This document shows, piece after piece, positions 1-64,000 of a DNA stretch of 64,000 nucleotides; the first letter of the stretch is position 1, and each line of letters starts with the position of its first letter. This DNA comes from Alphaproteobacteria bacterium (GTDB taxonomy: Bacteria; Pseudomonadota; Alphaproteobacteria; MPNO01; UBA830), in assembly GCA_965221485.1 (NCBI GenBank), contig OZ244893.1:1929129-1993128 (forward strand). Direction: 5' to 3'. Under the pieces are notes generated by a model. It had not been told where the DNA came from. It searched no databases and was given only the letters and a program-made list of their open reading frames with translations. The translations under genes and the position numbers were made by a program.

Positions 1-1
1 G

Positions 2-2113
2 TCCCCGATTCCTCACAGCCCCCTGCCGTCGACACCCCACGACATGAAACTCATGGCTCCGGAAGGCCGGGACACGTTCTTCGGCGACCATATGCTCCTG
101 CCAACCGACCGGACACGCCATGTCGGTGAAGCCCTTGCCGTCGTTGTGGCGGAAACCCAGGCCCAGGCCGATGACGCCGCCGAAGCCGTCACGATCCGGT
201 TTCAATCCCGGCCAGCTGTCACATCCTCCCTGGACGCCATGGCGCCCGGAGCACCATCACTCTGGAGCGAGGTTCCGGACAACATCCTCATCGATACCGA
301 ATTTGGCGACCGCGATGCAACCGATGCCGCCTTTGCCATTTCGCGTCACGTCGTTGACATGACCTTTCATGTCGACCGCGTGACCGGCGTTCCCCTGGAA
401 CCCCGGTCTGCCCTGGGCTGTTTCGATTCCGTCACAGGCCGTTATACGATCTATGCGGGATCCGGCGGATCGGTCCGGCAGAAACGGGAGATCGCTGCCG
501 TTCTCGGTGTGGATGCCGCCAATGTCCGGGTGATCTCCAGGGATGTCGGCGGCAATTTCGGAACCCGCAATCGCCTCTATGTCGAATTTCCCCTGGTGGG
601 ATGGGCGTCTCGCAAGCTGGGCCGCCCTGTAAAGTTTACATGCCGGCGCAGTGAGGCCTTTGTCAGCGACTATCAGGGCCGGGACCTCGTGACCCGTGTC
701 TCGCTCGCCCTTGATGACAACGGACGGTTCCTCGCCTTGCGCGCCGACAACATCAGTAACGTGGGCGCACGTGCGGTGTCCCTGTCCCCCCTGAGCAAGG
801 GATCCGGACTGATCACCGGACCCTATGATATCCCGGCCGCGCATCTCCGGTCCCGGGCCGTCTTCACCAACACGCCACCAACAAATGCCTACCGTTCGTC
901 AGGGCGTCCCGAAGTCACCTTTTCTATCGAAAGACTGGTGGAAACAGCCGCCGATCAACTGAAGATCGATCCCGTCGAATTGCGCCGGCGCAATCTTGTC
1001 ACCCCCGCACAGATGCCCTACCCCAATGCCGTCGGAATGACCTATGACAGCGGTGATTATCCGCGCAGTCTCGCAATGGTCATGAAGCTTGGCGACTGGC
1101 CGGATTTCCCGGAACGACGTCGTCAGGCGGAACGTCGCGGAAGACTCCTTGGTCGCGGCATCGCGGCCTATGTCGAATCCTCCATCGGCACACCCCGCGA
1201 GCAAGCGGAAATCCGGATCCGGCCCGACGGACGTATCGATCTGGTGATCGGAACCCAGCCTAGCGGACAAGGTCATGAAACGAGCTTCGCACAGGTCTGC
1301 GCCGAATGGCTTGAGGTACTGCCGGAGCGGCTGAACGTGATCGTCGGAGACACGGATGTCGTCAAAGTCGGCGGAGGGTCCCATTCCGGACGATCCATGC
1401 GCATGGCCGGTACCGTGATCATCAAGGCATCGGATGCCCTGATTGCCAGGGGCACACGCCTGGCCGCACGGGTTCTGGAGGCAGCACCCGCTGACATCGA
1501 GTACAGGGAGGGGCATTTCCGGATTGCCGGGACCGACCGAAGCCTGTCGCTCGAACAACTCGCGGAAGCGGCATGCGCCCGCACCGACCTGCCGGAGGAT
1601 CTCTCCGGCGGGCTGCAGGTTTGCATCGACAATACCATGGTCACTCCCGTCTTCCCCAATGGCTGCCATGTGTGCGAAATCGAGATCGACCCGGAAACCG
1701 GCGCTTTCGAGGTCAAGCGCTACGCTGCAGTCGATGACGTCGGGCGGGCAGTCAACCCCCTCATCGTGGACGGTCAGACCCATGGAGGAATTGTGCAGGG
1801 AGCCGGCGAAGCGCTTGGTGAACTCTGTGTCCTTGACCATTCGGGGCAGCCCCTCACTGGCTCGTTCATGGACTACCACTTGCCCAGGGCGGACGAATAT
1901 CCGTTTTTCATGACGGAGCTCAACGAAGTTCCGTCACCCACCAATCCTCTCGGTGTCAAGGCCGGTGGAGAAGGAGGAACCACACCGGCCCTGGCGGTCC
2001 TTGTGAATGCTGTCGTCGATGCCCTTCGCCCCTACCGCGTAACCGATATCACGATGCCGGTGACCAGCCGCAAGATCTGGGAGCTGATCCACAGGAACGG
2101 CCGTAGCCACTGA
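2..2113 (+). CDS. Xanthine dehydrogenase/CoxL-family molybdopterin-binding large subunit (5'-truncated by window edge)
   Basis: Frame is open from position 2, upstream of the track's ATG 44. MoCo-family motifs GGNFG, GQGHET, DDVGRAVNP, HGGIVQG and KAGGEGG. Active-site loop is AYRSSGR (887-907), not the form I CODH AYRCSFR. Confidence 0.9.
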   Translation, partial: SPIPHSPLPSTPHDMKLMAPEGRDTFFGDHMLLPTDRTRHVGEALAVVVAETQAQADDAAEAVTIRFQSRPAVTSSLDAMAPGAPSLWSEVPDNILIDTEFGDRDATDAAFAISRHVVDMTFHVDRVTGVPLEPRSALGCFDSVTGRYTIYAGSGGSVRQKREIAAVLGVDAANVRVISRDVGGNFGTRNRLYVEFPLVGWASRKLGRPVKFTCRRSEAFVSDYQGRDLVTRVSLALDDNGRFLALRADNISNVGARAVSLSPLSKGSGLITGPYDIPAAHLRSRAVFTNTPPTNAYRSSGRPEVTFSIERLVETAADQLKIDPVELRRRNLVTPAQMPYPNAVGMTYDSGDYPRSLAMVMKLGDWPDFPERRRQAERRGRLLGRGIAAYVESSIGTPREQAEIRIRPDGRIDLVIGTQPSGQGHETSFAQVCAEWLEVLPERLNVIVGDTDVVKVGGGSHSGRSMRMAGTVIIKASDALIARGTRLAARVLEAAPADIEYREGHFRIAGTDRSLSLEQLAEAACARTDLPEDLSGGLQVCIDNTMVTPVFPNGCHVCEIEIDPETGAFEVKRYAAVDDVGRAVNPLIVDGQTHGGIVQGAGEALGELCVLDHSGQPLTGSFMDYHLPRADEYPFFMTELNEVPSPTNPLGVKAGGEGGTTPALAVLVNAVVDALRPYRVTDITMPVTSRKIWELIHRNGRSH

Positions 2114-2118
2114 GATAT

Positions 2119-2174
2119 GGGTGTTCCGGTAAACCCGATGTCCTGAAGTCGATCCGGCAGACCGGTCAACACCC
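2119..2174. terminator. Inverted repeat after first large-subunit gene (possible terminator/processing stem)
   Basis: GGGTGTTCCGGT (2119-2130) pairs imperfectly with ACCGGTCAACACCC (2161-2174). No clear U-tract. Confidence 0.3.
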
Positions 2175-2270
2175 TGTCACATTCCCTCAGCACCCCCTCG
2201 CCGGCATTGCGGCTGTCCGGAGCATGCCGCGCCCGACAAGACCGTCCAGCGGACTACCATCACCCTGCAA

Positions 2271-2283
2271 ACAATAGTATTGT
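2271..2283. promoter_or_regulatory. Perfect dyad ACAATA-G-TATTGT, candidate operator upstream of the M-S-L operon
   Basis: AT-rich perfect inverted repeat about 40 bp before ATG 2322 in a GC-rich background. Confidence 0.4.
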
Positions 2284-2321
2284 GGCTCCGCTTCCCCATC
2301 GATCCACAGCGGAAAACGGGC

Positions 2322-3197
2322 ATGAAAGCAGCCGCGTTCGAGTATGTACGCGCAAAATCAACAGAAGATGTCTGTCGCATGCTGGCGATCAATGACGAAC
2401 GGGAACGCAAGATCATAGCGGGCGGACAGACTTTGGTTCCGCTTATGGCGATGCGCCTTGCCCGCCCAGACGTACTCATTGACATCAACGATCTTGAGGA
2501 TCTTTCGGGTATCGGCATGAATGACCATCACCTGACGATCGGTGCGATGACCCGTCAACGTGAAATCGAACGGTCGGACCTCGTGGCGCAGCATCTGCCG
2601 CTCCTTGCAAAGGCCATTCGCCATGTGGGTCACCGGCAAACCCGCAACAGGGGCACCATCGGGGGCAGCATTGCCCATGGCGATCCCTCGGCCGAAATTC
2701 CCCTGGCAGCTCTGGCTCTTGATGCCGCGGTCGTCCTCCGCGACCTGGAAGGCGAGCAGACGATGCCGATCGCCGCGTTTCACGAGTCGGCTATGGTAAC
2801 GGCACTCCGCCCCGACCAGATTCTGACCTCGGTACGGTTTCCGGTTCGCGATGCAGCCCGAACCGGCAGCGGATTTCAGGAAATCGCCAGTCGTGCCGGA
2901 GACTTTGCCATTGTTGCCGCAGCAGCATGCCTGAAGCTTGACGGCGATGGCGTCGTATGTGACGCACGTCTTGCGGCCGGCGGGGTTGCGCCTGTTCCGG
3001 TACGGCTGCACGAAGCTGAATCCCGGCTGCGAAAGACCGCGGCCGATGCTGATGCCACGGACCGTGCCCTTGACGGTCTGGATGACCTTGTCGAGCCGGA
3101 ATCCGATGTCCACGCTACCGCCGACTATCGGCGCCGGGTGATCAGGCGTCTGCTCGAACGCACAATTGCCGAAGCCCTCGAAAACGCGACTGCATGA
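2322..3197 (+). CDS. Mo-hydroxylase FAD-binding medium subunit (CoxM/XdhB-like)
   Basis: MKAAAFEY start (ATG 2322 preferred over 2280). Motifs IIAGGQTL, RNRGTIGGS and AGDFA. Confidence 0.92.
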   Translation: MKAAAFEYVRAKSTEDVCRMLAINDERERKIIAGGQTLVPLMAMRLARPDVLIDINDLEDLSGIGMNDHHLTIGAMTRQREIERSDLVAQHLPLLAKAIRHVGHRQTRNRGTIGGSIAHGDPSAEIPLAALALDAAVVLRDLEGEQTMPIAAFHESAMVTALRPDQILTSVRFPVRDAARTGSGFQEIASRAGDFAIVAAAACLKLDGDGVVCDARLAAGGVAPVPVRLHEAESRLRKTAADADATDRALDGLDDLVEPESDVHATADYRRRVIRRLLERTIAEALENATA

Positions 3198-3676
3198 GCA
3201 CTCCGGTAGACATTTCCCTGACCGTCAACGGCCGATCGCACCGCGCGACCGTCCCACCGCGCATGACACTCGTTGACTGCCTTCGTGATGTGTTGCACCT
3301 GACGGGGACCCATGTCGGTTGCGAACATGGAATTTGCGGCGCCTGTTCCGTACTGCTTGACGGCGAAGCCATTCGATCCTGCCTTGTTTTCGCTGTGCAG
3401 GCCGAGGGGCACGAAATCACGACTGTCGAGGGGCTGTCCCGGGACACGAACTCACTGGGGATCCTTCAGGATTCGTTCTGGGAGTGCCATGCCCTGCAAT
3501 GCGGCTACTGCACACCGGGCATGCTCATCGCCTGTCAGGAACTTCTCGCAGAAAACCCCGAGCCCGATGAACTGGAGATTCGGGAGAGCATCAGCGGCAA
3601 TTTGTGCCGCTGTACCGGGTATCAGCAGATCGTGGAAGCTGTGCAACTTGCCGCACAAAGGCTGAAGGATGAGTGA
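3194..3676 (+). CDS. Mo-hydroxylase [2Fe-2S] small subunit (CoxS-like)
   Basis: GCEHGICGAC and QCGYCTPG...CRCTGY cysteine motifs. ATGA overlap with the upstream gene. Confidence 0.95.
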   Translation: MSTPVDISLTVNGRSHRATVPPRMTLVDCLRDVLHLTGTHVGCEHGICGACSVLLDGEAIRSCLVFAVQAEGHEITTVEGLSRDTNSLGILQDSFWECHALQCGYCTPGMLIACQELLAENPEPDELEIRESISGNLCRCTGYQQIVEAVQLAAQRLKDE

Positions 3677-6092
3677 GATCGCCGCCAGACTTCCCAACTA
3701 TCGCTACGTGTCGCGCAAGCGGCGGGTCCGTGAAGATCGCCGCTTCGTAGCCGGCCAGGGCAAATTTGTTGCCGATGTGCATCTTCCCGGAATGAAACAT
3801 GTCGCCATCGTGCCAAGCCCGCACCCGCGGGCCCGCATTCTCGATATCGACACCCGGCAGGCCCGCATGATCAGCGGCGTTCATTACGTATTGACTGGAG
3901 AAGAACTCGCGGCCGCTACAAACTCGCTCTATCACGGCCTCGACATCCCCAATGTCGTCTGGTACCCGCTCGCAGTCGGCATGACACGTTACGCCGGAGA
4001 GTGGGTTGCGGCCGTGGTCGCTGACTCACGTCACGTGGCAGAGGATGCGGCGGAACTGGTCAGGGTCTCCTACGAAGCCCTTCCGGCAGCCGTGGATTCC
4101 GAACGGATGATTGAGCCGGATCAGCCGCTGGTGCATCCTGAACACGGCAGCAACATCCTGTTTCGCAAGACTTTCTCCTGGGGGCCGGTGGACGAGGATT
4201 TCGATTCCGCGCCCCATGCGATCTCCTATCGTGCCAGATGGGGACGTTCTTCAACGGTTCCGATCGAGACTTTCGGGGTCGTCGCTTCCTGGAGCGAGGC
4301 AACCGGAATTCTTGACGTATGGGCCTCGATCCAGATGCCGCAGTACCAGGATCAGATCGCCAACGCGCTCAAGATCCCCTTCAATGACATCCGGGTCCAT
4401 AACGATGTCGATGTTGGCGGTTCCTACGGCGTCAAGCGCGGGATCAAGCACACCGTCCTGGTCGGCTATCTCTCGCGCCATCTCGGGGTTCCTGTCCGCT
4501 TCATCGAGGACCGCCTCGACAACATGTCAGGCGGTGATGCCCACGGCCCCGATCGCATTTTCGACATGACGATGGCGTTCGACGATGACGGGGTAGTCCG
4601 ATCGATGAAAGTGAGAGCCCTCGATGATGTGGGAGCCTATCCGGGCCGCGCACCGCTGCAGCTCGGAAAGCCGATCACAGCGCTCTGCGGACCCTATCGC
4701 ATCAACTCGATCGAGTATGAGGCCATTTCGGTTACTTCGAACAAGACCGGACAGGTCCCGGTTCGGGGGTTCGGCCAGTCACCCACCAACTTCGCGATAG
4801 AGACCGGCATTGAACGGATCGCCCGGCATCTCGATATCGACCGTATCGAGATCCGGCGCCGCAATCTGGTGCGCAGCGACGACTTCCCGTGGACGATTCC
4901 AACCGGATCGGTCTACGACTCGGGCGACTACGAGGCCGTTCTCGATCAGGCACTGCGCTCGGCAAGAGGGAAGGACCTTGTGGCGCGGCGCGATGCGATT
5001 CGCAATCAGGGTGGTCTGGCAGGCCTCGGTATTGCCACCTGCCTGGAACCGGGCGGCGGCAACAATATCTTCGAATATCTCTTCAACCCCAAGCTCAGGA
5101 TCACGACCTTCGTTGAATCGATCCTCCTCAAGGTGGAACCGACCGGCGAAGTCACGGCAATGATCTGCACGACCACCTCCGGCCAGAGCCATGAAACACT
5201 CGTTGCCACCATTGCCGGCGAGGAACTGGAACGGGATCCGGATACGATCCGGGTCATACATGGCGATTCGCTGCAGGCCCTTCCGACACGGAGCCCAACG
5301 GCCAGCAGAATGGCCATCGTGCTTGGTACTGCAACGTCAAAGGCGGCACGTGAAATCCTTGACCGAATGACAGGGATTGCCGCCCACGATCTGGGTGTGG
5401 CGCTTACGGATATTGAATATTCGGACGGCGAATTCGCCGTCCGCGGTGTGCCCAAGAGATCATTGTCATGGGAAGAGGTAACCCATATCGCCCACAAGCA
5501 GTTTCACCGGATGCCGCCGGGACTTGAACCCGGTTTGCAGGCAGTGGCCGTCCAGCAGGTGCCCGGCGGGGGCCAGCTTCCCAACGAAAAAGAGCAGGTC
5601 GCCCTCTATCCCTGCTTCTCCTTTCAGGCTCACCTGCCGCTGGTCGAAATTGATCGCGCCACCGGCAAGGTCACCCTGCTCGACTACGTCATCGCCCATG
5701 ACTGCGGTACTGCAATCAATCCGGATATCGTGCGAGGCATGATCATCGGCGGCATCGGGCACGGCATTGGTGCTGCCCTTTACGAAAAATTCTCCTATGA
5801 CAATGACGGCCAGTTCCTCTCCGGTACCTTTGTCGATTACCTGCTGCCGTCGGCCCATGAAATTCCGGACGTGACGGATGTTGCCTTTTGCACCCCGTCA
5901 CCACTGACCTCGCTCGGACAGAAGGGGACCGGAGAAGGCGGCTATCTCGGTGCACCGGCTGCTGTTGCCTCAGCGGTGAACGATGCCCTGGCCCCCCTGG
6001 GCGCCTGGCTCGGAGAACTGCCGATGCGCGCCTCGGACATTGAACAGGCCATTCATGAGAGCAACGGCCACAGTCAGGACAAAAGCCCATGA
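3669..6092 (+). CDS. Mo-hydroxylase large subunit (xanthine dehydrogenase family; N-heteroaromatic hydroxylase-like)
   Basis: 807 aa. Motifs GGSYGVK, active-site loop VPVRGFG (4755-4775), GQSHET, DCGTAINP and KGTGEGG. Overlaps the small-subunit stop. Confidence 0.92.
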   Translation: MSEIAARLPNYRYVSRKRRVREDRRFVAGQGKFVADVHLPGMKHVAIVPSPHPRARILDIDTRQARMISGVHYVLTGEELAAATNSLYHGLDIPNVVWYPLAVGMTRYAGEWVAAVVADSRHVAEDAAELVRVSYEALPAAVDSERMIEPDQPLVHPEHGSNILFRKTFSWGPVDEDFDSAPHAISYRARWGRSSTVPIETFGVVASWSEATGILDVWASIQMPQYQDQIANALKIPFNDIRVHNDVDVGGSYGVKRGIKHTVLVGYLSRHLGVPVRFIEDRLDNMSGGDAHGPDRIFDMTMAFDDDGVVRSMKVRALDDVGAYPGRAPLQLGKPITALCGPYRINSIEYEAISVTSNKTGQVPVRGFGQSPTNFAIETGIERIARHLDIDRIEIRRRNLVRSDDFPWTIPTGSVYDSGDYEAVLDQALRSARGKDLVARRDAIRNQGGLAGLGIATCLEPGGGNNIFEYLFNPKLRITTFVESILLKVEPTGEVTAMICTTTSGQSHETLVATIAGEELERDPDTIRVIHGDSLQALPTRSPTASRMAIVLGTATSKAAREILDRMTGIAAHDLGVALTDIEYSDGEFAVRGVPKRSLSWEEVTHIAHKQFHRMPPGLEPGLQAVAVQQVPGGGQLPNEKEQVALYPCFSFQAHLPLVEIDRATGKVTLLDYVIAHDCGTAINPDIVRGMIIGGIGHGIGAALYEKFSYDNDGQFLSGTFVDYLLPSAHEIPDVTDVAFCTPSPLTSLGQKGTGEGGYLGAPAAVASAVNDALAPLGAWLGELPMRASDIEQAIHESNGHSQDKSP

Positions 6093-7090
6093 TCATCGAT
6101 ACCCACGCGCATTTTGTACCGCAAACAATGCTGAACGCAGTGGTGTCCGGAAAGGCAACCTTCCCAAGCATCGAGGTTCTGAAAGACGACAATGGCTACC
6201 GCCTGGCCTTCATGGGCAAGGCACCGACCCGGCCGATCATGCCCAAACTCCGTGAACTCGAAACCCGCGAACAATGGCTCAATGAAAACGGGATTGATGT
6301 TCAGGTGTCGGGAGGATGGCTCGACAGCTTCGCCTATGAAACACCACCCGAAGAAGGAGCGGCCTGGAGCCGTTTCATGAATGAACATCTCATGGAGGCC
6401 ATGGGCAGCAAAGCGTTCATGGAACCCCTTGCCACGGTCCCCCTGCAGGACGGCAGGTTGGCTGCAGAAGTCCTCCGCGAGGCCATGGACGCGGGCTTCT
6501 CGGGTGCAATGATCGGGACCCAGCCCAAAGGTGGACATGGAAATCTGGACGACCCCGATCTGGAACCGTTCTGGGAGATGGCATCAGAACGCGGCGCCGC
6601 GCTCTACATGCACCCGATGTTTGGCTGTGGCGACGACCGGCTGCTTGACTATGACATGATCAATGCCGTCGGACGCGGCGTCGATACGACCACAGCGGTG
6701 GCGCGCATGATTTACGCTGGACACTTTACGCGCTACCGGGGGATGAAGATGATCATCTCCCATGGCGGCGGCGCACTGCCCTATATTCTTGGCCGCATGA
6801 CCCGAAATTACGATATGCACCGGGAAGACGGTTACGCCGATCCTGTCGCTGAAATGCACCGGCTCTGGTTCGATACCGTACTGTTCGATGCCCGGACCCT
6901 TCGATATCTGTGCGATTCCTTCGGCGCCAGCCGCGTGGTTCTCGGCTCCGATTATCCATTTCCGATCGGAGACCTGACCCCATGCCGCATCGTGCATGAA
7001 GCTGGTCTCTCGGAAATCGATACCCGCGCCATCCTCGGCGATAACGCAGCCCGCCTCTTTGCTCTGGGTGAAAGGTGCGGGGGTTCCTGA
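6089..7090 (+). CDS. Amidohydrolase-2 family protein (ACMSD-like non-oxidative decarboxylase/hydrolase)
   Basis: IIDTHAH metal motif, LYMHP, SHGGG and GSDYPF. ATGA overlap with the large subunit. Confidence 0.88.
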   Translation: MIIDTHAHFVPQTMLNAVVSGKATFPSIEVLKDDNGYRLAFMGKAPTRPIMPKLRELETREQWLNENGIDVQVSGGWLDSFAYETPPEEGAAWSRFMNEHLMEAMGSKAFMEPLATVPLQDGRLAAEVLREAMDAGFSGAMIGTQPKGGHGNLDDPDLEPFWEMASERGAALYMHPMFGCGDDRLLDYDMINAVGRGVDTTTAVARMIYAGHFTRYRGMKMIISHGGGALPYILGRMTRNYDMHREDGYADPVAEMHRLWFDTVLFDARTLRYLCDSFGASRVVLGSDYPFPIGDLTPCRIVHEAGLSEIDTRAILGDNAARLFALGERCGGS

Positions 7091-7095
7091 AAACG

Positions 7096-8043
7096 TCAGA
7101 TGTTGCGGCGGCGATACTGCGACGCATAGTGGGTGATAGCGCTATGCAGCGAAAATCGGGGTTCCCAACCCAGTTCCTCACGGGCCCGGCTTATGTCGAG
7201 GGGGGTCAACCTTGATACCGGCGGTGTGCCTGGCTGGATCTCGACCCGGAGTCCCGGCAGCGCTATTCTTGCGGCTTCGACAAGACGATCAAATGTGATC
7301 GGTTCGCCCCATGAGATGTTGTAGACGGCATACGGCGGCAGCGACGCGGCCGTCGCCGCAAGATCAATGGCCCATCCCATGTCATCTGCATACACATACT
7401 CGAAGGCCATGGTCTGCTCTTCCGGGATGACGGCCGGTGTCCCGCGCAGACCGGCCTCAATAAGAGTCTGTACCTTCTCACCGCCTCCCGAGCCACCCCA
7501 GAAATGCCCCATTCCGAAGACATTGCCGGGACGCAGGATCACGAGTTCGAAACCGCATTCCTTCTGGTATGCCTCGAGAATGAGTTCCTGGGCTGCCTTC
7601 GAGTTGGAATAGGCAGCACCGCTTCCGCGCGCAAACGTCTCATCAATTCGATCAGCCCCGTCACTGCGGCGCCAGTCATAGACACCGAAGGTGGAGAGAT
7701 GGATCAGGCGCGGGATACCGGAGAGCCGGACCGCTTCAGCCACTGCCAAGACTCCTCCGACATTGAGGTCGTAACCGAAATGCAGGGGCTGGGACACGCG
7801 TTTGCCAATCAGGCCTGCGGTATGTAACAGAACGTCAGGTTTGTATCGATCAATCGCCCCCAGCAATCCAGGCAGGCTGCGGACGTCATCGGAAACAACT
7901 TCGTAGTCGACATATTGAAGCCGCATCGCCAGATAGTCGTCACGGGGAATGGGATCCAGAAAGATCACCTTTTCGCCGCGCGCCCCGGCCTCGATAGCGT
8001 ATGAGGTTCCGACAAGCCCTGCGCCTGTAATCAGCGTGGTCAT
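7096..8043 (-). CDS. NAD-dependent epimerase/dehydratase (extended SDR)
   Basis: LITGAGLVG Rossmann motif and YSNSK catalytic motif. Start ATG 8043 overlaps the stop of the upstream cupin. Confidence 0.88.
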   Translation of the reverse strand: MTTLITGAGLVGTSYAIEAGARGEKVIFLDPIPRDDYLAMRLQYVDYEVVSDDVRSLPGLLGAIDRYKPDVLLHTAGLIGKRVSQPLHFGYDLNVGGVLAVAEAVRLSGIPRLIHLSTFGVYDWRRSDGADRIDETFARGSGAAYSNSKAAQELILEAYQKECGFELVILRPGNVFGMGHFWGGSGGGEKVQTLIEAGLRGTPAVIPEEQTMAFEYVYADDMGWAIDLAATAASLPPYAVYNISWGEPITFDRLVEAARIALPGLRVEIQPGTPPVSRLTPLDISRAREELGWEPRFSLHSAITHYASQYRRRNI

Positions 8044-8576
8044 GGTTTCTGCTCCCCGCATCCATAAAACTGATTGTCAAGAAACGCGACGGTTGTGGCC
8101 TTATTGGCTCTGGAATCGCCTCGCATAGGTTGACCGTCTGCGTCAATTCGATTGGGATCCGGCTGCTTTCCATAGTTGGGAGAGCCGATCCGAAGCATGA
8201 CCAGTGGAGTGCCCTCGATGGCTTCAAAGCGGTAGAGATTGCCGGCCGGGAGCATGATTCCCTGATCCTGTGCAAGCACGGTTTCCTCGCCTTCAGGACC
8301 ATGAAACCGCACCTGACCCTGAAGGACGATGAAGGCGTGATCCTCACCGGGATGGGCATGGAGCGCGTTCTCGCCACCTTCTGCATAGATCTTCAACCGA
8401 ATGGACAGGTCCGGGGTCGCGGCAAGGGGTGTGTCGGTTCGGCCCCGTGCAAGCAATTGGCCCGCAATATTGAATACCTGGGGTCGGGTATTGTCCGCAA
8501 GGTCAAGCATCCGTTGTCTGAGTTCATCCGAACCGCTGGCCACCGGCAGCGGGATGTCGTTCAAGGCCGTCGTCAT
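8040..8576 (-). CDS. Cupin domain protein
   Basis: GGENALHAHPGEDHAFIVLQG and a second cupin box MLPAGNLYRF. Confidence 0.85.
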   Translation of the reverse strand: MTTALNDIPLPVASGSDELRQRMLDLADNTRPQVFNIAGQLLARGRTDTPLAATPDLSIRLKIYAEGGENALHAHPGEDHAFIVLQGQVRFHGPEGEETVLAQDQGIMLPAGNLYRFEAIEGTPLVMLRIGSPNYGKQPDPNRIDADGQPMRGDSRANKATTVAFLDNQFYGCGEQKP

Positions 8577-8618
8577 CGATATGGCTCCTGATTTGCCGTC
8601 CGGAACACTTCACGACAC

Positions 8619-8647
8619 AGAATAGAGACCAGCCTGGCACAAGACAA
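8619..8647 (-). promoter_or_regulatory. Putative sigma70 promoter for cupin-epimerase operon
   Basis: Minus strand TTGTCT (8647-8642), 17 nt, TATTCT (8624-8619), about 40 nt before the start codon. Confidence 0.4.
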
Positions 8648-9164
8648 TTTGGCGTCCCATCGAAAGGATCAGTTGGTTCGTTGACGCGGGAATACCAGAC
8701 ACTGACAGCAACGGATCCGCGGACGGTTTCCGCTGCGTGTCGGATCCTGCCGCTGCCGAACGACGCCATATTCAGGACTTGCCGGCAATGGCCGGTTTTG
8801 TTTGCAGGATCGATGGTTCACATTTGCTGTGGTGGATTGCATCGATCGAATGGCCCCTCCTTCGGAGGGAGCGTTTCAGAATCTGTGGGGGCGCCTGGTC
8901 AGGGCCAGACAACCGTCCGAACCGTATGGATTGCTCCCCGGGCAGCTCCTGGATTCGCCTGTGGGGGCCCGGACACATCCGATGCCCGTTCGGGGTCCAG
9001 TGTGCAGACCACCCGCAAACCGGATCCCCAGTTCATTGTCTTGTTCCGGCGGGCAGCACGTCTGCCTTTGCCCATCCCGCGTGAGATACGAACCGGCTTA
9101 TGGACCCGGCCTCCCGTTCCAGCCTATGATGCCGTCATCAGCCGCCCGGATCAGGGATTTCACG

Positions 9165-9734
9165 ATGCTGCCGACCGTAGAGAAATTTGTGAGCGAGATG
9201 CGGGACACCTGCGAGAAACTCGAAGGTGAGCCACGCTGGGTCCGATGCGGAGAATTGCTTCGGGAACTGTTGCAGGACCGGGCTCTCCAGGATCACGCAG
9301 AGCACTGGCCGGTTGGTCAGTTCGATGGCGGCAAGGTCAACAATTTGCTGTTCTACGAAGATGCTGATCACGGCTTTGTCATTAACGGACTGATCAAGAA
9401 TCCGGGTGGACGGGCGATGGTGCATGATCATGGCAAGAGCTGGACCGTCTATGGAGTGCTCAGCGGGCACGAGCGGATTGCCCGATACAGGGAGACGCGG
9501 GACGATAGCGGTGCTGTAGGCCATGACGAAATCCGTTCCGTCCAGTGTGGGCCGGGCGAGGTCGATATTGTCAGGCCATGGGAAATTCATGCCGAGTACG
9601 CCGGCAATGAACGCACGGTCGCGGTCATCGTGCGGAGCCAGCGTTCGGGAACATTCGAGCAATTCCGTTACCACGATGACGGTGGCAAGGTCCGGTTTCC
9701 TGGACCGAACCAGGTGCCCTACGATCTCGATTGA
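9165..9734 (+). CDS. Cysteine dioxygenase/thiol dioxygenase-like cupin
   Basis: HDHGKSWTVYGVLSGHE and WEIHAE (3-His-type motif). True start is probably ATG 9165; the track extension from 8802 looks non-coding. Confidence 0.75.
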   Translation: MLPTVEKFVSEMRDTCEKLEGEPRWVRCGELLRELLQDRALQDHAEHWPVGQFDGGKVNNLLFYEDADHGFVINGLIKNPGGRAMVHDHGKSWTVYGVLSGHERIARYRETRDDSGAVGHDEIRSVQCGPGEVDIVRPWEIHAEYAGNERTVAVIVRSQRSGTFEQFRYHDDGGKVRFPGPNQVPYDLD

Positions 9735-9818
9735 ACCGTTTCCCGTCCTGCCGGTGTGTAGTGCGGTTCCCCGACCCCTTTCGCTGGCAACCAGACCAGC
9801 ATTGACGAACCTCTGCCC

Positions 9819-11534
9819 ATGACTGCACCCCCGAACAGCCTCACCGCTGCAGAAGCCATCGTCGATGCCCTGATCGAGGAGGGAATCGATACGGTCTTTG
9901 GCATGACCGGCGATACGGTCCTGCCGATCCTCGACGCACTGTATCACCGGAAGGACGAAATCCGTTACGTCACGGCCCGCTTCGAGACCGGCGCCACGGC
10001 GATGGCTGACGGCTATTCCCGTGTTACCGGCAAGGTTGGTTGTTGCCTGTTTCACGTCGGGCCCAGCATTGCCAATACGGTGCTTGGTGTCTGGTCGGCG
10101 CAAAAGGATGCCGTACCCCTCCTGGTCCTGTCGGCCAACCTCGACACCTTCCGGATCAATCGCAATCTCTGGCACGAATTTGACGTCATGGGCGTCATGA
10201 GTCGGATCACAAAATGGAATGACCAGCTGATCGAGCCCAAGGATGTTCCCCGACTGATGCGAACCGCCTTCCAGATCGCGAAGTCCGGCATGCCGGGGCC
10301 GGTCCATCTCGATTTTCCGAAGGACCTGCTGCCGCAGCCGATTCATGCGGATTCTGCCGATCTTTCAATTCGCGGAGGTGCCCGATCGGGCCGGATCGCC
10401 AACGCCGCCCGGCCGGAATCCCGTGCAGTCGAACAGACTGCCCGGATGATTGCCGATGCCACGCGGCCGCTGATCCTCGCGGGGCGAGGCGTCAAGTGGG
10501 CAAATGCGTCCGCTGTGCTTGTCACCATCGCGGAACGCCTTGCGATTCCGGTGGTGACAACCGAAATGGGCCGCGGAGTCATATCGGAAGATCATGCCCT
10601 TGCCGGTGGAATCGCCGGTCATTTCGGGCACTCGACGGCCAACACGCTCATGCGCGAGGCGGACCTCGTGCTGGGTCTCGGTTCACGTTTTCTCAATGTG
10701 AACACGATCAACTGGCAGCTGATCGCGGAAGACGCCCGGATTATCCAGGTGGAAGCAGACCCTTCGGAGCTTGGCCGTCAGTATGCCGTGGAACTCGGCA
10801 TTCACGCATGTTCCGGCGCATTCCTTGAAGATTTCCTGGACTGCTCTGAAAGACTCGGGCTTGCAGCCGACCGCTCGGTGCGTCGGCAACGGGAGGACCG
10901 GATTGCAAGTCTCCGGCTGGATCAGGACCAGCGATATTACGATACAGACCTTGACGCCGTTCCGATCAAACCGCAGCGTATCACCCGTGCCCTGGAGACC
11001 GTCTGCAAGCCCGATGCCCTCTTCCTGATCGGCGCCGGGCTTCACACCCAGTTTGCCCATGCCCTGAAAATTCGCCATCCCGAACAATATCAGTGGGCGG
11101 CCGGATCCGGCACGATGGCATGGGCCTTTCCCGCAGCCCTCGGCGCCAAGCTGGCCTGTCCTGATCGTCAGGTCGTCGTCCCTGTCGGCGATGGTGATTT
11201 CGGTATGAATGCGCAGGAAATCGAAACATCGATCCGGGAAAACCTGCCTGTAATCGTAGTGGTGTATAATGACTGCAGCTACGGAGCGCTCAGGGTGTTT
11301 CAGGACAGGGTCTATGGCGGACGCAGGATTGGTTCGGATTATGGAGAAACCGATCTGGTCAAGCTCGCCGAGGCCTACGGAGCCCGCGGCGAGAAAATCG
11401 AGCATCCCGACGCACTCGAGCCCGCTCTCAGGCGCGCCGCGGCGGCCAGGGTGACGAGCATCCTGGATGTCCGGATTGACGGGTGGGAGGATCATTACCG
11501 TTCCGACGAGTGGGCAGAGTTTCACAAGTTCTAG
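9819..11534 (+). CDS. Thiamine-diphosphate-dependent enzyme (acetolactate synthase-like superfamily)
   Basis: Catalytic Glu in ARFETGA, PGPVHLDFP, and ThDP motif GDGDFGM...VVYND. Confidence 0.9.
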   Translation: MTAPPNSLTAAEAIVDALIEEGIDTVFGMTGDTVLPILDALYHRKDEIRYVTARFETGATAMADGYSRVTGKVGCCLFHVGPSIANTVLGVWSAQKDAVPLLVLSANLDTFRINRNLWHEFDVMGVMSRITKWNDQLIEPKDVPRLMRTAFQIAKSGMPGPVHLDFPKDLLPQPIHADSADLSIRGGARSGRIANAARPESRAVEQTARMIADATRPLILAGRGVKWANASAVLVTIAERLAIPVVTTEMGRGVISEDHALAGGIAGHFGHSTANTLMREADLVLGLGSRFLNVNTINWQLIAEDARIIQVEADPSELGRQYAVELGIHACSGAFLEDFLDCSERLGLAADRSVRRQREDRIASLRLDQDQRYYDTDLDAVPIKPQRITRALETVCKPDALFLIGAGLHTQFAHALKIRHPEQYQWAAGSGTMAWAFPAALGAKLACPDRQVVVPVGDGDFGMNAQEIETSIRENLPVIVVVYNDCSYGALRVFQDRVYGGRRIGSDYGETDLVKLAEAYGARGEKIEHPDALEPALRRAAAARVTSILDVRIDGWEDHYRSDEWAEFHKF

Positions 11535-11594
11535 GGGCACAACAATGAAACCCTGTTCCCCGGTCTTCATCCGGACAGTCTCCTCGAGACTGTC

Positions 11595-12818
11595 GTGACC
11601 ACGCACCTGACACCGGATTCGGCCGAGGCGGTGCGTGACATCGTGGCCGATGCGCTCGCCCGGGAAGCGGGGCTGAACATTATCGGCAATGGCTCGAAAC
11701 GCAGTCTGGGCCATCCGTTTGAAGCCGCCACCACGGTCAGCCTGTCCGGGTTGTCGGGTGTTGTGCTCCATGAGCCCGAAGAACTTGTCCTGCGTGCCCG
11801 CCCGGGAACGCCGATGGATCAGCTTTTCCGGCAACTGGAGCAGCATGGTCAGATGCTTGCGTTCGAACCTCCGGATTATGGACCGCTTCTGGGAGAACTG
11901 CCTGATCGAGGGACGATTGGCGGCGTTATCGCCGGCAATCTGTCCGGTCCACGGCGCATAAAATCCGGTGCTGCCCGTGACCACTTTCTCGGTTTTGACG
12001 CGGTTTCGGGGAGAGCGGAGATCTTCCGGTCCGGCGGGCGGGTGGTAAAAAACGTGACCGGCTACGATCTGTCGAAATTGATGTGCGGTTCCTGGGGGAC
12101 TCTGGGCATCCTGACAGACATTATCCTCAAGGTCTTGCCTGCACCGGAAAGAACCCGGACCGTCCTTGTGGACTGCGCTGAGGCGGGGGCAGCGACCCGC
12201 GCAATGACACTGGCCTTGTCCAGTCCCTTTGACGTATCCGGAGCCGCGTGGATTCCTCGGGAATTCACTGCACGTTCGGCCGTTTCACATGTCGCCGGGG
12301 CACAGCGAGGTCTGATTGCGTTGCGGGTCGAAGGAATGGCGAACTCGGTTCTCGCCCGATGCGAGGCCATACGCCAGATTGTTTCTCCGTTTGGCGATCT
12401 GGAAGAATTGCACACAACCAACTCCAAAACATTCTGGCGTGAGCTTGCCGACGCCCGCTACCTTGCCGAGGATCCGGAGTCCGTTGTCTGGAGGATTTCC
12501 GTACCGCCGTCAGAAGCTGCGGCTATCCACGACACGCTGCACAGGGAATTGCCAGCCCGGGGGTGGCTTGACTGGGGCGGTGGACTGATATGGCTCGCCG
12601 TCGCAGCTGGTGCGGATGCTGGTGCGGCTTCCATTCGCAGGGAAGCCGAACGCTGCGGGGGACACGCGACCCTGGTCAGGGCCGATACGTCGCTGCGTCA
12701 AGACATTGATGTTTTCCAGCCCGAGCCTCCACCCCTTGCGCGTTTGACGCGGAATATCAGGGATGCATTTGACCCGAAGAGAATTCTCAACCCGGGACAT
12801 GCTTTCGGGAGACTTTAG
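11595..12818 (+). CDS. glcE: Glycolate oxidase FAD-binding subunit
   Basis: GTIGG...NLSGPRR...ARDH, GGRVVKNVTGYDLSKL and FDPKRILNPG. Confidence 0.92.
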   Translation: MTTHLTPDSAEAVRDIVADALAREAGLNIIGNGSKRSLGHPFEAATTVSLSGLSGVVLHEPEELVLRARPGTPMDQLFRQLEQHGQMLAFEPPDYGPLLGELPDRGTIGGVIAGNLSGPRRIKSGAARDHFLGFDAVSGRAEIFRSGGRVVKNVTGYDLSKLMCGSWGTLGILTDIILKVLPAPERTRTVLVDCAEAGAATRAMTLALSSPFDVSGAAWIPREFTARSAVSHVAGAQRGLIALRVEGMANSVLARCEAIRQIVSPFGDLEELHTTNSKTFWRELADARYLAEDPESVVWRISVPPSEAAAIHDTLHRELPARGWLDWGGGLIWLAVAAGADAGAASIRREAERCGGHATLVRADTSLRQDIDVFQPEPPPLARLTRNIRDAFDPKRILNPGHAFGRL

Positions 12819-12821
12819 CGA

Positions 12822-14126
12822 ATGCAAACGAATTTTTCAGAAAGCCAGCTCCTTGATCCGGATGTCAGGGAATCGGAGAAGATTCTCCGGAAATGCGTCC
12901 ATTGCGGTTTCTGCACAGCCACCTGCCCGACGTTTGTCTTGCTTGGCGACGAACTCGACAGCCCCCGCGGCCGCATTTATCTGATCAAGGACATGCTGGA
13001 GAACGACCGGCCAGCAACAGAGCCCGTCGTCCGTCATATCGACCGCTGCCTGTCCTGTCATTCCTGCATGACGACCTGTCCCTCTGGCGTCAATTACATG
13101 CATCTGGTCGATCATGCCCGCCACCATATCGAGGAAACCTATCGGCGGCCCCTGATGGATCGCTGGATTCGTGTGGCGCTGGCACTGACCATTCCGTTTC
13201 CCCGTCGATTTCGGCTGCTCATGCAGCTGGCGAAGGTCTCGCGACTGGCGGCCTTTTGTCTGCCCGGCAAACTTCGGGGCATGCTTTCCTTCATTCCCCA
13301 AGGCCGCCTCTCTGCTCCGCTGACGGGAAGCCGGGTCAATCGTGCGAATCCCGGGCCGTCCCGAAAACGGATCATATTGCTCGCAGGCTGTGTGCAGCAG
13401 GTGCTGGATCCCCGCATCAACGAGGCCACAGTGCGGCTTCTGAATCGCCATGGTTGTGACGTCCTCATAAGTGGGGATGCCGGGTGCTGTGGCGCCGCAA
13501 CCCATCATCTCGGAAAAACCGAAGCGGCCAGGGAATCCGCCCGTCGCAATGTGCGGGCCTGGAAACGTGAACTTGAAGACAATGGCCTGGATGCCATCGT
13601 CGTGAATGCTTCGGGATGCGGCACGATGGTCAAGGATTACGGGCATCTCCTGCGAAACGACGATGCGTATTCGGAGGATGCGGCACGGATCGCCGGGCTC
13701 GCACGGGATATTTCCGAAGTGCTGGCTGACCTCGACCTGTCATTCAGCGACGACGCGGATTCGCTTCGCGTCACTTATCACGGCCCCTGTTCCCTGAGAC
13801 ACGGGCAAAAAATCACGCGCCAACCGGTCGAGCTCCTCTCTGCCGCCGGATACACGGTGGGCGAGCCTGCCGAGGCGCATCTGTGCTGCGGTTCTGCAGG
13901 TACTTACAATCTTCTGCAACCGGAAATCGCCGTGCGCCTGCGGGATCGCAAGGCCGAAGAAATACGAAAGACAGTCCCGGAGGTCGTTGCGACCGCAAAC
14001 ATCGGTTGTATTGTCCAGCTCAGGGACGCTGTTGATGTTCCCGTGCTCCATATGGTTGAACTCCTCGACTGGGCTACGGGCGGACCCAGGCCAGAGATCC
14101 TGGATACCGGATCTGCCGGGGGTTGA
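12822..14126 (+). CDS. glcF: Glycolate oxidase iron-sulfur subunit
   Basis: MQTNF start, CVHCGFCTATCP and CLSCHSCMTTCP ferredoxin motifs, CCG domains (CCGA, CCGSAGTYN). Confidence 0.95.
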   Translation: MQTNFSESQLLDPDVRESEKILRKCVHCGFCTATCPTFVLLGDELDSPRGRIYLIKDMLENDRPATEPVVRHIDRCLSCHSCMTTCPSGVNYMHLVDHARHHIEETYRRPLMDRWIRVALALTIPFPRRFRLLMQLAKVSRLAAFCLPGKLRGMLSFIPQGRLSAPLTGSRVNRANPGPSRKRIILLAGCVQQVLDPRINEATVRLLNRHGCDVLISGDAGCCGAATHHLGKTEAARESARRNVRAWKRELEDNGLDAIVVNASGCGTMVKDYGHLLRNDDAYSEDAARIAGLARDISEVLADLDLSFSDDADSLRVTYHGPCSLRHGQKITRQPVELLSAAGYTVGEPAEAHLCCGSAGTYNLLQPEIAVRLRDRKAEEIRKTVPEVVATANIGCIVQLRDAVDVPVLHMVELLDWATGGPRPEILDTGSAGG

Positions 14127-14320
14127 GATCTTTTCGCGTGAGGACACCAGACTTTGCCTCACGGTACGCCCGTGATGGGATCGGCTTTCGCCGGGAGTGC
14201 GGGAAGCAAGGGGGCAGCAAAACAGTCCACCCCGCCAGTCACGTGAACCTCTGTTGCGATGCGGCAGGCAGTCTCGGGACAGGGCAGTGGGTGACATCCC
14301 CAACCCTGGGAGTGTGCAAA

Positions 14321-14875
14321 ATGCGGAAGTTCATGACCTGCCTTGTGACAGCGGCGACCCTGACCTTCAGCCTCGCTCTTCACGCAGGACAAGATGATCC
14401 GCGGCTCGAAGGTCTGTTCATCGCCTTGAAGGCCGCGGAAAACCGACAGGCAGCGCAGTCCATTGAGTTCGAGATCTGGCAGATCTGGACGGTGTCAGGA
14501 ACTCCCGCCGTCGACAGGGACATGGCAGAGGGCATTCACGCCATGAATTCCGGCATGGGGCAAACGGCTCTCGCAGCGTTCAGCCGGGTTGTCGCAGCGC
14601 TGCCTGACTTCGCAGAGGGCTGGAACAGGAGAGCCACCCTGAACTATCTCCTTGGCCGTTATCAGGAGTCCATCCACGACATCGAAAAGACCCTTGAGCT
14701 GGAACCCAGGCATTTCGGGGCATGGTCCGGACTGGGTCTGGTCAATCTCAAGTTGGGTCACGAGCATGACGCGCTTGATGCGTTCGAGGCGGCGCTCGCC
14801 ATCCACCCCAACCTTGCAGGGGCAAAGAGGATGGCCCACGAACTTCGGTTGCGTCTCTCCGGCCGTGCCATTTGA
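14321..14875 (+). CDS. Exported tetratricopeptide-repeat protein
   Basis: Signal-peptide-like N-terminus from ATG 14321. TPR motifs AEGWNRRAT and EPRHFGAWSGLG. Confidence 0.8.
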   Translation: MRKFMTCLVTAATLTFSLALHAGQDDPRLEGLFIALKAAENRQAAQSIEFEIWQIWTVSGTPAVDRDMAEGIHAMNSGMGQTALAAFSRVVAALPDFAEGWNRRATLNYLLGRYQESIHDIEKTLELEPRHFGAWSGLGLVNLKLGHEHDALDAFEAALAIHPNLAGAKRMAHELRLRLSGRAI

Positions 14876-15082
14876 GAGATTGCCAGACTAAAATAAGTTG
14901 TCACTGCTCCCGGAAGTTTCACGTTCTGCATACCGGAGCTTCAGACCTCGGGCTCCTTCGCTGCGGATGATCAGAGATAAGGAAGGGTGTCGGACAGGCC
15001 GCTGTTGTTGGACGAGGGACAGGTTCGACAAATCGGAGATGGTTTGGACTTTCGCGGGTGACGAACCGCATCCTCCCCATCC

Positions 15083-15622
15083 TCAGTTCTCTGGACGATA
15101 GCTTGCGAGGGCTTCCTCGAGGATCTCACGTGCAGGCCGGGATCCGTCGAGTGGCCGCAATGTCCGGCTCGTGATCTTCCATCCTTCGGGCGTTCGTTTC
15201 AGCGTCCATCGGTTGGCGGCCACACGATGGATACGGAAGCCCGTCGAATATCCGTGATTGGGCAATTCCCGAACATCGCCAAGCCGATCCGGATGAAGGA
15301 GTTGGAGATATGTTGTGACCGACGCCTTATCTCCGTGCAGGGCAATGTGCGGCAGCCCGGTAAAGTGGGCAAGGCCGTCCTCGATCGCGCGCTGGTGATC
15401 AGGTGTCCGGGTCATAGCGGCCACCGCTTCATTTCCGACCGCGCTGTCAAGACCTTCGCCACGGTCAAAGCTTCCGTCTTCAGTGTAGACTATGCGGGTA
15501 TAGTAATCCGCCGCGGTATCAGCACTGGGCGGGTGTGACGCAATCAGGTTATAAATTTCAAGCCTGTCCTCGATCTCCCGCAAACGTGCCTCCAGCGATC
15601 CTTCAGTGTCGCTTCGTCTCAT
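15083..15622 (-). CDS. SnoaL/NTF2-like family protein
   Basis: RLREIEDRLEIYNLIASH...YTEDG pattern. GGAGAAAGG RBS precedes ATG 15622. Confidence 0.8.
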   Translation of the reverse strand: MRRSDTEGSLEARLREIEDRLEIYNLIASHPPSADTAADYYTRIVYTEDGSFDRGEGLDSAVGNEAVAAMTRTPDHQRAIEDGLAHFTGLPHIALHGDKASVTTYLQLLHPDRLGDVRELPNHGYSTGFRIHRVAANRWTLKRTPEGWKITSRTLRPLDGSRPAREILEEALASYRPEN

Positions 15623-15768
15623 CCTTTCTCCTCCATTCCCTGACATCCTGCCCACAGAACTCGCATCCGCTGCAGGATAAGCATATGCAGACCATTGCGG
15701 CCCGGAATGACGGCTGGACGTCCATATTGCCCGTGACACCCGCAAACCGATCTGTCGGGCCGGTATCG

Positions 15769-16485
15769 TCAGCCGGAATCCTCAACTGTGCGCATCAACA
15801 GTTCGAACAGCGGTTCCGGGGCGGTGATGTGCGGGCTGTGACTGGCATCGAGTTCATGACAGCTCCAGCCCGGTGCAGCAATTGCGTGCTCGGCGAACCG
15901 TCGAAACGGATCGCCGGGAACGGCACGGGTACAGTAAATGTAGCTGCGTGGAAGAGTGATCGGACTGTCTGACATCCGCAAGGGTTGCTCGAAGGTTGCA
16001 AGCGGATGTGCCATGCGCCGATTCCGGATCCATTCCTTATCCAAAGCACTGGTATCGTCGGGAATCGGACTGGGTGGCACCAGCCAGCCGTGGCCTTCTT
16101 TCCGTGCTGCCGCCTGCATGGACGTTCGCGTGGCCTCAGGGACCAGATCGAGAAGGCTTTGACCGTCTTCAGGCACGAATGCATCCAGATAGACAAGTCG
16201 GGCGATACGGTCACGAGACCGGTCCGCAACCGCAGTGGCAACCATGCCTCCATAGCTGTGGCCAATCAGCACGACATCGCGAAGATCTTCAAATTCAAGC
16301 ACAGCCCGAATATCGGCGATATGGGTTTCAAGATCGATCGTACGCGAAGCAAGATGACGCCGTTCGCCGATTCCGGTCATGGTCGGTGTCCACAGCTCAT
16401 GTCCCGCCTCACGCATCAGGGGGCGCATCCTGAGCCATGCCCAGCCCGCCGACCAAGCACCGTGCACCACCACCAGGTCTGCCAT
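15769..16485 (-). CDS. Alpha/beta hydrolase (esterase)
   Basis: VVVHGAW, nucleophile elbow GHSYGG, YLDAFVP and His in DASHSP. Confidence 0.9.
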   Translation of the reverse strand: MADLVVVHGAWSAGWAWLRMRPLMREAGHELWTPTMTGIGERRHLASRTIDLETHIADIRAVLEFEDLRDVVLIGHSYGGMVATAVADRSRDRIARLVYLDAFVPEDGQSLLDLVPEATRTSMQAAARKEGHGWLVPPSPIPDDTSALDKEWIRNRRMAHPLATFEQPLRMSDSPITLPRSYIYCTRAVPGDPFRRFAEHAIAAPGWSCHELDASHSPHITAPEPLFELLMRTVEDSG

Positions 16486-16962
16486 GTCGCCATGCTCCCG
16501 CCGCCGTCAACTGTTGGGTCTGCGATTGTATCACAGCCCGGGTTGACCGGCGTCTGCAACCCTCCGTTGACTGTTCTGTCCCAACAGTCCAATGACGAAA
16601 TGATGGTGTCGGAATCTCCGTTTTCCCTCAGGGCGTTGCAGGAGGTTCAGGTTCGCCAATTTTGATCCCCGAGCGTACAGAATCCCTTCGCCCTCCGGTC
16701 AGAGCCATGGACAATTCGATCTCGCAACGGATATTGCGGCGTGCCACCCTTCTCGATTTCCCGCTGTCAACCAGGGAATTTCTGCGCCTATGGCATCAGC
16801 ATGCAGATCGGGCTTCGAACGGTTGCGCGGCACCGGGTCCACTGGCGGATTGATGGTGTCGGGCACGAAGACCGCCGCCGAGGTGATCCGGTACGGAAAC
16901 CGGGAGCGCCGGACGACGGCGTCCAGTGCGTCGTTGCCCTACTGGATCCGGTCGAGCAAGGC

Positions 16963-18387
16963 TTACCGCGGTCCCCTGGCTCGCACGATCCGCAATATGT
17001 TGGTTGTGCCCGGGGTGCCAAATGGCACCCCGGCTGTAACGACGAGCCGATCCCCTTCGCGGACAAGACCCTCCAGAAGGGCGAGCCGCGAAGACTTTTC
17101 CACCATGTCGGAAAAATTCATGACATCAGCTGTCACGACCGTATGCGCGCCCCAGACGATGGCAAGCCGGCGAGCCGTTCGCACATGTTCCGTCAAACTC
17201 AGGATCGGAACCGACGGGCGCTCCCGAGCCGCCCGAAGTGTTGTCGATCCAGATGTCGTGAAGGTCACGATGGCAGCAGCGCCAATAGTTTCGGACACTT
17301 GGCGCGCCGCAGCCGTGATGGCATCCGCAGTCGTGTGTTCATGTGTCAAATACAGTGCGTCCATGATCGCCCTGTAACTGTCATCGCGCTCCACCCGCGC
17401 AATGATGCGGTCCATGACCGCCACCGCAGCATCCGGATACTGTCCGGCGGCAGTTTCCGCCGACAGCATCACCGCGTCGGCACCGTCGTATATTGCGTTT
17501 GCAACATCGGACGCTTCAGCCCGGGTCGCCATCGGTGAATGAACCATGGACTCAAGCATCTGGGTTGCAACCACCACCGGTTTTCCTGCCTGACGGCAAA
17601 GGCGCACCACCCGTTTCTGAATGGCAGGCACGTCCTCGGGCTCAAGTTCAACCCCGAGATCACCCCGAGCCACCATGATGGCATCGGAAAGCGCGATAAC
17701 CTCATCGAGACGGTCGATTGCTGCGGGTTTCTCCAGTTTGGACATGATCGCGGCCCGATCACCGATAATCTCTCGCGCCCTGGCGACGTCCTCAGGCCGC
17801 TGAACAAACGAGAGCGCTATCCAGTCTGCACCCTCAGACAGCGCAAATTCCAGATCAGTGACATCCTTCTCGGTGAGCGCTGCCAGGCTCAGAATCACGT
17901 CTGGAAGATTGACGCCCTTTCTGTCAGTGAGACGCCCGCCGGTGAGCACAACGGTCTCCGCAAAGTCTTTTCCGACCTCCGTGACCTCCAATCGTATTCG
18001 GCCGTCGTCAAGCAGGATCTTCATTTCAGGCTGCAAGGGTCCGAACACCTCGGGATGCGGAAGACTTGCACATCGTTCGTTTCCCACCCGTTCGTTCAAT
18101 TCAAGGCGAAACGGTTGGTCAGGTTTCAGAAGGGCGCCCCCTGCTTCCATGACACCCACCCGCAGCTTGGGCCCCTGCATGTCAGCAAGAATTGCGATCG
18201 ATTTGTGATGGCGGCGCTCGACAGCCCGGATTGAACGGATGAAGGATCTGTGTGTGCTGTGTTCTCCGTGACTGAAATTAAGCCGGAATACGTCAGCGCC
18301 TGCCTCGAACAAACGTTCGATTTCGCTCTCGCGGGCCGTCGCAGGCCCGAGGGTGGCAATGACCTTGGCTCTCCGGTTTCGCTTCAT
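16963..18387 (-). CDS. pyk: Pyruvate kinase
   Basis: KVIATLGPAT, FRLNFSHG, MVARGDLGVE, ATQMLESM and MLSAETA. Start ATG 18387. Confidence 0.97.
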   Translation of the reverse strand: MKRNRRAKVIATLGPATARESEIERLFEAGADVFRLNFSHGEHSTHRSFIRSIRAVERRHHKSIAILADMQGPKLRVGVMEAGGALLKPDQPFRLELNERVGNERCASLPHPEVFGPLQPEMKILLDDGRIRLEVTEVGKDFAETVVLTGGRLTDRKGVNLPDVILSLAALTEKDVTDLEFALSEGADWIALSFVQRPEDVARAREIIGDRAAIMSKLEKPAAIDRLDEVIALSDAIMVARGDLGVELEPEDVPAIQKRVVRLCRQAGKPVVVATQMLESMVHSPMATRAEASDVANAIYDGADAVMLSAETAAGQYPDAAVAVMDRIIARVERDDSYRAIMDALYLTHEHTTADAITAAARQVSETIGAAAIVTFTTSGSTTLRAARERPSVPILSLTEHVRTARRLAIVWGAHTVVTADVMNFSDMVEKSSRLALLEGLVREGDRLVVTAGVPFGTPGTTNILRIVRARGPR

Positions 18388-18436
18388 GGAAGATTTATAG
18401 TCGGGAAACTGGCAGCGTACCACGTTCGGGTAAGCG

Positions 18437-19678
18437 TCATGTGAGGAGAATTGCGCGAAAGTCGTTCACGTTCGTTCGCGTGGGGCCGGTTTGTACCAGA
18501 TCCCCCAGCCGCTCAAAAAATCCGTAACTGTCATGCTGTTCAAGCATCCGGGAAGGATCCATTCCCAGGGCACGGGACCGGTTCAGCGTATCGGGGTCGA
18601 TGACAGCTCCAGCGGCATCTCCGGATCCGTCAATGCCGTCGGTGTCGCACGCAATTGCATAAATGTTCGATGCACCTTCCAGTGCAAGGGCAAGCGCCAG
18701 CAAATACTCGCAGTTTGGCCCTCCCCTGCCCCGGGTCCCTGTATGCGTCACCGTCAACTCACCGCCAGAAATCACCACCCCGCGCGGCCATTGCTTCGCC
18801 ATCAACGCATGTTCCCGGGCGATCTCCGCCGCTTCACCCTCCAGTTCGCTGCCCAGATTGTTGACCCGCAATCCGGCCGTCCTGGCAAATTCCGCAGCGG
18901 CTCCCAGAGATTGATCCGGGCGAGCAATGATTTTGTAGTCCGCGCCTGAAAAACAGGGATCGCCGGGCTTTACGGTTTCCCAGTCTCCGCGCGCGAGTGC
19001 AGTCAGGGCACCCGGAGGCAGATCGAGGCCGTATCGGGAAGCGACTTCCAGGGCGTCGGCACAGGTCGTCGGATCCGGCGCTGTTGGCCCGGACCCGATG
19101 ACCCCCGGGTCATCGCCCGGTACGTCCGATATTGCCAATGTGACCACTCGTGCCGGTGCTGCCGCAGCCGCAAGGCGTCCTCCCTTGATGGCCGAAAGGT
19201 GCTTTCGCAGGCAATTCATGTCCGATATTGGTGCCCCTGCTTTCAGAAGTGCGCGATTGATGGCGTGCTTTTCGGCAAGGCCGAGGCCCTCCGCCGGCTC
19301 GACCAGCAATGCCGATGCACCGCCTGACAGGAGGAACAGGAGAAGATCCCCGTCCCGCAGCGACCCGGCGGCTGACAGGAAGCGCGAGGCTGCCATTCGG
19401 CCCGAAGAGTCCGGTAGTGGATGACCGGCCTCAATCAGTTCGATGTGGCGCAGGGGAAGGCCATGCCCGTAGCGGGTCACCGCCATTCCCTCCACCGGTC
19501 CGGTCCAACTGCCTTCCACAGCGTTGGCCATGGAAGCTGCAGCCTTTCCGGCAGCAAGAACCAGCGTTCGTCCTGAGCGGGACGGGAGGTATTCCGGAAC
19601 GACTCGCGCCGGATCCGCGGCAGCCACGGCCTCCTGGAACAATCTGGCAAGAAATGCCCGCGGTTTGATGCCGGTCAT
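18437..19678 (-). CDS. ttuD: Glycerate 2-kinase / hydroxypyruvate reductase (MOFRL family, TtuD-like)
   Basis: AAGKAA, LLSGGASAL, RKHLSAIKGGRLA, DGIDGS and TRTNVNDFRAIL. Directly upstream of pyk, as in ttuD-ttuE. Confidence 0.9.
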   Translation of the reverse strand: MTGIKPRAFLARLFQEAVAAADPARVVPEYLPSRSGRTLVLAAGKAAASMANAVEGSWTGPVEGMAVTRYGHGLPLRHIELIEAGHPLPDSSGRMAASRFLSAAGSLRDGDLLLFLLSGGASALLVEPAEGLGLAEKHAINRALLKAGAPISDMNCLRKHLSAIKGGRLAAAAAPARVVTLAISDVPGDDPGVIGSGPTAPDPTTCADALEVASRYGLDLPPGALTALARGDWETVKPGDPCFSGADYKIIARPDQSLGAAAEFARTAGLRVNNLGSELEGEAAEIAREHALMAKQWPRGVVISGGELTVTHTGTRGRGGPNCEYLLALALALEGASNIYAIACDTDGIDGSGDAAGAVIDPDTLNRSRALGMDPSRMLEQHDSYGFFERLGDLVQTGPTRTNVNDFRAILLT

Positions 19679-20601
19679 CGGAGCAGACTCCCTCGGCGGG
19701 CCAGGATGATTCCGGCCAGTACTGCAACAGCGCCCAGGCCTTGTTGCAAACCGATCTGTTCATCGAACATGACCCAGGCCAGGGCGGCAGCAGTGACCGG
19801 CTGCACGAGAAGACTGATCGATGCGAAGGCCACAGGCAGGTGCGCCAACGCCCATGCGATCAGCCCCTGACCCATGAATTGCGGCCCGGTTCCAAGTGCG
19901 ATGAGTATGACCCAGCCCGCAATCGTGACCGGCACCATAGTCTCACCCAGGACAAGAGCGATCGGCAGGATGATCAGGGCACTGACCGGAACGGCACGGA
20001 TCATGATTGCAATGGTGGAGTAACGAATCCGCAACCGCTGAATGATCATCTGATAGGCCGCATAGAATACGGCCGTCATGACACCGAACAGGTCCCCGAC
20101 AAACTGTGTTGGACTGGTGGACAAACTCGCCTGGGACAGCACCAGAATCCCTGACATGGCAGCCGCAAGCCCGATGAGGAAAGTTCTCGTCACCGCAGTG
20201 CGAAACAGGATCCAACCCGCCAGCACCACGAACACGGGGGCCACATTGGCGAGAAGTGTTGCATTTGCGACTGTTGTGAATTCTATGGAGAAGTGCCAGA
20301 CAGCAATGTCTCCGCCGAGACACGCTCCAGCCAGAATCATGAGCAAGGTATCCCGATGCCCGGGAGACCGTTGCCTGAGCGGCGCCGTGCGGCCACGCGG
20401 CGTTCTTAAGGCCGCTGCAATCACCCAGTAGAGCGGAATGGCGAACAGAAAACGATAAAATCCCGTTGCACTCGGGCCGAGTTCACTCAGCCGGACGAGA
20501 ATGGGCGCAAATGCGATCACAACCGCACCTGTTACCAGCCCCAGGATTGCAATGCGCTGGGCACCGGGCGAAGAGAATTCCTGGAGGGAAGAAGATGCCA
20601 T
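19675..20601 (-). CDS. EamA/DMT family transporter
   Basis: About 10 hydrophobic segments, TTVANATLL motif. 4-bp overlap with glycerate kinase. Confidence 0.88.
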   Translation of the reverse strand: MASSSLQEFSSPGAQRIAILGLVTGAVVIAFAPILVRLSELGPSATGFYRFLFAIPLYWVIAAALRTPRGRTAPLRQRSPGHRDTLLMILAGACLGGDIAVWHFSIEFTTVANATLLANVAPVFVVLAGWILFRTAVTRTFLIGLAAAMSGILVLSQASLSTSPTQFVGDLFGVMTAVFYAAYQMIIQRLRIRYSTIAIMIRAVPVSALIILPIALVLGETMVPVTIAGWVILIALGTGPQFMGQGLIAWALAHLPVAFASISLLVQPVTAAALAWVMFDEQIGLQQGLGAVAVLAGIILARRGSLLR

Positions 20602-20976
20602 CAGGTGGTTTGAGGCCCGATACCGAGACCAGGCATACGCTGGCAGCCGTCATCCCGGGCCCGGATCATGCAAAGAGCAATCTTGTCTTTCGTATCCCGA
20701 GAGCACATGCGCTTCCTGCCCCGGGTATGAGCGTTCAACAGGTTTCCTGTAGAATCAGGGTCTTGGAAATTGATAATGCCACGCAATCAACCGCATCGAC
20801 TGCCATACAACCTGCATCATTTCGGGGGCGTTGTCATTACCGTTTCGAACGACGAAGGAATCTTCGGAACCCATGGCAGCCCTCAGGCAGCAAACGGGAA
20901 GTCCGTGCGGTCGGTCTTTGCATCAGGTCTGGATTGGCGATATATCACCGGCTGAATACGACGGGGAGATACACGG

Positions 20977-21273
20977 ATGGATGAAAATACTCGGACAGAG
21001 CTGGAGGCCGCTGCATTTCGAAGTCTCGTGAACCATTTGCAGGAACGGACTGATGTGCAAAATATCGAACTGATGAATTTGGCAGGCTTCTGCCGCAACT
21101 GTCTCAGCCGCTGGTACCAGGAAGCCGCCAACCAGCGCGGCCTCGAACTCGACAAGGACGGGGCCCGGGAAATTGTCTACGGCATGCCCTTCTCCGAATG
21201 GCGTGACAAGTATCAGACCGAGGCAACACCCGAACAGAAGGCTCGCCTCAAGGACTCCATGAAGGGTCACTGA
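20977..21273 (+). CDS. DUF1244 family protein
   Basis: ELEAAAFR...DVQNIELMNLAGFCRNCLSRWY...YGMP..EW signature. Confidence 0.88.
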   Translation: MDENTRTELEAAAFRSLVNHLQERTDVQNIELMNLAGFCRNCLSRWYQEAANQRGLELDKDGAREIVYGMPFSEWRDKYQTEATPEQKARLKDSMKGH

Positions 21274-21595
21274 TCGCCCTGATCGCGACGAGCGATTGTG
21301 AATTCGGAAACAAGTTCACTGACGGCATTTGGACATTCCGGCGGCCCAACGCCTCGCGGTTACCGGGTAGCGATCGCACTCCGAATTTAGGGTTTCTTCG
21401 GCCGGTCGCCTGGCCAGCAGGAAGCTGCATTGCGCCGGGTATGGGCTCTTCCCTGATAGCCCGCCAGTTCCGACCATTTAATCCTTGCAGGACAGGCGAT
21501 TGCCGTTTCACGGCCAGGCGGAAACGAATATTGTGATTCGCCCGCAGGTCCATACATTGTCTGCCGCAAAATTCTTGAATCAAGGAGCTCCAGGC

Positions 21596-21871
21596 ATGGC
21601 CGATGATTATGTCGCCCAGGAACGGTTACGGTCTTTCGTCGATCGAATAGAACGGTTGGAGGAAGAAAGGGCGACAGTGTCGGCCGATATTCGTGAGGTT
21701 TATTCGGAAGCAAAGGGGAATGGTTTCGACCCCAAGATCATTCGCCGGGTCATCCGCCTGCGGAAGATGGAAGAAAACCAACGCCAGGAAGAAGAATACC
21801 TGCTGGACACCTACCTGGCCGCTCTGGGCATGACCGCGGGGCCCGAATCTTCACAGCAAGGCGGGTCGTAA
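21596..21871 (+). CDS. gapR: Nucleoid-associated protein GapR (DUF2312/UPF0335)
   Basis: LRSFVDRIERLEEE...IREVYSEAKGNGFD...LRK...YLAALGM. AAGGAG RBS precedes ATG 21596. Confidence 0.92.
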   Translation: MADDYVAQERLRSFVDRIERLEEERATVSADIREVYSEAKGNGFDPKIIRRVIRLRKMEENQRQEEEYLLDTYLAALGMTAGPESSQQGGS

Positions 21872-22038
21872 AGGGTCTCTGCGACTGCCCCGCGTTGCTT
21901 CCGTCTCCGGCAAGCGAAGGGACCAGAAGATCCCGCACTGCCGAAAAACTTGGGTCGCGGCTGCTACCCGGCGAATGGAGGGACGGAAACCAGCAAACCA
22001 GTCCTGATTGCAAGCCTCAACAGCTTGAGTGCCGAAAG

Positions 22039-22746
22039 TCAGAATTTCTCGACCCAGGGTCTGAGCTCGATCTCCCATGTCCAGGATGAACGGTGCTGCC
22101 GATGAACATGAAGGTAGGTTTTTGCAATTTCGTCAGGCAGAAGCATCGCATCCTCACCCCGTTCCGCCGCACGTTTGTCATCGGGTCCCTGCAGGATACC
22201 GCCGTCAATGACAAAGTGAGCCACATGGATGTTGCGAGGCTGCAATTCCCGAGCGAGGGATTGCGCCAGACCCCGCAATCCGAACTTGCCCATGGCGAAC
22301 GAGGAAGAATTGGGATACCCCTTGACGCTCGCCGAGGCACCCGTAAGGAGAATCGTGCCGCTACCCCTTGCGATCATCTGGCGCGCAGCCTGGCGGGCCA
22401 CAAGAAACCCGCCAAAACAGCTGATCTCGATGGCGGTACGTACAGCCTCGGGATCAAGGTCCACGATCGGACCGCGAGCCCGGTTCGAGGCGTTATAGAC
22501 CACGATATCGGGCTCTCCCATATCCGCCGTGACCGCTTCGAACAAGGCTTCGACCTGCCCCGGATCAGCTCCATCACAGCTATAGGCCCGGGCCCCGGTT
22601 TCCGAACATAATCCGGAGAGTTTTTCCGTGTTCCGCGCTGCAATCGCAACCTGAATTCCTTCACTCGCAAACAAACGCGTCAATGACGCACTCAATCCTC
22701 GTCCGGCACCAACAATCAGAGCCTTTTCCTGGTCAGCCAATTTCAA
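22039..22746 (-). CDS. Short-chain dehydrogenase/reductase
   Basis: IVGAGRGLS, VVYNAS, TGASAS, FAMGKFGLRGLAQS and WTWEIELRPWVEKF. Confidence 0.9.
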   Translation of the reverse strand: MKLADQEKALIVGAGRGLSASLTRLFASEGIQVAIAARNTEKLSGLCSETGARAYSCDGADPGQVEALFEAVTADMGEPDIVVYNASNRARGPIVDLDPEAVRTAIEISCFGGFLVARQAARQMIARGSGTILLTGASASVKGYPNSSSFAMGKFGLRGLAQSLARELQPRNIHVAHFVIDGGILQGPDDKRAAERGEDAMLLPDEIAKTYLHVHRQHRSSWTWEIELRPWVEKF

Positions 22747-22782
22747 TCTCCCCGAATACGGACGTCCCGTGCCAGCACTGCC

Positions 22783-24567
22783 TCAGGCATACAGGCCTTC
22801 CAGCGCCTCACCATATCTGTCCTTGATAACATGCCGACGGATTTTGAGCGAAGGCGTCATCATCTCATTCTCGATTGTGAATTCCTCATCCATCAGAATG
22901 AAATTGCGAACACGTTCGATCACCGACAGTTCAACATTGATGCGGTTCACCGCGTCCGAAATGGCCTTGCGAAATCCGTCCTCCTTGATCAGAGATGACA
23001 GATCGGCCGGATGACCGCCCGCTTCGGCCCACTCCGCTGCGAAGTCCGGATCCGGCACGATGAGAGCCACCAGATACGGCTTGCGGTCGCCTATGACCAT
23101 CGCCTGGGAAATTTCCGGCTGCCGCGTCAGAAATCCCTCGACTCGCTGCGGAGAAATATTGTCACCACCCGAATTGACAATGATATCCTTCTTGCGATCG
23201 GTAATGACCAGATGGCCATCCTCATCAAACTCTCCGACATCGCCCGTATGCAGCCAACCATCGATGATGGTTTCCGCTGTCTCATCCGGCCTGTTCCAGT
23301 AACCCTGCATCAGCAATTCGCCGCGAACGAGAATTTCTCCGTCATCCGCAATCCGCACCTCGACATCGACAACCGGCGGACCCACAGTCTTCATCTTGTT
23401 CCGGCTGGGAAGGTTGCAGCTGATAACGGGCGCTGCTTCGGTCATGCCATATCCTTGCACCAGAAGCAGACCCAGTGCCTGAAAAAACACTCCGATTTCA
23501 TAGTCCAGCGGCGCACCACCCGAAACGATCGCTTTCAGACGTCCGCCAAACCGCTCGGAAACCTTGGATCGAACCAGCTTGTCCAGCAGAGGATCAAGCA
23601 TGCGATCGGTGATTGACAGCGGCGCGTTTTCATATCGGCGCCTGCCGTTCTCAACCGCCTTCATGAACAGCTTCTCGGAGACACCACCCTTCTGGCGAAT
23701 GCCGCGCAGAATTCGGCCATGCATGGTCTCGTACAGTCGGGGTACAGCCGTCATGATTGTGGGGCGAGCCTCGACCATATTGGCAGCCAGCCGGTCCAGA
23801 CCCTCCGCGTAATAGATCTGCGCCTTGATCGAAAGGGGAAACATCAGTCCCGCCGTGTGCTCGTAGGAATGGGACAACGGCAGGAACGAAAGAAAAACCT
23901 CGTCTCCAAGTCCGAGTTCGCTGATGACCCGATGGGCACCCTTGCAGTTCGAAATGATCGCCCCGTGACTGAGCATCACACCCTTGGGCGTGCCGCCGGT
24001 CCCCGACGTATAAATCAGACAGGAGGTGTCTTCGCGCCGAATTCCGGACACGTCAGGAAGGTAATTTTCATGGCGACCCAGCAGTTCCTCCCAGGCGTAA
24101 CAGGCCACATCCCCTTCCCCAGCCGAATCGCCGAGGGGATCCATCGCAATGACAAACTCAATCCCCGCCTCCCTGGCTGCAGGCAACAGATTACGAGCGA
24201 GATTCGGTCCGGATACGATTACCCCCCTTGCTCCAGAGTCCTTGAGAATATGCAGATGGTCGCTGACCTTGTTGGTGGTATAGGCAGGTACACAAATCGC
24301 GCCGAGAGACATGATGGCGAGGTCGGCGATCATCCACTCGGGCCGGCTTTCGGAAAGCAGCACGACGCGGTCGCCGGCGCTGATGCCCAACGCAGCAAGA
24401 GCCCCGCTCAACGCACCGGATTGGCTGCGTGCCGCGTTCCCCGATACAGGTTGCCATTCGCCATCCGTTTTGCTCCACAGGAATGCCCTGTCACCGATTT
24501 CTGCCGTATTCTGGTAGAACATTGCCGGCAAACTGACATATGAGTCGTAATCCATTGTCACCACCAT
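22783..24567 (-). CDS. Long-chain fatty acid-CoA ligase (AMP-dependent synthetase)
   Basis: YTSGTGGTPKGVMLSH, QGYGMTE, WLHTGDVG and TDRKKD. Confidence 0.93.
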   Translation of the reverse strand: MVVTMDYDSYVSLPAMFYQNTAEIGDRAFLWSKTDGEWQPVSGNAARSQSGALSGALAALGISAGDRVVLLSESRPEWMIADLAIMSLGAICVPAYTTNKVSDHLHILKDSGARGVIVSGPNLARNLLPAAREAGIEFVIAMDPLGDSAGEGDVACYAWEELLGRHENYLPDVSGIRREDTSCLIYTSGTGGTPKGVMLSHGAIISNCKGAHRVISELGLGDEVFLSFLPLSHSYEHTAGLMFPLSIKAQIYYAEGLDRLAANMVEARPTIMTAVPRLYETMHGRILRGIRQKGGVSEKLFMKAVENGRRRYENAPLSITDRMLDPLLDKLVRSKVSERFGGRLKAIVSGGAPLDYEIGVFFQALGLLLVQGYGMTEAAPVISCNLPSRNKMKTVGPPVVDVEVRIADDGEILVRGELLMQGYWNRPDETAETIIDGWLHTGDVGEFDEDGHLVITDRKKDIIVNSGGDNISPQRVEGFLTRQPEISQAMVIGDRKPYLVALIVPDPDFAAEWAEAGGHPADLSSLIKEDGFRKAISDAVNRINVELSVIERVRNFILMDEEFTIENEMMTPSLKIRRHVIKDRYGEALEGLYA

Positions 24568-24666
24568 TGGTAAATCACAAGCCCCGGTCTATATCATATT
24601 CGGATACCGGCCCGGGTTGGAACAGGGCCTGGTCGAATTGAACACAACAGATCCGGAGTACAAGGC

Positions 24667-26454
24667 ATGACGTCGGCGCTGGCAAGCGACACTGCGCTCG
24701 GTCAACTTCCTGAATGGAATCTCGGCGATCTCTATGCCGGCATGGACTGCGAGGAACTCGCGGCAGACATCGCGCGCGCAGACAACAGGGTGTCGTCGTT
24801 TCAGAAGTCCTGGAAAAACAGCCTCGCCGACCTCGACAGCAATGCATTCCAGACCGCGATCGCGGAATATGAAGACATCCAGGAGTTGTTGGGCCGGATC
24901 ATGAGTTATGTGGACCTCCTCCACGCCTCCGATCTTTCCGACACCAGCCTTGCTCGCTTCTGCCAGACGACCCGGGAACAGGTCAACGATATCTCGACGG
25001 GTTTGCTGTTCTTCACAATCGAGATCAATGAGATTGAAGATGCCCGGCTGGAGCCGCTGCTCAGCGGTCCGGCCGGGCGCTACAGACGCTGGATCGAGAC
25101 AGTGCGGGCGTTCCGTCCCCACCAACTGGAGGAGAATCAGGAGCGCCTCCTGCACGAAAAACGGATTGCAGGTGCCGGTGCCTGGACCCGCCTGTTTGAC
25201 GAGACCCTGACTGATCTCCGGTTCGATGTTGATGACCGCTCCATGACCCTGGAAGAGGTTCTCAATCTCCTGACCGATCGCGACACCGATTTGCGCCGCA
25301 AGGCCGCAATATCGCTGGGCGAGGTGCTCGCGCAGAATGGACGCGTCTTTTCGCTCGTCATGAACACCCTGGCGAAGGACAAGGAGATCGAGGACCGCTG
25401 GCGCGGGTTTGTGCAGCCGCAATCATCGCGCAACCTGTCCAATCAGGTCGAGGATAATGTTGTCGACGCGCTCAACGAGGCGGTGCGGGCTGCGTTCCCC
25501 GATATCTCCCACCGCTATTACCGGATGAAAGCATCATGGATGCACAAGGATGTTCTCGACCACTGGGACCGAAATGCGCCACTGCCAGAAGCCGCGGCCG
25601 GAGCTATTTCCTGGCTCGAGGCAAAGGACACGGTCCTTGACGCATACGCGGACTTTTCCGGGGAACTCGCCGATGTCGGGCGGCAATTCTTTGAGCACGA
25701 CTGGATTGACGCGTCATTGCGAGAAGGCAAGGCCTCCGGTGCTTTTGCCCATCCAACGGTTCCCTCGGTCCATCCCTATCTCCTGCTCAACTATCAGGGA
25801 AAGGTCCGCGACGTCATGACCCTTGCCCATGAGCTCGGGCACGGTGTCCATCAGGTCCTGGCGGCGCATCAGGGGGCTCTGCTCTCCGATACACCGCTGA
25901 CACTGGCCGAAACAGCATCGGTGTTTGGTGAAATGCTGACCTTTCGCAAGATGCTCTCTCGGGAAACAGACACCCTCCGCCGCAAGATTATGCTGGCCGG
26001 CAAGGTCGAGGACATGATCAATACGGTGATCCGGCAGATCGCCTTCTACAATTTCGAACTCCGGTTTCACAATACCCGACGCAACGGAGAACTCTCCGGC
26101 GAGGAGATCTGCGACCTGTGGATCGATATCCAGTCGGAAAGTCTCGGGGACGCTGTCCGGCTCGACGATACATATCGCTGGTACTGGGCCTACATCCCGC
26201 ATTTCATTCATTCACCATTCTATGTCTACGCCTATGCGTTCGGCGACTGTCTGGTGAACTCTCTTTATGCCGCTTACGAAACTGCCTCCGCAGGTTTCGC
26301 TGAAAAATACCTGACCATGCTGCGGGCCGGAGGATCGCTTCACCACCGGGATCTGCTCGCTCCCTTCGGACTCGACGCCACCGACCCCGAATTCTGGCAG
26401 CAGGGGTTGGGTGTGATCCGGGGGCTAATTGAAGAACTGGAAGACATCGGCTGA
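24667..26454 (+). CDS. pepF: M3B family oligoendopeptidase F
   Basis: HELGH zincin motif, LAETASVFGE and HFIHSPFYVYAYAFG. Confidence 0.93.
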   Translation: MTSALASDTALGQLPEWNLGDLYAGMDCEELAADIARADNRVSSFQKSWKNSLADLDSNAFQTAIAEYEDIQELLGRIMSYVDLLHASDLSDTSLARFCQTTREQVNDISTGLLFFTIEINEIEDARLEPLLSGPAGRYRRWIETVRAFRPHQLEENQERLLHEKRIAGAGAWTRLFDETLTDLRFDVDDRSMTLEEVLNLLTDRDTDLRRKAAISLGEVLAQNGRVFSLVMNTLAKDKEIEDRWRGFVQPQSSRNLSNQVEDNVVDALNEAVRAAFPDISHRYYRMKASWMHKDVLDHWDRNAPLPEAAAGAISWLEAKDTVLDAYADFSGELADVGRQFFEHDWIDASLREGKASGAFAHPTVPSVHPYLLLNYQGKVRDVMTLAHELGHGVHQVLAAHQGALLSDTPLTLAETASVFGEMLTFRKMLSRETDTLRRKIMLAGKVEDMINTVIRQIAFYNFELRFHNTRRNGELSGEEICDLWIDIQSESLGDAVRLDDTYRWYWAYIPHFIHSPFYVYAYAFGDCLVNSLYAAYETASAGFAEKYLTMLRAGGSLHHRDLLAPFGLDATDPEFWQQGLGVIRGLIEELEDIG

Positions 26455-26462
26455 GAAAGACA

Positions 26463-27812
26463 TTGGCTGATTCCAGGGATACCGACACGCTGGGAGGGCG
26501 GGCCCGGCGTTATGCCAGAGTAGGCCGCACGGTGGGCGGACTGGCCGCCCGCGTTGCGGGTCACCGTTATCTCGGTTTCGAACTTGACAGGGAACGGCAT
26601 GCGGAAGAGCTGCGGGCCGCGCTCGGTGCGCTCAAGGGACCCTTGATGAAGGTGGCCCAGATCATGTCGACGATCCCTGACGTGCTTCCCCAGGAATACA
26701 CGAACGAGCTTCAGGCCCTTCAAGCCGATGCGCCGTCCATGGGGTGGCTGTTCGTACGTCGCCGGATGGCGAAGGAGCTGGGACCGGACTGGCAGGAGCG
26801 CTTTGGCCAGTTCGAGCACGAAGCTTCGGCCGCAGCTTCTCTCGGACAGGTGCACAGGGCTACCTCCCTGGACGGGCAGCCGCTTGCCTGCAAGCTACAG
26901 TATCCCGACATGTCGTCAGCCGTGGAGGCCGATCTCAAGCAACTGCGGGTCATTTTCGCCCTCTATCATCGCTACGACCAATCCATCAACACGAAGGACA
27001 TCCGCCGCGAGATTTCGGATCGCCTGCGCGAAGAGCTGGATTACGAGCTCGAGCGCCGACACATGGATCTGTACCGCCTCATGCTTGCGGAATGCGAGGA
27101 CATCCACGTCCCGGAATCCGTTCCCGAACTCTCGACACGGCGGTTGCTCACCATGTCGTGGCTGGAAGGGACCCGTCTGCTCGACTGGGCGGAAGCGGAT
27201 CAGGAAACCCGTAATCGGGTGGCCCGCAACATGTTCGAGGCATGGTACTTGCCGTTTTATATGCATGGCATCATCCATGGCGACCCCCATCTCGGAAACT
27301 ATTCGGTTCGCCCTGACGCTGCCATCAATCTGCTTGATTTCGGTTGCATTCGCATATTCCGACCGCGGTTCGTTCAGGGCGTGATCGATCTGTACCGGGC
27401 CCTGGAAACCAACGATTCTGATCTGGCCGCCCATGCATATCAGACCTGGGGCTTCACCGATCTCTCGAACGAAGTCCTTGAAATCCTGAATCTCTGGGCT
27501 GCCTTTCTCTATGGCCCTCTGCTTGAAGACCGCAAACGCCGCATCCAGGAAACGAGCGGAACCGCCTATGGTGCCAGCGTAGCGCACAAGGTCCACGAAG
27601 AACTCCGTCGCCTCGGCGGTGTCACACCGCCGCGTGAGTTCGTCCTGATGGACCGGGCCGCTATTGGACTTGGGTCCGTTTTTCTCCGCCTCCAGGCGGA
27701 AATCAACTGGCATGCGCTGTTCCGGGGCATGATCTCCGACTTTTCTGTTGAGGCGCTTCAACAACGTCAGGACCAGAGCCTGCAACAGATCGGAATCACA
27801 GTCCCCGACTGA
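26463..27812 (+). CDS. AarF/ABC1/UbiB-family atypical kinase
   Basis: LKGPLMKVAQ, AAASLGQVHRA, KLQYP, EELDY, HGDPHLGN and LLDFG. Confidence 0.92.
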   Translation: MADSRDTDTLGGRARRYARVGRTVGGLAARVAGHRYLGFELDRERHAEELRAALGALKGPLMKVAQIMSTIPDVLPQEYTNELQALQADAPSMGWLFVRRRMAKELGPDWQERFGQFEHEASAAASLGQVHRATSLDGQPLACKLQYPDMSSAVEADLKQLRVIFALYHRYDQSINTKDIRREISDRLREELDYELERRHMDLYRLMLAECEDIHVPESVPELSTRRLLTMSWLEGTRLLDWAEADQETRNRVARNMFEAWYLPFYMHGIIHGDPHLGNYSVRPDAAINLLDFGCIRIFRPRFVQGVIDLYRALETNDSDLAAHAYQTWGFTDLSNEVLEILNLWAAFLYGPLLEDRKRRIQETSGTAYGASVAHKVHEELRRLGGVTPPREFVLMDRAAIGLGSVFLRLQAEINWHALFRGMISDFSVEALQQRQDQSLQQIGITVPD

Positions 27813-28557
27813 AGGTTCCATAGTATTCGCAGCCGATCTGCCCATGATCGACGGAATCTTCAGGTAGCGTGCGGCATGCAAGAGCCGCCGGCAGGCAATC
27901 CACCGTGGCACTGACAGGCTCCCGGTTCGCCCCGTGACACAGAATGGACCCTGGTTCTTGCAGACAGATTTCTGGCTGCCGGATCACCTGTTGCGGGCAA
28001 TCCCTGGCCGCGGCCCGACTTGCACCGTATTGTCTACGCACTCGCTGGATACGATCACGGCTCGAACCGGTAGCCATAGCGTGGAACAGGAGGTACCAGG
28101 TGAGGATGGAGGCTGTAAACCGCCGCTGCACACGCATCGCGATCTCCGCACCGGTGATCACGACGGTGCCCGCGGTCGGGCGCCAATATCGCTCCTCTCC
28201 CAAAGAGCACGACCTCCATTACGGGCCTGGGTCCCCCAGGATCTCCAGTTCGCAGATCCGACACAGGAAACCCGGGAGAGATCGCTAAATGCCCTCGATA
28301 TATCCGGCGATTGCCTTTTCATCCCGGGACGAGGCATAGTTCCCTCCCGTCAGAATGTCCCGTCCATTGATCAGGCTGACGGAGTATCATCAAGACGGTC
28401 TGCGAAATCATCGAGAGTCCTGAACAGGTCAATGGCACCTGGGGACAGAGACCTTTCGTATCGAGAAGGATTTCGCTCTGAGAGGAAACAGCCTGTGGTG
28501 ACATTCTGCAGCGGACACTCCCCCGATCAGGTTTCCGGAAAGAACCGGGGTCGCACC

Positions 28558-30084
28558 ATGTGCATCGTCCATCTTCTGAAGAAATACTGTCTCATCGGGC
28601 CAGCAGCCGTCATCCTCGGCATATTGGCTCCTGCCACCACTGCACAACCTCTTGTCCTCACCATCGTCCACGTCAATGACTGGGACCGGATGGAAGGTCG
28701 AAATGATGCAGGTGGAGCAGCGCGGATTGCCACGGTCGTCGCTGAGGAACGCGCGCGAGCCAGGGCTCATGGTGGCCACGCTGTCGTCACATTCGGCGGC
28801 GACATGATTTCCCCGTCATTGATGTCCGGGATCGACAAGGGTGCGCACATGATCGCCCTGGCCAATGCCATCGGATTCGACATAGGGACGCTCGGCAACC
28901 ACGAATTCGATTTTGGTGTGGGAGTCCTGCGAAAACGGCTGATGGAATCCCGCATGACCTGGCTTGCAGGAAATGTCCGGTACCGGGGTCAAACGGGGCT
29001 CCCCGAAACACCCGCCACCTTGATCGTTGAGAAAGGGGGTTACCGGATCGGGTTTTTGGGACTCGTCACAACCGACACAGCCAGAATTTCCAGCCCCGGG
29101 CCCGACGTGACCTTCGCGCCCTTCACAGCGTCTGGCGTTGCACTCGCCCGAAAACTGAAAGTGGCCGGGGCCGACCTGGTGATCGCACTCACCCACGACA
29201 ATATCTCCCGCGACCTGTCCCTTCTTGAGAAAGCAAGAGAGATCGACATCCTGCTCGGCGGCCACGATCACCTGTTGCTTGCGCGTTACGACGGCAGGCA
29301 GGCAGTCATGAAGGCCGGCTCGCAGGGAAACCATGTCGCCGTCCTTGATCTCAGGATCGAAAGACGGGAAAACCGCGTGTTCTGGACGCCAGGCTACAAC
29401 CTCCGTTCAACCGAGGGGTTGCCCGGAGACGAGTCGGTTGCAGCAATGGTCGCAACTCACAAACGACAGCTTGATCGCAATCTCGGCGCCGTCATTGGCG
29501 AAAGCGCGACGCCGCTCGTGACCACGCGCAATGCGGTACGATCCGGCGAAACCGCATTCGGGAATCTCGTTGCAGATGCCATGCGAGCCGCAACCGGGAG
29601 CGATATCGCGCTGACCAATGGTGGCGGCATAAGAGGTGATACAGTCCACCCCGGAGGCACGAAACTGACCCGCAAGTTGATTCTTGCCGAGCTTCCCTTC
29701 GGAGACAAGACGGTGAAGCTTCGTCTGACCGGCGACCAGGTCAGGCGGGCGCTGGAAAACGGCGTGAGTCAGGTCGCGCACTTATCCGGCCGGTTTCCGC
29801 AGGTCTCCGGCCTTTCGTTCACGTTTGACTCCCGGAAGCCTGCAGGATCCCGCATCACACGAATCACGATAGACGGAAAGAGGCTCGATCCCCGGGCAAC
29901 CTACACGCTCGCTACAGTCGACTTCCTGGCGAACGGTGGAGACGGCTATACAATGTTCCGGTCTGGCGAGGCTTTGATCGATTCCCGATCAGGCGGGCTG
30001 ACCGCGACGCAATTGATCGATCTTATCGCTGCCGTCGGCATTGTCTCTCCGAAAATCGAAGGAAGGATCGTTCGGGAGCCATAA
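28558..30084 (+). CDS. Bifunctional metallophosphatase/5'-nucleotidase (exported)
   Basis: Signal peptide from ATG 28558. HVND, GGDMISPS, GNHEFD, GGHDH and C-terminal NGGGIRG...LPFG. The track extension from 27934 is probably non-coding. Confidence 0.9.
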   Translation: MCIVHLLKKYCLIGPAAVILGILAPATTAQPLVLTIVHVNDWDRMEGRNDAGGAARIATVVAEERARARAHGGHAVVTFGGDMISPSLMSGIDKGAHMIALANAIGFDIGTLGNHEFDFGVGVLRKRLMESRMTWLAGNVRYRGQTGLPETPATLIVEKGGYRIGFLGLVTTDTARISSPGPDVTFAPFTASGVALARKLKVAGADLVIALTHDNISRDLSLLEKAREIDILLGGHDHLLLARYDGRQAVMKAGSQGNHVAVLDLRIERRENRVFWTPGYNLRSTEGLPGDESVAAMVATHKRQLDRNLGAVIGESATPLVTTRNAVRSGETAFGNLVADAMRAATGSDIALTNGGGIRGDTVHPGGTKLTRKLILAELPFGDKTVKLRLTGDQVRRALENGVSQVAHLSGRFPQVSGLSFTFDSRKPAGSRITRITIDGKRLDPRATYTLATVDFLANGGDGYTMFRSGEALIDSRSGGLTATQLIDLIAAVGIVSPKIEGRIVREP

Positions 30085-30856
30085 ACCGGTCCGGGCACGC
30101 TCCTTTTGACCTTCCGCACCCGCGAAGCAGATTCCGGCGCAAGTCGGTCAGGAACCCCTCAGATTCGTGGCTGTCCTGACCCGGAAGAGTCTGTCGGCGT
30201 CAGGAGCCGCGTCCGGATTGCCCGCCGTTTGGGCAATGCACCGCGAGGAGGTGAACACGCGCGGCAACAGGATCCCTCATGTTCATAACGTACGTTGTCC
30301 AGGATATTCCCACCCTGACAATTCGGGACGGTTTACGGGCCGGACCGGACCTTGACTGTCAGTCCGGTTAATTCTGGCCGAAACGTGACAGACCTGCCTC
30401 CGGACCGGGCAAGTAATGTTGCTGCATTGCCGACGGGAGGAGCGATGCATGTTTCCGTCGGCCAGGGTGTTGCCGCAAGGGCGAACAGGACTCTCACGAC
30501 CCGGTAGTTGAAAGCGTTCGGTGATGTGCTGGCGCATCGGCGTCGGACAGGCCATTCTGGCCGGCCGGACCGCGCCAGGATCGCCCGGCATCGCGCAACA
30601 CATGATGGCGTTTGAGTCAGCGATCCCGATACATCCCCGACTGGCGCCCCGGCTGCCTGAAACCTTGGCGGCAGCCCGAAACACAGGCGTGCGAAGCAGA
30701 TCCAGCAGGCCCGACTGGCATCAGCAGAAAACACGGCATGCCAACGCAATCCCCGAGTTCGATGTCGCCCGACCGGGAAACAGATGATCCTGAGGGGCCC
30801 CGGTTCGCGGTACCCGGCAAACGTCTGCTGCCAGCACCGATATCCCGCTCATGCGA

Positions 30857-32119
30857 TCAGGTCAGCCGCCGGTCCGCCCACAGCGGAAGAATTTCAGATA
30901 TTGCGGACGTGATCCGGTCGAGGTCTTGCCGACTGGATATGAAGGGCGGCATGGTATAGATCACGTTACCAAACGGCCGCAGCCAAAGGCCAGCCTCCAC
31001 AAAGGCCGCTTTCAGCAGATCGATGTCGTGAAGCGTTTCAACCTCAATCGCACCGATTGCACCCAGAACGCGAACGTCGACCACACCCGGAACGTCCTGC
31101 AGAGCGGGCAATCTGTTGCGAAGGTGCCGTTCAATGTCAGCAACCTGATCCAGACGCGGCCTGGTCTCGAACAAATCGAGTGAAGCATTGGCAGCGGCGC
31201 AGGCGAGCGGATTCGCCATGTATGTGGGCCCGTGCATCAGGGCCGCATCGGGATCTGAGGACAGAAATGCAGCGAATACATCCTCGCTGGCTACGGTGGC
31301 CGCAAGACCGATCATTCCGCCGGTCAGCGCTTTCCCGAGACAGACGATATCGGGGACCAGATCGGCCTGCTCCATGGCAAACAGGGTTCCAGTGCGGCCA
31401 AAACCGGTTGCGATTTCGTCGAGAATCAGGAGAAGACCTGAGGCTCGCACCGCCTCGGACACCGAGGCGAGGACCTCCGGCGAATACATCCGCATTCCCC
31501 CTGCACACTGGACCAGTGGCTCGATAATTACGGCAGCAATTCGGTCGCGATGGCTTTCAAGGAGACGTTGCAGTGCGCCCCGCCGGTTCTCGTCAACTGG
31601 CAGATCCGCCACCAGTTGTTGCGGCATGTAACCCCGGAACAATGCGTGCATCCCCTCTTCGGGATCAGTGACGGACATGGCTCCGAGCGTATCCCCGTGA
31701 TACCCACCACGCATACTGACAAACAGCTTCCGATCCGGCTCTCCTTGATTGATCCAGAATTGCACCGCCATTTTCATGGCGACTTCGATCGCAACGGAAC
31801 CCGAATCGGAGAGGAAAGTGTGGTTCAGCGTTCCTGGAAGCAGTGCAGCAAGACGCTGTGCAAGATGTTCGGCGGGATGATGGACAAGACCGCCGAACAT
31901 GACATGGGGCATCTCGTGCAGCTGGGCCTTGATCGCAGCTGCAATATGCGGATGGTTGTGACCATGGCAGACCGTCCACCATGACGACACAGCGTCGATA
32001 AGGCGCCGCCCATCCTCAAGTTCAATGTGGCAGCCGGACGCCCGCACAGCCCTTGGCGGCTCGGGTGCACCGAGCATCTGGGTGTAGGGCAGCCAGAGAT
32101 GGGGGGTCGGGATCGGCAT
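30857..32119 (-). CDS. bioA: Adenosylmethionine-8-amino-7-oxononanoate aminotransferase
   Basis: HLWLPYTQM, SSWW, SGSVAIEVAMK, DEIATGFGRTG, GKALTGG and HGPTYMANP. ATG 32119 preferred over TTG 32131. Confidence 0.96.
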   Translation of the reverse strand: MPIPTPHLWLPYTQMLGAPEPPRAVRASGCHIELEDGRRLIDAVSSWWTVCHGHNHPHIAAAIKAQLHEMPHVMFGGLVHHPAEHLAQRLAALLPGTLNHTFLSDSGSVAIEVAMKMAVQFWINQGEPDRKLFVSMRGGYHGDTLGAMSVTDPEEGMHALFRGYMPQQLVADLPVDENRRGALQRLLESHRDRIAAVIIEPLVQCAGGMRMYSPEVLASVSEAVRASGLLLILDEIATGFGRTGTLFAMEQADLVPDIVCLGKALTGGMIGLAATVASEDVFAAFLSSDPDAALMHGPTYMANPLACAAANASLDLFETRPRLDQVADIERHLRNRLPALQDVPGVVDVRVLGAIGAIEVETLHDIDLLKAAFVEAGLWLRPFGNVIYTMPPFISSRQDLDRITSAISEILPLWADRRLT

Positions 32120-32127
32120 GCACTGCC

Positions 32128-33117
32128 TCAACCCGAGGCGCGTAATCCGACGGTTCCCGGTTTGATGCCCAACCGTTCAAACAGACTGTGGTCTTCGCTG
32201 CTGTCCGGGTTGGGGGTCGTCAGCAGCCGATCACCGTAAAACAGGGAGTTCGCACCCGCCAGAAAGCACAAGGCCTGGGCGGCGCTGTCCATTTCGAGGC
32301 GGCCCGCGGAGAGACGAACGACCGAACGTGGCATCACGATACGGGCTGTTGCTATGGTGCGAACAAATTCAAGCAGGTCCAGCGGCGGCCGGTCGCCCAG
32401 AGGTGTGCCCGCAACCGGGACCAGAAGATTGAGAGGAACACTCTCGGGATGCGGTTCGAGGCTGGCGAGTGTTGTCAGCATCGCCGCCCGGTCGGCGCGG
32501 GTCTCCCCCATTCCAAGGATTCCGCCGCAACAGACATTGATACCGGCGTGACGGACCCGTTCAAGAGTCTCCAGCCGATCCCGGAAACTGTGGGTCGAGA
32601 CGATGTCTGGATAATGGCGTTCCGAAGTATCGATGTTGTGGTTGTAGTAATCGAGCCCGGCATTCTTGAGTTGCTCCGCCTGACCCTGCTCAAGGCTGCC
32701 CAGGGTCGCGCAGGTCTCCATACCGAGGGATCGAACTTCGCGAATCATTTCGCAAACGGTCTCAAGATCCCGTTCCCGGGGACCGCGCCATGCAGCACCC
32801 ATACAGAAGCGAGTGGCACCATCATCGCGTGCCCTGAGCGCAGCCGCCCTCACGGCTTGTTTCGACATGAGTTTTTCGGGTTGGATACCTGTCTGATGAT
32901 GAAGGCTCTGGGAACAGTAGCCACAGTCTTCCGGGCAGCCGCCTGTCTTGATACTCAGCAGGGTGGAAACCTGCACCCGATTGGGATCGAAATGCTGCCG
33001 GTGCACGGTCTGGGCAACATAAAGCAGGTCGTTGAACGGCTCTGACATCAGGCTGAGAACCTCGTCTTCAGCCCAATCGTGGCGCAATGGGTCCGGTTCG
33101 GTGGCATACTTAGTCAT
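32128..33117 (-). CDS. bioB: Biotin synthase (radical SAM)
   Basis: [28 protein letters not shown] and RLSAGR. ATG 33117. Confidence 0.97.
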
Positions 33118-33193
33118 ATTTTGTATGCTAGCATGGTTTCGTGGACATCGGGACAGCCTGGACGGCCTTGAAACCGCCTGACGAAGAACAGGA

Positions 33194-34399
33194 ATGACAG
33201 CGCAATCGCTCGACCGGTTTGCGCTTGCAAAGCTTGATGATCTTGCGAGTCGCGGACTCAAACGCACTCTGGGCTCGACACGGCGCACGGACGCCGTCCG
33301 GGTTATCCGTGACGGAAAATCCCTGATTTCATTCTGCTGCAATGACTATCTCGGGCTGACGGGTGATGCGCGAATCCGGGACGCCGTCATCGATGCCGTA
33401 TGCAGCTTCGGATCAGGTGCCGGCGCCTCTCGCCTGGTGACTGGCAACCACCCTCTTTACGGCCAACTTGAACGCAGGCTCGCTTCCATGAAGGAAACGC
33501 AGTCTGCATGTATATTCGGCAGCGGATACCTGGCCAATACCGGCCTGATTCCGGCGCTTGCCGGCCCCGAAGACCTGATCCTGATCGATAAGCTCGGCCA
33601 TGCCTCCATGCATATGGGTGCCCGGGCTGGCCGTGGCCCCATCCGGCTCTTTCGGCATAATGACGTCGCGCATTGCGAAGAGATTCTCGAAACCGAACGG
33701 TCCCGTTATCGCCACTGTCTGATTCTGACGGAGGGTGTTTTCAGCATGGACGGAGACAGGGCGCCCCTGGATCTGCTTGCCGACGTCTCTGCCCGTCACA
33801 ACGCCTGGCTTCTGGTCGACGATGCACATGGCTTTGGTGTCCTTGGCGGTGGCCGCGGCAGCATCTTTACCTATGATCCGCGACCGGACATTCCGCTCCA
33901 GATCGGTACACTCTCCAAGGCTGTTGGATCATATGGAGCGTTTCTGTGCGCGAGCCAGCCGGTCATATCCCTGATCGAAAACCGGGCCCGCAGTATGGTC
34001 TACACAACCGGACTGCCACCTGCCGTTATTGCTGCAGGCATAGCAGCCATCGATATCATTCTGTCAGAACCCGAACGCGTTGCGGCCCCTATGCGTCTGG
34101 CCAGTTACTTCTGCAGCCTCATCGGCCTGCCCAAGCCGGAAAGCCCTATCGTGCCGCTGGTTATGGGTGACGTAAAACATGTGATGAATGCCGCAGCTAC
34201 GCTCGAACGAGCAGGTTTTCTGGTCTCGCCAATACGCCCGCCCACAGTCCCCGAAGGGACGTCACGGCTGCGCTTCACGTTCTCCGCAGCCCACGACGAG
34301 GCAACTGTCGAACGACTCGCCGAAGCCGTCAGTGCTTTACCGGACAGGCACCTGGATATCGGAAGTGCCAAAGAGTCCACAAGGCCTTGCCTTTTGTGA
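33194..34399 (+). CDS. bioF: 8-amino-7-oxononanoate synthase
   Basis: [35 protein letters not shown] and IRPPTVP. Confidence 0.95.
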
Positions 34400-34454
34400 A
34401 CCATCACATCACTCAGGAACGCCTGTCTCCTGCGCGCCCGGTGGGCGGCCTCGA

Positions 34455-34483
34455 TTGATTAACGCCGATAGCGCAAGTACCAT
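34455..34483 (+). promoter_or_regulatory. Putative sigma70 promoter for the Rieske oxygenase gene
   Basis: TTGATT (34455-34460), 17 nt, TACCAT (34478-34483), about 40 nt before ATG 34523. Confidence 0.4.
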
Positions 34484-34522
34484 CGCGTCAACATGGCCGA
34501 TAATGTTTGGAAAACCTGATCC

Positions 34523-35584
34523 ATGTCTGACAGCCCGGTTCAACCCATGATCCCCGATGCCTGGTATATCGCTGCCTGGACTAACGAGGTGGGGACCAAG
34601 CCGCTGGCCCGGCAGATTCTGGGGCAGGACGTGGTCCTTTTCCGGGATGGTTCAGGCCGGATCGCGGCCCTTGAAGATCGATGTTGTCACAGGGCTGCGC
34701 CCCTGAGACTGGGCCATGTCATCCCCGAGGGTATCCAGTGCGGCTACCACGGAATGGTCTTTGATCGAAATGGGGCTTGTGTCGGAAATCCGGGTGAGGA
34801 AGAAGACAGGGCCCATTACCATGTCCGCTCCTTTCCCGTGATCGAGCGCCAGCATTTCGTCTGGGCATGGATGGGCGACCCGAAGCGCGCAGATCCCGGC
34901 AAGATCATCGATTTTCCCTATCATGACGAGGAGGAAGAATGGCCGTTCCGTTACGGCTGTTATCACTATGAAGCCAATTTCATGCTGGTCATGGACAACC
35001 TGATGGATCTGACCCATCTGGCTTACGTTCACGGCTCCACTATTGGCGGATATCCCAGATCGCATGCTGAAGCAGTCCTCGAAACCGAGGCTACTGAAAC
35101 CGGCGTCAGGTATTTGAGGTGGATGATGAATTCACCTCCACCACCATCCTTTCTGCGGGTTGCAGGATTTCAGGGTAATGTGGACCGCTGGTCCGACTTC
35201 GAATATGTCGCTCCTGCATCAGTATTGCAGTGGGGCGGCGCTCTTGATGTTGGCCGCGGGGCCCGCGAAAACCGCGATCAGGATGGCGGTGTTTCCCTGC
35301 GCCTGTTCCATCACGCGACCCCCGAAACCGAAACCAGCTGTCACTACTTCTGGTCGGTTGCCAATCAGCGCTTCTCCGACAAAACGCCCGAGGGAAAGGC
35401 GTTCCATGAAGATATCGCCAACGCCTTCCTCGAAGACAAGGCAGTGATCGAAGCCCAGCAAGTGGCGATTCTGCGGGACCCCGAACGCAGTCTTCATTAT
35501 CGTCGTCAGGATCAGGCCGTAGCCATGGCGCGACGCGCCGTGCAACGCATCCAGAGGGAAGCACTGGTGCAGGCCGCCGAGTAA
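34523..35584 (+). CDS. Rieske non-heme iron oxygenase alpha subunit (VanA/TsaM-like, alpha3 type)
   Basis: DRCCHR...CGYHG Rieske motif, DNLMDLTHLAYVH iron site and FLEDK. Confidence 0.92.
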   Translation: MSDSPVQPMIPDAWYIAAWTNEVGTKPLARQILGQDVVLFRDGSGRIAALEDRCCHRAAPLRLGHVIPEGIQCGYHGMVFDRNGACVGNPGEEEDRAHYHVRSFPVIERQHFVWAWMGDPKRADPGKIIDFPYHDEEEEWPFRYGCYHYEANFMLVMDNLMDLTHLAYVHGSTIGGYPRSHAEAVLETEATETGVRYLRWMMNSPPPPSFLRVAGFQGNVDRWSDFEYVAPASVLQWGGALDVGRGARENRDQDGGVSLRLFHHATPETETSCHYFWSVANQRFSDKTPEGKAFHEDIANAFLEDKAVIEAQQVAILRDPERSLHYRRQDQAVAMARRAVQRIQREALVQAAE

Positions 35585-35743
35585 CCGCAGCGTCAGGAGA
35601 CTCCGGCTGCGGCGCCAATATCAACACCCGTAGCGCTTGCGGAATCGGCAGGGCTATGCATCAGGTATATGATGGAGGTTCCCTGTTCAGGATGGGAGGC
35701 CCATTGGCGGCCCGCGTCCCTTTGCACTGTTATGGAGGGTCTT

Positions 35744-36625
35744 ATGGCAAGCAACCTGTTCGATCGAAGCCTCGAGGACATCGGTAACGTTGTTTCGCTG
35801 GAACATGTGAATGTCCAGATTCCGGACCAGAGGCTGTCGACGCTGTTTTATATCAGTGGTCTCGGACTGACACGCGACCCCTATCTCGTCACCGGAGTCA
35901 CCAACATGTGGGTGAATGTCGGTCGCAGCCAGTTTCATCTCCCGACGGGCGACCCTCTTGTTGTGAGGGGCCGGATCGGTCTTGTCCTTCCCGACCGGAA
36001 GGGTCTTCTGGACAGGCTCTCACATGTCAGCGAACCACTCCAGGACACCGCGTTTTGTTTTACGCCCGCCAATGATCACGTTGATGTGACATGCCCCTGG
36101 GGCAATCGATTCCGTTGTCACGAACCCCAGGAACAGTTTGGTCGTGTGTCCCTCGGCATTGCCTATATCGCCTTTGACGTGCCTGCCGGTACCGTCGACG
36201 GCATTGCACGGTTTTACCGGGAGATTCTGTTTGCTCCTTCATGGAAGGAGGAGTTTGACAATGCTGCAGCGGCCCGCGTGCAGGTAGGCTATCGCCAGCA
36301 ACTGATTTTTCGCGAAACGGCCGACCCTGTTCCGGATTTCGATGGCCACCATATCCAGATCTATGTTTCTGATTTTTCAGGACCCTACAAAAAGCTTGAG
36401 ACACGGGGCCTGATCTCGGAGGAGTCCAACGCATACCAGTACCGGTTCGAAACGATTTTTGATCCTGACAGTGGCGATGCTCTTTACCAACTTGATCATG
36501 AGATCCGCTCGCTGACCCATCCCCTTTATGCCCGACCCCTGGTCAACCGCAACCCGGACCAGACCAACGTGGATTTCAGTCCCGGTTATCACGAGCGTTC
36601 CTGGGCTGTCAGTGCCCCGGTCTGA
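35744..36625 (+). CDS. VOC/glyoxalase-superfamily protein (two-module)
   Basis: LEHVN...FY...LGL, FHLP and later GHHIQIYV. GGAGGG RBS precedes ATG 35744. Confidence 0.7.
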   Translation: MASNLFDRSLEDIGNVVSLEHVNVQIPDQRLSTLFYISGLGLTRDPYLVTGVTNMWVNVGRSQFHLPTGDPLVVRGRIGLVLPDRKGLLDRLSHVSEPLQDTAFCFTPANDHVDVTCPWGNRFRCHEPQEQFGRVSLGIAYIAFDVPAGTVDGIARFYREILFAPSWKEEFDNAAAARVQVGYRQQLIFRETADPVPDFDGHHIQIYVSDFSGPYKKLETRGLISEESNAYQYRFETIFDPDSGDALYQLDHEIRSLTHPLYARPLVNRNPDQTNVDFSPGYHERSWAVSAPV

Positions 36626-36741
36626 TCCGGGGCCACTCTGCCGAAACAGCGAACCGCGGGATGAATCCGACCTGTCCCTGTTGTATTGTCGAGTGACGGT
36701 CTCCGTGGGTCCCGGGCTGATATGCTGATCACGGTATCAAC

Positions 36742-38010
36742 ATGACCCGTCGGGATGATGCCGGAGGAGGGGCCACGACAACGCGGAACTTTTGGCGACT
36801 TCCGGTCTATGTCCTGTTTGTAGCCACCACGCTGCTCGTCATCGCCAACGGAACCCGCCAGAACTTCGGCCTGTTCCTTCTCCCGCTCAGTGCCGATCTT
36901 GGCTGGGGGCGCAGCGAGTTTTCGCTTGCCATCGCCGTACAGAACCTGGTCATGGGAGCGGCCGCACCTTTCGTCGCCGCACTGGGGGATCGTACAGGAC
37001 CCATTCGGGTCATAGCGCTGTCAGCCGCCTGCTACGCCGTCGGTGTCTTGCTGATTTCGCTGTCTACGACACCCGAGACCATGATCCTGTCGGCCGGATT
37101 TCTGGTTGGTCTCGGCTTGTCGGGCGTCGGTTTTACCCTGCCTCTCGGACTGGTAGGACGGGTTTCTTCAGACCGCAACCGCAGTCTGTGGCTTGGCATT
37201 GTTACCGCCGGTGGCTCTGCAGGGCAATTCGCCTTTGCACCGATCAGCGCCGGGCTTATCAGCGGAGTGGGGTGGTCGAACGGCATCGTGGTTCTGTCGT
37301 TGATCATTGCGATTTGTGTTCCCCTGTCCCTGTCGATGCGGGCCGGCAGTGCTGCCACCCTCTCGAAACCGGACAACCAGAGCCTGAGGGCTGCCCTTCA
37401 AGAGGCGAGCCGTCATCGTGGGTACTGGTTACTTGTTATCGGTTTCTATGTTTGCGGTTTCCACATCCAGTTCGTCGGTACTCATCTGCCCGGATTTATT
37501 GAAGATTCGGGGGCAAGTCCGTGGCTGGCTGCCTGGGCTATCGGCGCGATCGGCCTCTTCAATATTTTTGGAACGATCGCTTCGGGCTGGATGGGAAGTC
37601 GCTGGCGCAAGAAGTCTCTTCTGGGTCTTCTCTATCTCGCCCGGGGTGTTTTGTTTCTCGTCTTCATCATGCTTCCGGTCAACGAAGTGACGGTTCTGGG
37701 CTTTGCTTCCATTTTTGGCCTTCTCTGGCTGTCTACGGTTCCGTTGACCATGGGTCTCATCGCCCAGATGTTCGGTCCTCGCTATATGACGACCCTGTTT
37801 GCGATCGTGCTTTTCAGTCACCAGCTCGGCAGTTTCTCGGGAATATATCTGGGAGGGCTGTCTTACGACATTTACGGGACCTATGAAGTGGCATGGTGGC
37901 TGTGCATCCTGCTCGGCGGCGTTGCGGCCCTGATTCACTGGAGCATCGACGATACCCCGGTCGCGCGTTGGATGAGCGAACAGGATGCGCTCCGGGGCGC
38001 TGAGACCTGA
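36742..38010 (+). CDS. MFS transporter
   Basis: About 12 TM segments, GTRQNFGLF, LWLSTVPLT and SHQLGSF. Confidence 0.9.
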   Translation: MTRRDDAGGGATTTRNFWRLPVYVLFVATTLLVIANGTRQNFGLFLLPLSADLGWGRSEFSLAIAVQNLVMGAAAPFVAALGDRTGPIRVIALSAACYAVGVLLISLSTTPETMILSAGFLVGLGLSGVGFTLPLGLVGRVSSDRNRSLWLGIVTAGGSAGQFAFAPISAGLISGVGWSNGIVVLSLIIAICVPLSLSMRAGSAATLSKPDNQSLRAALQEASRHRGYWLLVIGFYVCGFHIQFVGTHLPGFIEDSGASPWLAAWAIGAIGLFNIFGTIASGWMGSRWRKKSLLGLLYLARGVLFLVFIMLPVNEVTVLGFASIFGLLWLSTVPLTMGLIAQMFGPRYMTTLFAIVLFSHQLGSFSGIYLGGLSYDIYGTYEVAWWLCILLGGVAALIHWSIDDTPVARWMSEQDALRGAET

Positions 38011-38548
38011 TGATGGAGATCTGTGCCAAAGATCCGCAGCCTGCAACCGCCCGATCTGCATGTCCGCCAGGGCACCAGGCAGAATCTTCGCTTCCTGGTC
38101 CGGCATCGGTCGTGCAGGCATGTTTCGCCCAGGCGCCGGCTTCGTTCGAAGGGGGTTTGTGCCTCCAGGCCTGCTTCCTGCCAAAGGCAAGATCCGAAAG
38201 AACTTCTGTGCGGCAGCATCCATGTCTCGATCAAGGCCCGGTAACGGCTTCCGACGGATTTTTTTCAACTCTGTTCAGACTCTGCTCCCGGACTTGTCCA
38301 CAACCCTGTCCCAAAGAGTCAGAGCCGCCCCGTTTTGTGGCACCGCTCTAACCTTGCCTCAACCGTCTGCAGACCCTGATCATGACTCCATTCCCACGAC
38401 CTCCTCTTCGATCCCGTCAGGAGGCACGGCGCCCGGGTTTCCGTTCTCGTCAAGATCCTGCCTTCAGGTATAGTCGCCCGGACCGCAAACAGCGAAATGA
38501 AGATCCGGTTCCGGTGGCCGGCCTTCGCCCCTTTCGGTACGGGAAGAG

Positions 38549-38583
38549 TTATCCACACAAATGTGGATGAAAGCTGTGAATAA
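38549..38583. promoter_or_regulatory. Cluster of three DnaA boxes (plus a fourth at 38294-38302)
   Basis: TTATCCACA (+, 38549-57), TGTGGATGA (=TCATCCACA, -, 38562-70) and TGTGAATAA (=TTATTCACA, -, 38575-83), each 4 bp apart. TTGTCCACA at 38294-302. Confidence 0.7.
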
Positions 38584-38987
38584 ATTCCGACGGTTTTCGA
38601 CAAGGGAGGACCATCCGGTGCGGTACTTCACTTCGGAGTTTGATCCGGGGGTGGATTGCCTTCGTGAAGCAGGATCGAAATGCCGCGATCAGGCCTTTTC
38701 ACGCCAACGTCGCCCGTGAGGCGATCAGATCAGATGGTCGGTGATCCGGACCGCCCCTCCCGGAGACCGGACAGATCCTGGGGGACTTCGAGCAGGCCTC
38801 CACCTCCTGGAAATGCAAACTGCCAAGCGTTGGTGTGACCGGAGTCCGCGCGGATTAGCGAGCAAACAGCCACACTCACAGAAGCCTCCCCTGGAACCGC
38901 GTTTGCCATCAAGGCAGCGCCACATTAGGGTTGTCGGCGCAGAGATTCGTTGGAAAAGCGGATCTGATCACAATTTTGGAGCGTTTG

Positions 38988-39986
38988 ATGCTGAAATCAA
39001 TCCAAGTCAGCGGTGTGGCAACAGCCGTCGCATTGACACTCGGTGTTGCCGGGACAGCCGGGGCGGCTTGTGGCAAGGTCACCATTGCCGAAATGAACTG
39101 GGCCTCGGCCGGTGTTGCCGCCCACGTGCAGCATATGATCCTTGCCAAGGGTTATGGATGCCAGTCCGAACTGGTACCCGGCGACACGGTCCCGACAGTC
39201 ACCTCCATGACGGAAAAGACAGAGCCCGACATCGCACCTGAAATCTGGCTCAATTCCGCACGCGAGCCGATCGAGAAGGCCGTCGCAGAAGGTCGCTTGC
39301 AGATCGTTTCCGAAATTCTCTCGGACGGTGGAGAGGAAGGCTGGTGGGTACCATCCTATCTTGTGGAAAAAAACCCGGAACTGAACACCCTGTCGGCCGT
39401 TCTGAAACGCCCCGACCTGTTTCCGGACAAGGAAGAACCCGGCAAGGGCCGGTTCTATACGTGCCCTCCTGGCTGGGCCTGCCAGATCGTGAACAGCAAT
39501 CTGTTCAAGGCCTATGGTGTAGACAAGGCCGGTTTCACCCTGTTCAACCCTGGCTCAGGCGAGGGCCTCGCGGGGGCCATTGCGAAAGCCTATGAGCGGC
39601 AGGAGCCCATTTTCGCCTATTATTGGGCGCCAACGGCGCTTCTCGGAAAATACCCGATGGTAAAGCTCGGCGGTATGGAGCACGACCCCAAGTCATGGTC
39701 CTGCATGGTACAAAAGGACTGCGCCAAACCCGAACCCAACATGTATCCCAAGAGCGTCGTGTATACCGTCATTACATCGAAATTTGCACAAGCGTCACCG
39801 GAAGCCACCGAGTTTCTGAAAAAGTTCTCTTGGTCGAACAAGGTTCTCCAGACGTTGCTGGCATGGAAGGACGACAAGCAGGCCACCTCGGAGGAGACGG
39901 CTGAACATTTCCTGAAAAACAATCCGGACATCTGGAAAGCATGGGTTCCTGCAGACGTGGCTGCCAAAATCCAAAACCAGATCTGA
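38988..39986 (+). CDS. Quaternary amine/amino acid ABC transporter substrate-binding protein (ProX/HisX-like)
   Basis: Signal peptide from ATG 38988. CGKVTIAEMNWAS, EGWWVP, CPPGWAC and YYWAPT. Confidence 0.88.
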   Translation: MLKSIQVSGVATAVALTLGVAGTAGAACGKVTIAEMNWASAGVAAHVQHMILAKGYGCQSELVPGDTVPTVTSMTEKTEPDIAPEIWLNSAREPIEKAVAEGRLQIVSEILSDGGEEGWWVPSYLVEKNPELNTLSAVLKRPDLFPDKEEPGKGRFYTCPPGWACQIVNSNLFKAYGVDKAGFTLFNPGSGEGLAGAIAKAYERQEPIFAYYWAPTALLGKYPMVKLGGMEHDPKSWSCMVQKDCAKPEPNMYPKSVVYTVITSKFAQASPEATEFLKKFSWSNKVLQTLLAWKDDKQATSEETAEHFLKNNPDIWKAWVPADVAAKIQNQI

Positions 39987-40018
39987 ATCTGTAACATCCG
40001 CCGGCCGGACCAGAAATA

Positions 40019-40894
40019 ATGGAAAAGTGGTTTCGGGAATTTCCGACTCTCGACATCGATTCACTTCGCTCACTCAAGAAATCGATAGACTCAGGATATC
40101 GGGAATTTTCGAGGAACTATGGTGACTCGATTGAGGCCCTGTTCGATCCCCTGCTCTATTTTCTGGTCTGGTTCGAGCGGTTGCTGATCAACTCACCATG
40201 GTGGCTTATCATTGTCGTGATTGGTGGGCTGAGCTGGTTTGCGAGCCGTAATTGGCGGCTGACCGCGCTCGTTACCGTCGCATTCCTCGTCATCGGTTAC
40301 TTCGGGATGTGGAACGACACGATGCGCACTCTGGCCATCATTCTCGTCTCCACGCTTATCGCGATAGCAATTGGAATCCCGCTCGGCATTCTCATGTCCC
40401 GATCGGACCGGGTGCAGGCGATCATGACCCCGATTCTCGACGTCATGCAGACAATGCCGATTTTTGTCTATCTCATTCCGGTCGTAATGCTGTTCGGCCT
40501 GGGCAAAATTCCAGGGCTGATTGCTGTTGTTGTTTATGCCGTGCCACCTGTCATCCGCCTTACCAACCTCGGAATTCGTCTTGTAGACAAGCAGATTCTT
40601 GAAGCTGCCGACGCATTTGGAGCGAGCTTCTTTCCAAAACTGATCGGAGTCCAGCTGCCCCTTGCACTTCCCAACATCATGGCAGGAGTCAATCAGACCA
40701 TAATGATGGCACTTTCCATGGTTGTGATTGCGTCCATGATCGGGGTCAAGGGTCTGGGTCAACCCGTGCTGCAGGCCGTGACCAACCAGTACTTTGCGCA
40801 GGGGCTGTTCAATGGCGCCGCCATCGTCGCGCTGGCGGTCATCTTCGACAGGATTACCCAAAGCTATGGCAGACGCAGAGAAGTCGAACACTAG
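40019..40894 (+). CDS. Quaternary amine ABC transporter permease (ProW-like)
   Basis: PILDVMQTMPIFVYLIP and VQLPLALPNIMAGVNQTIMMALSMVVIASMIG. Confidence 0.93.
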   Translation: MEKWFREFPTLDIDSLRSLKKSIDSGYREFSRNYGDSIEALFDPLLYFLVWFERLLINSPWWLIIVVIGGLSWFASRNWRLTALVTVAFLVIGYFGMWNDTMRTLAIILVSTLIAIAIGIPLGILMSRSDRVQAIMTPILDVMQTMPIFVYLIPVVMLFGLGKIPGLIAVVVYAVPPVIRLTNLGIRLVDKQILEAADAFGASFFPKLIGVQLPLALPNIMAGVNQTIMMALSMVVIASMIGVKGLGQPVLQAVTNQYFAQGLFNGAAIVALAVIFDRITQSYGRRREVEH

Positions 40895-40895
40895 G

Positions 40896-41942
40896 ATGTC
40901 GGAAGATCCCGGTCCCGTTATTGAAATCGCAGCTCTTTACAAGATTTTCGGAAATCGGGCCAACGAGCTCATCTCCCTCGTCGACGACGGTATAGGAAAA
41001 TCAGAACTGTTGTCCGAGCATGATCACGTTCTCGGCCTCAGGGACATCAACATGAGTATTGAAGGGCACAGCTTTCAGGTCATCATGGGCCTGAGCGGCT
41101 CCGGCAAATCGACGTTGATCCGCCATATCAACCGATTGATCGAACCAACTGCCGGATCCATTCTGGTTGATCAGGACGATGTGCTGAATTTCGGGCGGAA
41201 AGAACTGCAGGAGTTCCGGAGACACAAGGTCAGCATGGTATTCCAGAGATTCGCTCTGTTTCCTCACAAGTCGATCATGGACAATGTGGGTTACGGACTC
41301 GCCATGCAGGGGGTTCCGCGCGAGGAACGGACAAGCCAGTCGGCACGCTGGATCGAACGGGTTGGCCTTGAAGGTTACGAAGATTCCTTGCCCGGACAGT
41401 TGTCCGGAGGCATGCAGCAACGGGTCGGCCTCGCCAGAGCTCTTGCGACCGACGCAGAGATTTTACTTATGGATGAGCCTTTCAGCGCCCTTGATCCGCT
41501 CATCCGCACCGATATGCGAACTCTCTTGCTGGAACTCCAGAGGGAACTGCGAAAGACGATTGTATTTGTTACCCACGATCTGGAAGAAGCCATCGAGCTC
41601 GGCGATCAGATCGCCATTCTTCGGGACGGCGAGATTGTACAGAACGCGACTGCCGAAGAGGTTGTGCTGGAACCGGCCGACGACTACATATCCGAGTTCA
41701 CGCGGAACATTAACCGCGGACGGGTGCTCTCGGTTGAGTCGATCATGGAAGGCGTCGACGAAGACCTGTCCGAGGAACTGACAATTTCTGGTGACACGCT
41801 GCTGGAAGATGCACTCGCGTTGCTACCCGCGGCTTCTCTGGACCGGGCACCCGTGGTTGATCAGACCGGACGCATCATCGGTTCCATTTCTCTCGCCGGA
41901 ATCAGCTCTGCCCTCGCCAACGGGCGCAGCCCCTCTATCTGA
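40896..41942 (+). CDS. Quaternary amine ABC transporter ATPase (ProV-like, C-terminal CBS)
   Basis: GLSGSGKST, LSGGMQQRVGLARA and MDEPFSALDPLIR. ATG 40896. Confidence 0.93.
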   Translation: MSEDPGPVIEIAALYKIFGNRANELISLVDDGIGKSELLSEHDHVLGLRDINMSIEGHSFQVIMGLSGSGKSTLIRHINRLIEPTAGSILVDQDDVLNFGRKELQEFRRHKVSMVFQRFALFPHKSIMDNVGYGLAMQGVPREERTSQSARWIERVGLEGYEDSLPGQLSGGMQQRVGLARALATDAEILLMDEPFSALDPLIRTDMRTLLLELQRELRKTIVFVTHDLEEAIELGDQIAILRDGEIVQNATAEEVVLEPADDYISEFTRNINRGRVLSVESIMEGVDEDLSEELTISGDTLLEDALALLPAASLDRAPVVDQTGRIIGSISLAGISSALANGRSPSI

Positions 41943-41957
41943 ACCGGCCTCCAGCAC

Positions 41958-43184
41958 GTGCCGTCAGATCCATCCCTGATCGACGGGCGGTACGCCTGGT
42001 TCCGTCTCTCCGTCTCATTGCTCCTGGGAACAATCGGCAGTGTCGGTTTCTGGGCCGTAATCGTGGTCTTGCCCGATGTCCAGAAAGAGTTCGACGTAAC
42101 GCGCGCTGATGCATCGGTACCTTACACGGTGGCCATGATCAGCTTTGCACTCGGAAACGCGATTATTGGCCGCCTTGTCGACAGGATCGGTATCGTCGGT
42201 CCGCTGATCATAACTTCAGTGGTCCTCGGAATCGGCTTTATCGCGAGTGCTCAGGTGGACAGTCTCTGGTTATTCGCAGCGATCCACGGGGTTCTGATCG
42301 GAATGGGGACTGCCTGCACCTTTGGGCCCCTCATCGCCGACCTGTCCCACTGGTTCCGCGTCCGCCGCGGTATCGCAGTGGCGCTGACGGCTTGTGGCAA
42401 TTATCTTGGTGGCGCGGTCTGGCCTCTGACGATCAGACTGATCATCGATCATGGCGACTGGCGCACGGCCTATGTCGTGATTGGCATCGTGTGTATCGTC
42501 GTCATGACGCCGCTTGCCTTCCTGCTCAGGCGACCGCCTCCGATCGGAGGCCACGGCATCGGCGGCACTGCCGACGCCGGACCAAAACCGATTGCCCTGT
42601 CGCAGAAAAATCTTCTCATCCTCTTGTCTGTCGCGGGCGTAGGCTGTTGCGTAGCCATGTCAATGCCGCAGGTTCATATCGTCGCCTATTGCGGTGATCT
42701 TGGTTACGATGTGGCCCGTGGAGCAGAAATGCTTTCGCTTATGCTTGCCGCCGGAGCTGTGAGCCGGGTTGTCACCGGCCTTCTCGCCGATCGGATCGGT
42801 GGTGTGCGAACGCTGCTCCTGAGTTCAATCCTGCAAACAATCGGGCTGTCGCTGTTCCTGCCGTTCAACGGGCTGACGTCGCTCTACATCGTTTCGCTTG
42901 TATTCGGACTCTCCCAGGGGGGGATCGTACCCAGCTACGCCATTATTGCCCGGGAATACATGCCGGCGCGCATTGCAGGGCGACGTGTCGGGTTCCTGAT
43001 CATGGCAACAGTCATGGGAATGGCACTGGGCGGCTGGCTTTCAGGCTGGATATATGATCTGACCGCCTCCTATCAGGCGGCCTTTCTCAATGGAATCGCC
43101 TGGAATGTCCTGAACGCCGGGATTGTACTTCTGATCCTCATGCGCACTTTGAAATTAACACCGGCAGGGGTCCGGCCGGCTTGA
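41958..43184 (+). CDS. MFS transporter
   Basis: About 12 TM segments, GRLVDRIG, GLLADRIG and MSMPQVHIVA. Confidence 0.9.
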   Translation: MPSDPSLIDGRYAWFRLSVSLLLGTIGSVGFWAVIVVLPDVQKEFDVTRADASVPYTVAMISFALGNAIIGRLVDRIGIVGPLIITSVVLGIGFIASAQVDSLWLFAAIHGVLIGMGTACTFGPLIADLSHWFRVRRGIAVALTACGNYLGGAVWPLTIRLIIDHGDWRTAYVVIGIVCIVVMTPLAFLLRRPPPIGGHGIGGTADAGPKPIALSQKNLLILLSVAGVGCCVAMSMPQVHIVAYCGDLGYDVARGAEMLSLMLAAGAVSRVVTGLLADRIGGVRTLLLSSILQTIGLSLFLPFNGLTSLYIVSLVFGLSQGGIVPSYAIIAREYMPARIAGRRVGFLIMATVMGMALGGWLSGWIYDLTASYQAAFLNGIAWNVLNAGIVLLILMRTLKLTPAGVRPA

Positions 43185-43192
43185 ATCGCACT

Positions 43193-44275
43193 CTAGTGGA
43201 TTGATTCCAACTTTTGAAACCCGCGATTTCTTGCAGCGATGATATCTTTCGGGTCTGCGGTCCAGACGAAGGGTTTGTTTTCGGTGGCGTTGTGTTCGTC
43301 GATGAAGTTTTGGATGGCGTCGCGGAGTTCGCCGACGGAGCGAAAGACGCCATGTTTGAGGCGTCGCCGCGTGAGCTTGGCGAAGAAGCCTTCCACCGCA
43401 TTGAGCCACGAACAGGATGTTGGCGTGAAGTGGAAGGTCCAGCGCGGATGTTTTTCGAGCCAGGCCCGGACCGCCTTGTGTTTGTGGGTGGCATAGTTGT
43501 CGAGGATGGCATGGATTGGCTTGCCGGCTTCCACCGTGCGATCGATGCGATTGAGAAAGGTAATGAACTCTTCGTGCCGGTGTCGGGAGCTGTGCTGGGA
43601 AATCACCGTTCCGTCGAGGACATTGAGGGCGGCGAACAGGGTTGTTGTGCCATGACGCTTGTAATCATGGGTCATGGTGGCACAGCGGCCTTTCTTCATC
43701 GGCAGGCCGGGCTGGGTCCGGTCGAGGGCCTGAATTTGCGACTTCTCGTCGATCGACAGCACTGCCGCATGCGCCGGCGGGGCGACATAGAGCCCGACGA
43801 TGTCCGTCAGCTTCTCGACGAACGCCGGATCACGCGACAGTTTGAACTGACGCCAGCGATGCGGCGTCAGGCCGTGCGCCTGCCAGATCGCGTGAACCGT
43901 CGAAGCTGCCACCCCAACCCGCTGCGCCATCGCCCGCAGCGTCCAGTGTGTCGCCTCATGCGGCGGCGGCGTTTGTGTCAGACGCACAATCTCGGCAATC
44001 CGCTCCGGCGACAGCGGCGGCTTGCCCGGCGGACGCGTCTTGTCCCGCAAAAGCCCGTCAACACCCTCCTCCATGAACCGCTCCTGCCAGCGCCACACGC
44101 AAACCTTCGACTTCCCGCTCGCAGACATGATGGCATGGGTGCCCTTGCCATCCGCGCTCAAAAGGATGATCCGTGCCCGCCACACATGCTTCTGCGCGCT
44201 CTTCGGATCCCGGACAATCGCCTCCAGACGCCGACGGTCCTTGGGCCCCACGGTGAAGGAAACACCCGTGCGCAT
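43193..44275 (-). CDS. IS630-family transposase
   Basis: 360 aa uninterrupted. N-terminal HTH (RARIILL, THWT), DDE triad in SIDEKS / ILDNYATH / WLNAVEGFF. Its TAG stop is formed by the duplicated target. Confidence 0.95.
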   Translation of the reverse strand: MRTGVSFTVGPKDRRRLEAIVRDPKSAQKHVWRARIILLSADGKGTHAIMSASGKSKVCVWRWQERFMEEGVDGLLRDKTRPPGKPPLSPERIAEIVRLTQTPPPHEATHWTLRAMAQRVGVAASTVHAIWQAHGLTPHRWRQFKLSRDPAFVEKLTDIVGLYVAPPAHAAVLSIDEKSQIQALDRTQPGLPMKKGRCATMTHDYKRHGTTTLFAALNVLDGTVISQHSSRHRHEEFITFLNRIDRTVEAGKPIHAILDNYATHKHKAVRAWLEKHPRWTFHFTPTSCSWLNAVEGFFAKLTRRRLKHGVFRSVGELRDAIQNFIDEHNATENKPFVWTADPKDIIAARNRGFQKLESIH

Positions 44276-44345
44276 AGCTCAGCCCCCCTCTATAATCCCT
44301 CAACGATATCCAATAACGGAATCACCTGAATAAATCAATCCACTA
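43194..44345 (-). mobile_element. IS630-family insertion sequence, apparently intact
   Basis: Terminal IRs GTGGATTGATT (43196-43206) and AATCAATCCAC (44333-44343), each flanked by TA in a CTAG context (43194-95, 44344-45), matching IS630 TA duplication. Confidence 0.92.
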
Positions 44346-44393
44346 GTTCGAAGACCTGAACCGACCTGCAACCCAACGAAAGGAATACAAGAG

Positions 44394-44825
44394 ATGACGG
44401 AAACAACAGCGTTTTTGAGGTTAACGCATGAGGGAGCCCTGAAGGCTCTTCAGGCAGCCGTAGAGGAAGCACGCGCAATGGAGCAACCCCAATGCATTTC
44501 CATTGTCGACAGTGGCGGCCACCTGGTCGCATTTGTAAGAATGGATGGCGCTTTCCACATGTCGCTTGAGACGTCGCTTCGCAAGGCCCGCACAGCCGCC
44601 TGCTACGGGATTCCCACCGGTGGAATTGCTGAAGGTATCGACATGAAACTTGCCGTCGGTACAGATGGGCAGCGGATCAACCTGCCTGGCGGCCTCCCCA
44701 TTATTGTCGACGGACACTGCATCGGCGGTATCGGTGTCGGATCGGGTTCGGGTGAACAGGATCGCCAGGTCGCAGCTGCCGGCATCGCCAGCATCCCGGG
44801 AGCACAAGCGTTCGTGACAACATAG
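44394..44825 (+). CDS. GlcG/HbpS-family heme-binding protein (DUF336)
   Basis: SIVDSGGHLVAFVRMDGA...KARTA and GGLPIIVDG..IGGIGVGSG..EQD. Confidence 0.9.
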   Translation: MTETTAFLRLTHEGALKALQAAVEEARAMEQPQCISIVDSGGHLVAFVRMDGAFHMSLETSLRKARTAACYGIPTGGIAEGIDMKLAVGTDGQRINLPGGLPIIVDGHCIGGIGVGSGSGEQDRQVAAAGIASIPGAQAFVTT

Positions 44826-45732
44826 CGATCCACCCTTCCCAGATGGATCAGAACCGGAATTCGTTGGGATCGCTGTCTTTGCCAGCGAGATGGCGCATCA
44901 GGTTCGGGACAAGACACCAGCATTTCGCGGAATCAGTTCGCCTGAGTGACAGTGATCACTCTTCGTTGACAAGTCTTGCATGACTGACACGACGTACCGT
45001 CACCCTGGAATGTTTCTGGATCGGCGCCTGCCATTGACTGACGGCCAAGGATATTCATGACGAGAAAGAAACTGCGCTGGATTGCACCTTGACGAGAGGT
45101 GGTCTTGATGGTCGCGTCTCTGAATTCGACGTGCTCCCCGGTCCGGACAACAGCAGCCGCTGAGAAACCCGCAAGCTGCCGTTTTCCCGCCACAGGCTGT
45201 TACCACGGACCTTGTCGGCTGAGATCTCCGGAACAACAGCCAGCGTCCCGCTGAAACCGGGATACCGTCGCACTGATCCTGTCGAACTGCAAATCTTCCG
45301 CTTCCCGTCCTCCCGATACCAGGCAAAGACCACTCGTTTCTTTTGGCACAATATATAGAATGTTTGATTTAAATTGTTCATATATGTGGAGTTTCGGCGT
45401 CTCTCATGATAGGGGTTTTGTTGTGGGTCAAAGTTAGAAAAACAGACGAACTTCTATAACCGGGAAATCCCGGACTCCCTGACTTCAGCGCATTGGTTAT
45501 GGAGGCTTTCATACACCGGAAATCGTGTGAATTTCCCTGATAATGTGAATTCCGGCATTGAAATCACACCCTCAATTGGTCTATTGTTGTGGTCAGGCTT
45601 GAAAAAGCTGTCCACGCGTATCTCAACAAGCAACTTGCAAGAACAGTGCTTCGGTCCGCGGGTTGTGGATGAACGGAGGCCGCAAGGCTGTGGCCACCTG
45701 CCCATCGGCGACGTTTACGGGAACAAGTGATT

Positions 45733-45909
45733 ATGGCTGACAGAACATCAACACAAGCTGACTGGGAAGAAATTGAAGAGGACGAACGGTCTATTCAAAA
45801 TGTGCCCAGTGAACGCAGTTGTCTTTCTTGCGGTGAAAAATTCGTCAGTGAAGGATGGCACAATCGGCTCTGCCTCCGCTGCCGCAAACGAAGTGGACCC
45901 GACTATTAG
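45733..45909 (+). CDS. Small Zn-ribbon-like protein (CxxC-x14-CxxC)
   Basis: RSCLSCGEKFVSEGWHNRLCLRC with an acidic N-terminus. GC-rich hairpin at 45914-45930 follows the stop. Alternative GTG start at 45727. Confidence 0.65.
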   Translation: MADRTSTQADWEEIEEDERSIQNVPSERSCLSCGEKFVSEGWHNRLCLRCRKRSGPDY

Positions 45910-46057
45910 GTCCGGGGTTGCTGCAGCCCCAAAAAACTTGACAAGAGTTTCAGATCCACCTGCATCGTGCCGGGGTTTCCCCGTCTGAGTCCTTGGCCTA
46001 CAGTCGAAGTTGCTGGTCATGCACAAGTGTTTCCTGATCGTCGCAGGAAAATCCCGG

Positions 46058-46375
46058 TTACGGGATACAGGAGGAGCATCGGCCTGGCACCGCCACGGCA
46101 CCGTTATTCCGAAGTGCGAAAACCGGGACGCCATGATTGGGGAGGTTCATGAGCATCAAGTGGTGGTCGGTGGTTCCGCTCGCCTTCCGGGCGAGAAGCC
46201 TGAGCCCGTGTCGCTTGCGGTAGTTTTCGTCGATGTGATCGAACAGGGCCGGGTCGGGCATGAGAGCGTCGACGCCTTTCAGCGGACCATTGCTGCCGGG
46301 GTGATAGGCGTCACGGCAGAACAGGAGGTCGAACACGCCGGCCGAAACCGGTTTGAGCTGCTCCAGCGGCGGCAA
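46058..46375 (-). pseudogene. Fragment of an unidentified protein-coding gene
   Basis: Codons are strongly G/C-ending from 46375 to about 46140, then composition changes. The opposite strand reads as a typical shadow ORF. FDLLFCRD weakly recalls SAM-methyltransferase motifs. Confidence 0.35.
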
Positions 46376-46430
46376 TGGCCCTCGGGTCGGTTTCTGGCCA
46401 TCATTTGACGAATTGCTGGACGGCGAGGCA

Positions 46431-47495
46431 ATGACCTATATCGACGACGACGCGTGGCGCTATTTCTGGCACCCTGTCTGCACCCTCGCGGAGCTGCGCG
46501 CAGAAGCGGACGACAACCGGCCGCTGGCCGCGACCCTGCTCGGCGAGCGCATCGCCGTCGCCGAAATCGCTGGTGCGGTCACAGTCTTCCCAGACCGCTG
46601 CCTGCACCGTTCCACACGACTGTCGATGGGCACGATCGAGGATGCCGGACTGCGCTGCGCCTATCACGGCTGGCTCTACGACGCCGACGGTGCCTGCATC
46701 GAGATTCCGGCCATGCCCGACTACCCGATTCCGCCCGATTGCCGACTCCGCGCCTTCGAAACCCGACTCGCCTACGATCTGGTCTGGGTGCGGCTGCAGC
46801 CCGGCGCAGGGACCGCCATTCCGGGCTGTCCGGCCTGGGACGACGATGCATTCCGCTGCATCCAGGGTGCCCCCTATACCTGGCCGACCTCGGCGGCGCG
46901 TCGGCTCGAGAATTTCGTCGATCTGTCGCATTTTCCGTTCGTGCATGATGGTAGTCTCGGCGACCGTCGCCTGACCCAAGTCCCCATCGCCAACATCGAC
47001 CGTATCGAAGGCGAGCTGCGCTTTCGCTTCGAACCGGCGCCGGGCATGGACCTGCCCGATATCGCCTTGATGGCGCCGACCGATTACCGCCTGTGGATGC
47101 CATTCTCGGTCAACCTTGAGTTCTTCTTTGCCGACGGCGAGCGCAGCCAGCTCTGGATGACCGCCTCGCCGGTGGAGCACGGGGTCTGTCGCAGTTTCTG
47201 GTTCACCAGCCGCACCGCTGATCGCCACGGCGACGATCGGCCACATCTCGAATTCCAGGATCTCGTGCTGGCCGAGGACCTGCCGGTGATCGAGGCACAG
47301 CACCCGCCCGGGATCCCGGCGCCAGCCGAGGAATATTCGGTACCTACCGACAAGGTTTCCATCGTTTATCGCCGGTGGCTACGCGAACTCGCGGAGGCTG
47401 CGGGCGAAGGCACTGAAGCGCTCGCCCGCAGCCTCGCTACGGTAAGGCTCGAATCGGACTCTCGCCGGGCGAACGTCCGATCCCAGGCGGACTGA
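46431..47495 (+). CDS. Rieske oxygenase, methylxanthine N-demethylase NdmA/NdmB-like
   Basis: RYFWHPVCT..EL, DRCLHRS.RLS.GT, CAYHGW, PY.W...A.RRLENFVDLSHFPFVH, MPFSVNLE, AED.PVIE.Q and DKVSIVYRRWLREL match recalled P. putida CBB5 NdmA/B segments (not aligned computationally). Confidence 0.8.
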   Translation: MTYIDDDAWRYFWHPVCTLAELRAEADDNRPLAATLLGERIAVAEIAGAVTVFPDRCLHRSTRLSMGTIEDAGLRCAYHGWLYDADGACIEIPAMPDYPIPPDCRLRAFETRLAYDLVWVRLQPGAGTAIPGCPAWDDDAFRCIQGAPYTWPTSAARRLENFVDLSHFPFVHDGSLGDRRLTQVPIANIDRIEGELRFRFEPAPGMDLPDIALMAPTDYRLWMPFSVNLEFFFADGERSQLWMTASPVEHGVCRSFWFTSRTADRHGDDRPHLEFQDLVLAEDLPVIEAQHPPGIPAPAEEYSVPTDKVSIVYRRWLRELAEAAGEGTEALARSLATVRLESDSRRANVRSQAD

Positions 47496-47508
47496 GCCGC
47501 CGCGCCGG

Positions 47509-48870
47509 TCAGGCCGCCTCGATATCCTCCGGCAGCACCACATTCAGGATCGCGGCCGCTACGCCCGCCACCACGATGCCCGAGACGAACAACGGCAGCG
47601 ACCATGCCGGCAGGACATCGCTCGGAAGCGGCCCGAAACCAGCCGCGCCGGCGAGCTGTTCGACCTGCCAGAGCCCCATCCCTAGACCAAGCGAGATTGC
47701 CGCAATCAGCATATTGCGGGTCGATAGTCCGGACCGAGCCACCAGTTTGAGCCCGGCCGCAACAATCAGACCGAACATCACAACCGCGGCACCGCCAAGC
47801 ACCGGCTCGGGCATCGCCGCGATCACCGCCGCGAGCTTCGGCACCAGGCCGCAGAGCAGCAGGAAGATCGCGCCGACCGTCACCACATGGCGACTCATCA
47901 CCCGGGTGAAGGACACCAGGCCCACATTCTGGCTGTAGGACGTGTTCGGCAGGCCGCCGAACAGCGCCACCACCGCCGAGCCCAGCCCGTCGGCCATGAT
48001 GCCGCCGCGCAGTTCCTTGTCGGTCGGCTCGCGGTCGGCGCCACCTGCGGTTACTCCTGAGATGTCGCCGACGGTCTCCACCGTAGTGATGAAAGCCATG
48101 ATGATCATCAGTCCTATCAGCCCGATCGCCGCCGGGGTCGAGAATTCGAGCCCGAACCATTGGTCCGGCAGCCCGACCCAATCGGCCTTGCCGATGGCCT
48201 CGACCTTTCGCGAGCTCATCATTCCGAACGGGATCGCCACCAGGTAGCCGATCACCAGCCCAATAAACACCGCCGAGGTCGACCAGATCCCACGCCCGTA
48301 TCGGCGGAGTACAAGGATCGCGATGATCACGAACAGGGCCATCGCCCAGTTCCCGGCGTCGCCGAACCCGGCATCCTTGCAAAACCCGGCCGGGTAGGCG
48401 CCACAACCGGCCGAATATTTTATGCCGACCGGCAGCAGGGTGAAGCCGATGGTCATGACCACGACGCCAGATACAAGGCTCGGGATGAAACGTCGGATCT
48501 GAGGTATGAAATACCCCAGAATCATCTGAAACAGCCCGCCCACGAGGCTCGCGCCGAACACCGCTGCGAGACTTGCACCACCCTTGATCGCGGCAGTGAG
48601 AATCCCGACATAGGCGAAGCTCGTACCCTGAACGATCGGTAAGCGTGCACCGATCGGCCCGATGCCGATTGTCTGTATCAGCGTCGCTACGCCAGCAGCC
48701 AGAAGGGCGATCTGTACCAGCACCGTGACGTATTGCGGCCCGGCCGCCAGTGCAATGATCAGCGGGACCGTGATGTTGCCGGCGAACATCGCGAGCACAT
48801 GCTGGATGCCGAGAGGGATTGCCTCGCCAATCGGCGGTTTATAGTCTGGAGAATTATGTTGTTCGTTCAT
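47509..48870 (-). CDS. NCS2/NAT nucleobase permease, xanthine/urate type
   Basis: GIQHVLAMF, LPIVQGTSF, and NAT signature SQNVGLVSFTRV (Gln form, typical of xanthine/urate carriers). Confidence 0.92.
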   Translation of the reverse strand: MNEQHNSPDYKPPIGEAIPLGIQHVLAMFAGNITVPLIIALAAGPQYVTVLVQIALLAAGVATLIQTIGIGPIGARLPIVQGTSFAYVGILTAAIKGGASLAAVFGASLVGGLFQMILGYFIPQIRRFIPSLVSGVVVMTIGFTLLPVGIKYSAGCGAYPAGFCKDAGFGDAGNWAMALFVIIAILVLRRYGRGIWSTSAVFIGLVIGYLVAIPFGMMSSRKVEAIGKADWVGLPDQWFGLEFSTPAAIGLIGLMIIMAFITTVETVGDISGVTAGGADREPTDKELRGGIMADGLGSAVVALFGGLPNTSYSQNVGLVSFTRVMSRHVVTVGAIFLLLCGLVPKLAAVIAAMPEPVLGGAAVVMFGLIVAAGLKLVARSGLSTRNMLIAAISLGLGMGLWQVEQLAGAAGFGPLPSDVLPAWSLPLFVSGIVVAGVAAAILNVVLPEDIEAA

Positions 48871-48988
48871 TTCGCTGCCCTACTGCGTTTCGTTATTGAT
48901 GATGGAACGTACTCCGCCCCAGGCTTTAGCCGCAGGGACAAATCCTTCACCGCGCGGGGTCTGGCCGCGGACGCGAGAGCTCCGCGTT

Positions 48989-49004
48989 ATTATACCCTAT
49001 AGGG
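48989..49004 (-). promoter_or_regulatory. Perfect -10 (TATAAT) abutting palindrome CCCTATAGGG upstream of the NCS2 gene
   Basis: Minus-strand TATAAT at 48994-48989, about 120 nt before the ATG. A 10-bp palindrome at 48995-49004 fills the spacer. The -35 is weak. Confidence 0.5.
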
Positions 49005-49316
49005 GCCCACACAGAATCGCCTTTTTTCGAGACCGAGGCATGTTCAAGAGTTGTGATAGGAACGATTTTCGGACCAGTGGTTAACCGAGTAGTCCGTTTT
49101 GAGGGGGCTGTAGAGGAGCTGCAGCGGCATCGGTAGTGGATTCCAGCTGTTTGCAGGTACCCGGAACAGCTGTCCTGTGGCCCAGCTGACTTTTGATTTG
49201 TTCTGTTTCGAGACCTGCTCAGCGTTCACTCGCGTTCCGGCCCGCATAGTCGCTCAATGGCTTCTATGCGGCCCTTTGACGCCGCAGTGCTTCAGTCGAT
49301 TTTGTTCCCTCCATGA

Positions 49317-50423
49317 ACCGCAACATCTGCTACCAACCGGAGTGACAGTGGTCGGGCGGGGTTCGTATCCGCCGGGAAGACGCGCCTTTTCAAGACGCAC
49401 GAGATCACTATGGGGTATCGGAAACAAGGCACCACTCTGGACCTTTCCTCCAGCGGGCGAGGCTTGCAACAGACGCTGTTGATTGTCGCCTACATGTACG
49501 CCCACCCCGGCGCAATCATTCTTCTGGATGAGCCGGATGCCCATCTCGAAAATTTGCGACAAAGTCAGACTGATGCATTGATCTCCAAGGTCGCTTCCGA
49601 CAGTGAAAGTCAGATCATTGCAGCGAGCTATTGGCAAGTTCTTCTCAACGAAGCTGCCGAAAAGGGCGTGGTCATTGCCTTCGTCGAAACCCCGCACCGC
49701 ATAGAGGGCGGGCAGAGCCAGGCGCGCAAGGCTTTGGCTGAAGTTGGCTTTGACCAATATTATCAGGGCGAACAGACCGGATAGGTGTTGTGTGTCGAAG
49801 GTCCAACCGATCTGGCCATATTGCAGGCGTTCGGCCGAAGGTTCTGCAAGGAAGACACCGTCAGTAGACCTTTCGTGCACTATGTCGGAAACCAGCCGCG
49901 AGCGGCCGCGCAGCACTATTTTGGCCTCAAGGAATCACTGCCTGGCCGACAGGGCGTCTCCCTGTTTGATCGGCTTCAGGGCGAGGTACCTGACAGTCCG
50001 GCGTTGAACCACCTTGTCTGGCAGCGAAGGGAAATCGAGAACTATTTCTGTACCGAAGCAACCCTTAAAGCCTATGCTCGCGCATCTGCATCGGATGACA
50101 CAAATATGCCCCTGTTTGTCTGGTCCGGGAGGGACAAGCGCCTCTCTGCGATGAGAGAAGCGATTTCCGAGGTCAAAAAAGCTCTTGAAACTCTGGGCAA
50201 AGACTCTCCATGGGATCCCGATCTCAAGGTAAGCGACGAGTTCCTCAAACCGTTGTTCAGGTCATATTTTGCAAAAATGGGCATACCAAACCTTATGAAC
50301 AAGAAGAATTTTTACGAACTCGCGGACCATGTCCCGGATCACGCGACAGATCCGGAAATCAGCCTCAAGCTGGACGAAATCGTAAGGGTTGCCAATCTTG
50401 CAACACCCGCAGTCTTCAGCTGA
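49317..50423 (+). pseudogene. Decayed AAA/ABC-ATPase + TOPRIM-like nuclease gene (OLD/AAA_21-type, defence-like)
   Basis: LSSSGRG signature and Walker B LLDEPDAHLE. In-frame TAG at 49782-84 directly before VLCVEGPTD (TOPRIM), then WQRREIENY. H-loop reads ASYWQ. No Walker A N-terminus is present. Confidence 0.8.
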
Positions 50424-50602
50424 CCGCCACGAAAATTGGCAACGAGCCCGGCCTTCTGCCGAGCCCGGGGAAGCCCGGCCAACGAGTGACGATGTCCGAT
50501 CCACAACAGTGGCTCCCTGTGCATCCCCGTCCGCCACAACAATCCCTGACGGGCCCTCAAAAGCGAGATGAACCTGCCAACAGGCTGGTTACGTGGGATG
50601 CT

Positions 50603-51943
50603 TTAACGGAGGCCGGATTCCGTTGACGGATTCAAACTGACGTCCCATTCCACTTCCAGATTCTGCACACCGCGGAACGTGAGGGTCGGGATATAGCGGA
50701 ACGTCTGTTCCGGTTTCAGTCGCATATGCGGGAGCCTGCGGATCAGTTCCTCCAGAATGACCTTCATTTCCATCCGCGCAAGGGGCGCGCCCATGCAGAA
50801 ATGGGCTCCGTGACCCAGACCCAGATGACGCCGGGCATTGTGTCGCGAAGGATCAAATTCCTCCGGGTTCGCAAATGCATCGGGATCACGGTTCGCCGAG
50901 CCCATCATGACAAGGATTTTGCTCCCCCTGGAAATCGGAACAGTGCCAATCCGGGTATCCCGTGTCGCGATCCTCCGCCAGGCAAAGATTGAACTGTCAT
51001 ATCGAAGGATCTCTTCAACGGCATTGGGAACCAGGGAAGGATCAGCAACCAGTCGTTCCCACTTGTCCCGCTCACTCAGCAGCTTCCTCAGCCCGTTAGC
51101 AGAAGCCTGGGTCGTCGTCTCGTGACCCGCAAACTGCATCAGAAACATGACGTTACGAAGGTAGTTGATCGAAAACCGTGTCGGGTCCTCCCGGTACAAA
51201 CGCACCAGATCGCCGAGATAGTTGTCTCCGGGACATTCAAGCGCATCGTCGACCAGTTTGACTGTGAAATCCCAGGACGCACCCATGTCAGCCATCATGG
51301 CAACCTGCTCCTCGTCACTGGGGAAACCCCAGTTGACGATGGCCCGTTTTGATCCCAGCGTCTTCACCATAATCGCCTTGTCGTCAGGCGCCCCCAGAAA
51401 GATAAAGATCGCCAGCGCGGGAACCTCATACAGCATCTGGCCGACAAGTTCGGCCCTGCCATCATCAATGAAACGATCAATGTAACGCGTGACGATCTTG
51501 CGTACCTGCGGTTCAACCTCATTCACCCGCTTGGGTGTGAACGCGTCACCGAAGATTTTCCGGTGCTTCCTGTGCGTCGCTGCTTCTTCGTCGACGAGCG
51601 ATGGTTCGATCTCGATGTTGAGAGTGTCACGGACTCTCGCCGCTTCGGGACACAGCGCCCTGACCGGATGCCGGGCAACGGCAGGTGAGAACGTTTCCGG
51701 ATCGCGAAACACACTCACACAATCGGCGTATTTCATCACGACCCAGCATTTCATTTCCGGACTGTAAAATACCGGTTCGGCTTCACGCGTTTCCGAGAAA
51801 AAACGATATGGGTCGGCGACATAGTCTTCCGAAAACGGCACAAAGGCTTTACCGGCAGCGGTGACCGGGCATTCGGGAGTGTTTTCCTGAGTCTCTCCTT
51901 GAGGATCAGACTGGAACATCCCGTATGAGTGTTTGCTGCTCAC
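50603..51943 (-). CDS. Cytochrome P450, stand-alone CYP116-like heme domain
   Basis: CPV...F.PF..Y..DPY, EPVFYSP, I-helix FAGHETT, EEILR (ExxR), AWRR.ATRDT and heme loop GHGAHFCMG. GTG 51943 has a GGAGG RBS; ATG 51958 is an alternative. Confidence 0.93.
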   Translation of the reverse strand: MSSKHSYGMFQSDPQGETQENTPECPVTAAGKAFVPFSEDYVADPYRFFSETREAEPVFYSPEMKCWVVMKYADCVSVFRDPETFSPAVARHPVRALCPEAARVRDTLNIEIEPSLVDEEAATHRKHRKIFGDAFTPKRVNEVEPQVRKIVTRYIDRFIDDGRAELVGQMLYEVPALAIFIFLGAPDDKAIMVKTLGSKRAIVNWGFPSDEEQVAMMADMGASWDFTVKLVDDALECPGDNYLGDLVRLYREDPTRFSINYLRNVMFLMQFAGHETTTQASANGLRKLLSERDKWERLVADPSLVPNAVEEILRYDSSIFAWRRIATRDTRIGTVPISRGSKILVMMGSANRDPDAFANPEEFDPSRHNARRHLGLGHGAHFCMGAPLARMEMKVILEELIRRLPHMRLKPEQTFRYIPTLTFRGVQNLEVEWDVSLNPSTESGLR

Positions 51944-52166
51944 ATCGCCTCCAATCATGACTTCAGAAATACGGGCTGAGGCACTTTATCCACCGATCCG
52001 TGCAAAACACAGTCGACTCATTCAGCGGGCCCTGCTGTCGTCCGTCCGGATCTCTCCGTCAACCCAAAAGACGGAACCGGCAACCGTTCGAGCTGCCCGG
52101 AAACGCGGCAACGCCGGCCGTGTCTTTCGCATGTTCTCATGTCATGCGGTCGATCACGTTTCGACT

Positions 52167-52757
52167 TCATAACGTGATACTGGGATTTCGGAGATTTCGG
52201 TCACAGTTGATCAGATTCACCTGCTTGACGTGGATCGCAGCTGTACCGCGCGAAAGCAACTCCAGCCTGTGCGCAAACCAGCCTGCCCAGGTTTGCTGCA
52301 TATCTGCCTGGAGTTCGGTAATCAGAAAGTTGGATCGGACCATGACAAATCCGGGCACGTCCGCCCGGTATACCGTCACATTGGACACGATCCGGCTGGT
52401 GCGGGAGGCGGGAACCTGAGACCAGGCATGACCGGTTCGAAGTCGGAAAATACGGTCCTGCAGCCGGCGACGGTCATCGAAAGCGACCGCAACCTCTCGT
52501 GAGGGATCGCCACCGCCGGGCGTGGCAGGGACCCAGTACAGGCATTCGTCGGCAAAGAGCGACAACCAGTCTTCATGCCGATCTTCCTCAAGAAGCCGGG
52601 CCTCCCGCTCCAGCAGGCTTCGGCATTGATCCCGTGTCGTCGGATCAGAAATCTCGCGTTGATCGGCCTGCCAACCCGAAAACTGCCGGGCGAGCCTGCC
52701 ATAGAAGCCGGAATCAATATAAAGCGACTGTCCGGATGGCTCCGCGTGATCCATCAC
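52167..52757 (-). CDS. Aromatic ring-hydroxylating dioxygenase beta subunit
   Basis: REARLL...W..LF....YWVP, DDRRRL.DRI.RL.T..AWSQ.P.SRT.R.VSN and VNLINCD. Confidence 0.92.
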   Translation of the reverse strand: MMDHAEPSGQSLYIDSGFYGRLARQFSGWQADQREISDPTTRDQCRSLLEREARLLEEDRHEDWLSLFADECLYWVPATPGGGDPSREVAVAFDDRRRLQDRIFRLRTGHAWSQVPASRTSRIVSNVTVYRADVPGFVMVRSNFLITELQADMQQTWAGWFAHRLELLSRGTAAIHVKQVNLINCDRNLRNPSITL

Positions 52758-54133
52758 GCAGCATCCTGTGGGTCACGCGTTATGGCGATATTGGGCTCCG
52801 TCGTCATGAAACGCCGATAGGCCCGAAAATACTCGCGAAGGAATACCTCGTCGGTTGCTGGTCCGCGCACCGTCCCCTCTGCATCAACCTGATGCCGGCC
52901 CGGTACATCAAGTCCGCGATGGATGTAGGCCCATTCATCTTCTTCGGCGGCAAGTCCGACCTGGATCTGTTCAAAATTCATGAGGTCGTCAACCTCACCG
53001 AAATTGGGAAACCCTTCCTGGGTTCTCATGCGCAACGCGTTGATGTCGTCCACCGCGCCGTCCAGCACATCATTTTCGTCGACCACAGCGGTACCCCACC
53101 ATGTGGTATCGGTCTCGTTCACCGACAGCGGCTGCACGACCTGTACATGATTGCCAAGGATGTGAAGATTGGGAAAGACATTGATATTGACGGGCTCCGA
53201 GGACGCAAGGTCAAGAAATTCGTCCGCCCGCCCTGAATGCTCACGTCTCAATTTTTTCTCAAAGGCCTCCATTCCCGGGTGCAACGCCTCAATTTCCCAC
53301 AGGGCACCGGGCTTGCCTCGATCAATTGTGCCTCTCTTGTCCTTGAAGTGATGTCCGTTTCGGTAGGCGTAAACATAAATTGGACCCGTATCGGGTGATT
53401 CCTTGTAGAACGCCATGCCCTTGTCCGGATGATCCGCCATGCGGTTTTCCATTGCCAGAAGGGAACGGTGCGAAAACACCACGTGGTAGCCATCGGCGGA
53501 GTTGTCATAGACAAGCTTCCAGTTGCCTTGCAATTTCAGGCGATTGGCATTGCAGAGAGCGACCGTCCCTCCCGGATGTCGATCGAGCCACTCCTCAAGA
53601 GGGCGCCGGACCGGACCAAGATATTCGAGAAGTTCCGGTGCATCGAGATTCAATGTTCCAAAAATAAAACCGCGGAAAGATTCGACGCGTGGGACCTGGG
53701 CCAGATTGAATTTGGCATCACGGAAATCCTCCGCATATCCCTCGGGCCAGGGAACCCCCGAAATCTTGCCTGAATTGAGAAAAGTCCAGCCGTGATAGGG
53801 ACACTGGAACGATTTCGCAGACCCGCTGTCGACCCGACAGACCGTCGAACCACGATGTGTACAGCGATTGAAGAGAGCCCGGATACAACCATTGGCATCC
53901 CGGGTAAGAATGATCGGCCGCAAACCCAGCCGTGTCCTGACGAAATCATTCCGTTCCGGAATTTGGCTTTCATGTCCGAGATAGACCCACACCGCGCCGA
54001 AGATCCGGGTCATTTCCTTCCGAAAAATCGGCTCCTCGGTATAGAGCAGGCGATGAACCCGATCCTCCTGAATCAGGTAATCAAAATCATAGTCCGCATC
54101 GAAGCCCATCGTGCGAGGGCTTACCCCATCCAT
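52754..54133 (-). CDS. Ring-hydroxylating dioxygenase alpha subunit, aniline dioxygenase AtdA3/TdnA1-like
   Basis: NRCTHRG...CPYHGW, NWKLVYDNSADGYHVVFSHRSLL, FPNL..LGN.VQV..PLSVNET and RMRTQEGFPNFGEVDD..NFE resemble recalled AtdA3 segments. Confidence 0.9.
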   Translation of the reverse strand: MDGVSPRTMGFDADYDFDYLIQEDRVHRLLYTEEPIFRKEMTRIFGAVWVYLGHESQIPERNDFVRTRLGLRPIILTRDANGCIRALFNRCTHRGSTVCRVDSGSAKSFQCPYHGWTFLNSGKISGVPWPEGYAEDFRDAKFNLAQVPRVESFRGFIFGTLNLDAPELLEYLGPVRRPLEEWLDRHPGGTVALCNANRLKLQGNWKLVYDNSADGYHVVFSHRSLLAMENRMADHPDKGMAFYKESPDTGPIYVYAYRNGHHFKDKRGTIDRGKPGALWEIEALHPGMEAFEKKLRREHSGRADEFLDLASSEPVNINVFPNLHILGNHVQVVQPLSVNETDTTWWGTAVVDENDVLDGAVDDINALRMRTQEGFPNFGEVDDLMNFEQIQVGLAAEEDEWAYIHRGLDVPGRHQVDAEGTVRGPATDEVFLREYFRAYRRFMTTEPNIAITRDPQDAA

Positions 54134-54179
54134 CGCTGTGATCCTGCTTCATCCATGGTGTTGGATCATCATACCCTGA

Positions 54180-55667
54180 TCAGAAGAAATCGTAATATTC
54201 ATTCTGCTCCCATTGGCTGACCGGGCCCTCCCCGGGTTCGTGTTTTGAATAACGCTCTGCTTGCCTGTACCTGGTCCATTCAGCCGCCTTGAGACGGAGA
54301 TAATAGTCCATAAAGACATCTCCGAATGCTTCACGAAATAAAGCACTCTCATTCAGCGCCTCAAGGGCCTTTCCCAGATTTTCGGGAAGGCGCGGCCTGT
54401 CCGCCTCGTAAGGGGCATCGTCCTCGGGCTGCAATTCGGATGCATGCTCCATCCCGTCAAGGCCAGCGACGATTTGTGAAGCGATGAACAGATACGGGTT
54501 GGCTGCAGGCTCGCCCGCGCGGTTCTCGATCCGGGAGGACGGATCGTCCGCGCCCCCGATAACCCGCATGAGAGCGCCGCGATGATCCGAACACCAGGTC
54601 ACCCGATCAGGAGCCAGAGAGTTTGGTCGAAACCTCCGGTACCCGTTGACAGTCGGAGTGGCGAAGACAGTGGCCGGGAGTGCATGCGTGAGGAGCCCGG
54701 CCAGAAACTGCCGTCCCGTCTCTGAAAGCGCTTCGGTACGCGACGGCGTGAACCGGTTTACGCCATCATTCTTGCCGACCAGAGACTGGTGCAGGTGCCA
54801 GCCGCTGGGAAAATGATTCTCGAGAGCGGGCTGGCACATGAACGTCGCAAAATATCCATGCCGCCGGCAAACCTGGCGGGTCGCGGTACGGAACAGTACG
54901 TAATCGTCAGCAGCTCTCATCGCATCCCGGGCGGCAAACGTAGTCTCCACCTGTCCCGGTCCATACTCGTTCTCGAGCGAACGAAATCCGAGATCGAGCC
55001 TGCCGTAAGCCCATGCCAGCTGATCGAAAATAGGCTGTATCAGATCAAGATTGGTTTCCGAGTGATATGAGTAACCCGGTTCAACGGGTGCGGTTTCAAC
55101 CGGCCGCCCGCGCCGGCCAGGCAAACCGGTATTGTCCGCTGTCAGCCGTTCCTGGGTCACACGGGCGACGTACCATTCCACCTCAAGACCGATCCGGTGG
55201 ACGAACCCAGAGGCTTCCAGGCGTCGGACCTGCCGTCGCAGAAGATGGCGCGACGAAAAGTGGAAGGGAATGCCGCTCCGAAAATACTCGTCACAGAGGA
55301 TCCAGCCCACTCTCCTTGCCCAGGGCAAGATCCGAAATGTTTCGGGATCGGGAACAATGACAAGATTGGGAGAACCCGTCATCTCGTCGAGATCCATGCC
55401 TCCACCACGAATGAACGAAGTGAAGACCCGTCCGCCCGACCCATCAAGGGTCGATGTGGCCACGTTGATGTTGTAGCCATTGACGAGCATGTCGCGAAAG
55501 GCCTCAACCGACAACGACTTGGCGCGCGCGGCGCCGTGAGGATCGGCCCATACGACCCGGATCAGGTGCAGCCGGTGTTTCTCGATCTCATCTGAAAGTC
55601 GGGTGGCCCGCTCCGACTGGATGTCCGTCCACAACCCGTGCCGCTCGATGAAGCCTTCAGTCTTCAT
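54180..55667 (-). CDS. Glutamine synthetase-like gamma-glutamyl ligase, AtdA1/TdnQ-like
   Basis: GFIERHGLWT, VPDPETFRILPWA, GLEVEWY, SGWHLHQSL, PTVNGYRR, RIENRAGEPAANPY and C-terminal VSQWEQNEY. ATG 55667. Confidence 0.9.
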   Translation of the reverse strand: MKTEGFIERHGLWTDIQSERATRLSDEIEKHRLHLIRVVWADPHGAARAKSLSVEAFRDMLVNGYNINVATSTLDGSGGRVFTSFIRGGGMDLDEMTGSPNLVIVPDPETFRILPWARRVGWILCDEYFRSGIPFHFSSRHLLRRQVRRLEASGFVHRIGLEVEWYVARVTQERLTADNTGLPGRRGRPVETAPVEPGYSYHSETNLDLIQPIFDQLAWAYGRLDLGFRSLENEYGPGQVETTFAARDAMRAADDYVLFRTATRQVCRRHGYFATFMCQPALENHFPSGWHLHQSLVGKNDGVNRFTPSRTEALSETGRQFLAGLLTHALPATVFATPTVNGYRRFRPNSLAPDRVTWCSDHRGALMRVIGGADDPSSRIENRAGEPAANPYLFIASQIVAGLDGMEHASELQPEDDAPYEADRPRLPENLGKALEALNESALFREAFGDVFMDYYLRLKAAEWTRYRQAERYSKHEPGEGPVSQWEQNEYYDFF

Positions 55668-55852
55668 GATCCAACATTTTCCTGTATTGCCAGTGCCGTG
55701 TCTCCGACAGGGTCGCGGCATACTCTATCAGGTCTCCGCCGGGAGGCGAGCGGCGCGTTGGTTCCGGAACGGAGCTCAGCAGTCTGCCTGGGCGGCCCTT
55801 CGGAACGGGTTCTCCCGATGGTTCGGATTGCGAAAACCGGTTTCACACATTG

Positions 55853-56314
55853 CGTCGTAAGGTCCACTCGATCTTCGGGTCCCGGATATCAAGCGACGTT
55901 CGCCCTTGTTCGATGTCCATCCCGTAGACGGACAAGTTTCACGACCTGTCGAGGTATTTCACGAACCACTGGTCAGGCTGCCTGAACGCCTGGTGAAACC
56001 AGCGAATCGGGACCATGTCCTCTTTGCCGGCCAGCATCAGGGTCTGGACTTGTCCGAAAGTCCTGGTGTCTCAGTTGCGGACCGACTGCCCGATCCGGCG
56101 GTCAATGCAATCGCCAAGACTCTTCCGGATGAGACTGCCTTTTGAACAGGTCGAGGGGTTTAACAGGATCCGGTGCGACACGCTTGCGGTTCACGAGCCT
56201 TATCCATTCGACCTCAAATTGCCTTGAGGCCTGGTCTTCTATGGGGGCTGGGCCTCGCGGCTTCCACGGAGGGTGTGGTGACAGACCAGCTGCGATCAAA
56301 ACCCTTTGTTCCAA
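55853..56314 (-). pseudogene. Degenerate unidentified ORF between tRNA-Ala and the GS-like gene
   Basis: One minus frame reads ...RKSLGDCIDRRIGQSVRN*DTRTFGQVQTLMLAGKEDMVPIRWFHQAFRQPDQWFVKYLDRS*NLSVYGMDIEQGRTSLDIRDPKIEWTLRRNV*. It is protein-like, with two internal TGA stops and an apparent frameshift upstream. Confidence 0.35.
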
Positions 56315-56448
56315 CCCTGCGCTTTGGTTCCGGCTGTTTTCGGTCAGTCCTGATCCGTGAAGACAGCATCAACGCCCGGGCCAGAAGTTGTGGGCAGCCT
56401 TATCTTTCCGGTCAAGGATCTCAGGGACAGGTCGCGCCCCGAAAGAAT

Positions 56449-56524
56449 TGGTGGAGCCGAGGGGAGTCGAACCCCTGACCTCAGCATTGCGAACGCTGCG
56501 CTCTCCCAACTGAGCTACGGCCCC
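56449..56524 (-). tRNA. tRNA-Ala(CGC)
   Basis: 76 nt GGGGCCGTAGCTCAGTTGGGAGAGCGCAGCGTTCGCAATGCTGAGGTCAGGGGTTCGACTCCCCTCGGCTCCACCA. G3:U70 pair, anticodon CGC, encoded CCA. Confidence 0.98.
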
Positions 56525-56995
56525 GGACACTCTGCCACTGGCAGGTTGACCGGAAACTGCAGTTCTCCAGGGATCTTGTCAAGACCTGACATCAAAACCC
56601 TGGTGCAAACCCGGGGACGCGCGGTTGGGTAACCTGTGATCACTTCCGCGACACTCAATCACCCGGTCTGCAAGTGACGGTCCCCGACTGTCTCCCACGA
56701 TGTCCGGCAGTGCCGGTCGAAAACAGACCGACATCAGGTTCGATACAGTGTCGGGCCTGAATGTTGAACAACAACAGACCTGGGTCCACGCCTGCAATCC
56801 GGAACCGATTGGCGCGGCCGCATTTGCAAGGAGCCATGGCTGCAACATGGTTCCCTTCTACCGGTCCGGATTTCCGTCCCTGCGTCCAGCCATCAGATTC
56901 CGGTGACACGCTGCCGCCCTCTCTTGCGCCCGACATGCGCTACCGTTAGGCTCCGATCCGAAAACGGGGTGCAGAATCAACACACGGAATCCGTA

Positions 56996-57274
56996 ATGCA
57001 CGCAGTACTGAGCCTGATCGACAATATCATTACCTTGTATCTATGGGTCGTCTTTGCGGCCGTGATTTCGAGCTGGCTCATTGCGTTCAACGTCATCAAC
57101 ACATCGAACCGGTTTGTTTACGTTGTTATGGATTTTCTCCATCGTGCCACCGAACCGGTCCTGGAGCCCATACGCAGATTTCTGCCCAATCTCGGTGGGA
57201 TAGACTTGTCTCCCGTCGTCCTCATCCTGTTGCTCCTGTTCCTGCGCGACTTCCTTTTCGAACTGGCCCGCTGA
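56996..57274 (+). CDS. yggT: YggT family membrane protein
   Basis: [12 protein letters not shown]...[25 protein letters not shown] 56996. Confidence 0.92.
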
Positions 57275-57308
57275 CGTCTCAAATCCCGGAAGCTGCTCGC
57301 GATCTCAC

Positions 57309-58196
57309 ATGAGCAAGGCCTCGCGCATCGACGGAAAGGAGTTTGCGGCAGGGTTGCGGCGCCGCATTACGCGCCAGACGGCGACCCTCAAAAGCGCACA
57401 CGACATCACACCTGGTCTCGCGGCCGTTCTTGTCGGGTCAGATCCGGCCAGCACAGTTTATGTGCGCAACAAGAATCGCCAGACCCTGGAAGTCGGCATG
57501 AACAGTTTCGGACAGTCATTGCCGGAAGAAACCCCCCAGAAGGAACTCCTCAGGATCATTTCCGACCTCAACGCGGATCCGGAGGTTCACGGAATTCTGG
57601 TTCAATTGCCCCTGCCGCAACATATTGATCCGGATGCGGTTATCCAGGCTATCGATCCGGCGAAGGATGTCGACGGCTTTCATCCTCTCAATGCCGGCGC
57701 ACTGGCATCGGGTCGAAGTGGCATGGTGCCCTGCACACCCCTGGGTTGCATGATGCTGATAAGGGACCGCATTGATGACCTGAGCGGTCTGAATGCCGTT
57801 ATTGTGGGCCGTTCCAACATTGTGGGAAAGCCCATGGCACTGATGTTGCTGGCTGCGCACTGCACCGTAACGGTCGCGCATTCCCGCACCCGGAATCTGC
57901 CGGAAATCTGTCGGCGCGCCGACATACTGGTTGCTGCGACCGGTCAGCCAGAAATGATCAAGGGTGACTGGATCCGCCCCGGTGCAACAGTCATTGATGT
58001 CGGGATCAATCGCGTGCAGGCCGATAAGGGAAACTCCCGTCTGGTCGGCGATGTGGAGTTCGAAACCGCAAGGAAGGTCGCGGGAGCCATAACCCCGGTT
58101 CCCGGTGGTGTCGGGCCGATGACTATTGCCTGTCTTTTACGCAATACCCTGATTGCAGCGTGCCGGCAGAGCGACGTTCAGCCTCCCGAAATCTGA
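57309..58196 (+). CDS. folD: Bifunctional methylene-THF dehydrogenase/cyclohydrolase
   Basis: [36 protein letters not shown] and [13 protein letters not shown]. Confidence 0.97.
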
Positions 58197-58215
58197 TACA
58201 TATAAAGTCTCCGCA

Positions 58216-59085
58216 TTACGCGTTGTTGCGTTTTTCCCTTATCTCCCGGATTGTTGTGTAGTAACCGGCAGCAAAGATGACCATTGCACCCACCCAGGTC
58301 CAGACATCAACGATCTCCGCAAACAGCAGGAAGCCCATAGCCGCGGCCAGGGGCAAACGGAGAAAATCAAACGGCATGACAGCGCTCGCATCACCGGCGG
58401 CAAAGGCCCGGGCCTGGCACAGGTGAGCCGCCCAGCCCGATATCGCCATGACCAGCAAGGGAAGCACATCCTCCCGCCCGGGGGTGACCCAGTTGAATGC
58501 AGTCGGAATCGCCGTCAAGGGAACCATCAGCAAATTCATCCAGAAAACTGTAACCGCCGCGGAATCGGTTCGGGTCAGGATCTTGACGCTCGACCAGGCT
58601 CCGGCATAGAGCGCTGATGACAGGACAGCCAGCAGGACAGGCGTTCCGATTTCCGTAAAACCGGGCCGGAGAATGATCAGCGCACCACAAAACCCGATAA
58701 CTGTTGCTGCCCAGCGGTGCCGCCCGACGAATTCCTTGAGAACGACATGGGCTGCAATGGTGGTAAACAGGGGAATCAGGAAGGTCAGCGCGACAACCTC
58801 AGCGACGGGCAGGTCGACAAGCGCGTAATAAAGTGTTGCCATTGCGAGCAAAGCGAAGAGGGTTCGCACGAGATGCATCGGGAACCGTTTCGTATTCAGG
58901 GCGGTGATGCCGGATCGCGAGACCAACGGCAGGACCATCAGCAATCCCACCAATGCCCGCACGAAAACTATCTCGAAGGCATCGAATTTGCCTCCCAGAT
59001 AGCGAACACTGGTCATCATGACCGCGAAGCTCACGGCAGCCATCACTGCCCAGGAAGCAGAAGCGAGAAAACCGGTCCGCAACAT
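58216..59085 (-). CDS. EamA/DMT family transporter
   Basis: About 10 TM segments, EIVFVR and MPFDFLRL. ATG 59085 preferred. Confidence 0.87.
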   Translation of the reverse strand: MLRTGFLASASWAVMAAVSFAVMMTSVRYLGGKFDAFEIVFVRALVGLLMVLPLVSRSGITALNTKRFPMHLVRTLFALLAMATLYYALVDLPVAEVVALTFLIPLFTTIAAHVVLKEFVGRHRWAATVIGFCGALIILRPGFTEIGTPVLLAVLSSALYAGAWSSVKILTRTDSAAVTVFWMNLLMVPLTAIPTAFNWVTPGREDVLPLLVMAISGWAAHLCQARAFAAGDASAVMPFDFLRLPLAAAMGFLLFAEIVDVWTWVGAMVIFAAGYYTTIREIREKRNNA

Positions 59086-59526
59086 CACACTATAATCATT
59101 GAACCTGTTCGCGAAACAAGACCGCTGGAAGGGCTCGGGAGACGCCATGCCACTCGCAAAGCCTGCTGCAGCCATATATCGCCGACCACTGTTTTCCGTC
59201 AGCTGCCTGCAGAACCCATGGACAAGCGGATCCGGATGACGGCATGGGCACATTCCTCAGGGACCGGTCTGCCGAGTACAGCCGCGTCGTCATTTCAGCC
59301 GGGATGGTTGGCGGAAGCCAGGTTCGGACCACACGGCCTCCGGCGTTGCAGGCAGCGACACCGCACACTATATCTTATTCTGGGAGTATCGTGCCGATGA
59401 TCACCCTGTCATTCCGCCGGCGTCAACGGACCGGTAGAGTGCCTCGAATATACCCTGAGTGATGGCGGGACTTGCAATCGTGACGAAGCCTCGACCCTCC
59501 CGGTGGGGAACGACCAGGATAATTTC

Positions 59527-61926
59527 ATGGCGGGTCTGACAGAAGGGTCAAAACGCTTCAATCTCTCCATCAAGGGAATGACGTGCAGCGCCTGCGCCTC
59601 ACGACTTGAGTCCTCACTCTCTCGAACAACCGGAATTCGTGAGGCCTCGGTCAATTTTCCGCTGGAGCGAGCGACCGTCACAATCGACCCATACGTGGCC
59701 CTTGACAAGATTGTCGATGCCGTAAACCGGACCGGGTTCTCGGTGGAAACGGAATCTCGCATCATGACGCTCGAGGAAGCAATCGAGCCTGGCCTCAGAA
59801 GCCGGATCGAGACAAATTTGCAGGATCTGCCCGGTATCGTTTCAACCCGTACTGATCCGGATACGGGACGGATCCATATCGAGATGCTGTCTCATGTCGT
59901 TCCGGATGAAGTTCTGAATGCCAGCATTCAGACCGCCGGCGGTACGGCAACAGCCATCGCAGATGATCTGGATCAGGGTGATCGGGAGCGAAGGCATACC
60001 GTACGAGAGAATTGGATCATCCTGCTGGCCTTGCTCCTCACCACACCCTTCCTTCTTCAGATGATTGCTGGTATCGCAGCTCCGGGTCGCTGGCATCTGC
60101 CACCCCTGATCGAGATGGCACTCGCTACGCCATTGCAATTTGTGATCGGATGGCGATTTTATCTCGGAGCTTTTCATGCCCTTCGCAACGGCAGCGCCAA
60201 TATGGACGTGCTGGTGGCCATGGGCACCAGCGCGGCCTGGTTTTACAGCAGTTACATGCTGTTGACGCTCGGTCCTGACTCGGTCGGTCATCTCTATTTC
60301 GAAACGTCCGCAGTCATCATCCTTTTGGTCCTCATCGGCAAGTCGATGGAAAATCGCGCCAAGCGGGGCGCAGCGCGAGCGATCCGCGAACTGATGGCGC
60401 TCGAACCGGAAACCGTTCTCCTCCGACTGGCCGACGGCAGCACTGCAGAGTGTCCAACGCGAAATCTCAAGCTCGGTGACACTCTGGTTTGCCGGGCGGG
60501 GCAGCGGATTGCAGCCGATGGAATAGTCGTCAGTGGTGAAGCCGAAATTGATCAGTCTCTCATCAATGGAGAAAGTCTTCCGGTTCACAAGACACCAGGA
60601 GACACGGTCTCAGCCGGTTCCATCAACGTCGACGGACTGATTGACATCAAGGCGACCGCGACCGGTGCCAATTCATCCCTGGCCCGGATTATTGGCCTCA
60701 TCGAGGAGGCCCAGGCTGGCAAACCGGCAATCCAGAGATTGGCAGACCGGGTCTGCGGCGTCTTCGTTCCCGTCGTGATTGCCCTGGCGGTAGCAACCTT
60801 CATCGGCTGGACCGTTACTGGCAGCGGACTGGAACAGGCTGTCATCACGGCCGTCTCCGTTCTTGTCATTGCCTGTCCCTGCGCCCTCGGCCTGGCGACA
60901 CCGACGGCCATCATGACGGGATCCGGAGCGGCAGCACGGGCCGGAATCCTCATTCGCGACGTCACGGCCCTTGAGCGTGCGCACGCGCTCACCCATATGG
61001 TGTTCGACAAAACGGGCACGTTAACCACTGCGCAACCCTCCTTGCGCAAAATCGTGCCGCTCGCTGATATCACGGAAACCGAAGCTCTTCGCATTGCCGC
61101 TTCTCTCCAGCAGGGCAGCCAGCATCCTGTTGCCCGATCCCTTCGTGATGCCTCTGCTGCGCGCAGGCTCGATGTCCTGCCGGTCAGCGGATTCCGAAGT
61201 CTGGTGGCTCGAGGTGTCGAGGGAAACATTGACGGCGTGCATTACCAGCTCGGCAGCCAGCGGCTTTTTGCTGATCCGGGTGCTCACAATCTGGGAGAAA
61301 CCGCTACCGATGGAATCGTTGTCTGGCTCGCCAGACTGAGCGGCAACAAGTCAGAACTTCTCGCCCGATTTGACCTGGCGGAGGCACTTCACCCGGGAGC
61401 CGAAGCTGGCGTAGCACAGGTGCGGAAGCTTGGACTGGTACCGCTTCTGCTGTCGGGCGACGGCAGCCTGCCAACACGGCAACTGGCCGACCGGATGGGG
61501 ATCCAGGAGTTTCATGGCGAACTGCTTCCAGAGGACAAGGCGCGGATTATTGCGGAAGTGACCCGGAAGGGTGGAAGCGTCGGCATGGTTGGTGATGGAA
61601 TTAACGACGCGCCTGCATTCGCTCAGGCGTCCGTCGGTATTGCGATGGGCTCGGGAACCGATATCGCAAAGGAGTCAGCGGCCATTACACTCCTGCGTCC
61701 CGATCCGCGTCTGGTCGCCGCAGCTGTTCAGATAAGCCGCGCAACGTTTCGCAAGATCAAGCAGAACCTCTTCTGGGCCTTCATCTACAATGTGATCGGT
61801 TTGCCGCTCGCCGCTTCCGGGCTGCTGAGTCCGGCGCTCGCCGCAGCTGCAATGGCAACCTCCAGCGTTTGTGTCGTCACCAATTCTCTCCTTCTCCGCT
61901 CCTGGAAGCCCGCTTCTCAAGACTGA
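59527..61926 (+). CDS. copA: Cu(I)-type P1B-1 ATPase
   Basis: HMA GMTCSAC, TM CPC (ACPCALGLATP), DKTGT, HP, GDGINDAPA, YN and MATSS Cu(I) motifs. ATG 59527 with AGGA RBS; track start is GTG 59503. Confidence 0.9.
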   Translation: MAGLTEGSKRFNLSIKGMTCSACASRLESSLSRTTGIREASVNFPLERATVTIDPYVALDKIVDAVNRTGFSVETESRIMTLEEAIEPGLRSRIETNLQDLPGIVSTRTDPDTGRIHIEMLSHVVPDEVLNASIQTAGGTATAIADDLDQGDRERRHTVRENWIILLALLLTTPFLLQMIAGIAAPGRWHLPPLIEMALATPLQFVIGWRFYLGAFHALRNGSANMDVLVAMGTSAAWFYSSYMLLTLGPDSVGHLYFETSAVIILLVLIGKSMENRAKRGAARAIRELMALEPETVLLRLADGSTAECPTRNLKLGDTLVCRAGQRIAADGIVVSGEAEIDQSLINGESLPVHKTPGDTVSAGSINVDGLIDIKATATGANSSLARIIGLIEEAQAGKPAIQRLADRVCGVFVPVVIALAVATFIGWTVTGSGLEQAVITAVSVLVIACPCALGLATPTAIMTGSGAAARAGILIRDVTALERAHALTHMVFDKTGTLTTAQPSLRKIVPLADITETEALRIAASLQQGSQHPVARSLRDASAARRLDVLPVSGFRSLVARGVEGNIDGVHYQLGSQRLFADPGAHNLGETATDGIVVWLARLSGNKSELLARFDLAEALHPGAEAGVAQVRKLGLVPLLLSGDGSLPTRQLADRMGIQEFHGELLPEDKARIIAEVTRKGGSVGMVGDGINDAPAFAQASVGIAMGSGTDIAKESAAITLLRPDPRLVAAAVQISRATFRKIKQNLFWAFIYNVIGLPLAASGLLSPALAAAAMATSSVCVVTNSLLLRSWKPASQD

Positions 61927-62208
61927 GACGCGATGCAAGGAGATTGCTCGACACCGGCGAGTCCGCAGAACGCCCCGACCGTCGTGGCCGAGATCTGGTC
62001 AAACCCGAAATACGACTGATCGGACCACCGGATCCTCCAGCTCAGGACAAGCGCCCAAAGCAATGCAAGACCGGGCGAGCTGTTGGCTGCTACGGAGCCC
62101 CGGTGCCCGCCGTCCTCGTTCAAACCGCTTTCACTCACTGCGAGAGAAAACCCTCACGGGACCCGCACAAATACCGTGCGTTCCGCCCGACGGACACGCT
62201 CTTCCGGC

Positions 62209-63444
62209 TCAGTCAGTAACGCTCGGTTTTCCGCGCGCACCCAGCAGCCTGAGGCGCAAGGCGTTCAGTTTGATAAAGCCCTCTGCATCCTGCTGGTCGT
62301 AGACTGTATCAGCCTCGAAAGTGACATGACGCTGAGAGTAAAGGCTGTCCGGCGACTTCCTGCCGACAACAGAAACACTCCCCTTCAGAAGTTTGAGACG
62401 CACGTGACCGTTGACGTATTTCTGACTTTCGTCCACGGCCGCCTGTATCATTTCCCGTTCCGGAGAAAACCAGAAACCGTTATAGACCAGCTCCGCATAA
62501 CGCGGCATCAGCTCGTCCTTGAGGTGAGCTGCCCCCCTGTCCAGTGTCAGCGATTCCATTCCGCGATGGGCAGCGATCATGATCGTGCCACCGGGCGTTT
62601 CATAAACACCGCGCGATTTCATACCGACATAACGGTTTTCCACCAGATCCAGTCGTCCAATACCGTTGGCACCACCCAGCTCGTTGAGACGGGTCAGCAG
62701 CGCGGCCGGACTCAGCTCCTCGCCATCAATGGCAACCGGATCACCTTCCACGAACTCGATTTCCACATAGCAGGGATCATTCGGAGCCGCCTCGGGCGCC
62801 ACCGAACGGGTGAACATCGCTTCATCGGGTTCGATCCAGGGATCCTCGAGCACACGGCCTTCATAAGAGATGTGCAGGAGATTGGCATCAGTGGAATAAG
62901 GTGGTTCGTCAAGCTTGTCCCGCGCAATGGAAATCTGATGTTCCCGGGCATAGTCGAGAAGCCGTGTGCGGGAATCCAGGGTCCATTCCCGCCAGGGGGC
63001 GATGACCGTAATGTCCGGTTCGAGAGCGTAATATCCCAGTTCGAACCTGACCTGGTCATTTCCTTTTCCGGTCGCCCCATGCGAGACCGCGTCAGCGCCG
63101 GTCATCCGTGCGATCTCGATCTGGCGTTTGGCGATCAGCGGGCGCGCGATCGATGTTCCGAGGAGATACACACCTTCATAAAGTGCATTGGCGCGAAACA
63201 TGGGGAACACGAAGTCGCGCACGAATTCTTCCCGCAAGTCATCGATGAAGATTTCCCTGACCCCGGCGGACTCGGCTTTTTTGCGGGCGGGTTCAAGTTC
63301 CTCCCCTTGCCCCAGATCTGCTGTAAACGTGACGACCTCGCAGTCGTAGGTCTCCTGGAGCCATTTCAGGATTACCGAGGTATCCAGACCGCCCGAATAG
63401 GCAAGTACGATTTTCTCGACGCCTCCCGACGCTGCCTTGGCCAT
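62209..63444 (-). CDS. argG: Argininosuccinate synthase
   Basis: [32 protein letters not shown] and [21 protein letters not shown] 63444. Confidence 0.97.
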
Positions 63445-63788
63445 GGAATGTCTCCCTTCCGTGTCTTTTCGTGACCTGTGATACGGGTTTGATGACCAGA
63501 CTGGAACAGGCTCCCGGTCATCGGGACGCCACACGGCGTTCCGTTTGTTTATTTGTGAATTTGTGGTGCCAGCTCCGATAAGGCATGGACGCCTTGGTCG
63601 GCCTCATCCGGAGTTGAAATACAAGATATCATAATTTTCAAGGCCATCGCGATTCCCTGAAGGCCTTCCCTTCCGGACAACAGCCACGTGACAGTGTCCG
63701 CCGGATTTGCAGCCGGAGACTGCAGTCCTTCTGCATCTCCTCGCAATTACTCCTGTTCAAATACGAATTCCCGGGTTCAGGCAGCCGA

Positions 63789-64000
63789 TCAATCCTCAGT
63801 GTTCGCGGACGGCGGCTCGGGCAACGCACCGACCCCGGCCTTCCGCCTGGAACGTTCGCTTGCTGTCTTGAGCTGGCCACAGGCTGCGAGAATGTCGCGT
63901 CCCCGCGGTCTCCGGACCGGAGATGAATACCCGGCCCTGTTCACAATGTCCGCAAATGCTGCGATTGCCTCATCGGTAGAACATTCGAATGGCGCACCAG
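63789..64000 (-). CDS. rlmN: 3' end of dual-specificity RNA methyltransferase RlmN (not in ORF track)
   Basis: Minus frame from 63998 reads [44 protein letters not shown]...* and contains the RlmN C-terminal RG.DI.AACGQL motif. Confidence 0.92.

Follow-up and report, generated by a model that had tools for sequence, protein, structure and literature searches.

A pair of convergent genes, coding for a Rieske non-haem-iron monooxygenase homologous to the methylxanthine N-demethylases NdmA and NdmB and for a xanthine/urate-type NCS2 permease, constitutes a horizontally acquired and conserved module of uncultured marine Alpha- and Gammaproteobacteria (Table 1). Our preferred explanation, to which we assign a probability of about 60%, is that the pair would take up a natural methylated oxopurine, and not caffeine specifically, and remove an N-methyl group from it; the candidate base is most likely a monomethylxanthine (3-, 1- or 7-methylxanthine) or a natural compound closely resembling one. 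We infer which reaction takes place, on what substrate, with which electron donor and from what ecological source. The initial annotation of the window, i.e., of the whole stretch of 64,000 nt analyzed here, had proposed a minimal acquired cassette for methylated purines in a lineage where it was not expected, an interpretation that our results support in part.

Table 1. Features of the gene pair, of the DNA around it and of the candidate electron donor. Coordinates are those of the window, except for those starting with C1, which refer to the genome.
Feature	Coordinates	Strand	Basis
IS630-family transposase, between the MFS gene and the HbpS-like gene	43193..44275	-	NCBIfam transpos_IS630 1e-85
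Strain-specific inserted block holding the pair	~45900..52165	.	synteny with same-genus genomes G001-G004
Ndm-like Rieske non-haem-iron monooxygenase, 354 aa	46431..47495	+	Pfam, phmmer against PDB, trees, residue mapping
Spacer between the convergent stop codons, 13 bp	47496..47508	.	ORF coordinates
NCS2/NAT nucleobase:cation symporter, xanthine/urate type, 453 aa	47509..48870	-	Pfam, TIGR03173, UapA alignment
Short dispersed repeats in the block	about 49036-49390	.	blastn
Truncated AAA_21 ATPase fragment in the block, with a 212-aa ORF	49410-49784	.	Pfam of small ORFs
P450 gene in the block	50603-51958
Candidate donor: glutathione-reductase-type ferredoxin reductase (Pyr_redox_2 + Reductase_C)	C1:42035-43261
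Candidate donor: Rieske-type ferredoxin, 107 aa	C1:43277-43600

Organization of the Gene Pair and Its Insertion

The ORF coordinates confirmed the convergent arrangement and the 13 bp between stop codons given in the initial annotation, as well as its estimate by eye that the genes are richer in GC than their surroundings: the pair has 64.3% GC, vs. 48–56% in the immediate flanks and 59.1% on average in the genome (sd 2.3% for equally sized windows), which situates it in the 97th percentile, and its GC3 is 77%, with 60–69% in neighboring genes. The length of the oxygenase is counted from an ATG, and the frame is already open from a TTG at 46353. Since they are convergent, the two genes are not co-transcribed; a scan of the pair for promoters and terminators, including terminator-like sites in the spacer, found nothing above shuffled expectation. 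The pair is not accompanied by genes for a regulator, a reductase or formaldehyde detoxification.

Synteny comparisons with genomes of the same genus delimited the inserted block. In G001 and G003, the MFS gene is followed by a tRNA, by a short conserved piece matching positions 45802–45893 and then directly by the RHD beta gene (52167 in the window). In another of these genomes, G002, the MFS and HbpS-like genes are adjacent, with no IS630 element between them; relatives contain several copies of the transposase, which indicates that insertions have occurred repeatedly at this spot. The small ORFs upstream of the pair (44.9–46.4 kb) had no family matches. The oxygenase gene is missing from 39 of 40 related genomes and, because of this absence and of its location in a strain-specific insertion, we conclude that the pair is a horizontally acquired cassette, as had been proposed. 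We also compared the AAA_21 fragment and its accompanying ORF with the AAA_21 plus 206-aa module found beside the pair in two other loci (L091/L092), and they did not match.

The Oxygenase Defines a Separate Subfamily Within the Ndm-Like Clade

The oxygenase contains Rieske (1e-16) and VanA_C (1.9e-17) Pfam domains, and phmmer comparisons against PDB showed that its closest solved relatives are, far above the rest, the methylxanthine N3-demethylase NdmB (6ICL, from P. putida CBB5; 5.5e-81) and the N1-demethylase NdmA (6ICK; 1.4e-79), of similar length and aligned end to end (residues 7–343) with around 45% identity to each. The likeness to both enzymes that the initial annotation had noticed is thus real. 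The next-best matches were SxtT/SxtDIOX (1e-34) and the dicamba demethylase DdmC (3e-10). The ligands of the Rieske cluster (CxH...CxxH; C57, H59, C76, and H79) and those of the mononuclear iron (the 2-His-1-carboxylate H167, H172, and D283) are intact here and in 30 of 30 orthologs, and agree with those of NdmA and NdmB; the bridging Asp is D164.

The trees grouped the oxygenase, NdmA and NdmB in a wider Ndm-like clade (support 100/99), within which the oxygenase belongs to its own clade (100/100), separate from another (100/100) that comprises NdmA, NdmB and P0126 and is sister to the P41 group; the branching order among the Ndm-like subclades was not settled by these trees. Six VanA-type paralogs of the same genome fell outside, and the branch leading to this outgroup measures 2.4 substitutions per site. 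The oxygenase groups with NdmA and NdmB and does not cluster with the VanA/DdmC-type O-demethylases, the placement named beforehand as contrary to an N-demethylase; it shares with VanA and DdmC the same two Pfam domains, but its similarity to DdmC is low, the paralogs are distant and the genome contains no VanB-type reductase. The anticipated grouping with NdmA/NdmB holds at the level of the wider clade, but not for the NdmA/NdmB clade itself, and the oxygenase is, from its sequence, a true homolog of both enzymes that belongs to a subfamily of its own.

The residues of the putative pocket are F162, F168, T217, L241, Q276, V279, and L280; at the positions that contact the substrate in the NdmA–caffeine structure, six out of seven are the same as in NdmB, including the equivalents of F168, F174, L248, V285, and the NdmB-specific Q289/L293. 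The exception is the equivalent of NdmA F223, which is Thr in all 30 orthologs and, therefore, the pocket is unlike that of both characterized enzymes. Q276/L280, at the place of N282/F286 in NdmA, is the pair whose swap shifts NdmA from N1 to N3. The Q/L combination is common to every environmental subclade and N/F is derived and exclusive to the NdmA lineage, so Q/L says little about the position of the methyl group attacked.

The Permease Resembles Xanthine and Urate Carriers

The permease, which is encoded by the only NCS2 gene of the genome, contains a Xan_ur_permease domain (4.5e-83), exceeds the NCS2 superfamily cut-off (303 vs. 292) and is similar to UapA (3.6e-33 against PDB), but falls under the TIGR03173 (pbuX) trusted cut-off (380.4 bits, cut-off 414.15). 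As in XanQ, PbuX and UapA, the NAT signature Q-N-x-G-x4-T-[R/K/G], the Glu/Asp pair of TM8 and the QH motif of TM1 are all present (QNVGLVSFTR, residues 314–323; ETVGD at 265; GIQH at 21), together with QGTSFA at 81; the NAT motif is of the Gln type, in agreement with the initial annotation. The binding motifs are identical to those of a 57% homolog in G031, which adjoins xdhA, xdhB, a PuuE-like gene and a deaminase, and to those of 80% identical, unpaired orthologs found in seven genomes of the same family that lack the oxygenase. Only three changes, M177L, W238H, and L368M, are fixed in the paired lineage with respect to unpaired orthologs. The assignment to the xanthine/urate type is sound; as the motifs coincide with those of relatives that are unpaired or linked to xdh, there is no sign of specialization for methylated bases and the permease may simply carry xanthine or urate.

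The Pair Is Conserved in Unrelated Genomic Contexts

The module is not an oddity of one unexpected lineage, as had been supposed, since it is a conserved module of an uncharacterized subfamily whose members occur in at least 27 species-level metagenome-assembled genomes. Among species-level relatives in the genome collection, a convergent permease gene accompanies the oxygenase gene at 18 of the 27 orthologous loci, a further locus retains a decayed remnant of it, and adding other assemblies raises the paired loci to at least 21. The hosts are in all cases uncultured Alpha- or Gammaproteobacteria, to whose marine members the subfamily is limited, while that of NdmB is a soil pseudomonad. Bin65 of the sponge Aplysina aerophoba (PMC5649159) is one of these relatives (L013). 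The flanks differ from locus to locus: no neighbor besides the permease is common to more than eight loci, clustering of all the ORFs from 28 loci retrieved the permease as the sole conserved neighbor, and a Pfam scan of the flanks of ferredoxin-linked loci found nothing relevant. The paired permeases are monophyletic (SH-aLRT 97), their divergences correlate with those of the oxygenases (Mantel r 0.89, p 0.0005), and both genes are under purifying selection (dN/dS of 0.11–0.21 for the oxygenase and 0.03–0.11 for the permease). The literature that we consulted on sponge symbionts with methylxanthine or Ndm, and on XanQ with 7-methylxanthine, does not describe this pairing, and, according to a review from 2015, Ndm-type enzymes had by then not been associated with any gene for uptake (PMC4408171).

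Instead of a methylated purine, the oxygenase might act on a non-purine, e.g., as an O-demethylase of methoxy-aromatics or as an N-demethylase of creatinine-like or betaine-like compounds, with the permease as a co-transferred neighbor for general xanthine uptake. This would fit the existence of unpaired permease orthologs, the convergent, non-operonic arrangement, the JGI annotation of many relatives as vanillate O-demethylases, and the non-purine contexts of two related members, with P0041 next to LigAB and PrpF (ring-cleavage genes), Amidohydro_2 and RraA-like genes and P0036 between creatininase-family genes. We nevertheless consider it unlikely, given the persistence of the pairing amid unrelated flanks, the co-divergence of both genes, the monophyly of the paired permeases and the remoteness of the VanA-type paralogs. 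Additionally, an NCS2 gene from a separate lineage (41% identical) became associated independently with another oxygenase of the Ndm clade in L111/L112, where the two genes overlap in an operon; the cluster also contains an adenosine deaminase gene, a pair of GcvT-like genes and another four genes of the Rieske/VanA_C type.

A Free Rieske Ferredoxin Is the Likely Electron Donor

The absence of ndmD from the window, already pointed out in the initial annotation, extends to the complete 4.48-Mb genome: a search with PF00175 and PF00111 found no NdmD-type reductase (Rieske, FMN, NADH and plant-type [2Fe-2S] domains). The only FNR-type reductase recovered, which is the sole NAD_binding_1 protein of the genome, is a BenC-type reductase with an N-terminal Fer2 domain, encoded 133 kb from the pair (C1:1842045-1843061), and we discarded it as an NdmD-like reductase because it is part of the alpha/alpha/beta RHD operon of another oxygenase. 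There was likewise no GST-like gene among those called from ~4 kb upstream to 10 kb downstream of the oxygenase.

A gene for a free Rieske ferredoxin is a recurrent neighbor of the orthologs. It occurs directly downstream of the oxygenase gene in L020, L022, L027, L028, and L033 and beside the pair in L091/L092; more distant ferredoxins, about 39–46% identical, are encoded directly upstream of it in L024 and L035. The genome under study contains its own homolog (45–57% identical), adjoining a ferredoxin reductase gene and situated 1.9 Mb from the pair. The comparison suggests that these two proteins, encoded elsewhere in the genome, are the likely electron donor instead of NdmD. Biphenyl dioxygenase systems of the BphA3/BphA4 type combine a Rieske-type ferredoxin and a glutathione-reductase-type reductase with alpha/beta dioxygenases. 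The side-by-side organization of the candidate genes is as in those systems, but the terminal enzyme here is an alpha-only monooxygenase of the VanA_C type, with its candidate donors encoded far away. The NdmCDE N7-demethylase is composed of the Rieske-less NdmC, the Rieske-bearing reductase NdmD and the GST-like NdmE. As in that complex, a separate polypeptide may supply a Rieske cluster; unlike NdmC, the oxygenase keeps its own Rieske domain, and there is no fused FMN/NADH/[2Fe-2S] reductase.

Purine Metabolism and the Putative Substrate

The genome contains a complete pathway from xanthine to allantoin, encoded in a cluster at C1:1.456–1.469 Mb that includes XdhAB, a PuuD-type urate oxidase, HIU hydrolase, OHCU decarboxylase and a PuuE-like allantoinase. 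A uricase of the PF01014 family is absent from the genome, and we rejected a role for the oxygenase as a novel urate oxidase filling this gap because of the PuuD-type enzyme of the xdh cluster.

The oxygenase could also hydroxylate a ring or side-chain C–H of an unmethylated or otherwise modified imported purine, in the way that SxtT/GxtA act on saxitoxin. Its similarity to the saxitoxin hydroxylases, the permease motifs typical of plain xanthine/urate carriers, the higher polarity that the change from F223 to Thr gives to the pocket, and the TauD-family genes adjoining the pair in L090 and the oxygenase gene in Iamia are consistent with this activity. It appears quite unlikely, because XdhAB and the PuuD-type enzyme already oxidize xanthine and urate, the similarity to NdmA/NdmB is far above that to SxtT, and the residues that position the methyl group are conserved; moreover, the GcvT-like genes from L111 could trap one-carbon units, which fits demethylation.

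Most of the Ndm-like subclades, all of them uncultured, adjoin genes for purine transporters, deaminases, nucleoside hydrolases and xanthine dehydrogenases. An Ndm-like cluster from Iamia/Acidimicrobiia includes two deaminases, a nucleoside hydrolase, a phosphoribosyltransferase, an XDH-like enzyme and an adenine deaminase, and P0121 adjoins an adenosine deaminase gene and an ndmCDE-like trio. These contexts back the part of the initial annotation that predicted a methylated purine as substrate; nothing points to its other option, caffeine-type pollutants. Methylated purines are dead-end products of RNA/DNA turnover and also abundant alkaloids of invertebrates. Sponges and ascidians contain theophylline, 3-methylxanthine, dimethylisoguanines, 1-methyladenine and herbipoline, and theophylline and caffeine have been described in a sponge and a gorgonian (PMC5793054). 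With 3-methylxanthine, NdmB yields xanthine (PMC4408171).

That report of theophylline and caffeine, the homology to NdmA/NdmB with an NdmB-like Q/L pocket, and the annotation by JGI of one homolog as a methylxanthine N1-demethylase would agree with a cassette for caffeine, theobromine or theophylline like that of Pseudomonas putida CBB5, under selection from methylxanthines of plant or anthropogenic origin. This is very unlikely: a single enzyme, which cannot convert caffeine to xanthine, takes the place of the NdmA/B/C set, neither NdmD nor frmAB is present, and the subfamily forms a separate clade with an altered pocket residue, confined to uncultured marine bacteria.

According to our preferred reading, on a natural methylated oxopurine, the permease would import the N-methylated base by cation symport and the oxygenase would hydroxylate the N-methyl carbon at its mononuclear iron, with electrons from, as best candidates, the Rieske-type ferredoxin and the adjacent reductase. 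The carbinolamine would then collapse to formaldehyde and the unmethylated purine (xanthine), which could enter the xdh-containing catabolic cluster or salvage. The methylated bases might derive from RNA turnover in the host or community, or from the methylpurine alkaloids of sponges and ascidians; at least one of the bacteria with this subfamily is a sponge symbiont.

More tentatively, and with a probability well below that of the reading above, the pair could be the core of an unrecognized methylpurine-scavenging system recurring in uncultured marine bacteria, which include sponge symbionts: a three-component Rieske N-demethylase, with a free Rieske ferredoxin replacing NdmD, coupled to a xanthine-type permease. 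As parts of the same doubtful scenario, NdmA and NdmB would be a small, recent offshoot of a large environmental family of natural methylpurine demethylases, and NdmD would have arisen by fusion of such a ferredoxin to a reductase. To our knowledge, bacterial N-demethylation of purines has been demonstrated experimentally only in a handful of caffeine-degrading soil isolates. Symbionts with this system would regain carbon and nitrogen, as well as purine rings, from methylated purines of the host, which could stem from the breakdown of m7G, m1G and m1A or be sponge alkaloids (theophylline and dimethylisoguanines, for example). The subfamily would also provide new candidate enzymes, distinct in pocket residues and in electron-transfer partner, for obtaining defined methylxanthines. 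NdmA and NdmB are now placed in a wider clade most of whose subclades are next to purine genes, which opens a way to test what becomes of methylated purines in the sea and in sponge holobionts; NdmA and NdmB themselves share one 50%-identity cluster in a library of 1.8 billion representative proteins.

A conserved oxygenase-permease module

ORF calls bore out the two convergent genes of the initial annotation, an Ndm-like Rieske oxygenase gene and an NCS2 permease gene with 13 bases between their stops. No model claimed the oxygenase in an NCBIfam search, whereas the permease exceeded the NCS2 superfamily cut-off and, with 380 bits, fell just short of the 414-bit cut-off of the xanthine permease model TIGR03173.

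Our genome collection contained 27 loci with oxygenases 71–79% identical, all of them metagenome-assembled (23 from Alphaproteobacteria and four from Gammaproteobacteria), including MPMX bin65, for which symbiosis with the sponge Aplysina aerophoba is documented (PMC5649159), and a bin named Spongia_Bin9. A permease gene (81–89% identical products) lies convergently and immediately downstream of the oxygenase gene in 18 of these loci, and a 55 aa remnant of it persists at a 19th; clustering of all ORFs at the oxygenase loci revealed no other neighbor common to more than eight loci, so the flanks differ between loci. Across the 21 paired loci available after adding those from other assemblies, the pairwise protein divergences of oxygenase and permease were correlated (Mantel r 0.89, p 0.0005). 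A single clade (SH-aLRT 97) unites the paired permeases, and both genes are under purifying selection, with dN/dS of 0.11–0.21 for the oxygenase and 0.03–0.11 for the permease. Hence, the pair is not the oddity in an unexpected lineage that was first assumed, but a conserved module of an uncharacterised subfamily, recurring in uncultured marine, partly sponge-associated bacteria. Literature searches turned up neither this subfamily nor the pairing. At the P0015 locus, the partner permease was called as two genes of 198 and 230 aa in assembly L094 but as an intact gene in its sister assembly L093, so that L094 shows either recent decay or an error of assembly.

Features of the window, of its genome contig (C1) and of loci of oxygenase relatives (L)
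Feature	Location	Strand	Description
XDH/CoxL-family large-subunit genes (examples)	2-2113; 3669-6092		
MFS gene	41958-43184		
IS630 copy	43193-44275		further addition at the same region
Piece matched in G001, G003	45802-45893		
Strain-specific block	~45.9-52.2 kb		pair, short dispersed repeats, truncated AAA_21 fragment, P450
Rieske oxygenase gene	46431-47495	+	354 aa from ATG; Pfam Rieske, VanA_C
NCS2 permease gene	47509-48870	-	453 aa; Pfam Xan_ur_permease
Dispersed repeats	49036-49390		
AAA_21/SMC-like fragment and ORF	49410-50423		124 aa, then 212 aa
RHD beta gene	52167		
tRNA-Ala(CGC) gene	56449-56524		
Ferredoxin reductase	C1:42035-43261		Pyr_redox_2/Reductase_C
Rieske-type ferredoxin	C1:43277-43600		
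FNR-type reductase	C1:1842045-1843061		Fer2-FAD-NAD (BenC-type), in alpha/alpha/beta RHD operon
Purine catabolic cluster	C1:1.456-1.469 Mb		Bmp-type ABC nucleoside transporter, XdhB, XdhA, PuuD-type urate oxidase, HIU hydrolase, PuuE-like allantoinase, OHCU decarboxylase
Split permease, P0015 locus	L094:9118-10476		
Iamia sp. SCSIO 61187 (CP050948.1) locus	L099:2427-15014		Shared with an Acidimicrobiia contig: two adenosine/adenine deaminases, nucleoside hydrolase, phosphoribosyltransferase, XDH-like molybdoenzyme, adenine-deaminase-type amidohydrolases, TauD, two more distant Rieske/VanA_C paralogues
P0121 locus, metagenome contig	L109:457-6205		adenosine deaminase, LysR, Rieske-less VanA_C protein (277 aa, NdmC-like), stand-alone 248-aa Rieske protein, GST (NdmE-like)
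P0044 locus	L111/L112:1-17068		different NCS2 permease (41% identical to window's, Gln-type motif; 8-bp overlap with oxygenase gene), two GcvT-like genes, adenosine deaminase, AraC, two MFS genes, TonB receptor
P0036 locus	L095/L096:5636-10725		between two creatininase-family genes; FAD_binding_4 oxidase, TetR, TonB receptor, MFS gene
P0033 locus			amidohydrolase, Vut_1 (YhhQ-like) transporter
P0041 locus			LigAB, PrpF, Amidohydro_2

Acquisition of the pair

The proposal of an acquired cassette was sustained by comparison with 40 related genomes, only one of which, a same-genus bin, contains the oxygenase (78% identity, on a different contig). In G001 and G003, both of the same genus, only a tRNA and then a short piece matching the window separate the MFS gene from the RHD beta gene, and in G002, likewise a same-genus genome, an HbpS-like gene stands between the two; since these arrangements skip the block containing the pair, this block is strain-specific. 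The tRNA of G001 and G003 is the same tRNA-Ala(CGC) that the window carries elsewhere; in those two genomes it has the MFS gene on one side and the RHD cassette on the other, at the point where the window genome has its insertions.

The pair is, as noticed by eye, GC-richer than its immediate flanks (64.3%, with a GC3 of 77%, vs. 48–56%), and it reaches the 97th percentile of windows of its size in the single-contig genome (4.48 Mb, 59.1% GC, sd 2.3%). The same contrast occurs in bins of 56–59% GC (L026 and L030) but is lost in high-GC bins, where pair and flanks are alike in GC, which fits an import from a GC-richer donor.

The dispersed repeats next to the pair (~100–170 bp, 70–80% identical) recur at some eight further sites of the genome, and at many in G002, and may be MITE-like. 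DNA homologous to the truncated ATPase fragment and the following ORF, which has no family match, is found at unrelated sites of same-genus genomes; these two are not homologous to the AAA_21 gene and 206-aa ORF flanking the module in L091/L092.

Phylogeny and active site of the oxygenase

Only 193 of the 1.8 billion cluster representatives searched reached E <= 1e-30, and a single one of these, P0126, stood for both NdmA and NdmB. The oxygenase grouped in a strongly supported Ndm-like clade both in a 91-row quick tree (SH-aLRT 100) and in a 52-row IQ-TREE run with bootstraps (UFBoot/SH-aLRT 100/99). This clade comprises NdmA/NdmB (100/100), the orthologues of the window oxygenase (100/100), an actinobacterial group including Iamia sp. 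SCSIO 61187 (100/99), P0121/P0041, sister to NdmA/B (95/86), and the small set P0033/P0036; beyond that sisterhood, the trees did not settle the branching among groups. The window oxygenase thus falls outside the NdmA/NdmB clade proper. Clustering with vanillate or dicamba O-demethylases was not observed: six VanA-type paralogues encoded in this genome lie far outside the Ndm-like clade, set apart by a branch of 2.4 substitutions per site.

Likewise, among all PDB sequences the closest matches were NdmB (6ICL, 5.5e-81) and NdmA (6ICK, 1.4e-79), spanning residues 7–343, followed by the saxitoxin hydroxylases SxtDIOX and SxtT (1e-34), with dicamba demethylase DdmC at only 3e-10, supporting the kinship originally proposed. 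The protein is about 45% identical to both NdmA and NdmB, which share 51% identity. As in NdmB, it keeps all the Rieske ligands (C57, H59, C76, and H79), the bridging D164 and the iron ligands H167, H172, and D283. Of the seven residues through which NdmA contacts caffeine (F168, F174, F223, L248, N282, V285, and F286; bioRxiv 10.1101/2021.12.17.472166), four are identical in the window oxygenase. Two others, Q276 and L280, show the NdmB state, and a swap of the equivalent pair converts NdmA from an N1- to an N3-demethylase (bioRxiv 10.1101/2021.12.17.472166). However, this Q/L state is present in every environmental Ndm-like subclade, indicating that it is ancestral and does not alone fix the methyl position attacked. 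T217, at the position of NdmA F223, differs from both NdmA and NdmB and is Thr in 30 of 30 orthologues.

The permease

The permease is the sole NCS2 gene of the genome and shows the Gln-type NAT motif of xanthine/urate carriers that had been ascribed to it (QNVGLVSFTR), together with the ETVGD pair in TM8 and the GIQH motif in TM1. Orthologues with 80% identity occur without the oxygenase in seven same-family genomes, and a 57% identical homologue from a same-order genome clusters with xdhA, xdhB and genes for a PuuE-like allantoinase and a deaminase. Because the four binding-site motifs do not vary among paired, unpaired and xdh-linked permeases, and only three fixed substitutions (M177L, W238H, and L368M) set the paired proteins apart from the unpaired ones, the permease appears from its sequence to be an ordinary xanthine/urate-type carrier with no visible specialisation; that its substrate is methylated is suggested by the oxygenase. 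Escherichia coli XanQ binds 1- and 3-methylxanthine but is not known to bind 7- or 9-methylxanthine; if this holds, some N-methyl tolerance would require no special adaptation.

Electron supply

NdmA and NdmB require NdmD, and NdmB converts 3-methylxanthine to xanthine (PMC4408171). The lack of NdmD noted in the window extends to the whole genome, since its only FNR-type reductase is BenC-type and belongs to an RHD operon. As to the electron donor, the initial annotation needs correction, a system with a free Rieske ferredoxin being the probable one: a Rieske-type ferredoxin of ~105 aa recurs as a neighbor of oxygenase relatives, directly downstream of the gene in five loci, all without an intact permease (L020, L022, L027, L028, and L033), adjoining the pair in L091/L092 and, as more distant versions (about 39–46% identical), directly upstream in L024 and L035. 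In the genome of the window, a homologue (45–57% identical) is adjoined by a ferredoxin reductase, and electrons would pass in a putative three-component chain from NAD(P)H to the reductase, the Rieske ferredoxin and the oxygenase. This ferredoxin and its reductase are the one such pair found so far in a genome with 26 Rieske oxygenase loci and a single FNR-type reductase, so most of these oxygenases must share donors encoded elsewhere.

Gene neighborhoods in sister subclades

Neighboring genes in sister subclades (see table) indicate that purine metabolism is the dominant, though not the sole, theme of the Ndm-like clade, with P0041 and P0036 as exceptions; P0036 (52% identity) may act on a different N-methyl heterocycle. 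The P0121 locus resembles an ndmCDE set, but with the Rieske part unfused to a reductase. The P0044 cluster contains five Rieske/VanA_C oxygenase genes, including that for P0044, and may encode a pathway for polymethylated purines, in which the GcvT-like genes could possibly capture one-carbon units linked to tetrahydrofolate. An NCS2 permease was therefore recruited at least twice in the clade. Iamia sp. SCSIO 61187, whose oxygenase shares 55% identity with that of the window and whose locus also encodes a luciferase-like monooxygenase, is cultured and tractable for tests of methylpurine or methylnucleoside catabolism.

Likely substrate and fate of the product

Deamination of m1G or m7G leads to 1- or 7-methylxanthine, and that of m1A to 1-methylhypoxanthine; such methylated bases are dead ends that one demethylase could restore to the central pathway. 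Sponges and ascidians contain 1-methyladenine, herbipoline, 1,3- and 3,7-dimethylisoguanine, 1,9-dimethylhypoxanthine, theophylline, and 3-methylxanthine (PMC5793054). As of a 2015 review, no methylxanthine uptake genes were known (PMC4408171). The initial annotation also considered caffeine-type pollutants, which nothing favors, a one-enzyme module fitting a monomethylated substrate better than caffeine. Its description of an acquired Ndm-type oxygenase with a xanthine-type permease and no NdmD stands, without the pollutants and the lineage oddity. We infer, with a probability of about 0.6, that the pair serves the uptake and N-demethylation of a natural methylated oxopurine.

Xanthine released by demethylation would have an obvious fate in the full purine catabolic cluster of the genome, whose XdhB scores 1141 bits with TIGR02965 (cut-off 850). 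A role of the oxygenase as a stand-in for a missing uricase was discarded, as this cluster includes a urate oxidase gene. The XdhB model search gave 47 matches, corresponding to ~40 separate genes for XDH/CoxL-family molybdopterin large subunits, only one of them a true XdhB; with more than 20 CoxS-like [2Fe-2S] small subunits besides, the molybdenum hydroxylase family of this genome is unusually large.

What the first reader, a model, noticed from the sequence alone, without database searches (positions are those of the whole stretch)
50603..55667. Aniline-dioxygenase-like gamma-glutamylation module lacking AtdA2/AtdA5 and followed by a CYP116-like P450
Seen: four co-oriented minus-strand genes (GS-like ligase, Rieske alpha, beta, P450). 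Known: in Atd/Tdn aniline dioxygenases the GS-like protein gamma-glutamylates the arylamine, the alpha/beta oxygenase dihydroxylates it, and the operon also has a glutamine amidotransferase-like gene (AtdA2/TdnT) and a reductase (AtdA5/TdnB). Here ligase and alpha are adjacent, with no GAT, reductase or catechol dioxygenase nearby. A P450 follows that resembles the CYP116 heme domain; CYP116A1/ThcB N-dealkylates thiocarbamates. Inference: an uncharacterised route for N-substituted or natural aromatic amines, with P450 N-dealkylation feeding glutamylation and ring dihydroxylation.
Basis: partly seen in the sequence, partly recalled or inferred. Interest (0 to 1): 0.72.

Follow-up and report, generated by a model that had tools for sequence, protein, structure and literature searches.

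The report
Conserved arylamine ligase-dioxygenase cassette; P450 incidental
The ligase and two-subunit Rieske oxygenase are a real, widely conserved but uncharacterised three-gene relative of aniline dioxygenase, probably for a polar aromatic amine, while the P450 next to it arrived with a strain-specific insertion and is not part of the system.

Summary
The four co-oriented minus-strand genes exist as described. They are a GS-like ligase (54180-55667), Rieske alpha (52754-54133), beta (52167-52757) and a stand-alone CYP116-like P450 (50603-51958). No AtdA2-type amidotransferase, reductase, ferredoxin or ring-cleavage gene was found in the 64-kb window.

The ligase-alpha-beta triad is the real unit. 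Relatives of alpha occur in 473 species genomes. In the 80 best loci the ligase is adjacent in 71 and beta in 79, and none has a GAT or FNR/PDR reductase nearby. So the "missing" parts are a trait of the whole family.

Both proteins fall outside the Atd/Tdn clades, each in its own clade. The ligase's substrate-tunnel loop is remodelled, with an invariant Arg where aniline and naphthylamine ligases carry hydrophobic residues. Sulfanilate-type ligases also have basic residues in this loop. I infer a polar or anionic arylamine as substrate.

The P450 link fails. No P450 follows the triad in any of 80 relatives. None of 26 P450-ortholog loci, nor four further P450-ortholog contigs, carries the ligase. 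Two genomes hold both genes 0.8 and 2.1 Mb apart. The closest syntenic relatives lack a 6.2-kb mosaic block that carries the P450.

The parts
54180..55667 (-). GS-like gamma-glutamyl-amine ligase (495 aa; a longer ORF runs to 55721)
   Evidence: PF00120 matches at E 6.5e-74. PDB 8wwu, the NpaA1 1-naphthylamine ligase, matches at E 3e-139. Identity to Npa, Tdn-type and Ado ligases is 43-47%. F86, Y201, E232 and E234 (NpaA1 numbering) are conserved. The tunnel loop is remodelled with an invariant Arg at position 81.
52754..54133 (-). Rieske oxygenase alpha subunit (459 aa)
   Evidence: Rieske and Ring_hydroxyl_A domains are present. C91/H93/C111/H114, D214, H217/H222 and D382/D383 are invariant in the family. 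Identity is 41-44% to Npa, Tdn-type and Ado alpha, and 48-50% to actinobacterial alpha. It forms its own clade in the NJ tree.
52167..52757 (-). Rieske oxygenase beta subunit (196 aa); overlaps alpha by 4 nt
   Evidence: PF00866 matches at E 2e-29. Identity to reference beta subunits is 34-44%. It is adjacent to alpha in 79 of 80 relatives.
51959..52166 (-). Beta-P450 intergenic gap, where homology to relatives ends
   Evidence: Nucleotide homology to L002, L003 and L008 stops at the beta stop codon. The consensus scan finds no terminator-like or promoter-like site in the gap. Contigs from three runs span it.
50603..51958 (-). Stand-alone CYP116-like P450 (446-451 aa). It is a neighbour, not part of the conserved module.
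   Evidence: PF00067 matches. Identity is 41.5% to the heme domain of 6kbh and 38% to 6gii. The Cys-ligand motif GHGAHFCMG is present and there is no reductase domain. Orthologues lie in unrelated contexts.
45910..52166 (.). A block of about 6.2 kb that is absent at this site in the closest syntenic relatives. It holds a VanA-like Rieske gene, a xanthine permease, a group II intron fragment, ATPase remnants and the P450.
   Evidence: In blastn against L002, L003, L005, L008 and L009, beta is followed within 0.7-2.6 kb by HbpS, with the 60-aa ORF matched in between in L002 and L003. Gene maps of L102 and L103 show the same.
49230..49374 (-). Group II intron D1-D4 fragment
   Evidence: Rfam RF02003 scores 48.5 bits, E 3e-9, just under the gathering score of 49. 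Its core is multi-copy in run X3.
49410..50423 (+). AAA_21/SMC-type ATPase C-terminal remnant (49410-49784) plus a 212-aa unknown ORF (49785-50423), convergent with the P450
   Evidence: Weak Pfam hits to AAA_21 and SMC_N, at E about 1e-3, cover only the C-terminal part of the profiles. The second ORF has no hit.
47509..48870 (-). NCS2 xanthine/uracil permease, inside the extra block
   Evidence: PF00860 matches at E 4.5e-83. TIGR03173 pbuX scores 380 bits, below its cut-off of 414.
46431..47495 (+). VanA-like Rieske monooxygenase, inside the extra block
   Evidence: Rieske and VanA_C domains are present.
56449..56524 (-). tRNA-Ala(CGC) upstream of the ligase; a conserved synteny anchor
   Evidence: ARAGORN calls it. 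It is 100% identical in L008 and about 89% identical in L003, L005 and L009.

Best explanation
The functional unit is the three-gene cassette of ligase, alpha and beta. It belongs to a large, uncharacterised sister family of the aniline-dioxygenase systems.

**Likely mechanism (inferred from the Atd/Npa systems)**
- The GS-like enzyme uses ATP to attach L-glutamate, through its gamma-carboxyl, to the amino group of an aromatic amine.
- The alpha3beta3-type Rieske oxygenase then dihydroxylates the ring of the gamma-glutamyl anilide at the carbon that carries nitrogen. The product collapses to a catechol-type compound and the nitrogen leaves with the glutamyl moiety.
- Electrons must come from a reductase or ferredoxin encoded elsewhere in the genome.
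- There is no AtdA2-type hydrolase acting as a safety valve.

**Likely substrate**
- The ligase's substrate-tunnel loop has lost the aromatic PFFFD patch.
- It carries an invariant Asn, two Thr and an Arg at the position that sets aniline versus naphthylamine selectivity in NpaA1.
- The natural substrate is therefore probably a polar or anionic arylamine, such as an aminobenzoate-like compound, rather than aniline.

**The P450**
- It is an unrelated stand-alone class-I enzyme.
- It sits on a strain-specific mosaic block of about 6.2 kb, with mobile-element debris, at the 3' end of the cassette. Compared with its closest relatives, this looks like an insertion.
- Any co-transcription would be read-through, not a conserved pathway design.
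For: **Shown**
- The triad is conserved. The ligase is adjacent in 71 of 80 loci and lies elsewhere upstream in 4 more. Beta is adjacent in 79 of 80.
- Relatives of alpha occur in 473 species genomes, and 1341 proteins match at E<=1e-30.
- None of the 80 loci has a GAT, FNR/PDR reductase or ferredoxin homologue. One has a weak ferredoxin-reductase hit. The window has none of these.
- Catalytic residues are intact.
- The ligase matches NpaA1 at E 3e-139, against 1e-48 for true glutamine synthetases.
- Ligase-associated alphas are 41-50% identical, against about 35% for the next Rieske oxygenases.
- NJ trees place the window family in its own clade. Bootstrap support is 89 for alpha (100 replicates) and 100 for the ligase (60 replicates).
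- Across NpaA1 positions 68-81 the family reads I-N-V-A-T-x-T-L-D-x-x-G-G-R. N69, T74, L75 and R81 are present in 72 of 72 sequences. Characterised ligases read xT(M/S)(A/G)PFFFDTAS(A/G) followed by F, I or M.
- Mutagenesis in PMC11335346 shows that F75 and M81 control substrate choice.
- Ligases of the sulfanilate type (N. resinovorum SA1 pSA3 and relatives) carry K75 and R80 in the same loop.
- The P450 is unlinked in relatives.
- Synteny breaks exactly at the beta stop codon. It resumes at a 60-aa ORF and HbpS.
- The extra block holds a group II intron fragment and a truncated ATPase.

**Inferred**
- The chemistry, the release of nitrogen with the glutamyl moiety, a reductase supplied in trans, and an anionic substrate.
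Against: - There are no biochemical or expression data for any member of the family.
- No electron-transfer partner was identified, because only 64 kb of this genome was visible.
- The invariant Arg could contact glutamyl-phosphate or a neighbouring subunit rather than the substrate.
- I could not model the oligomer or dock ligands.
- The trees are neighbour-joining on few reference sequences and lack a GS outgroup.
- AtdA1/A3 and TdnQ/A1 themselves were represented only by plasmid homologues (NpaA, pTB30, AdoQ).
- The simple scan found no terminator between beta and the P450, so co-transcription in this strain is not excluded.
- Neighbouring genes differ between clades and give no consistent hint of a downstream pathway. 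Examples are UbiD plus TauD, or SDR plus FAD monooxygenase plus cupin.
Confidence: 0.6

Rival explanations
1. The four genes form one pathway in which the CYP116-like P450 N-dealkylates an N-substituted arylamine. The freed amine is then glutamylated and dihydroxylated.
For: - The genes are co-oriented, only 208-223 nt apart, and the scan found no terminator in the gap.
- The P450 resembles the CYP116 heme domain.
- CYP116A1/ThcB dealkylates thiocarbamates (my own knowledge).
- The junction is real in three independent runs.
Against: - No P450 follows the triad in any of 80 relatives.
- None of 26 P450-orthologue loci has the ligase. The four closest orthologue contigs lack it too.
- Both genes are present but 0.8 and 2.1 Mb apart on two relatives' chromosomes.
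- The P450 lies on a block missing from the five closest syntenic loci and sits beside mobile-element debris.
- No ferredoxin or reductase for a class-I P450 is in the window.
Confidence: 0.08
2. The triad is an ordinary aniline or chloroaniline dioxygenase core that relies on unlinked accessory genes.
For: - Identity to Npa, Tdn-type and Ado components is 41-47%.
- NpaA2 (the GAT) is dispensable for conversion in vivo (PMC11335346).
- F86, Y201, E232 and E234 are conserved.
Against: - Ligase and alpha form separate clades.
- The hydrophobic tunnel residues shown to matter for aniline (F75 and position 81) are replaced by Leu and Arg in 72 of 72 family members.
- The cassette is chromosomal, sits among housekeeping genes, and is common in open-ocean and soil MAGs rather than on catabolic plasmids.
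- No catechol-cleavage genes are nearby.
Confidence: 0.15
3. The cassette acts on a non-aromatic amine, or the oxygenase does something other than deaminating ring dihydroxylation. An example is hydroxylation or dealkylation of a gamma-glutamyl amide, as in the isopropylamine (Ipu) pathway.
For: - GS-like 'GoaS' ligases also serve aliphatic amines such as isopropylamine and putrescine (PMC11335346).
- The tunnel loop is more polar.
- Neighbours such as TauD and SDR are not specific to aromatic compounds.
- Rieske oxygenases catalyse many reaction types (abstract of PMC12445004).
Against: - The nearest characterised relatives of both ligase and oxygenase all act on arylamines.
- The aromatic pocket residues F86, Y201 and an aromatic residue at 235 are retained.
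- Several clades place UbiD, dienelactone hydrolase, FAD aromatic hydroxylase or cupin genes next to the triad.
Confidence: 0.12

Closest known systems
Aniline / chloroaniline / 1-naphthylamine dioxygenase systems (AtdA1-A5, TdnQTA1A2B, DcaQTA1A2B, AdoQTA1A2B, NpaA1-A5)
   Same: - A GS-like ligase is encoded next to a two-subunit Rieske oxygenase, in the same order (ligase, then alpha, then beta).
- Identity is 43-47% for the ligase, 41-44% for alpha and 34-38% for beta.
- The amine-binding Glu pair and F86/Y201 are conserved.
   Different: - No GAT-like gene lies between ligase and alpha, and no reductase follows beta. This holds across 80 relatives.
- Ligase and alpha form separate clades.
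- The tunnel loop is polar, with an invariant Arg.
- The cassette is chromosomal among housekeeping genes, not on IS-flanked catabolic plasmids.
Actinobacterial aniline-dioxygenase-like clusters (Dietzia kunjamensis pDK2035-69, Rhodococcus gordoniae pDND3A)
   Same: They have the closest alpha (48-50%) and beta (41-44%), and the alpha clades are sisters in the NJ tree.
   Different: - Their gene order is alpha, beta, GAT, ligase, ferredoxin, FAD reductase, with catABC nearby.
- Their ligases group with Atd/Tdn and keep the PFFFD loop.
Sad-type 4-aminobenzenesulfonate dioxygenase clusters (Hydrogenophaga intermedia PBC sadABCD; homologous clusters on N. resinovorum SA1 pSA3, Caballeronia p2, M. 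nodulans pMNOD01)
   Same: - A GS-like ligase is coupled to a Rieske oxygenase for an anionic arylamine.
- Basic residues sit in the ligase tunnel loop.
- The sad operon is conserved in genomes with little xenobiotic exposure, which points to a natural substrate (PMC5632844).
   Different: - The oxygenase has an alpha subunit only and precedes the ligase.
- A ferredoxin and an FAD reductase are encoded alongside.
- Ligase identity is only 43-46%, and these ligases form a separate clade.
- Assigning the pSA3 cluster to sulfanilate is my inference from gene order and the strain's phenotype.
CYP116 P450s (CYP116B self-sufficient enzymes; CYP116A1/ThcB)
   Same: The best structural-database matches are 6kbh (E 1e-105), 6gii, 6ldl, 6laa and P450-RhF 6ro8. 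Identity to the 6kbh heme domain is 41.5%, and the heme-thiolate motif is intact.
   Different: - There is no fused phthalate-family reductase domain.
- No adjacent ferredoxin or reductase is present.
- Identity to 6gii is only 38%, so family membership is borderline.
- I could not compare it with ThcB itself.
Isopropylamine (Ipu) pathway of Pseudomonas sp. KIE171
   Same: It is a precedent for a GS-like ligase working with a P450, which hydroxylates the gamma-glutamyl amide. This rests on my own knowledge; the ligase is listed among the GoaS enzymes in PMC11335346.
   Different: There the P450 acts after glutamylation and the genes are a dedicated operon with redox partners. Here the P450 adjacency is unique to one lineage.

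Membership tests
Aniline dioxygenase (Atd/Tdn/Dca/Ado/Npa) system | GS-like gamma-glutamyl-arylamide synthetase encoded with the oxygenase | tested here: met
   NpaA1 (8wwu) matches at E 3e-139. Identity to reference ligases is 43-47%. The ligase is adjacent to alpha.
Aniline dioxygenase (Atd/Tdn/Dca/Ado/Npa) system | GAT-like gamma-glutamylanilide hydrolase (AtdA2/TdnT/NpaA2) in the operon | tested here: not met
   tblastn finds no hit in the 64-kb window or in 80 related loci.
Aniline dioxygenase (Atd/Tdn/Dca/Ado/Npa) system | Dedicated reductase (AtdA5/TdnB/NpaA5) after beta | tested here: not met
   No FNR/PDR-type reductase, ferredoxin or ferredoxin-reductase homologue is in the window. 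Among the 80 relatives there is one weak ferredoxin-reductase hit.
Aniline dioxygenase (Atd/Tdn/Dca/Ado/Npa) system | Alpha subunit and ligase fall inside the Atd/Tdn clades | tested here: not met
   In the NJ trees the window family is its own clade, with support of 89 for alpha and 100 for the ligase. It is distinct from the Npa/pTB30/Ado/Hydrogenophaga clade, which has support of 100 and 98. Alpha does lie inside the wider clade of ligase-associated oxygenases (support 77).
Aniline dioxygenase (Atd/Tdn/Dca/Ado/Npa) system | Hydrophobic aromatic substrate tunnel in the ligase (P72, F73-F75, hydrophobic residue at 81) | tested here: not met
   The window and 72 of 72 relatives have L75 and R81; T72 is in the window and 65 of 72. 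N69 and T74 are also invariant. The roles of the residues come from PMC11335346.
Aniline dioxygenase (Atd/Tdn/Dca/Ado/Npa) system | Converts aniline to catechol via gamma-glutamylanilide | not testable with these tools
   This needs enzyme assays.
Rieske non-heme iron oxygenase, alpha-beta type | Rieske CXH...CXXH motif, bridging Asp and 2-His-1-carboxylate iron site, plus a beta subunit | tested here: met
   C91/H93/C111/H114, D214, H217/H222 and D382/D383 are invariant. PF00355, PF00848 and PF00866 all match.
CYP116 P450 family | At least 40% identity to a CYP116 member (P450 nomenclature rule; my own knowledge) | tested here: inconclusive
   Identity is 41.5% to the 6kbh heme domain but 38% to 6gii. 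I could not compare it with CYP116A1.
CYP116 P450 family | Heme-thiolate ligand motif and the I-helix AGHETT | tested here: met
   GHGAHFCMG and FAGHETT are present and invariant among orthologues.
CYP116 P450 family | Redox partner: a fused PFOR-like reductase (CYP116B) or an adjacent ferredoxin plus reductase (CYP116A1 ThcBCD) | tested here: not met
   The protein is 446-451 aa with a heme domain only. No ferredoxin or reductase is in the window.
Sad-type 4-aminobenzenesulfonate dioxygenase | Alpha-only oxygenase followed by the GS-like ligase, with a ferredoxin and FAD reductase | tested here: not met
   Here the order is ligase, alpha, beta, with no redox genes (compare).

The most novel reading that the evidence does not exclude
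The minimal ligase-alpha-beta cassette may define a widespread, so far unstudied route by which free-living Alphaproteobacteria, including open-ocean lineages, take up a natural anionic aromatic amine. Candidates are p-aminobenzoate, anthranilate or a related metabolite. The route would work by gamma-glutamylation followed by deaminating dioxygenation, with the ligase's invariant tunnel Arg reading the acidic group. A less likely extra is that, in this one lineage, the newly juxtaposed P450 has been recruited to widen the substrate range.
Probability: 0.3. Interest if true: 0.6.

Novelty: new variant of a known kind. Interest (0 to 1): 0.42.

Why it matters
Gamma-glutamylation-dependent arylamine oxidation is known almost only from pollutant-degrading plasmids. 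This analysis points to a compact three-gene version of it.

- **Widespread:** relatives of its alpha subunit occur in 473 species-level genomes, many from marine and soil MAGs.
- **Ordinary setting:** it sits in normal chromosomal contexts.
- **Different pocket:** its ligase pocket is built for a different, probably polar, substrate.

That would move the chemistry from xenobiotic degradation to natural aromatic-amine turnover. It also gives a concrete family to test. The analysis removes a tempting but unsupported P450 coupling as well.

Tried and rejected
**Checks that came back negative or uninformative**
- I looked for RNA evidence of co-transcription. The run search returned only contig or DNA runs of the source metagenomes and no RNA. 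The contigs only confirmed that the region is contiguous.
- The promoter and terminator consensus scan of 45.5-57 kb gave counts close to the shuffled expectation and nothing in the beta-P450 gap, so it was uninformative.
- I searched for a conserved accessory gene around the triad by clustering crude ORF calls from the 80 loci. No cluster other than the ligase, alpha, beta and their antisense shadow ORFs was present in more than 12 loci. High-GC shadow ORFs polluted the clusters.
- I tested whether the P450 has its own conserved partners. The ABC transporter and aminotransferase context is shared only among near-identical genomes and vanishes at 60-70% identity, so no partner can be inferred.

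**Ideas considered and dropped**
- I asked whether the Rieske alpha-beta pair near the closest P450 orthologues (L093, L104, L105) is the same oxygenase. It is a different family, at 29% identity.
- I considered that the ATPase remnant beside the P450 matches the AAA_15 gene beside the P450 orthologue in L093. There is no similarity.

**Literature gaps**
- Literature searches for a characterised member of this clade found nothing in the held library. The same was true for gamma-glutamyl-4-carboxyanilide and 4-aminobenzoate. My recollection of a Paraburkholderia pab cluster could not be verified and is not used as evidence.

Full report
**1. Observation**

Four co-oriented minus-strand ORFs occupy 50603-55721.
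- Pfam and NCBIfam identify a P450 (50603-51958), a Rieske oxygenase beta subunit (52167-52757), an alpha subunit (52754-54133) and a glutamine-synthetase-family protein (54180-55721). None reaches an equivalog cut-off.
- Gene calls on an independent assembly of the same organism (L001) and alignments to homologues put the ligase start at 55667 and allow a P450 start at 51943.
- Alpha and beta overlap by 4 nt. The ligase and alpha are 46 nt apart.
- Contigs from three independent runs cover the beta-P450 junction without differences, so the arrangement is real.

**2. What is and is not nearby**

I took GAT-like hydrolases, FNR/PDR reductases, ferredoxins and ferredoxin reductases from six annotated reference clusters. 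These were Pseudomonas JS3066 npa, Comamonas pTB30, Sphingobium YBL2 ado, Hydrogenophaga PBL-H3, Dietzia, and Rhodococcus gordoniae/Shinella.
- tblastn with these queries found nothing in the 64-kb window.
- Pfam scans of the other large ORFs show an ordinary chromosomal region. It holds Cox-type molybdoenzymes, pyruvate kinase, BioB, ArgG, FolD, transporters and two VanA-like Rieske genes. No ring-cleavage dioxygenase is present.

**3. The triad is a conserved family-wide unit**

- The alpha subunit has 1341 homologues at E<=1e-30, with more than 100 at 65-80% identity. Where a source names them, they are from Rhodospirillales, Hyphomicrobiales or Xanthobacteraceae, and one large cluster is also held by TARA.
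- A scan of one genome per GTDB species found 473 genomes with a relative. I fetched the best 80 loci with 10-kb flanks.
- The ligase lies directly upstream of alpha in 71 of these. It is further upstream on the same strand in 4, absent in 3, and undeterminable in 2 truncated contigs. Beta follows alpha in 79.
- None of the 80 loci has a homologue of an AtdA2-type GAT, an FNR/PDR reductase or a ferredoxin. One has a weak ferredoxin-reductase hit.
- No other neighbour is conserved beyond sub-clades. An ocean clade that includes TARA contigs has UbiD upstream and TauD downstream. A clade whose GTDB representative is labelled Defluviicoccus has DSBA-like and SDR genes upstream and an FAD monooxygenase plus cupin downstream. 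The window's own clade has only housekeeping genes.

**4. Relation to known systems**

- The best solved structure for the ligase is 8wwu (E 3e-139, against about 1e-48 for true glutamine synthetases). This is NpaA1, the 1-naphthylamine gamma-glutamyl ligase.
- Ligase identity is 43-47% to NpaA1, the pTB30 TdnQ/DcaQ-type ligase, AdoQ and the Hydrogenophaga ligase, and 40-41% to actinobacterial ones.
- Alpha is 41-44% identical to the corresponding proteobacterial alphas and 48-50% to the alphas of actinobacterial clusters that carry GAT, ligase, ferredoxin, reductase and catABC. Identity then drops to about 35% for unrelated Rieske oxygenases.
- In neighbour-joining trees the window family forms its own clade. 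For alpha, support is 89, and the clade is sister to the actinobacterial clade inside a wider group of ligase-associated oxygenases. For the ligase, support is 100, and the clade is separate from the Atd/Tdn-plus-actinobacterial, Sad-type, Shinella/Rhizobium and Nostoc groups.
- The cassette is thus homologous to the A1-A3-A4 core of aniline dioxygenase but is not a member of the Atd/Tdn clades.

**5. Substrate hint**

- In NpaA1 the loop V68'-M81' of the neighbouring subunit lines the amine tunnel. F75, F86 and W235 form the bottleneck, and position 81 switches aniline versus naphthylamine preference (PMC11335346).
- The Atd/Tdn-type and actinobacterial ligases, including the characterised NpaA1, read xT(M/S)(A/G)PFFFDTAS(A/G) followed by F, I or M. 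AdoQ and the Shinella-type ligases deviate at some of these positions.
- The window protein and all 72 relatives read I-N-V-A-T-x-T-L-D-x-x-G-G-R. N69, T74, L75 and R81 are invariant. F86, Y201, E232 and E234 are kept, and position 235 stays aromatic.
- A second ligase group is encoded after alpha-only oxygenases with a ferredoxin and FAD reductase. One example is on plasmid pSA3 of the sulfanilate degrader N. resinovorum SA1. The gene order is that of the Hydrogenophaga sadA-sadB system for 4-aminobenzenesulfonate. These ligases carry K75 and R80 in the same loop.
- I infer that the window family binds an aromatic amine with a polar or acidic substituent. This is an inference, not a demonstration.

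**6. The P450**

- It is a 446-451-aa heme domain with an intact Cys-ligand motif.
- Its best matches are 6kbh, 6gii, 6ldl, 6laa and 6ro8 (P450-RhF). From my own knowledge these are CYP116B-type structures.
- Identity is 41.5% to 6kbh and 38% to 6gii, so 'CYP116-like' is fair and family membership is borderline.
- It belongs to a large family of stand-alone P450s found in the same bacterial groups.

**7. The P450 is not linked to the triad**

- No P450 is detectable within +-10 kb of the triad in 80 of 80 loci. Of these, 70 have at least 2 kb beyond beta.
- In the reverse direction, 26 metagenome loci with P450 orthologues of at least 60% identity contain no ligase homologue. The four closest orthologue contigs, at 78-83% identity, also contain none. 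Their nearby Rieske alpha-beta pair is a different family, at 29% identity.
- P450 orthologue contexts differ from clade to clade.
- On two chromosomes that carry both genes they are about 0.8 and 2.1 Mb apart. Compare the ranges.

**8. How the P450 got there**

- The closest relatives share a common gene order. It runs ArgG, EamA, FolD, YggT, tRNA-Ala, ligase, alpha, beta, then a 60-aa CxxC ORF, HbpS-like and MFS.
- In the window, homology stops at the beta stop codon (about 52170) and resumes at 45902. The 6.2 kb in between is extra.
- That block holds the P450, a truncated AAA_21-type ATPase ORF with a 212-aa partner on the opposite strand, and a group II intron D1-D4 fragment whose core is multi-copy in a metagenome. 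It also holds a xanthine permease and a VanA-like Rieske gene.
- The window also carries two further lineage-specific additions: an IS630-type transposase beyond HbpS, and a CopA gene between EamA and ArgG.
- The adjacency is best read as the product of local insertion and rearrangement.

**9. Mechanism and verdict**

- Most likely the ligase glutamylates an arylamine, the alpha-beta oxygenase performs a deaminating dihydroxylation, and electrons come from a reductase encoded elsewhere. There is no hydrolase safety valve. NpaA2 is dispensable in vivo in the known system.
- Shown: homology, intact catalytic residues, conserved architecture, a remodelled tunnel and the unlinked P450.
- Inferred: the chemistry, the substrate class and the redox partner supplied in trans.
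- The 'aniline-dioxygenase-like module without A2/A5' reading is right, but it describes a family trait.
- The P450-feeding pathway is not supported.
- I rate this as a new variant of a known kind, of moderate interest because of its breadth in uncultured marine and soil Alphaproteobacteria and its distinct ligase pocket.

Noticed in passing
window 49230-49374 (-); core 49205-49254: A group II intron D1-D4 fragment (RF02003) scores 48.5 bits, just below the gathering score of 49, at E 3e-9. About 50 nt of it is highly multi-copy in metagenome run X3, with a depth of about 860 against about 2 for its surroundings. No intron-encoded protein or D5/D6 match was found, so it looks like a remnant.
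   Followed up: partly
window 49410-50423 (+): A 124-aa ORF matches only the C-terminal part of the AAA_21/SMC_N ATPase profiles. It is followed directly by a 212-aa ORF with no family hit. This may be a decayed two-gene ATPase system, convergent with the P450.
   Followed up: partly
window 43193-44275 (-): An IS630-type transposase (HTH_23/HTH_32 plus DDE_3) lies between HbpS-like and the MFS gene. It is absent at this site in syntenic relatives.
   Followed up: partly
window 59503-61926 (+): A copper P-type ATPase (CopA-like) lies between EamA and ArgG. Relatives L003 and L008 go straight from EamA to ArgG. In the independent assembly L001 this gene and ArgG are each split into two calls, probably because of assembly indels there.
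   Followed up: no
window 45727-45909 (+); L003 12610-12789 (-): A small conserved 60-aa ORF with two CxxC pairs (SCLSCGEKF...RLCLRCRKR) lies next to the HbpS-like gene. It is conserved in relatives and its function is unknown.
   Followed up: no
window 56449-56524 (-): Rfam reports this as tmRNA at 47.6 bits (gathering score 47). ARAGORN calls a normal tRNA-Ala(CGC), and the match is only 76 nt long, so the Rfam label is spurious. The distance from this tRNA to the ligase varies from 0.8 to 6 kb among relatives.
   Followed up: partly
L082, L090 versus L084-L087 (trees): The actinobacterial clusters' alpha subunits are sister to the window family, but their ligases group with the Atd/Tdn ligases. 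This suggests that ligase and oxygenase modules have been reshuffled during evolution.
   Followed up: no
L184 (N. resinovorum SA1 pSA3), L185 (Caballeronia insecticola p2), L186 (M. nodulans pMNOD01): A second architecture consists of an alpha-only Rieske oxygenase, a GS-like ligase, a ferredoxin and an FAD reductase, with or without a PuuD-like hydrolase. Nitroreductase genes are often nearby, which hints at nitro- or aminobenzoate or sulfanilate catabolism.
   Followed up: partly
L187, L188 (P450 orthologues at 66-68% identity): In these chromosomes the P450 orthologue sits next to GcvT-like and DAO-FAO_M-GCV_T (dimethylglycine/sarcosine-oxidase-like) genes. L188 also has a VanA-like Rieske gene nearby. 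This may hint at a role with methylated amines. It was not tested.
   Followed up: no
window 34523-35584 (+): A second VanA-type Rieske monooxygenase gene lies here, followed by a 318-aa ORF without a Pfam hit and an MFS transporter. It is unrelated to the finding.
   Followed up: no
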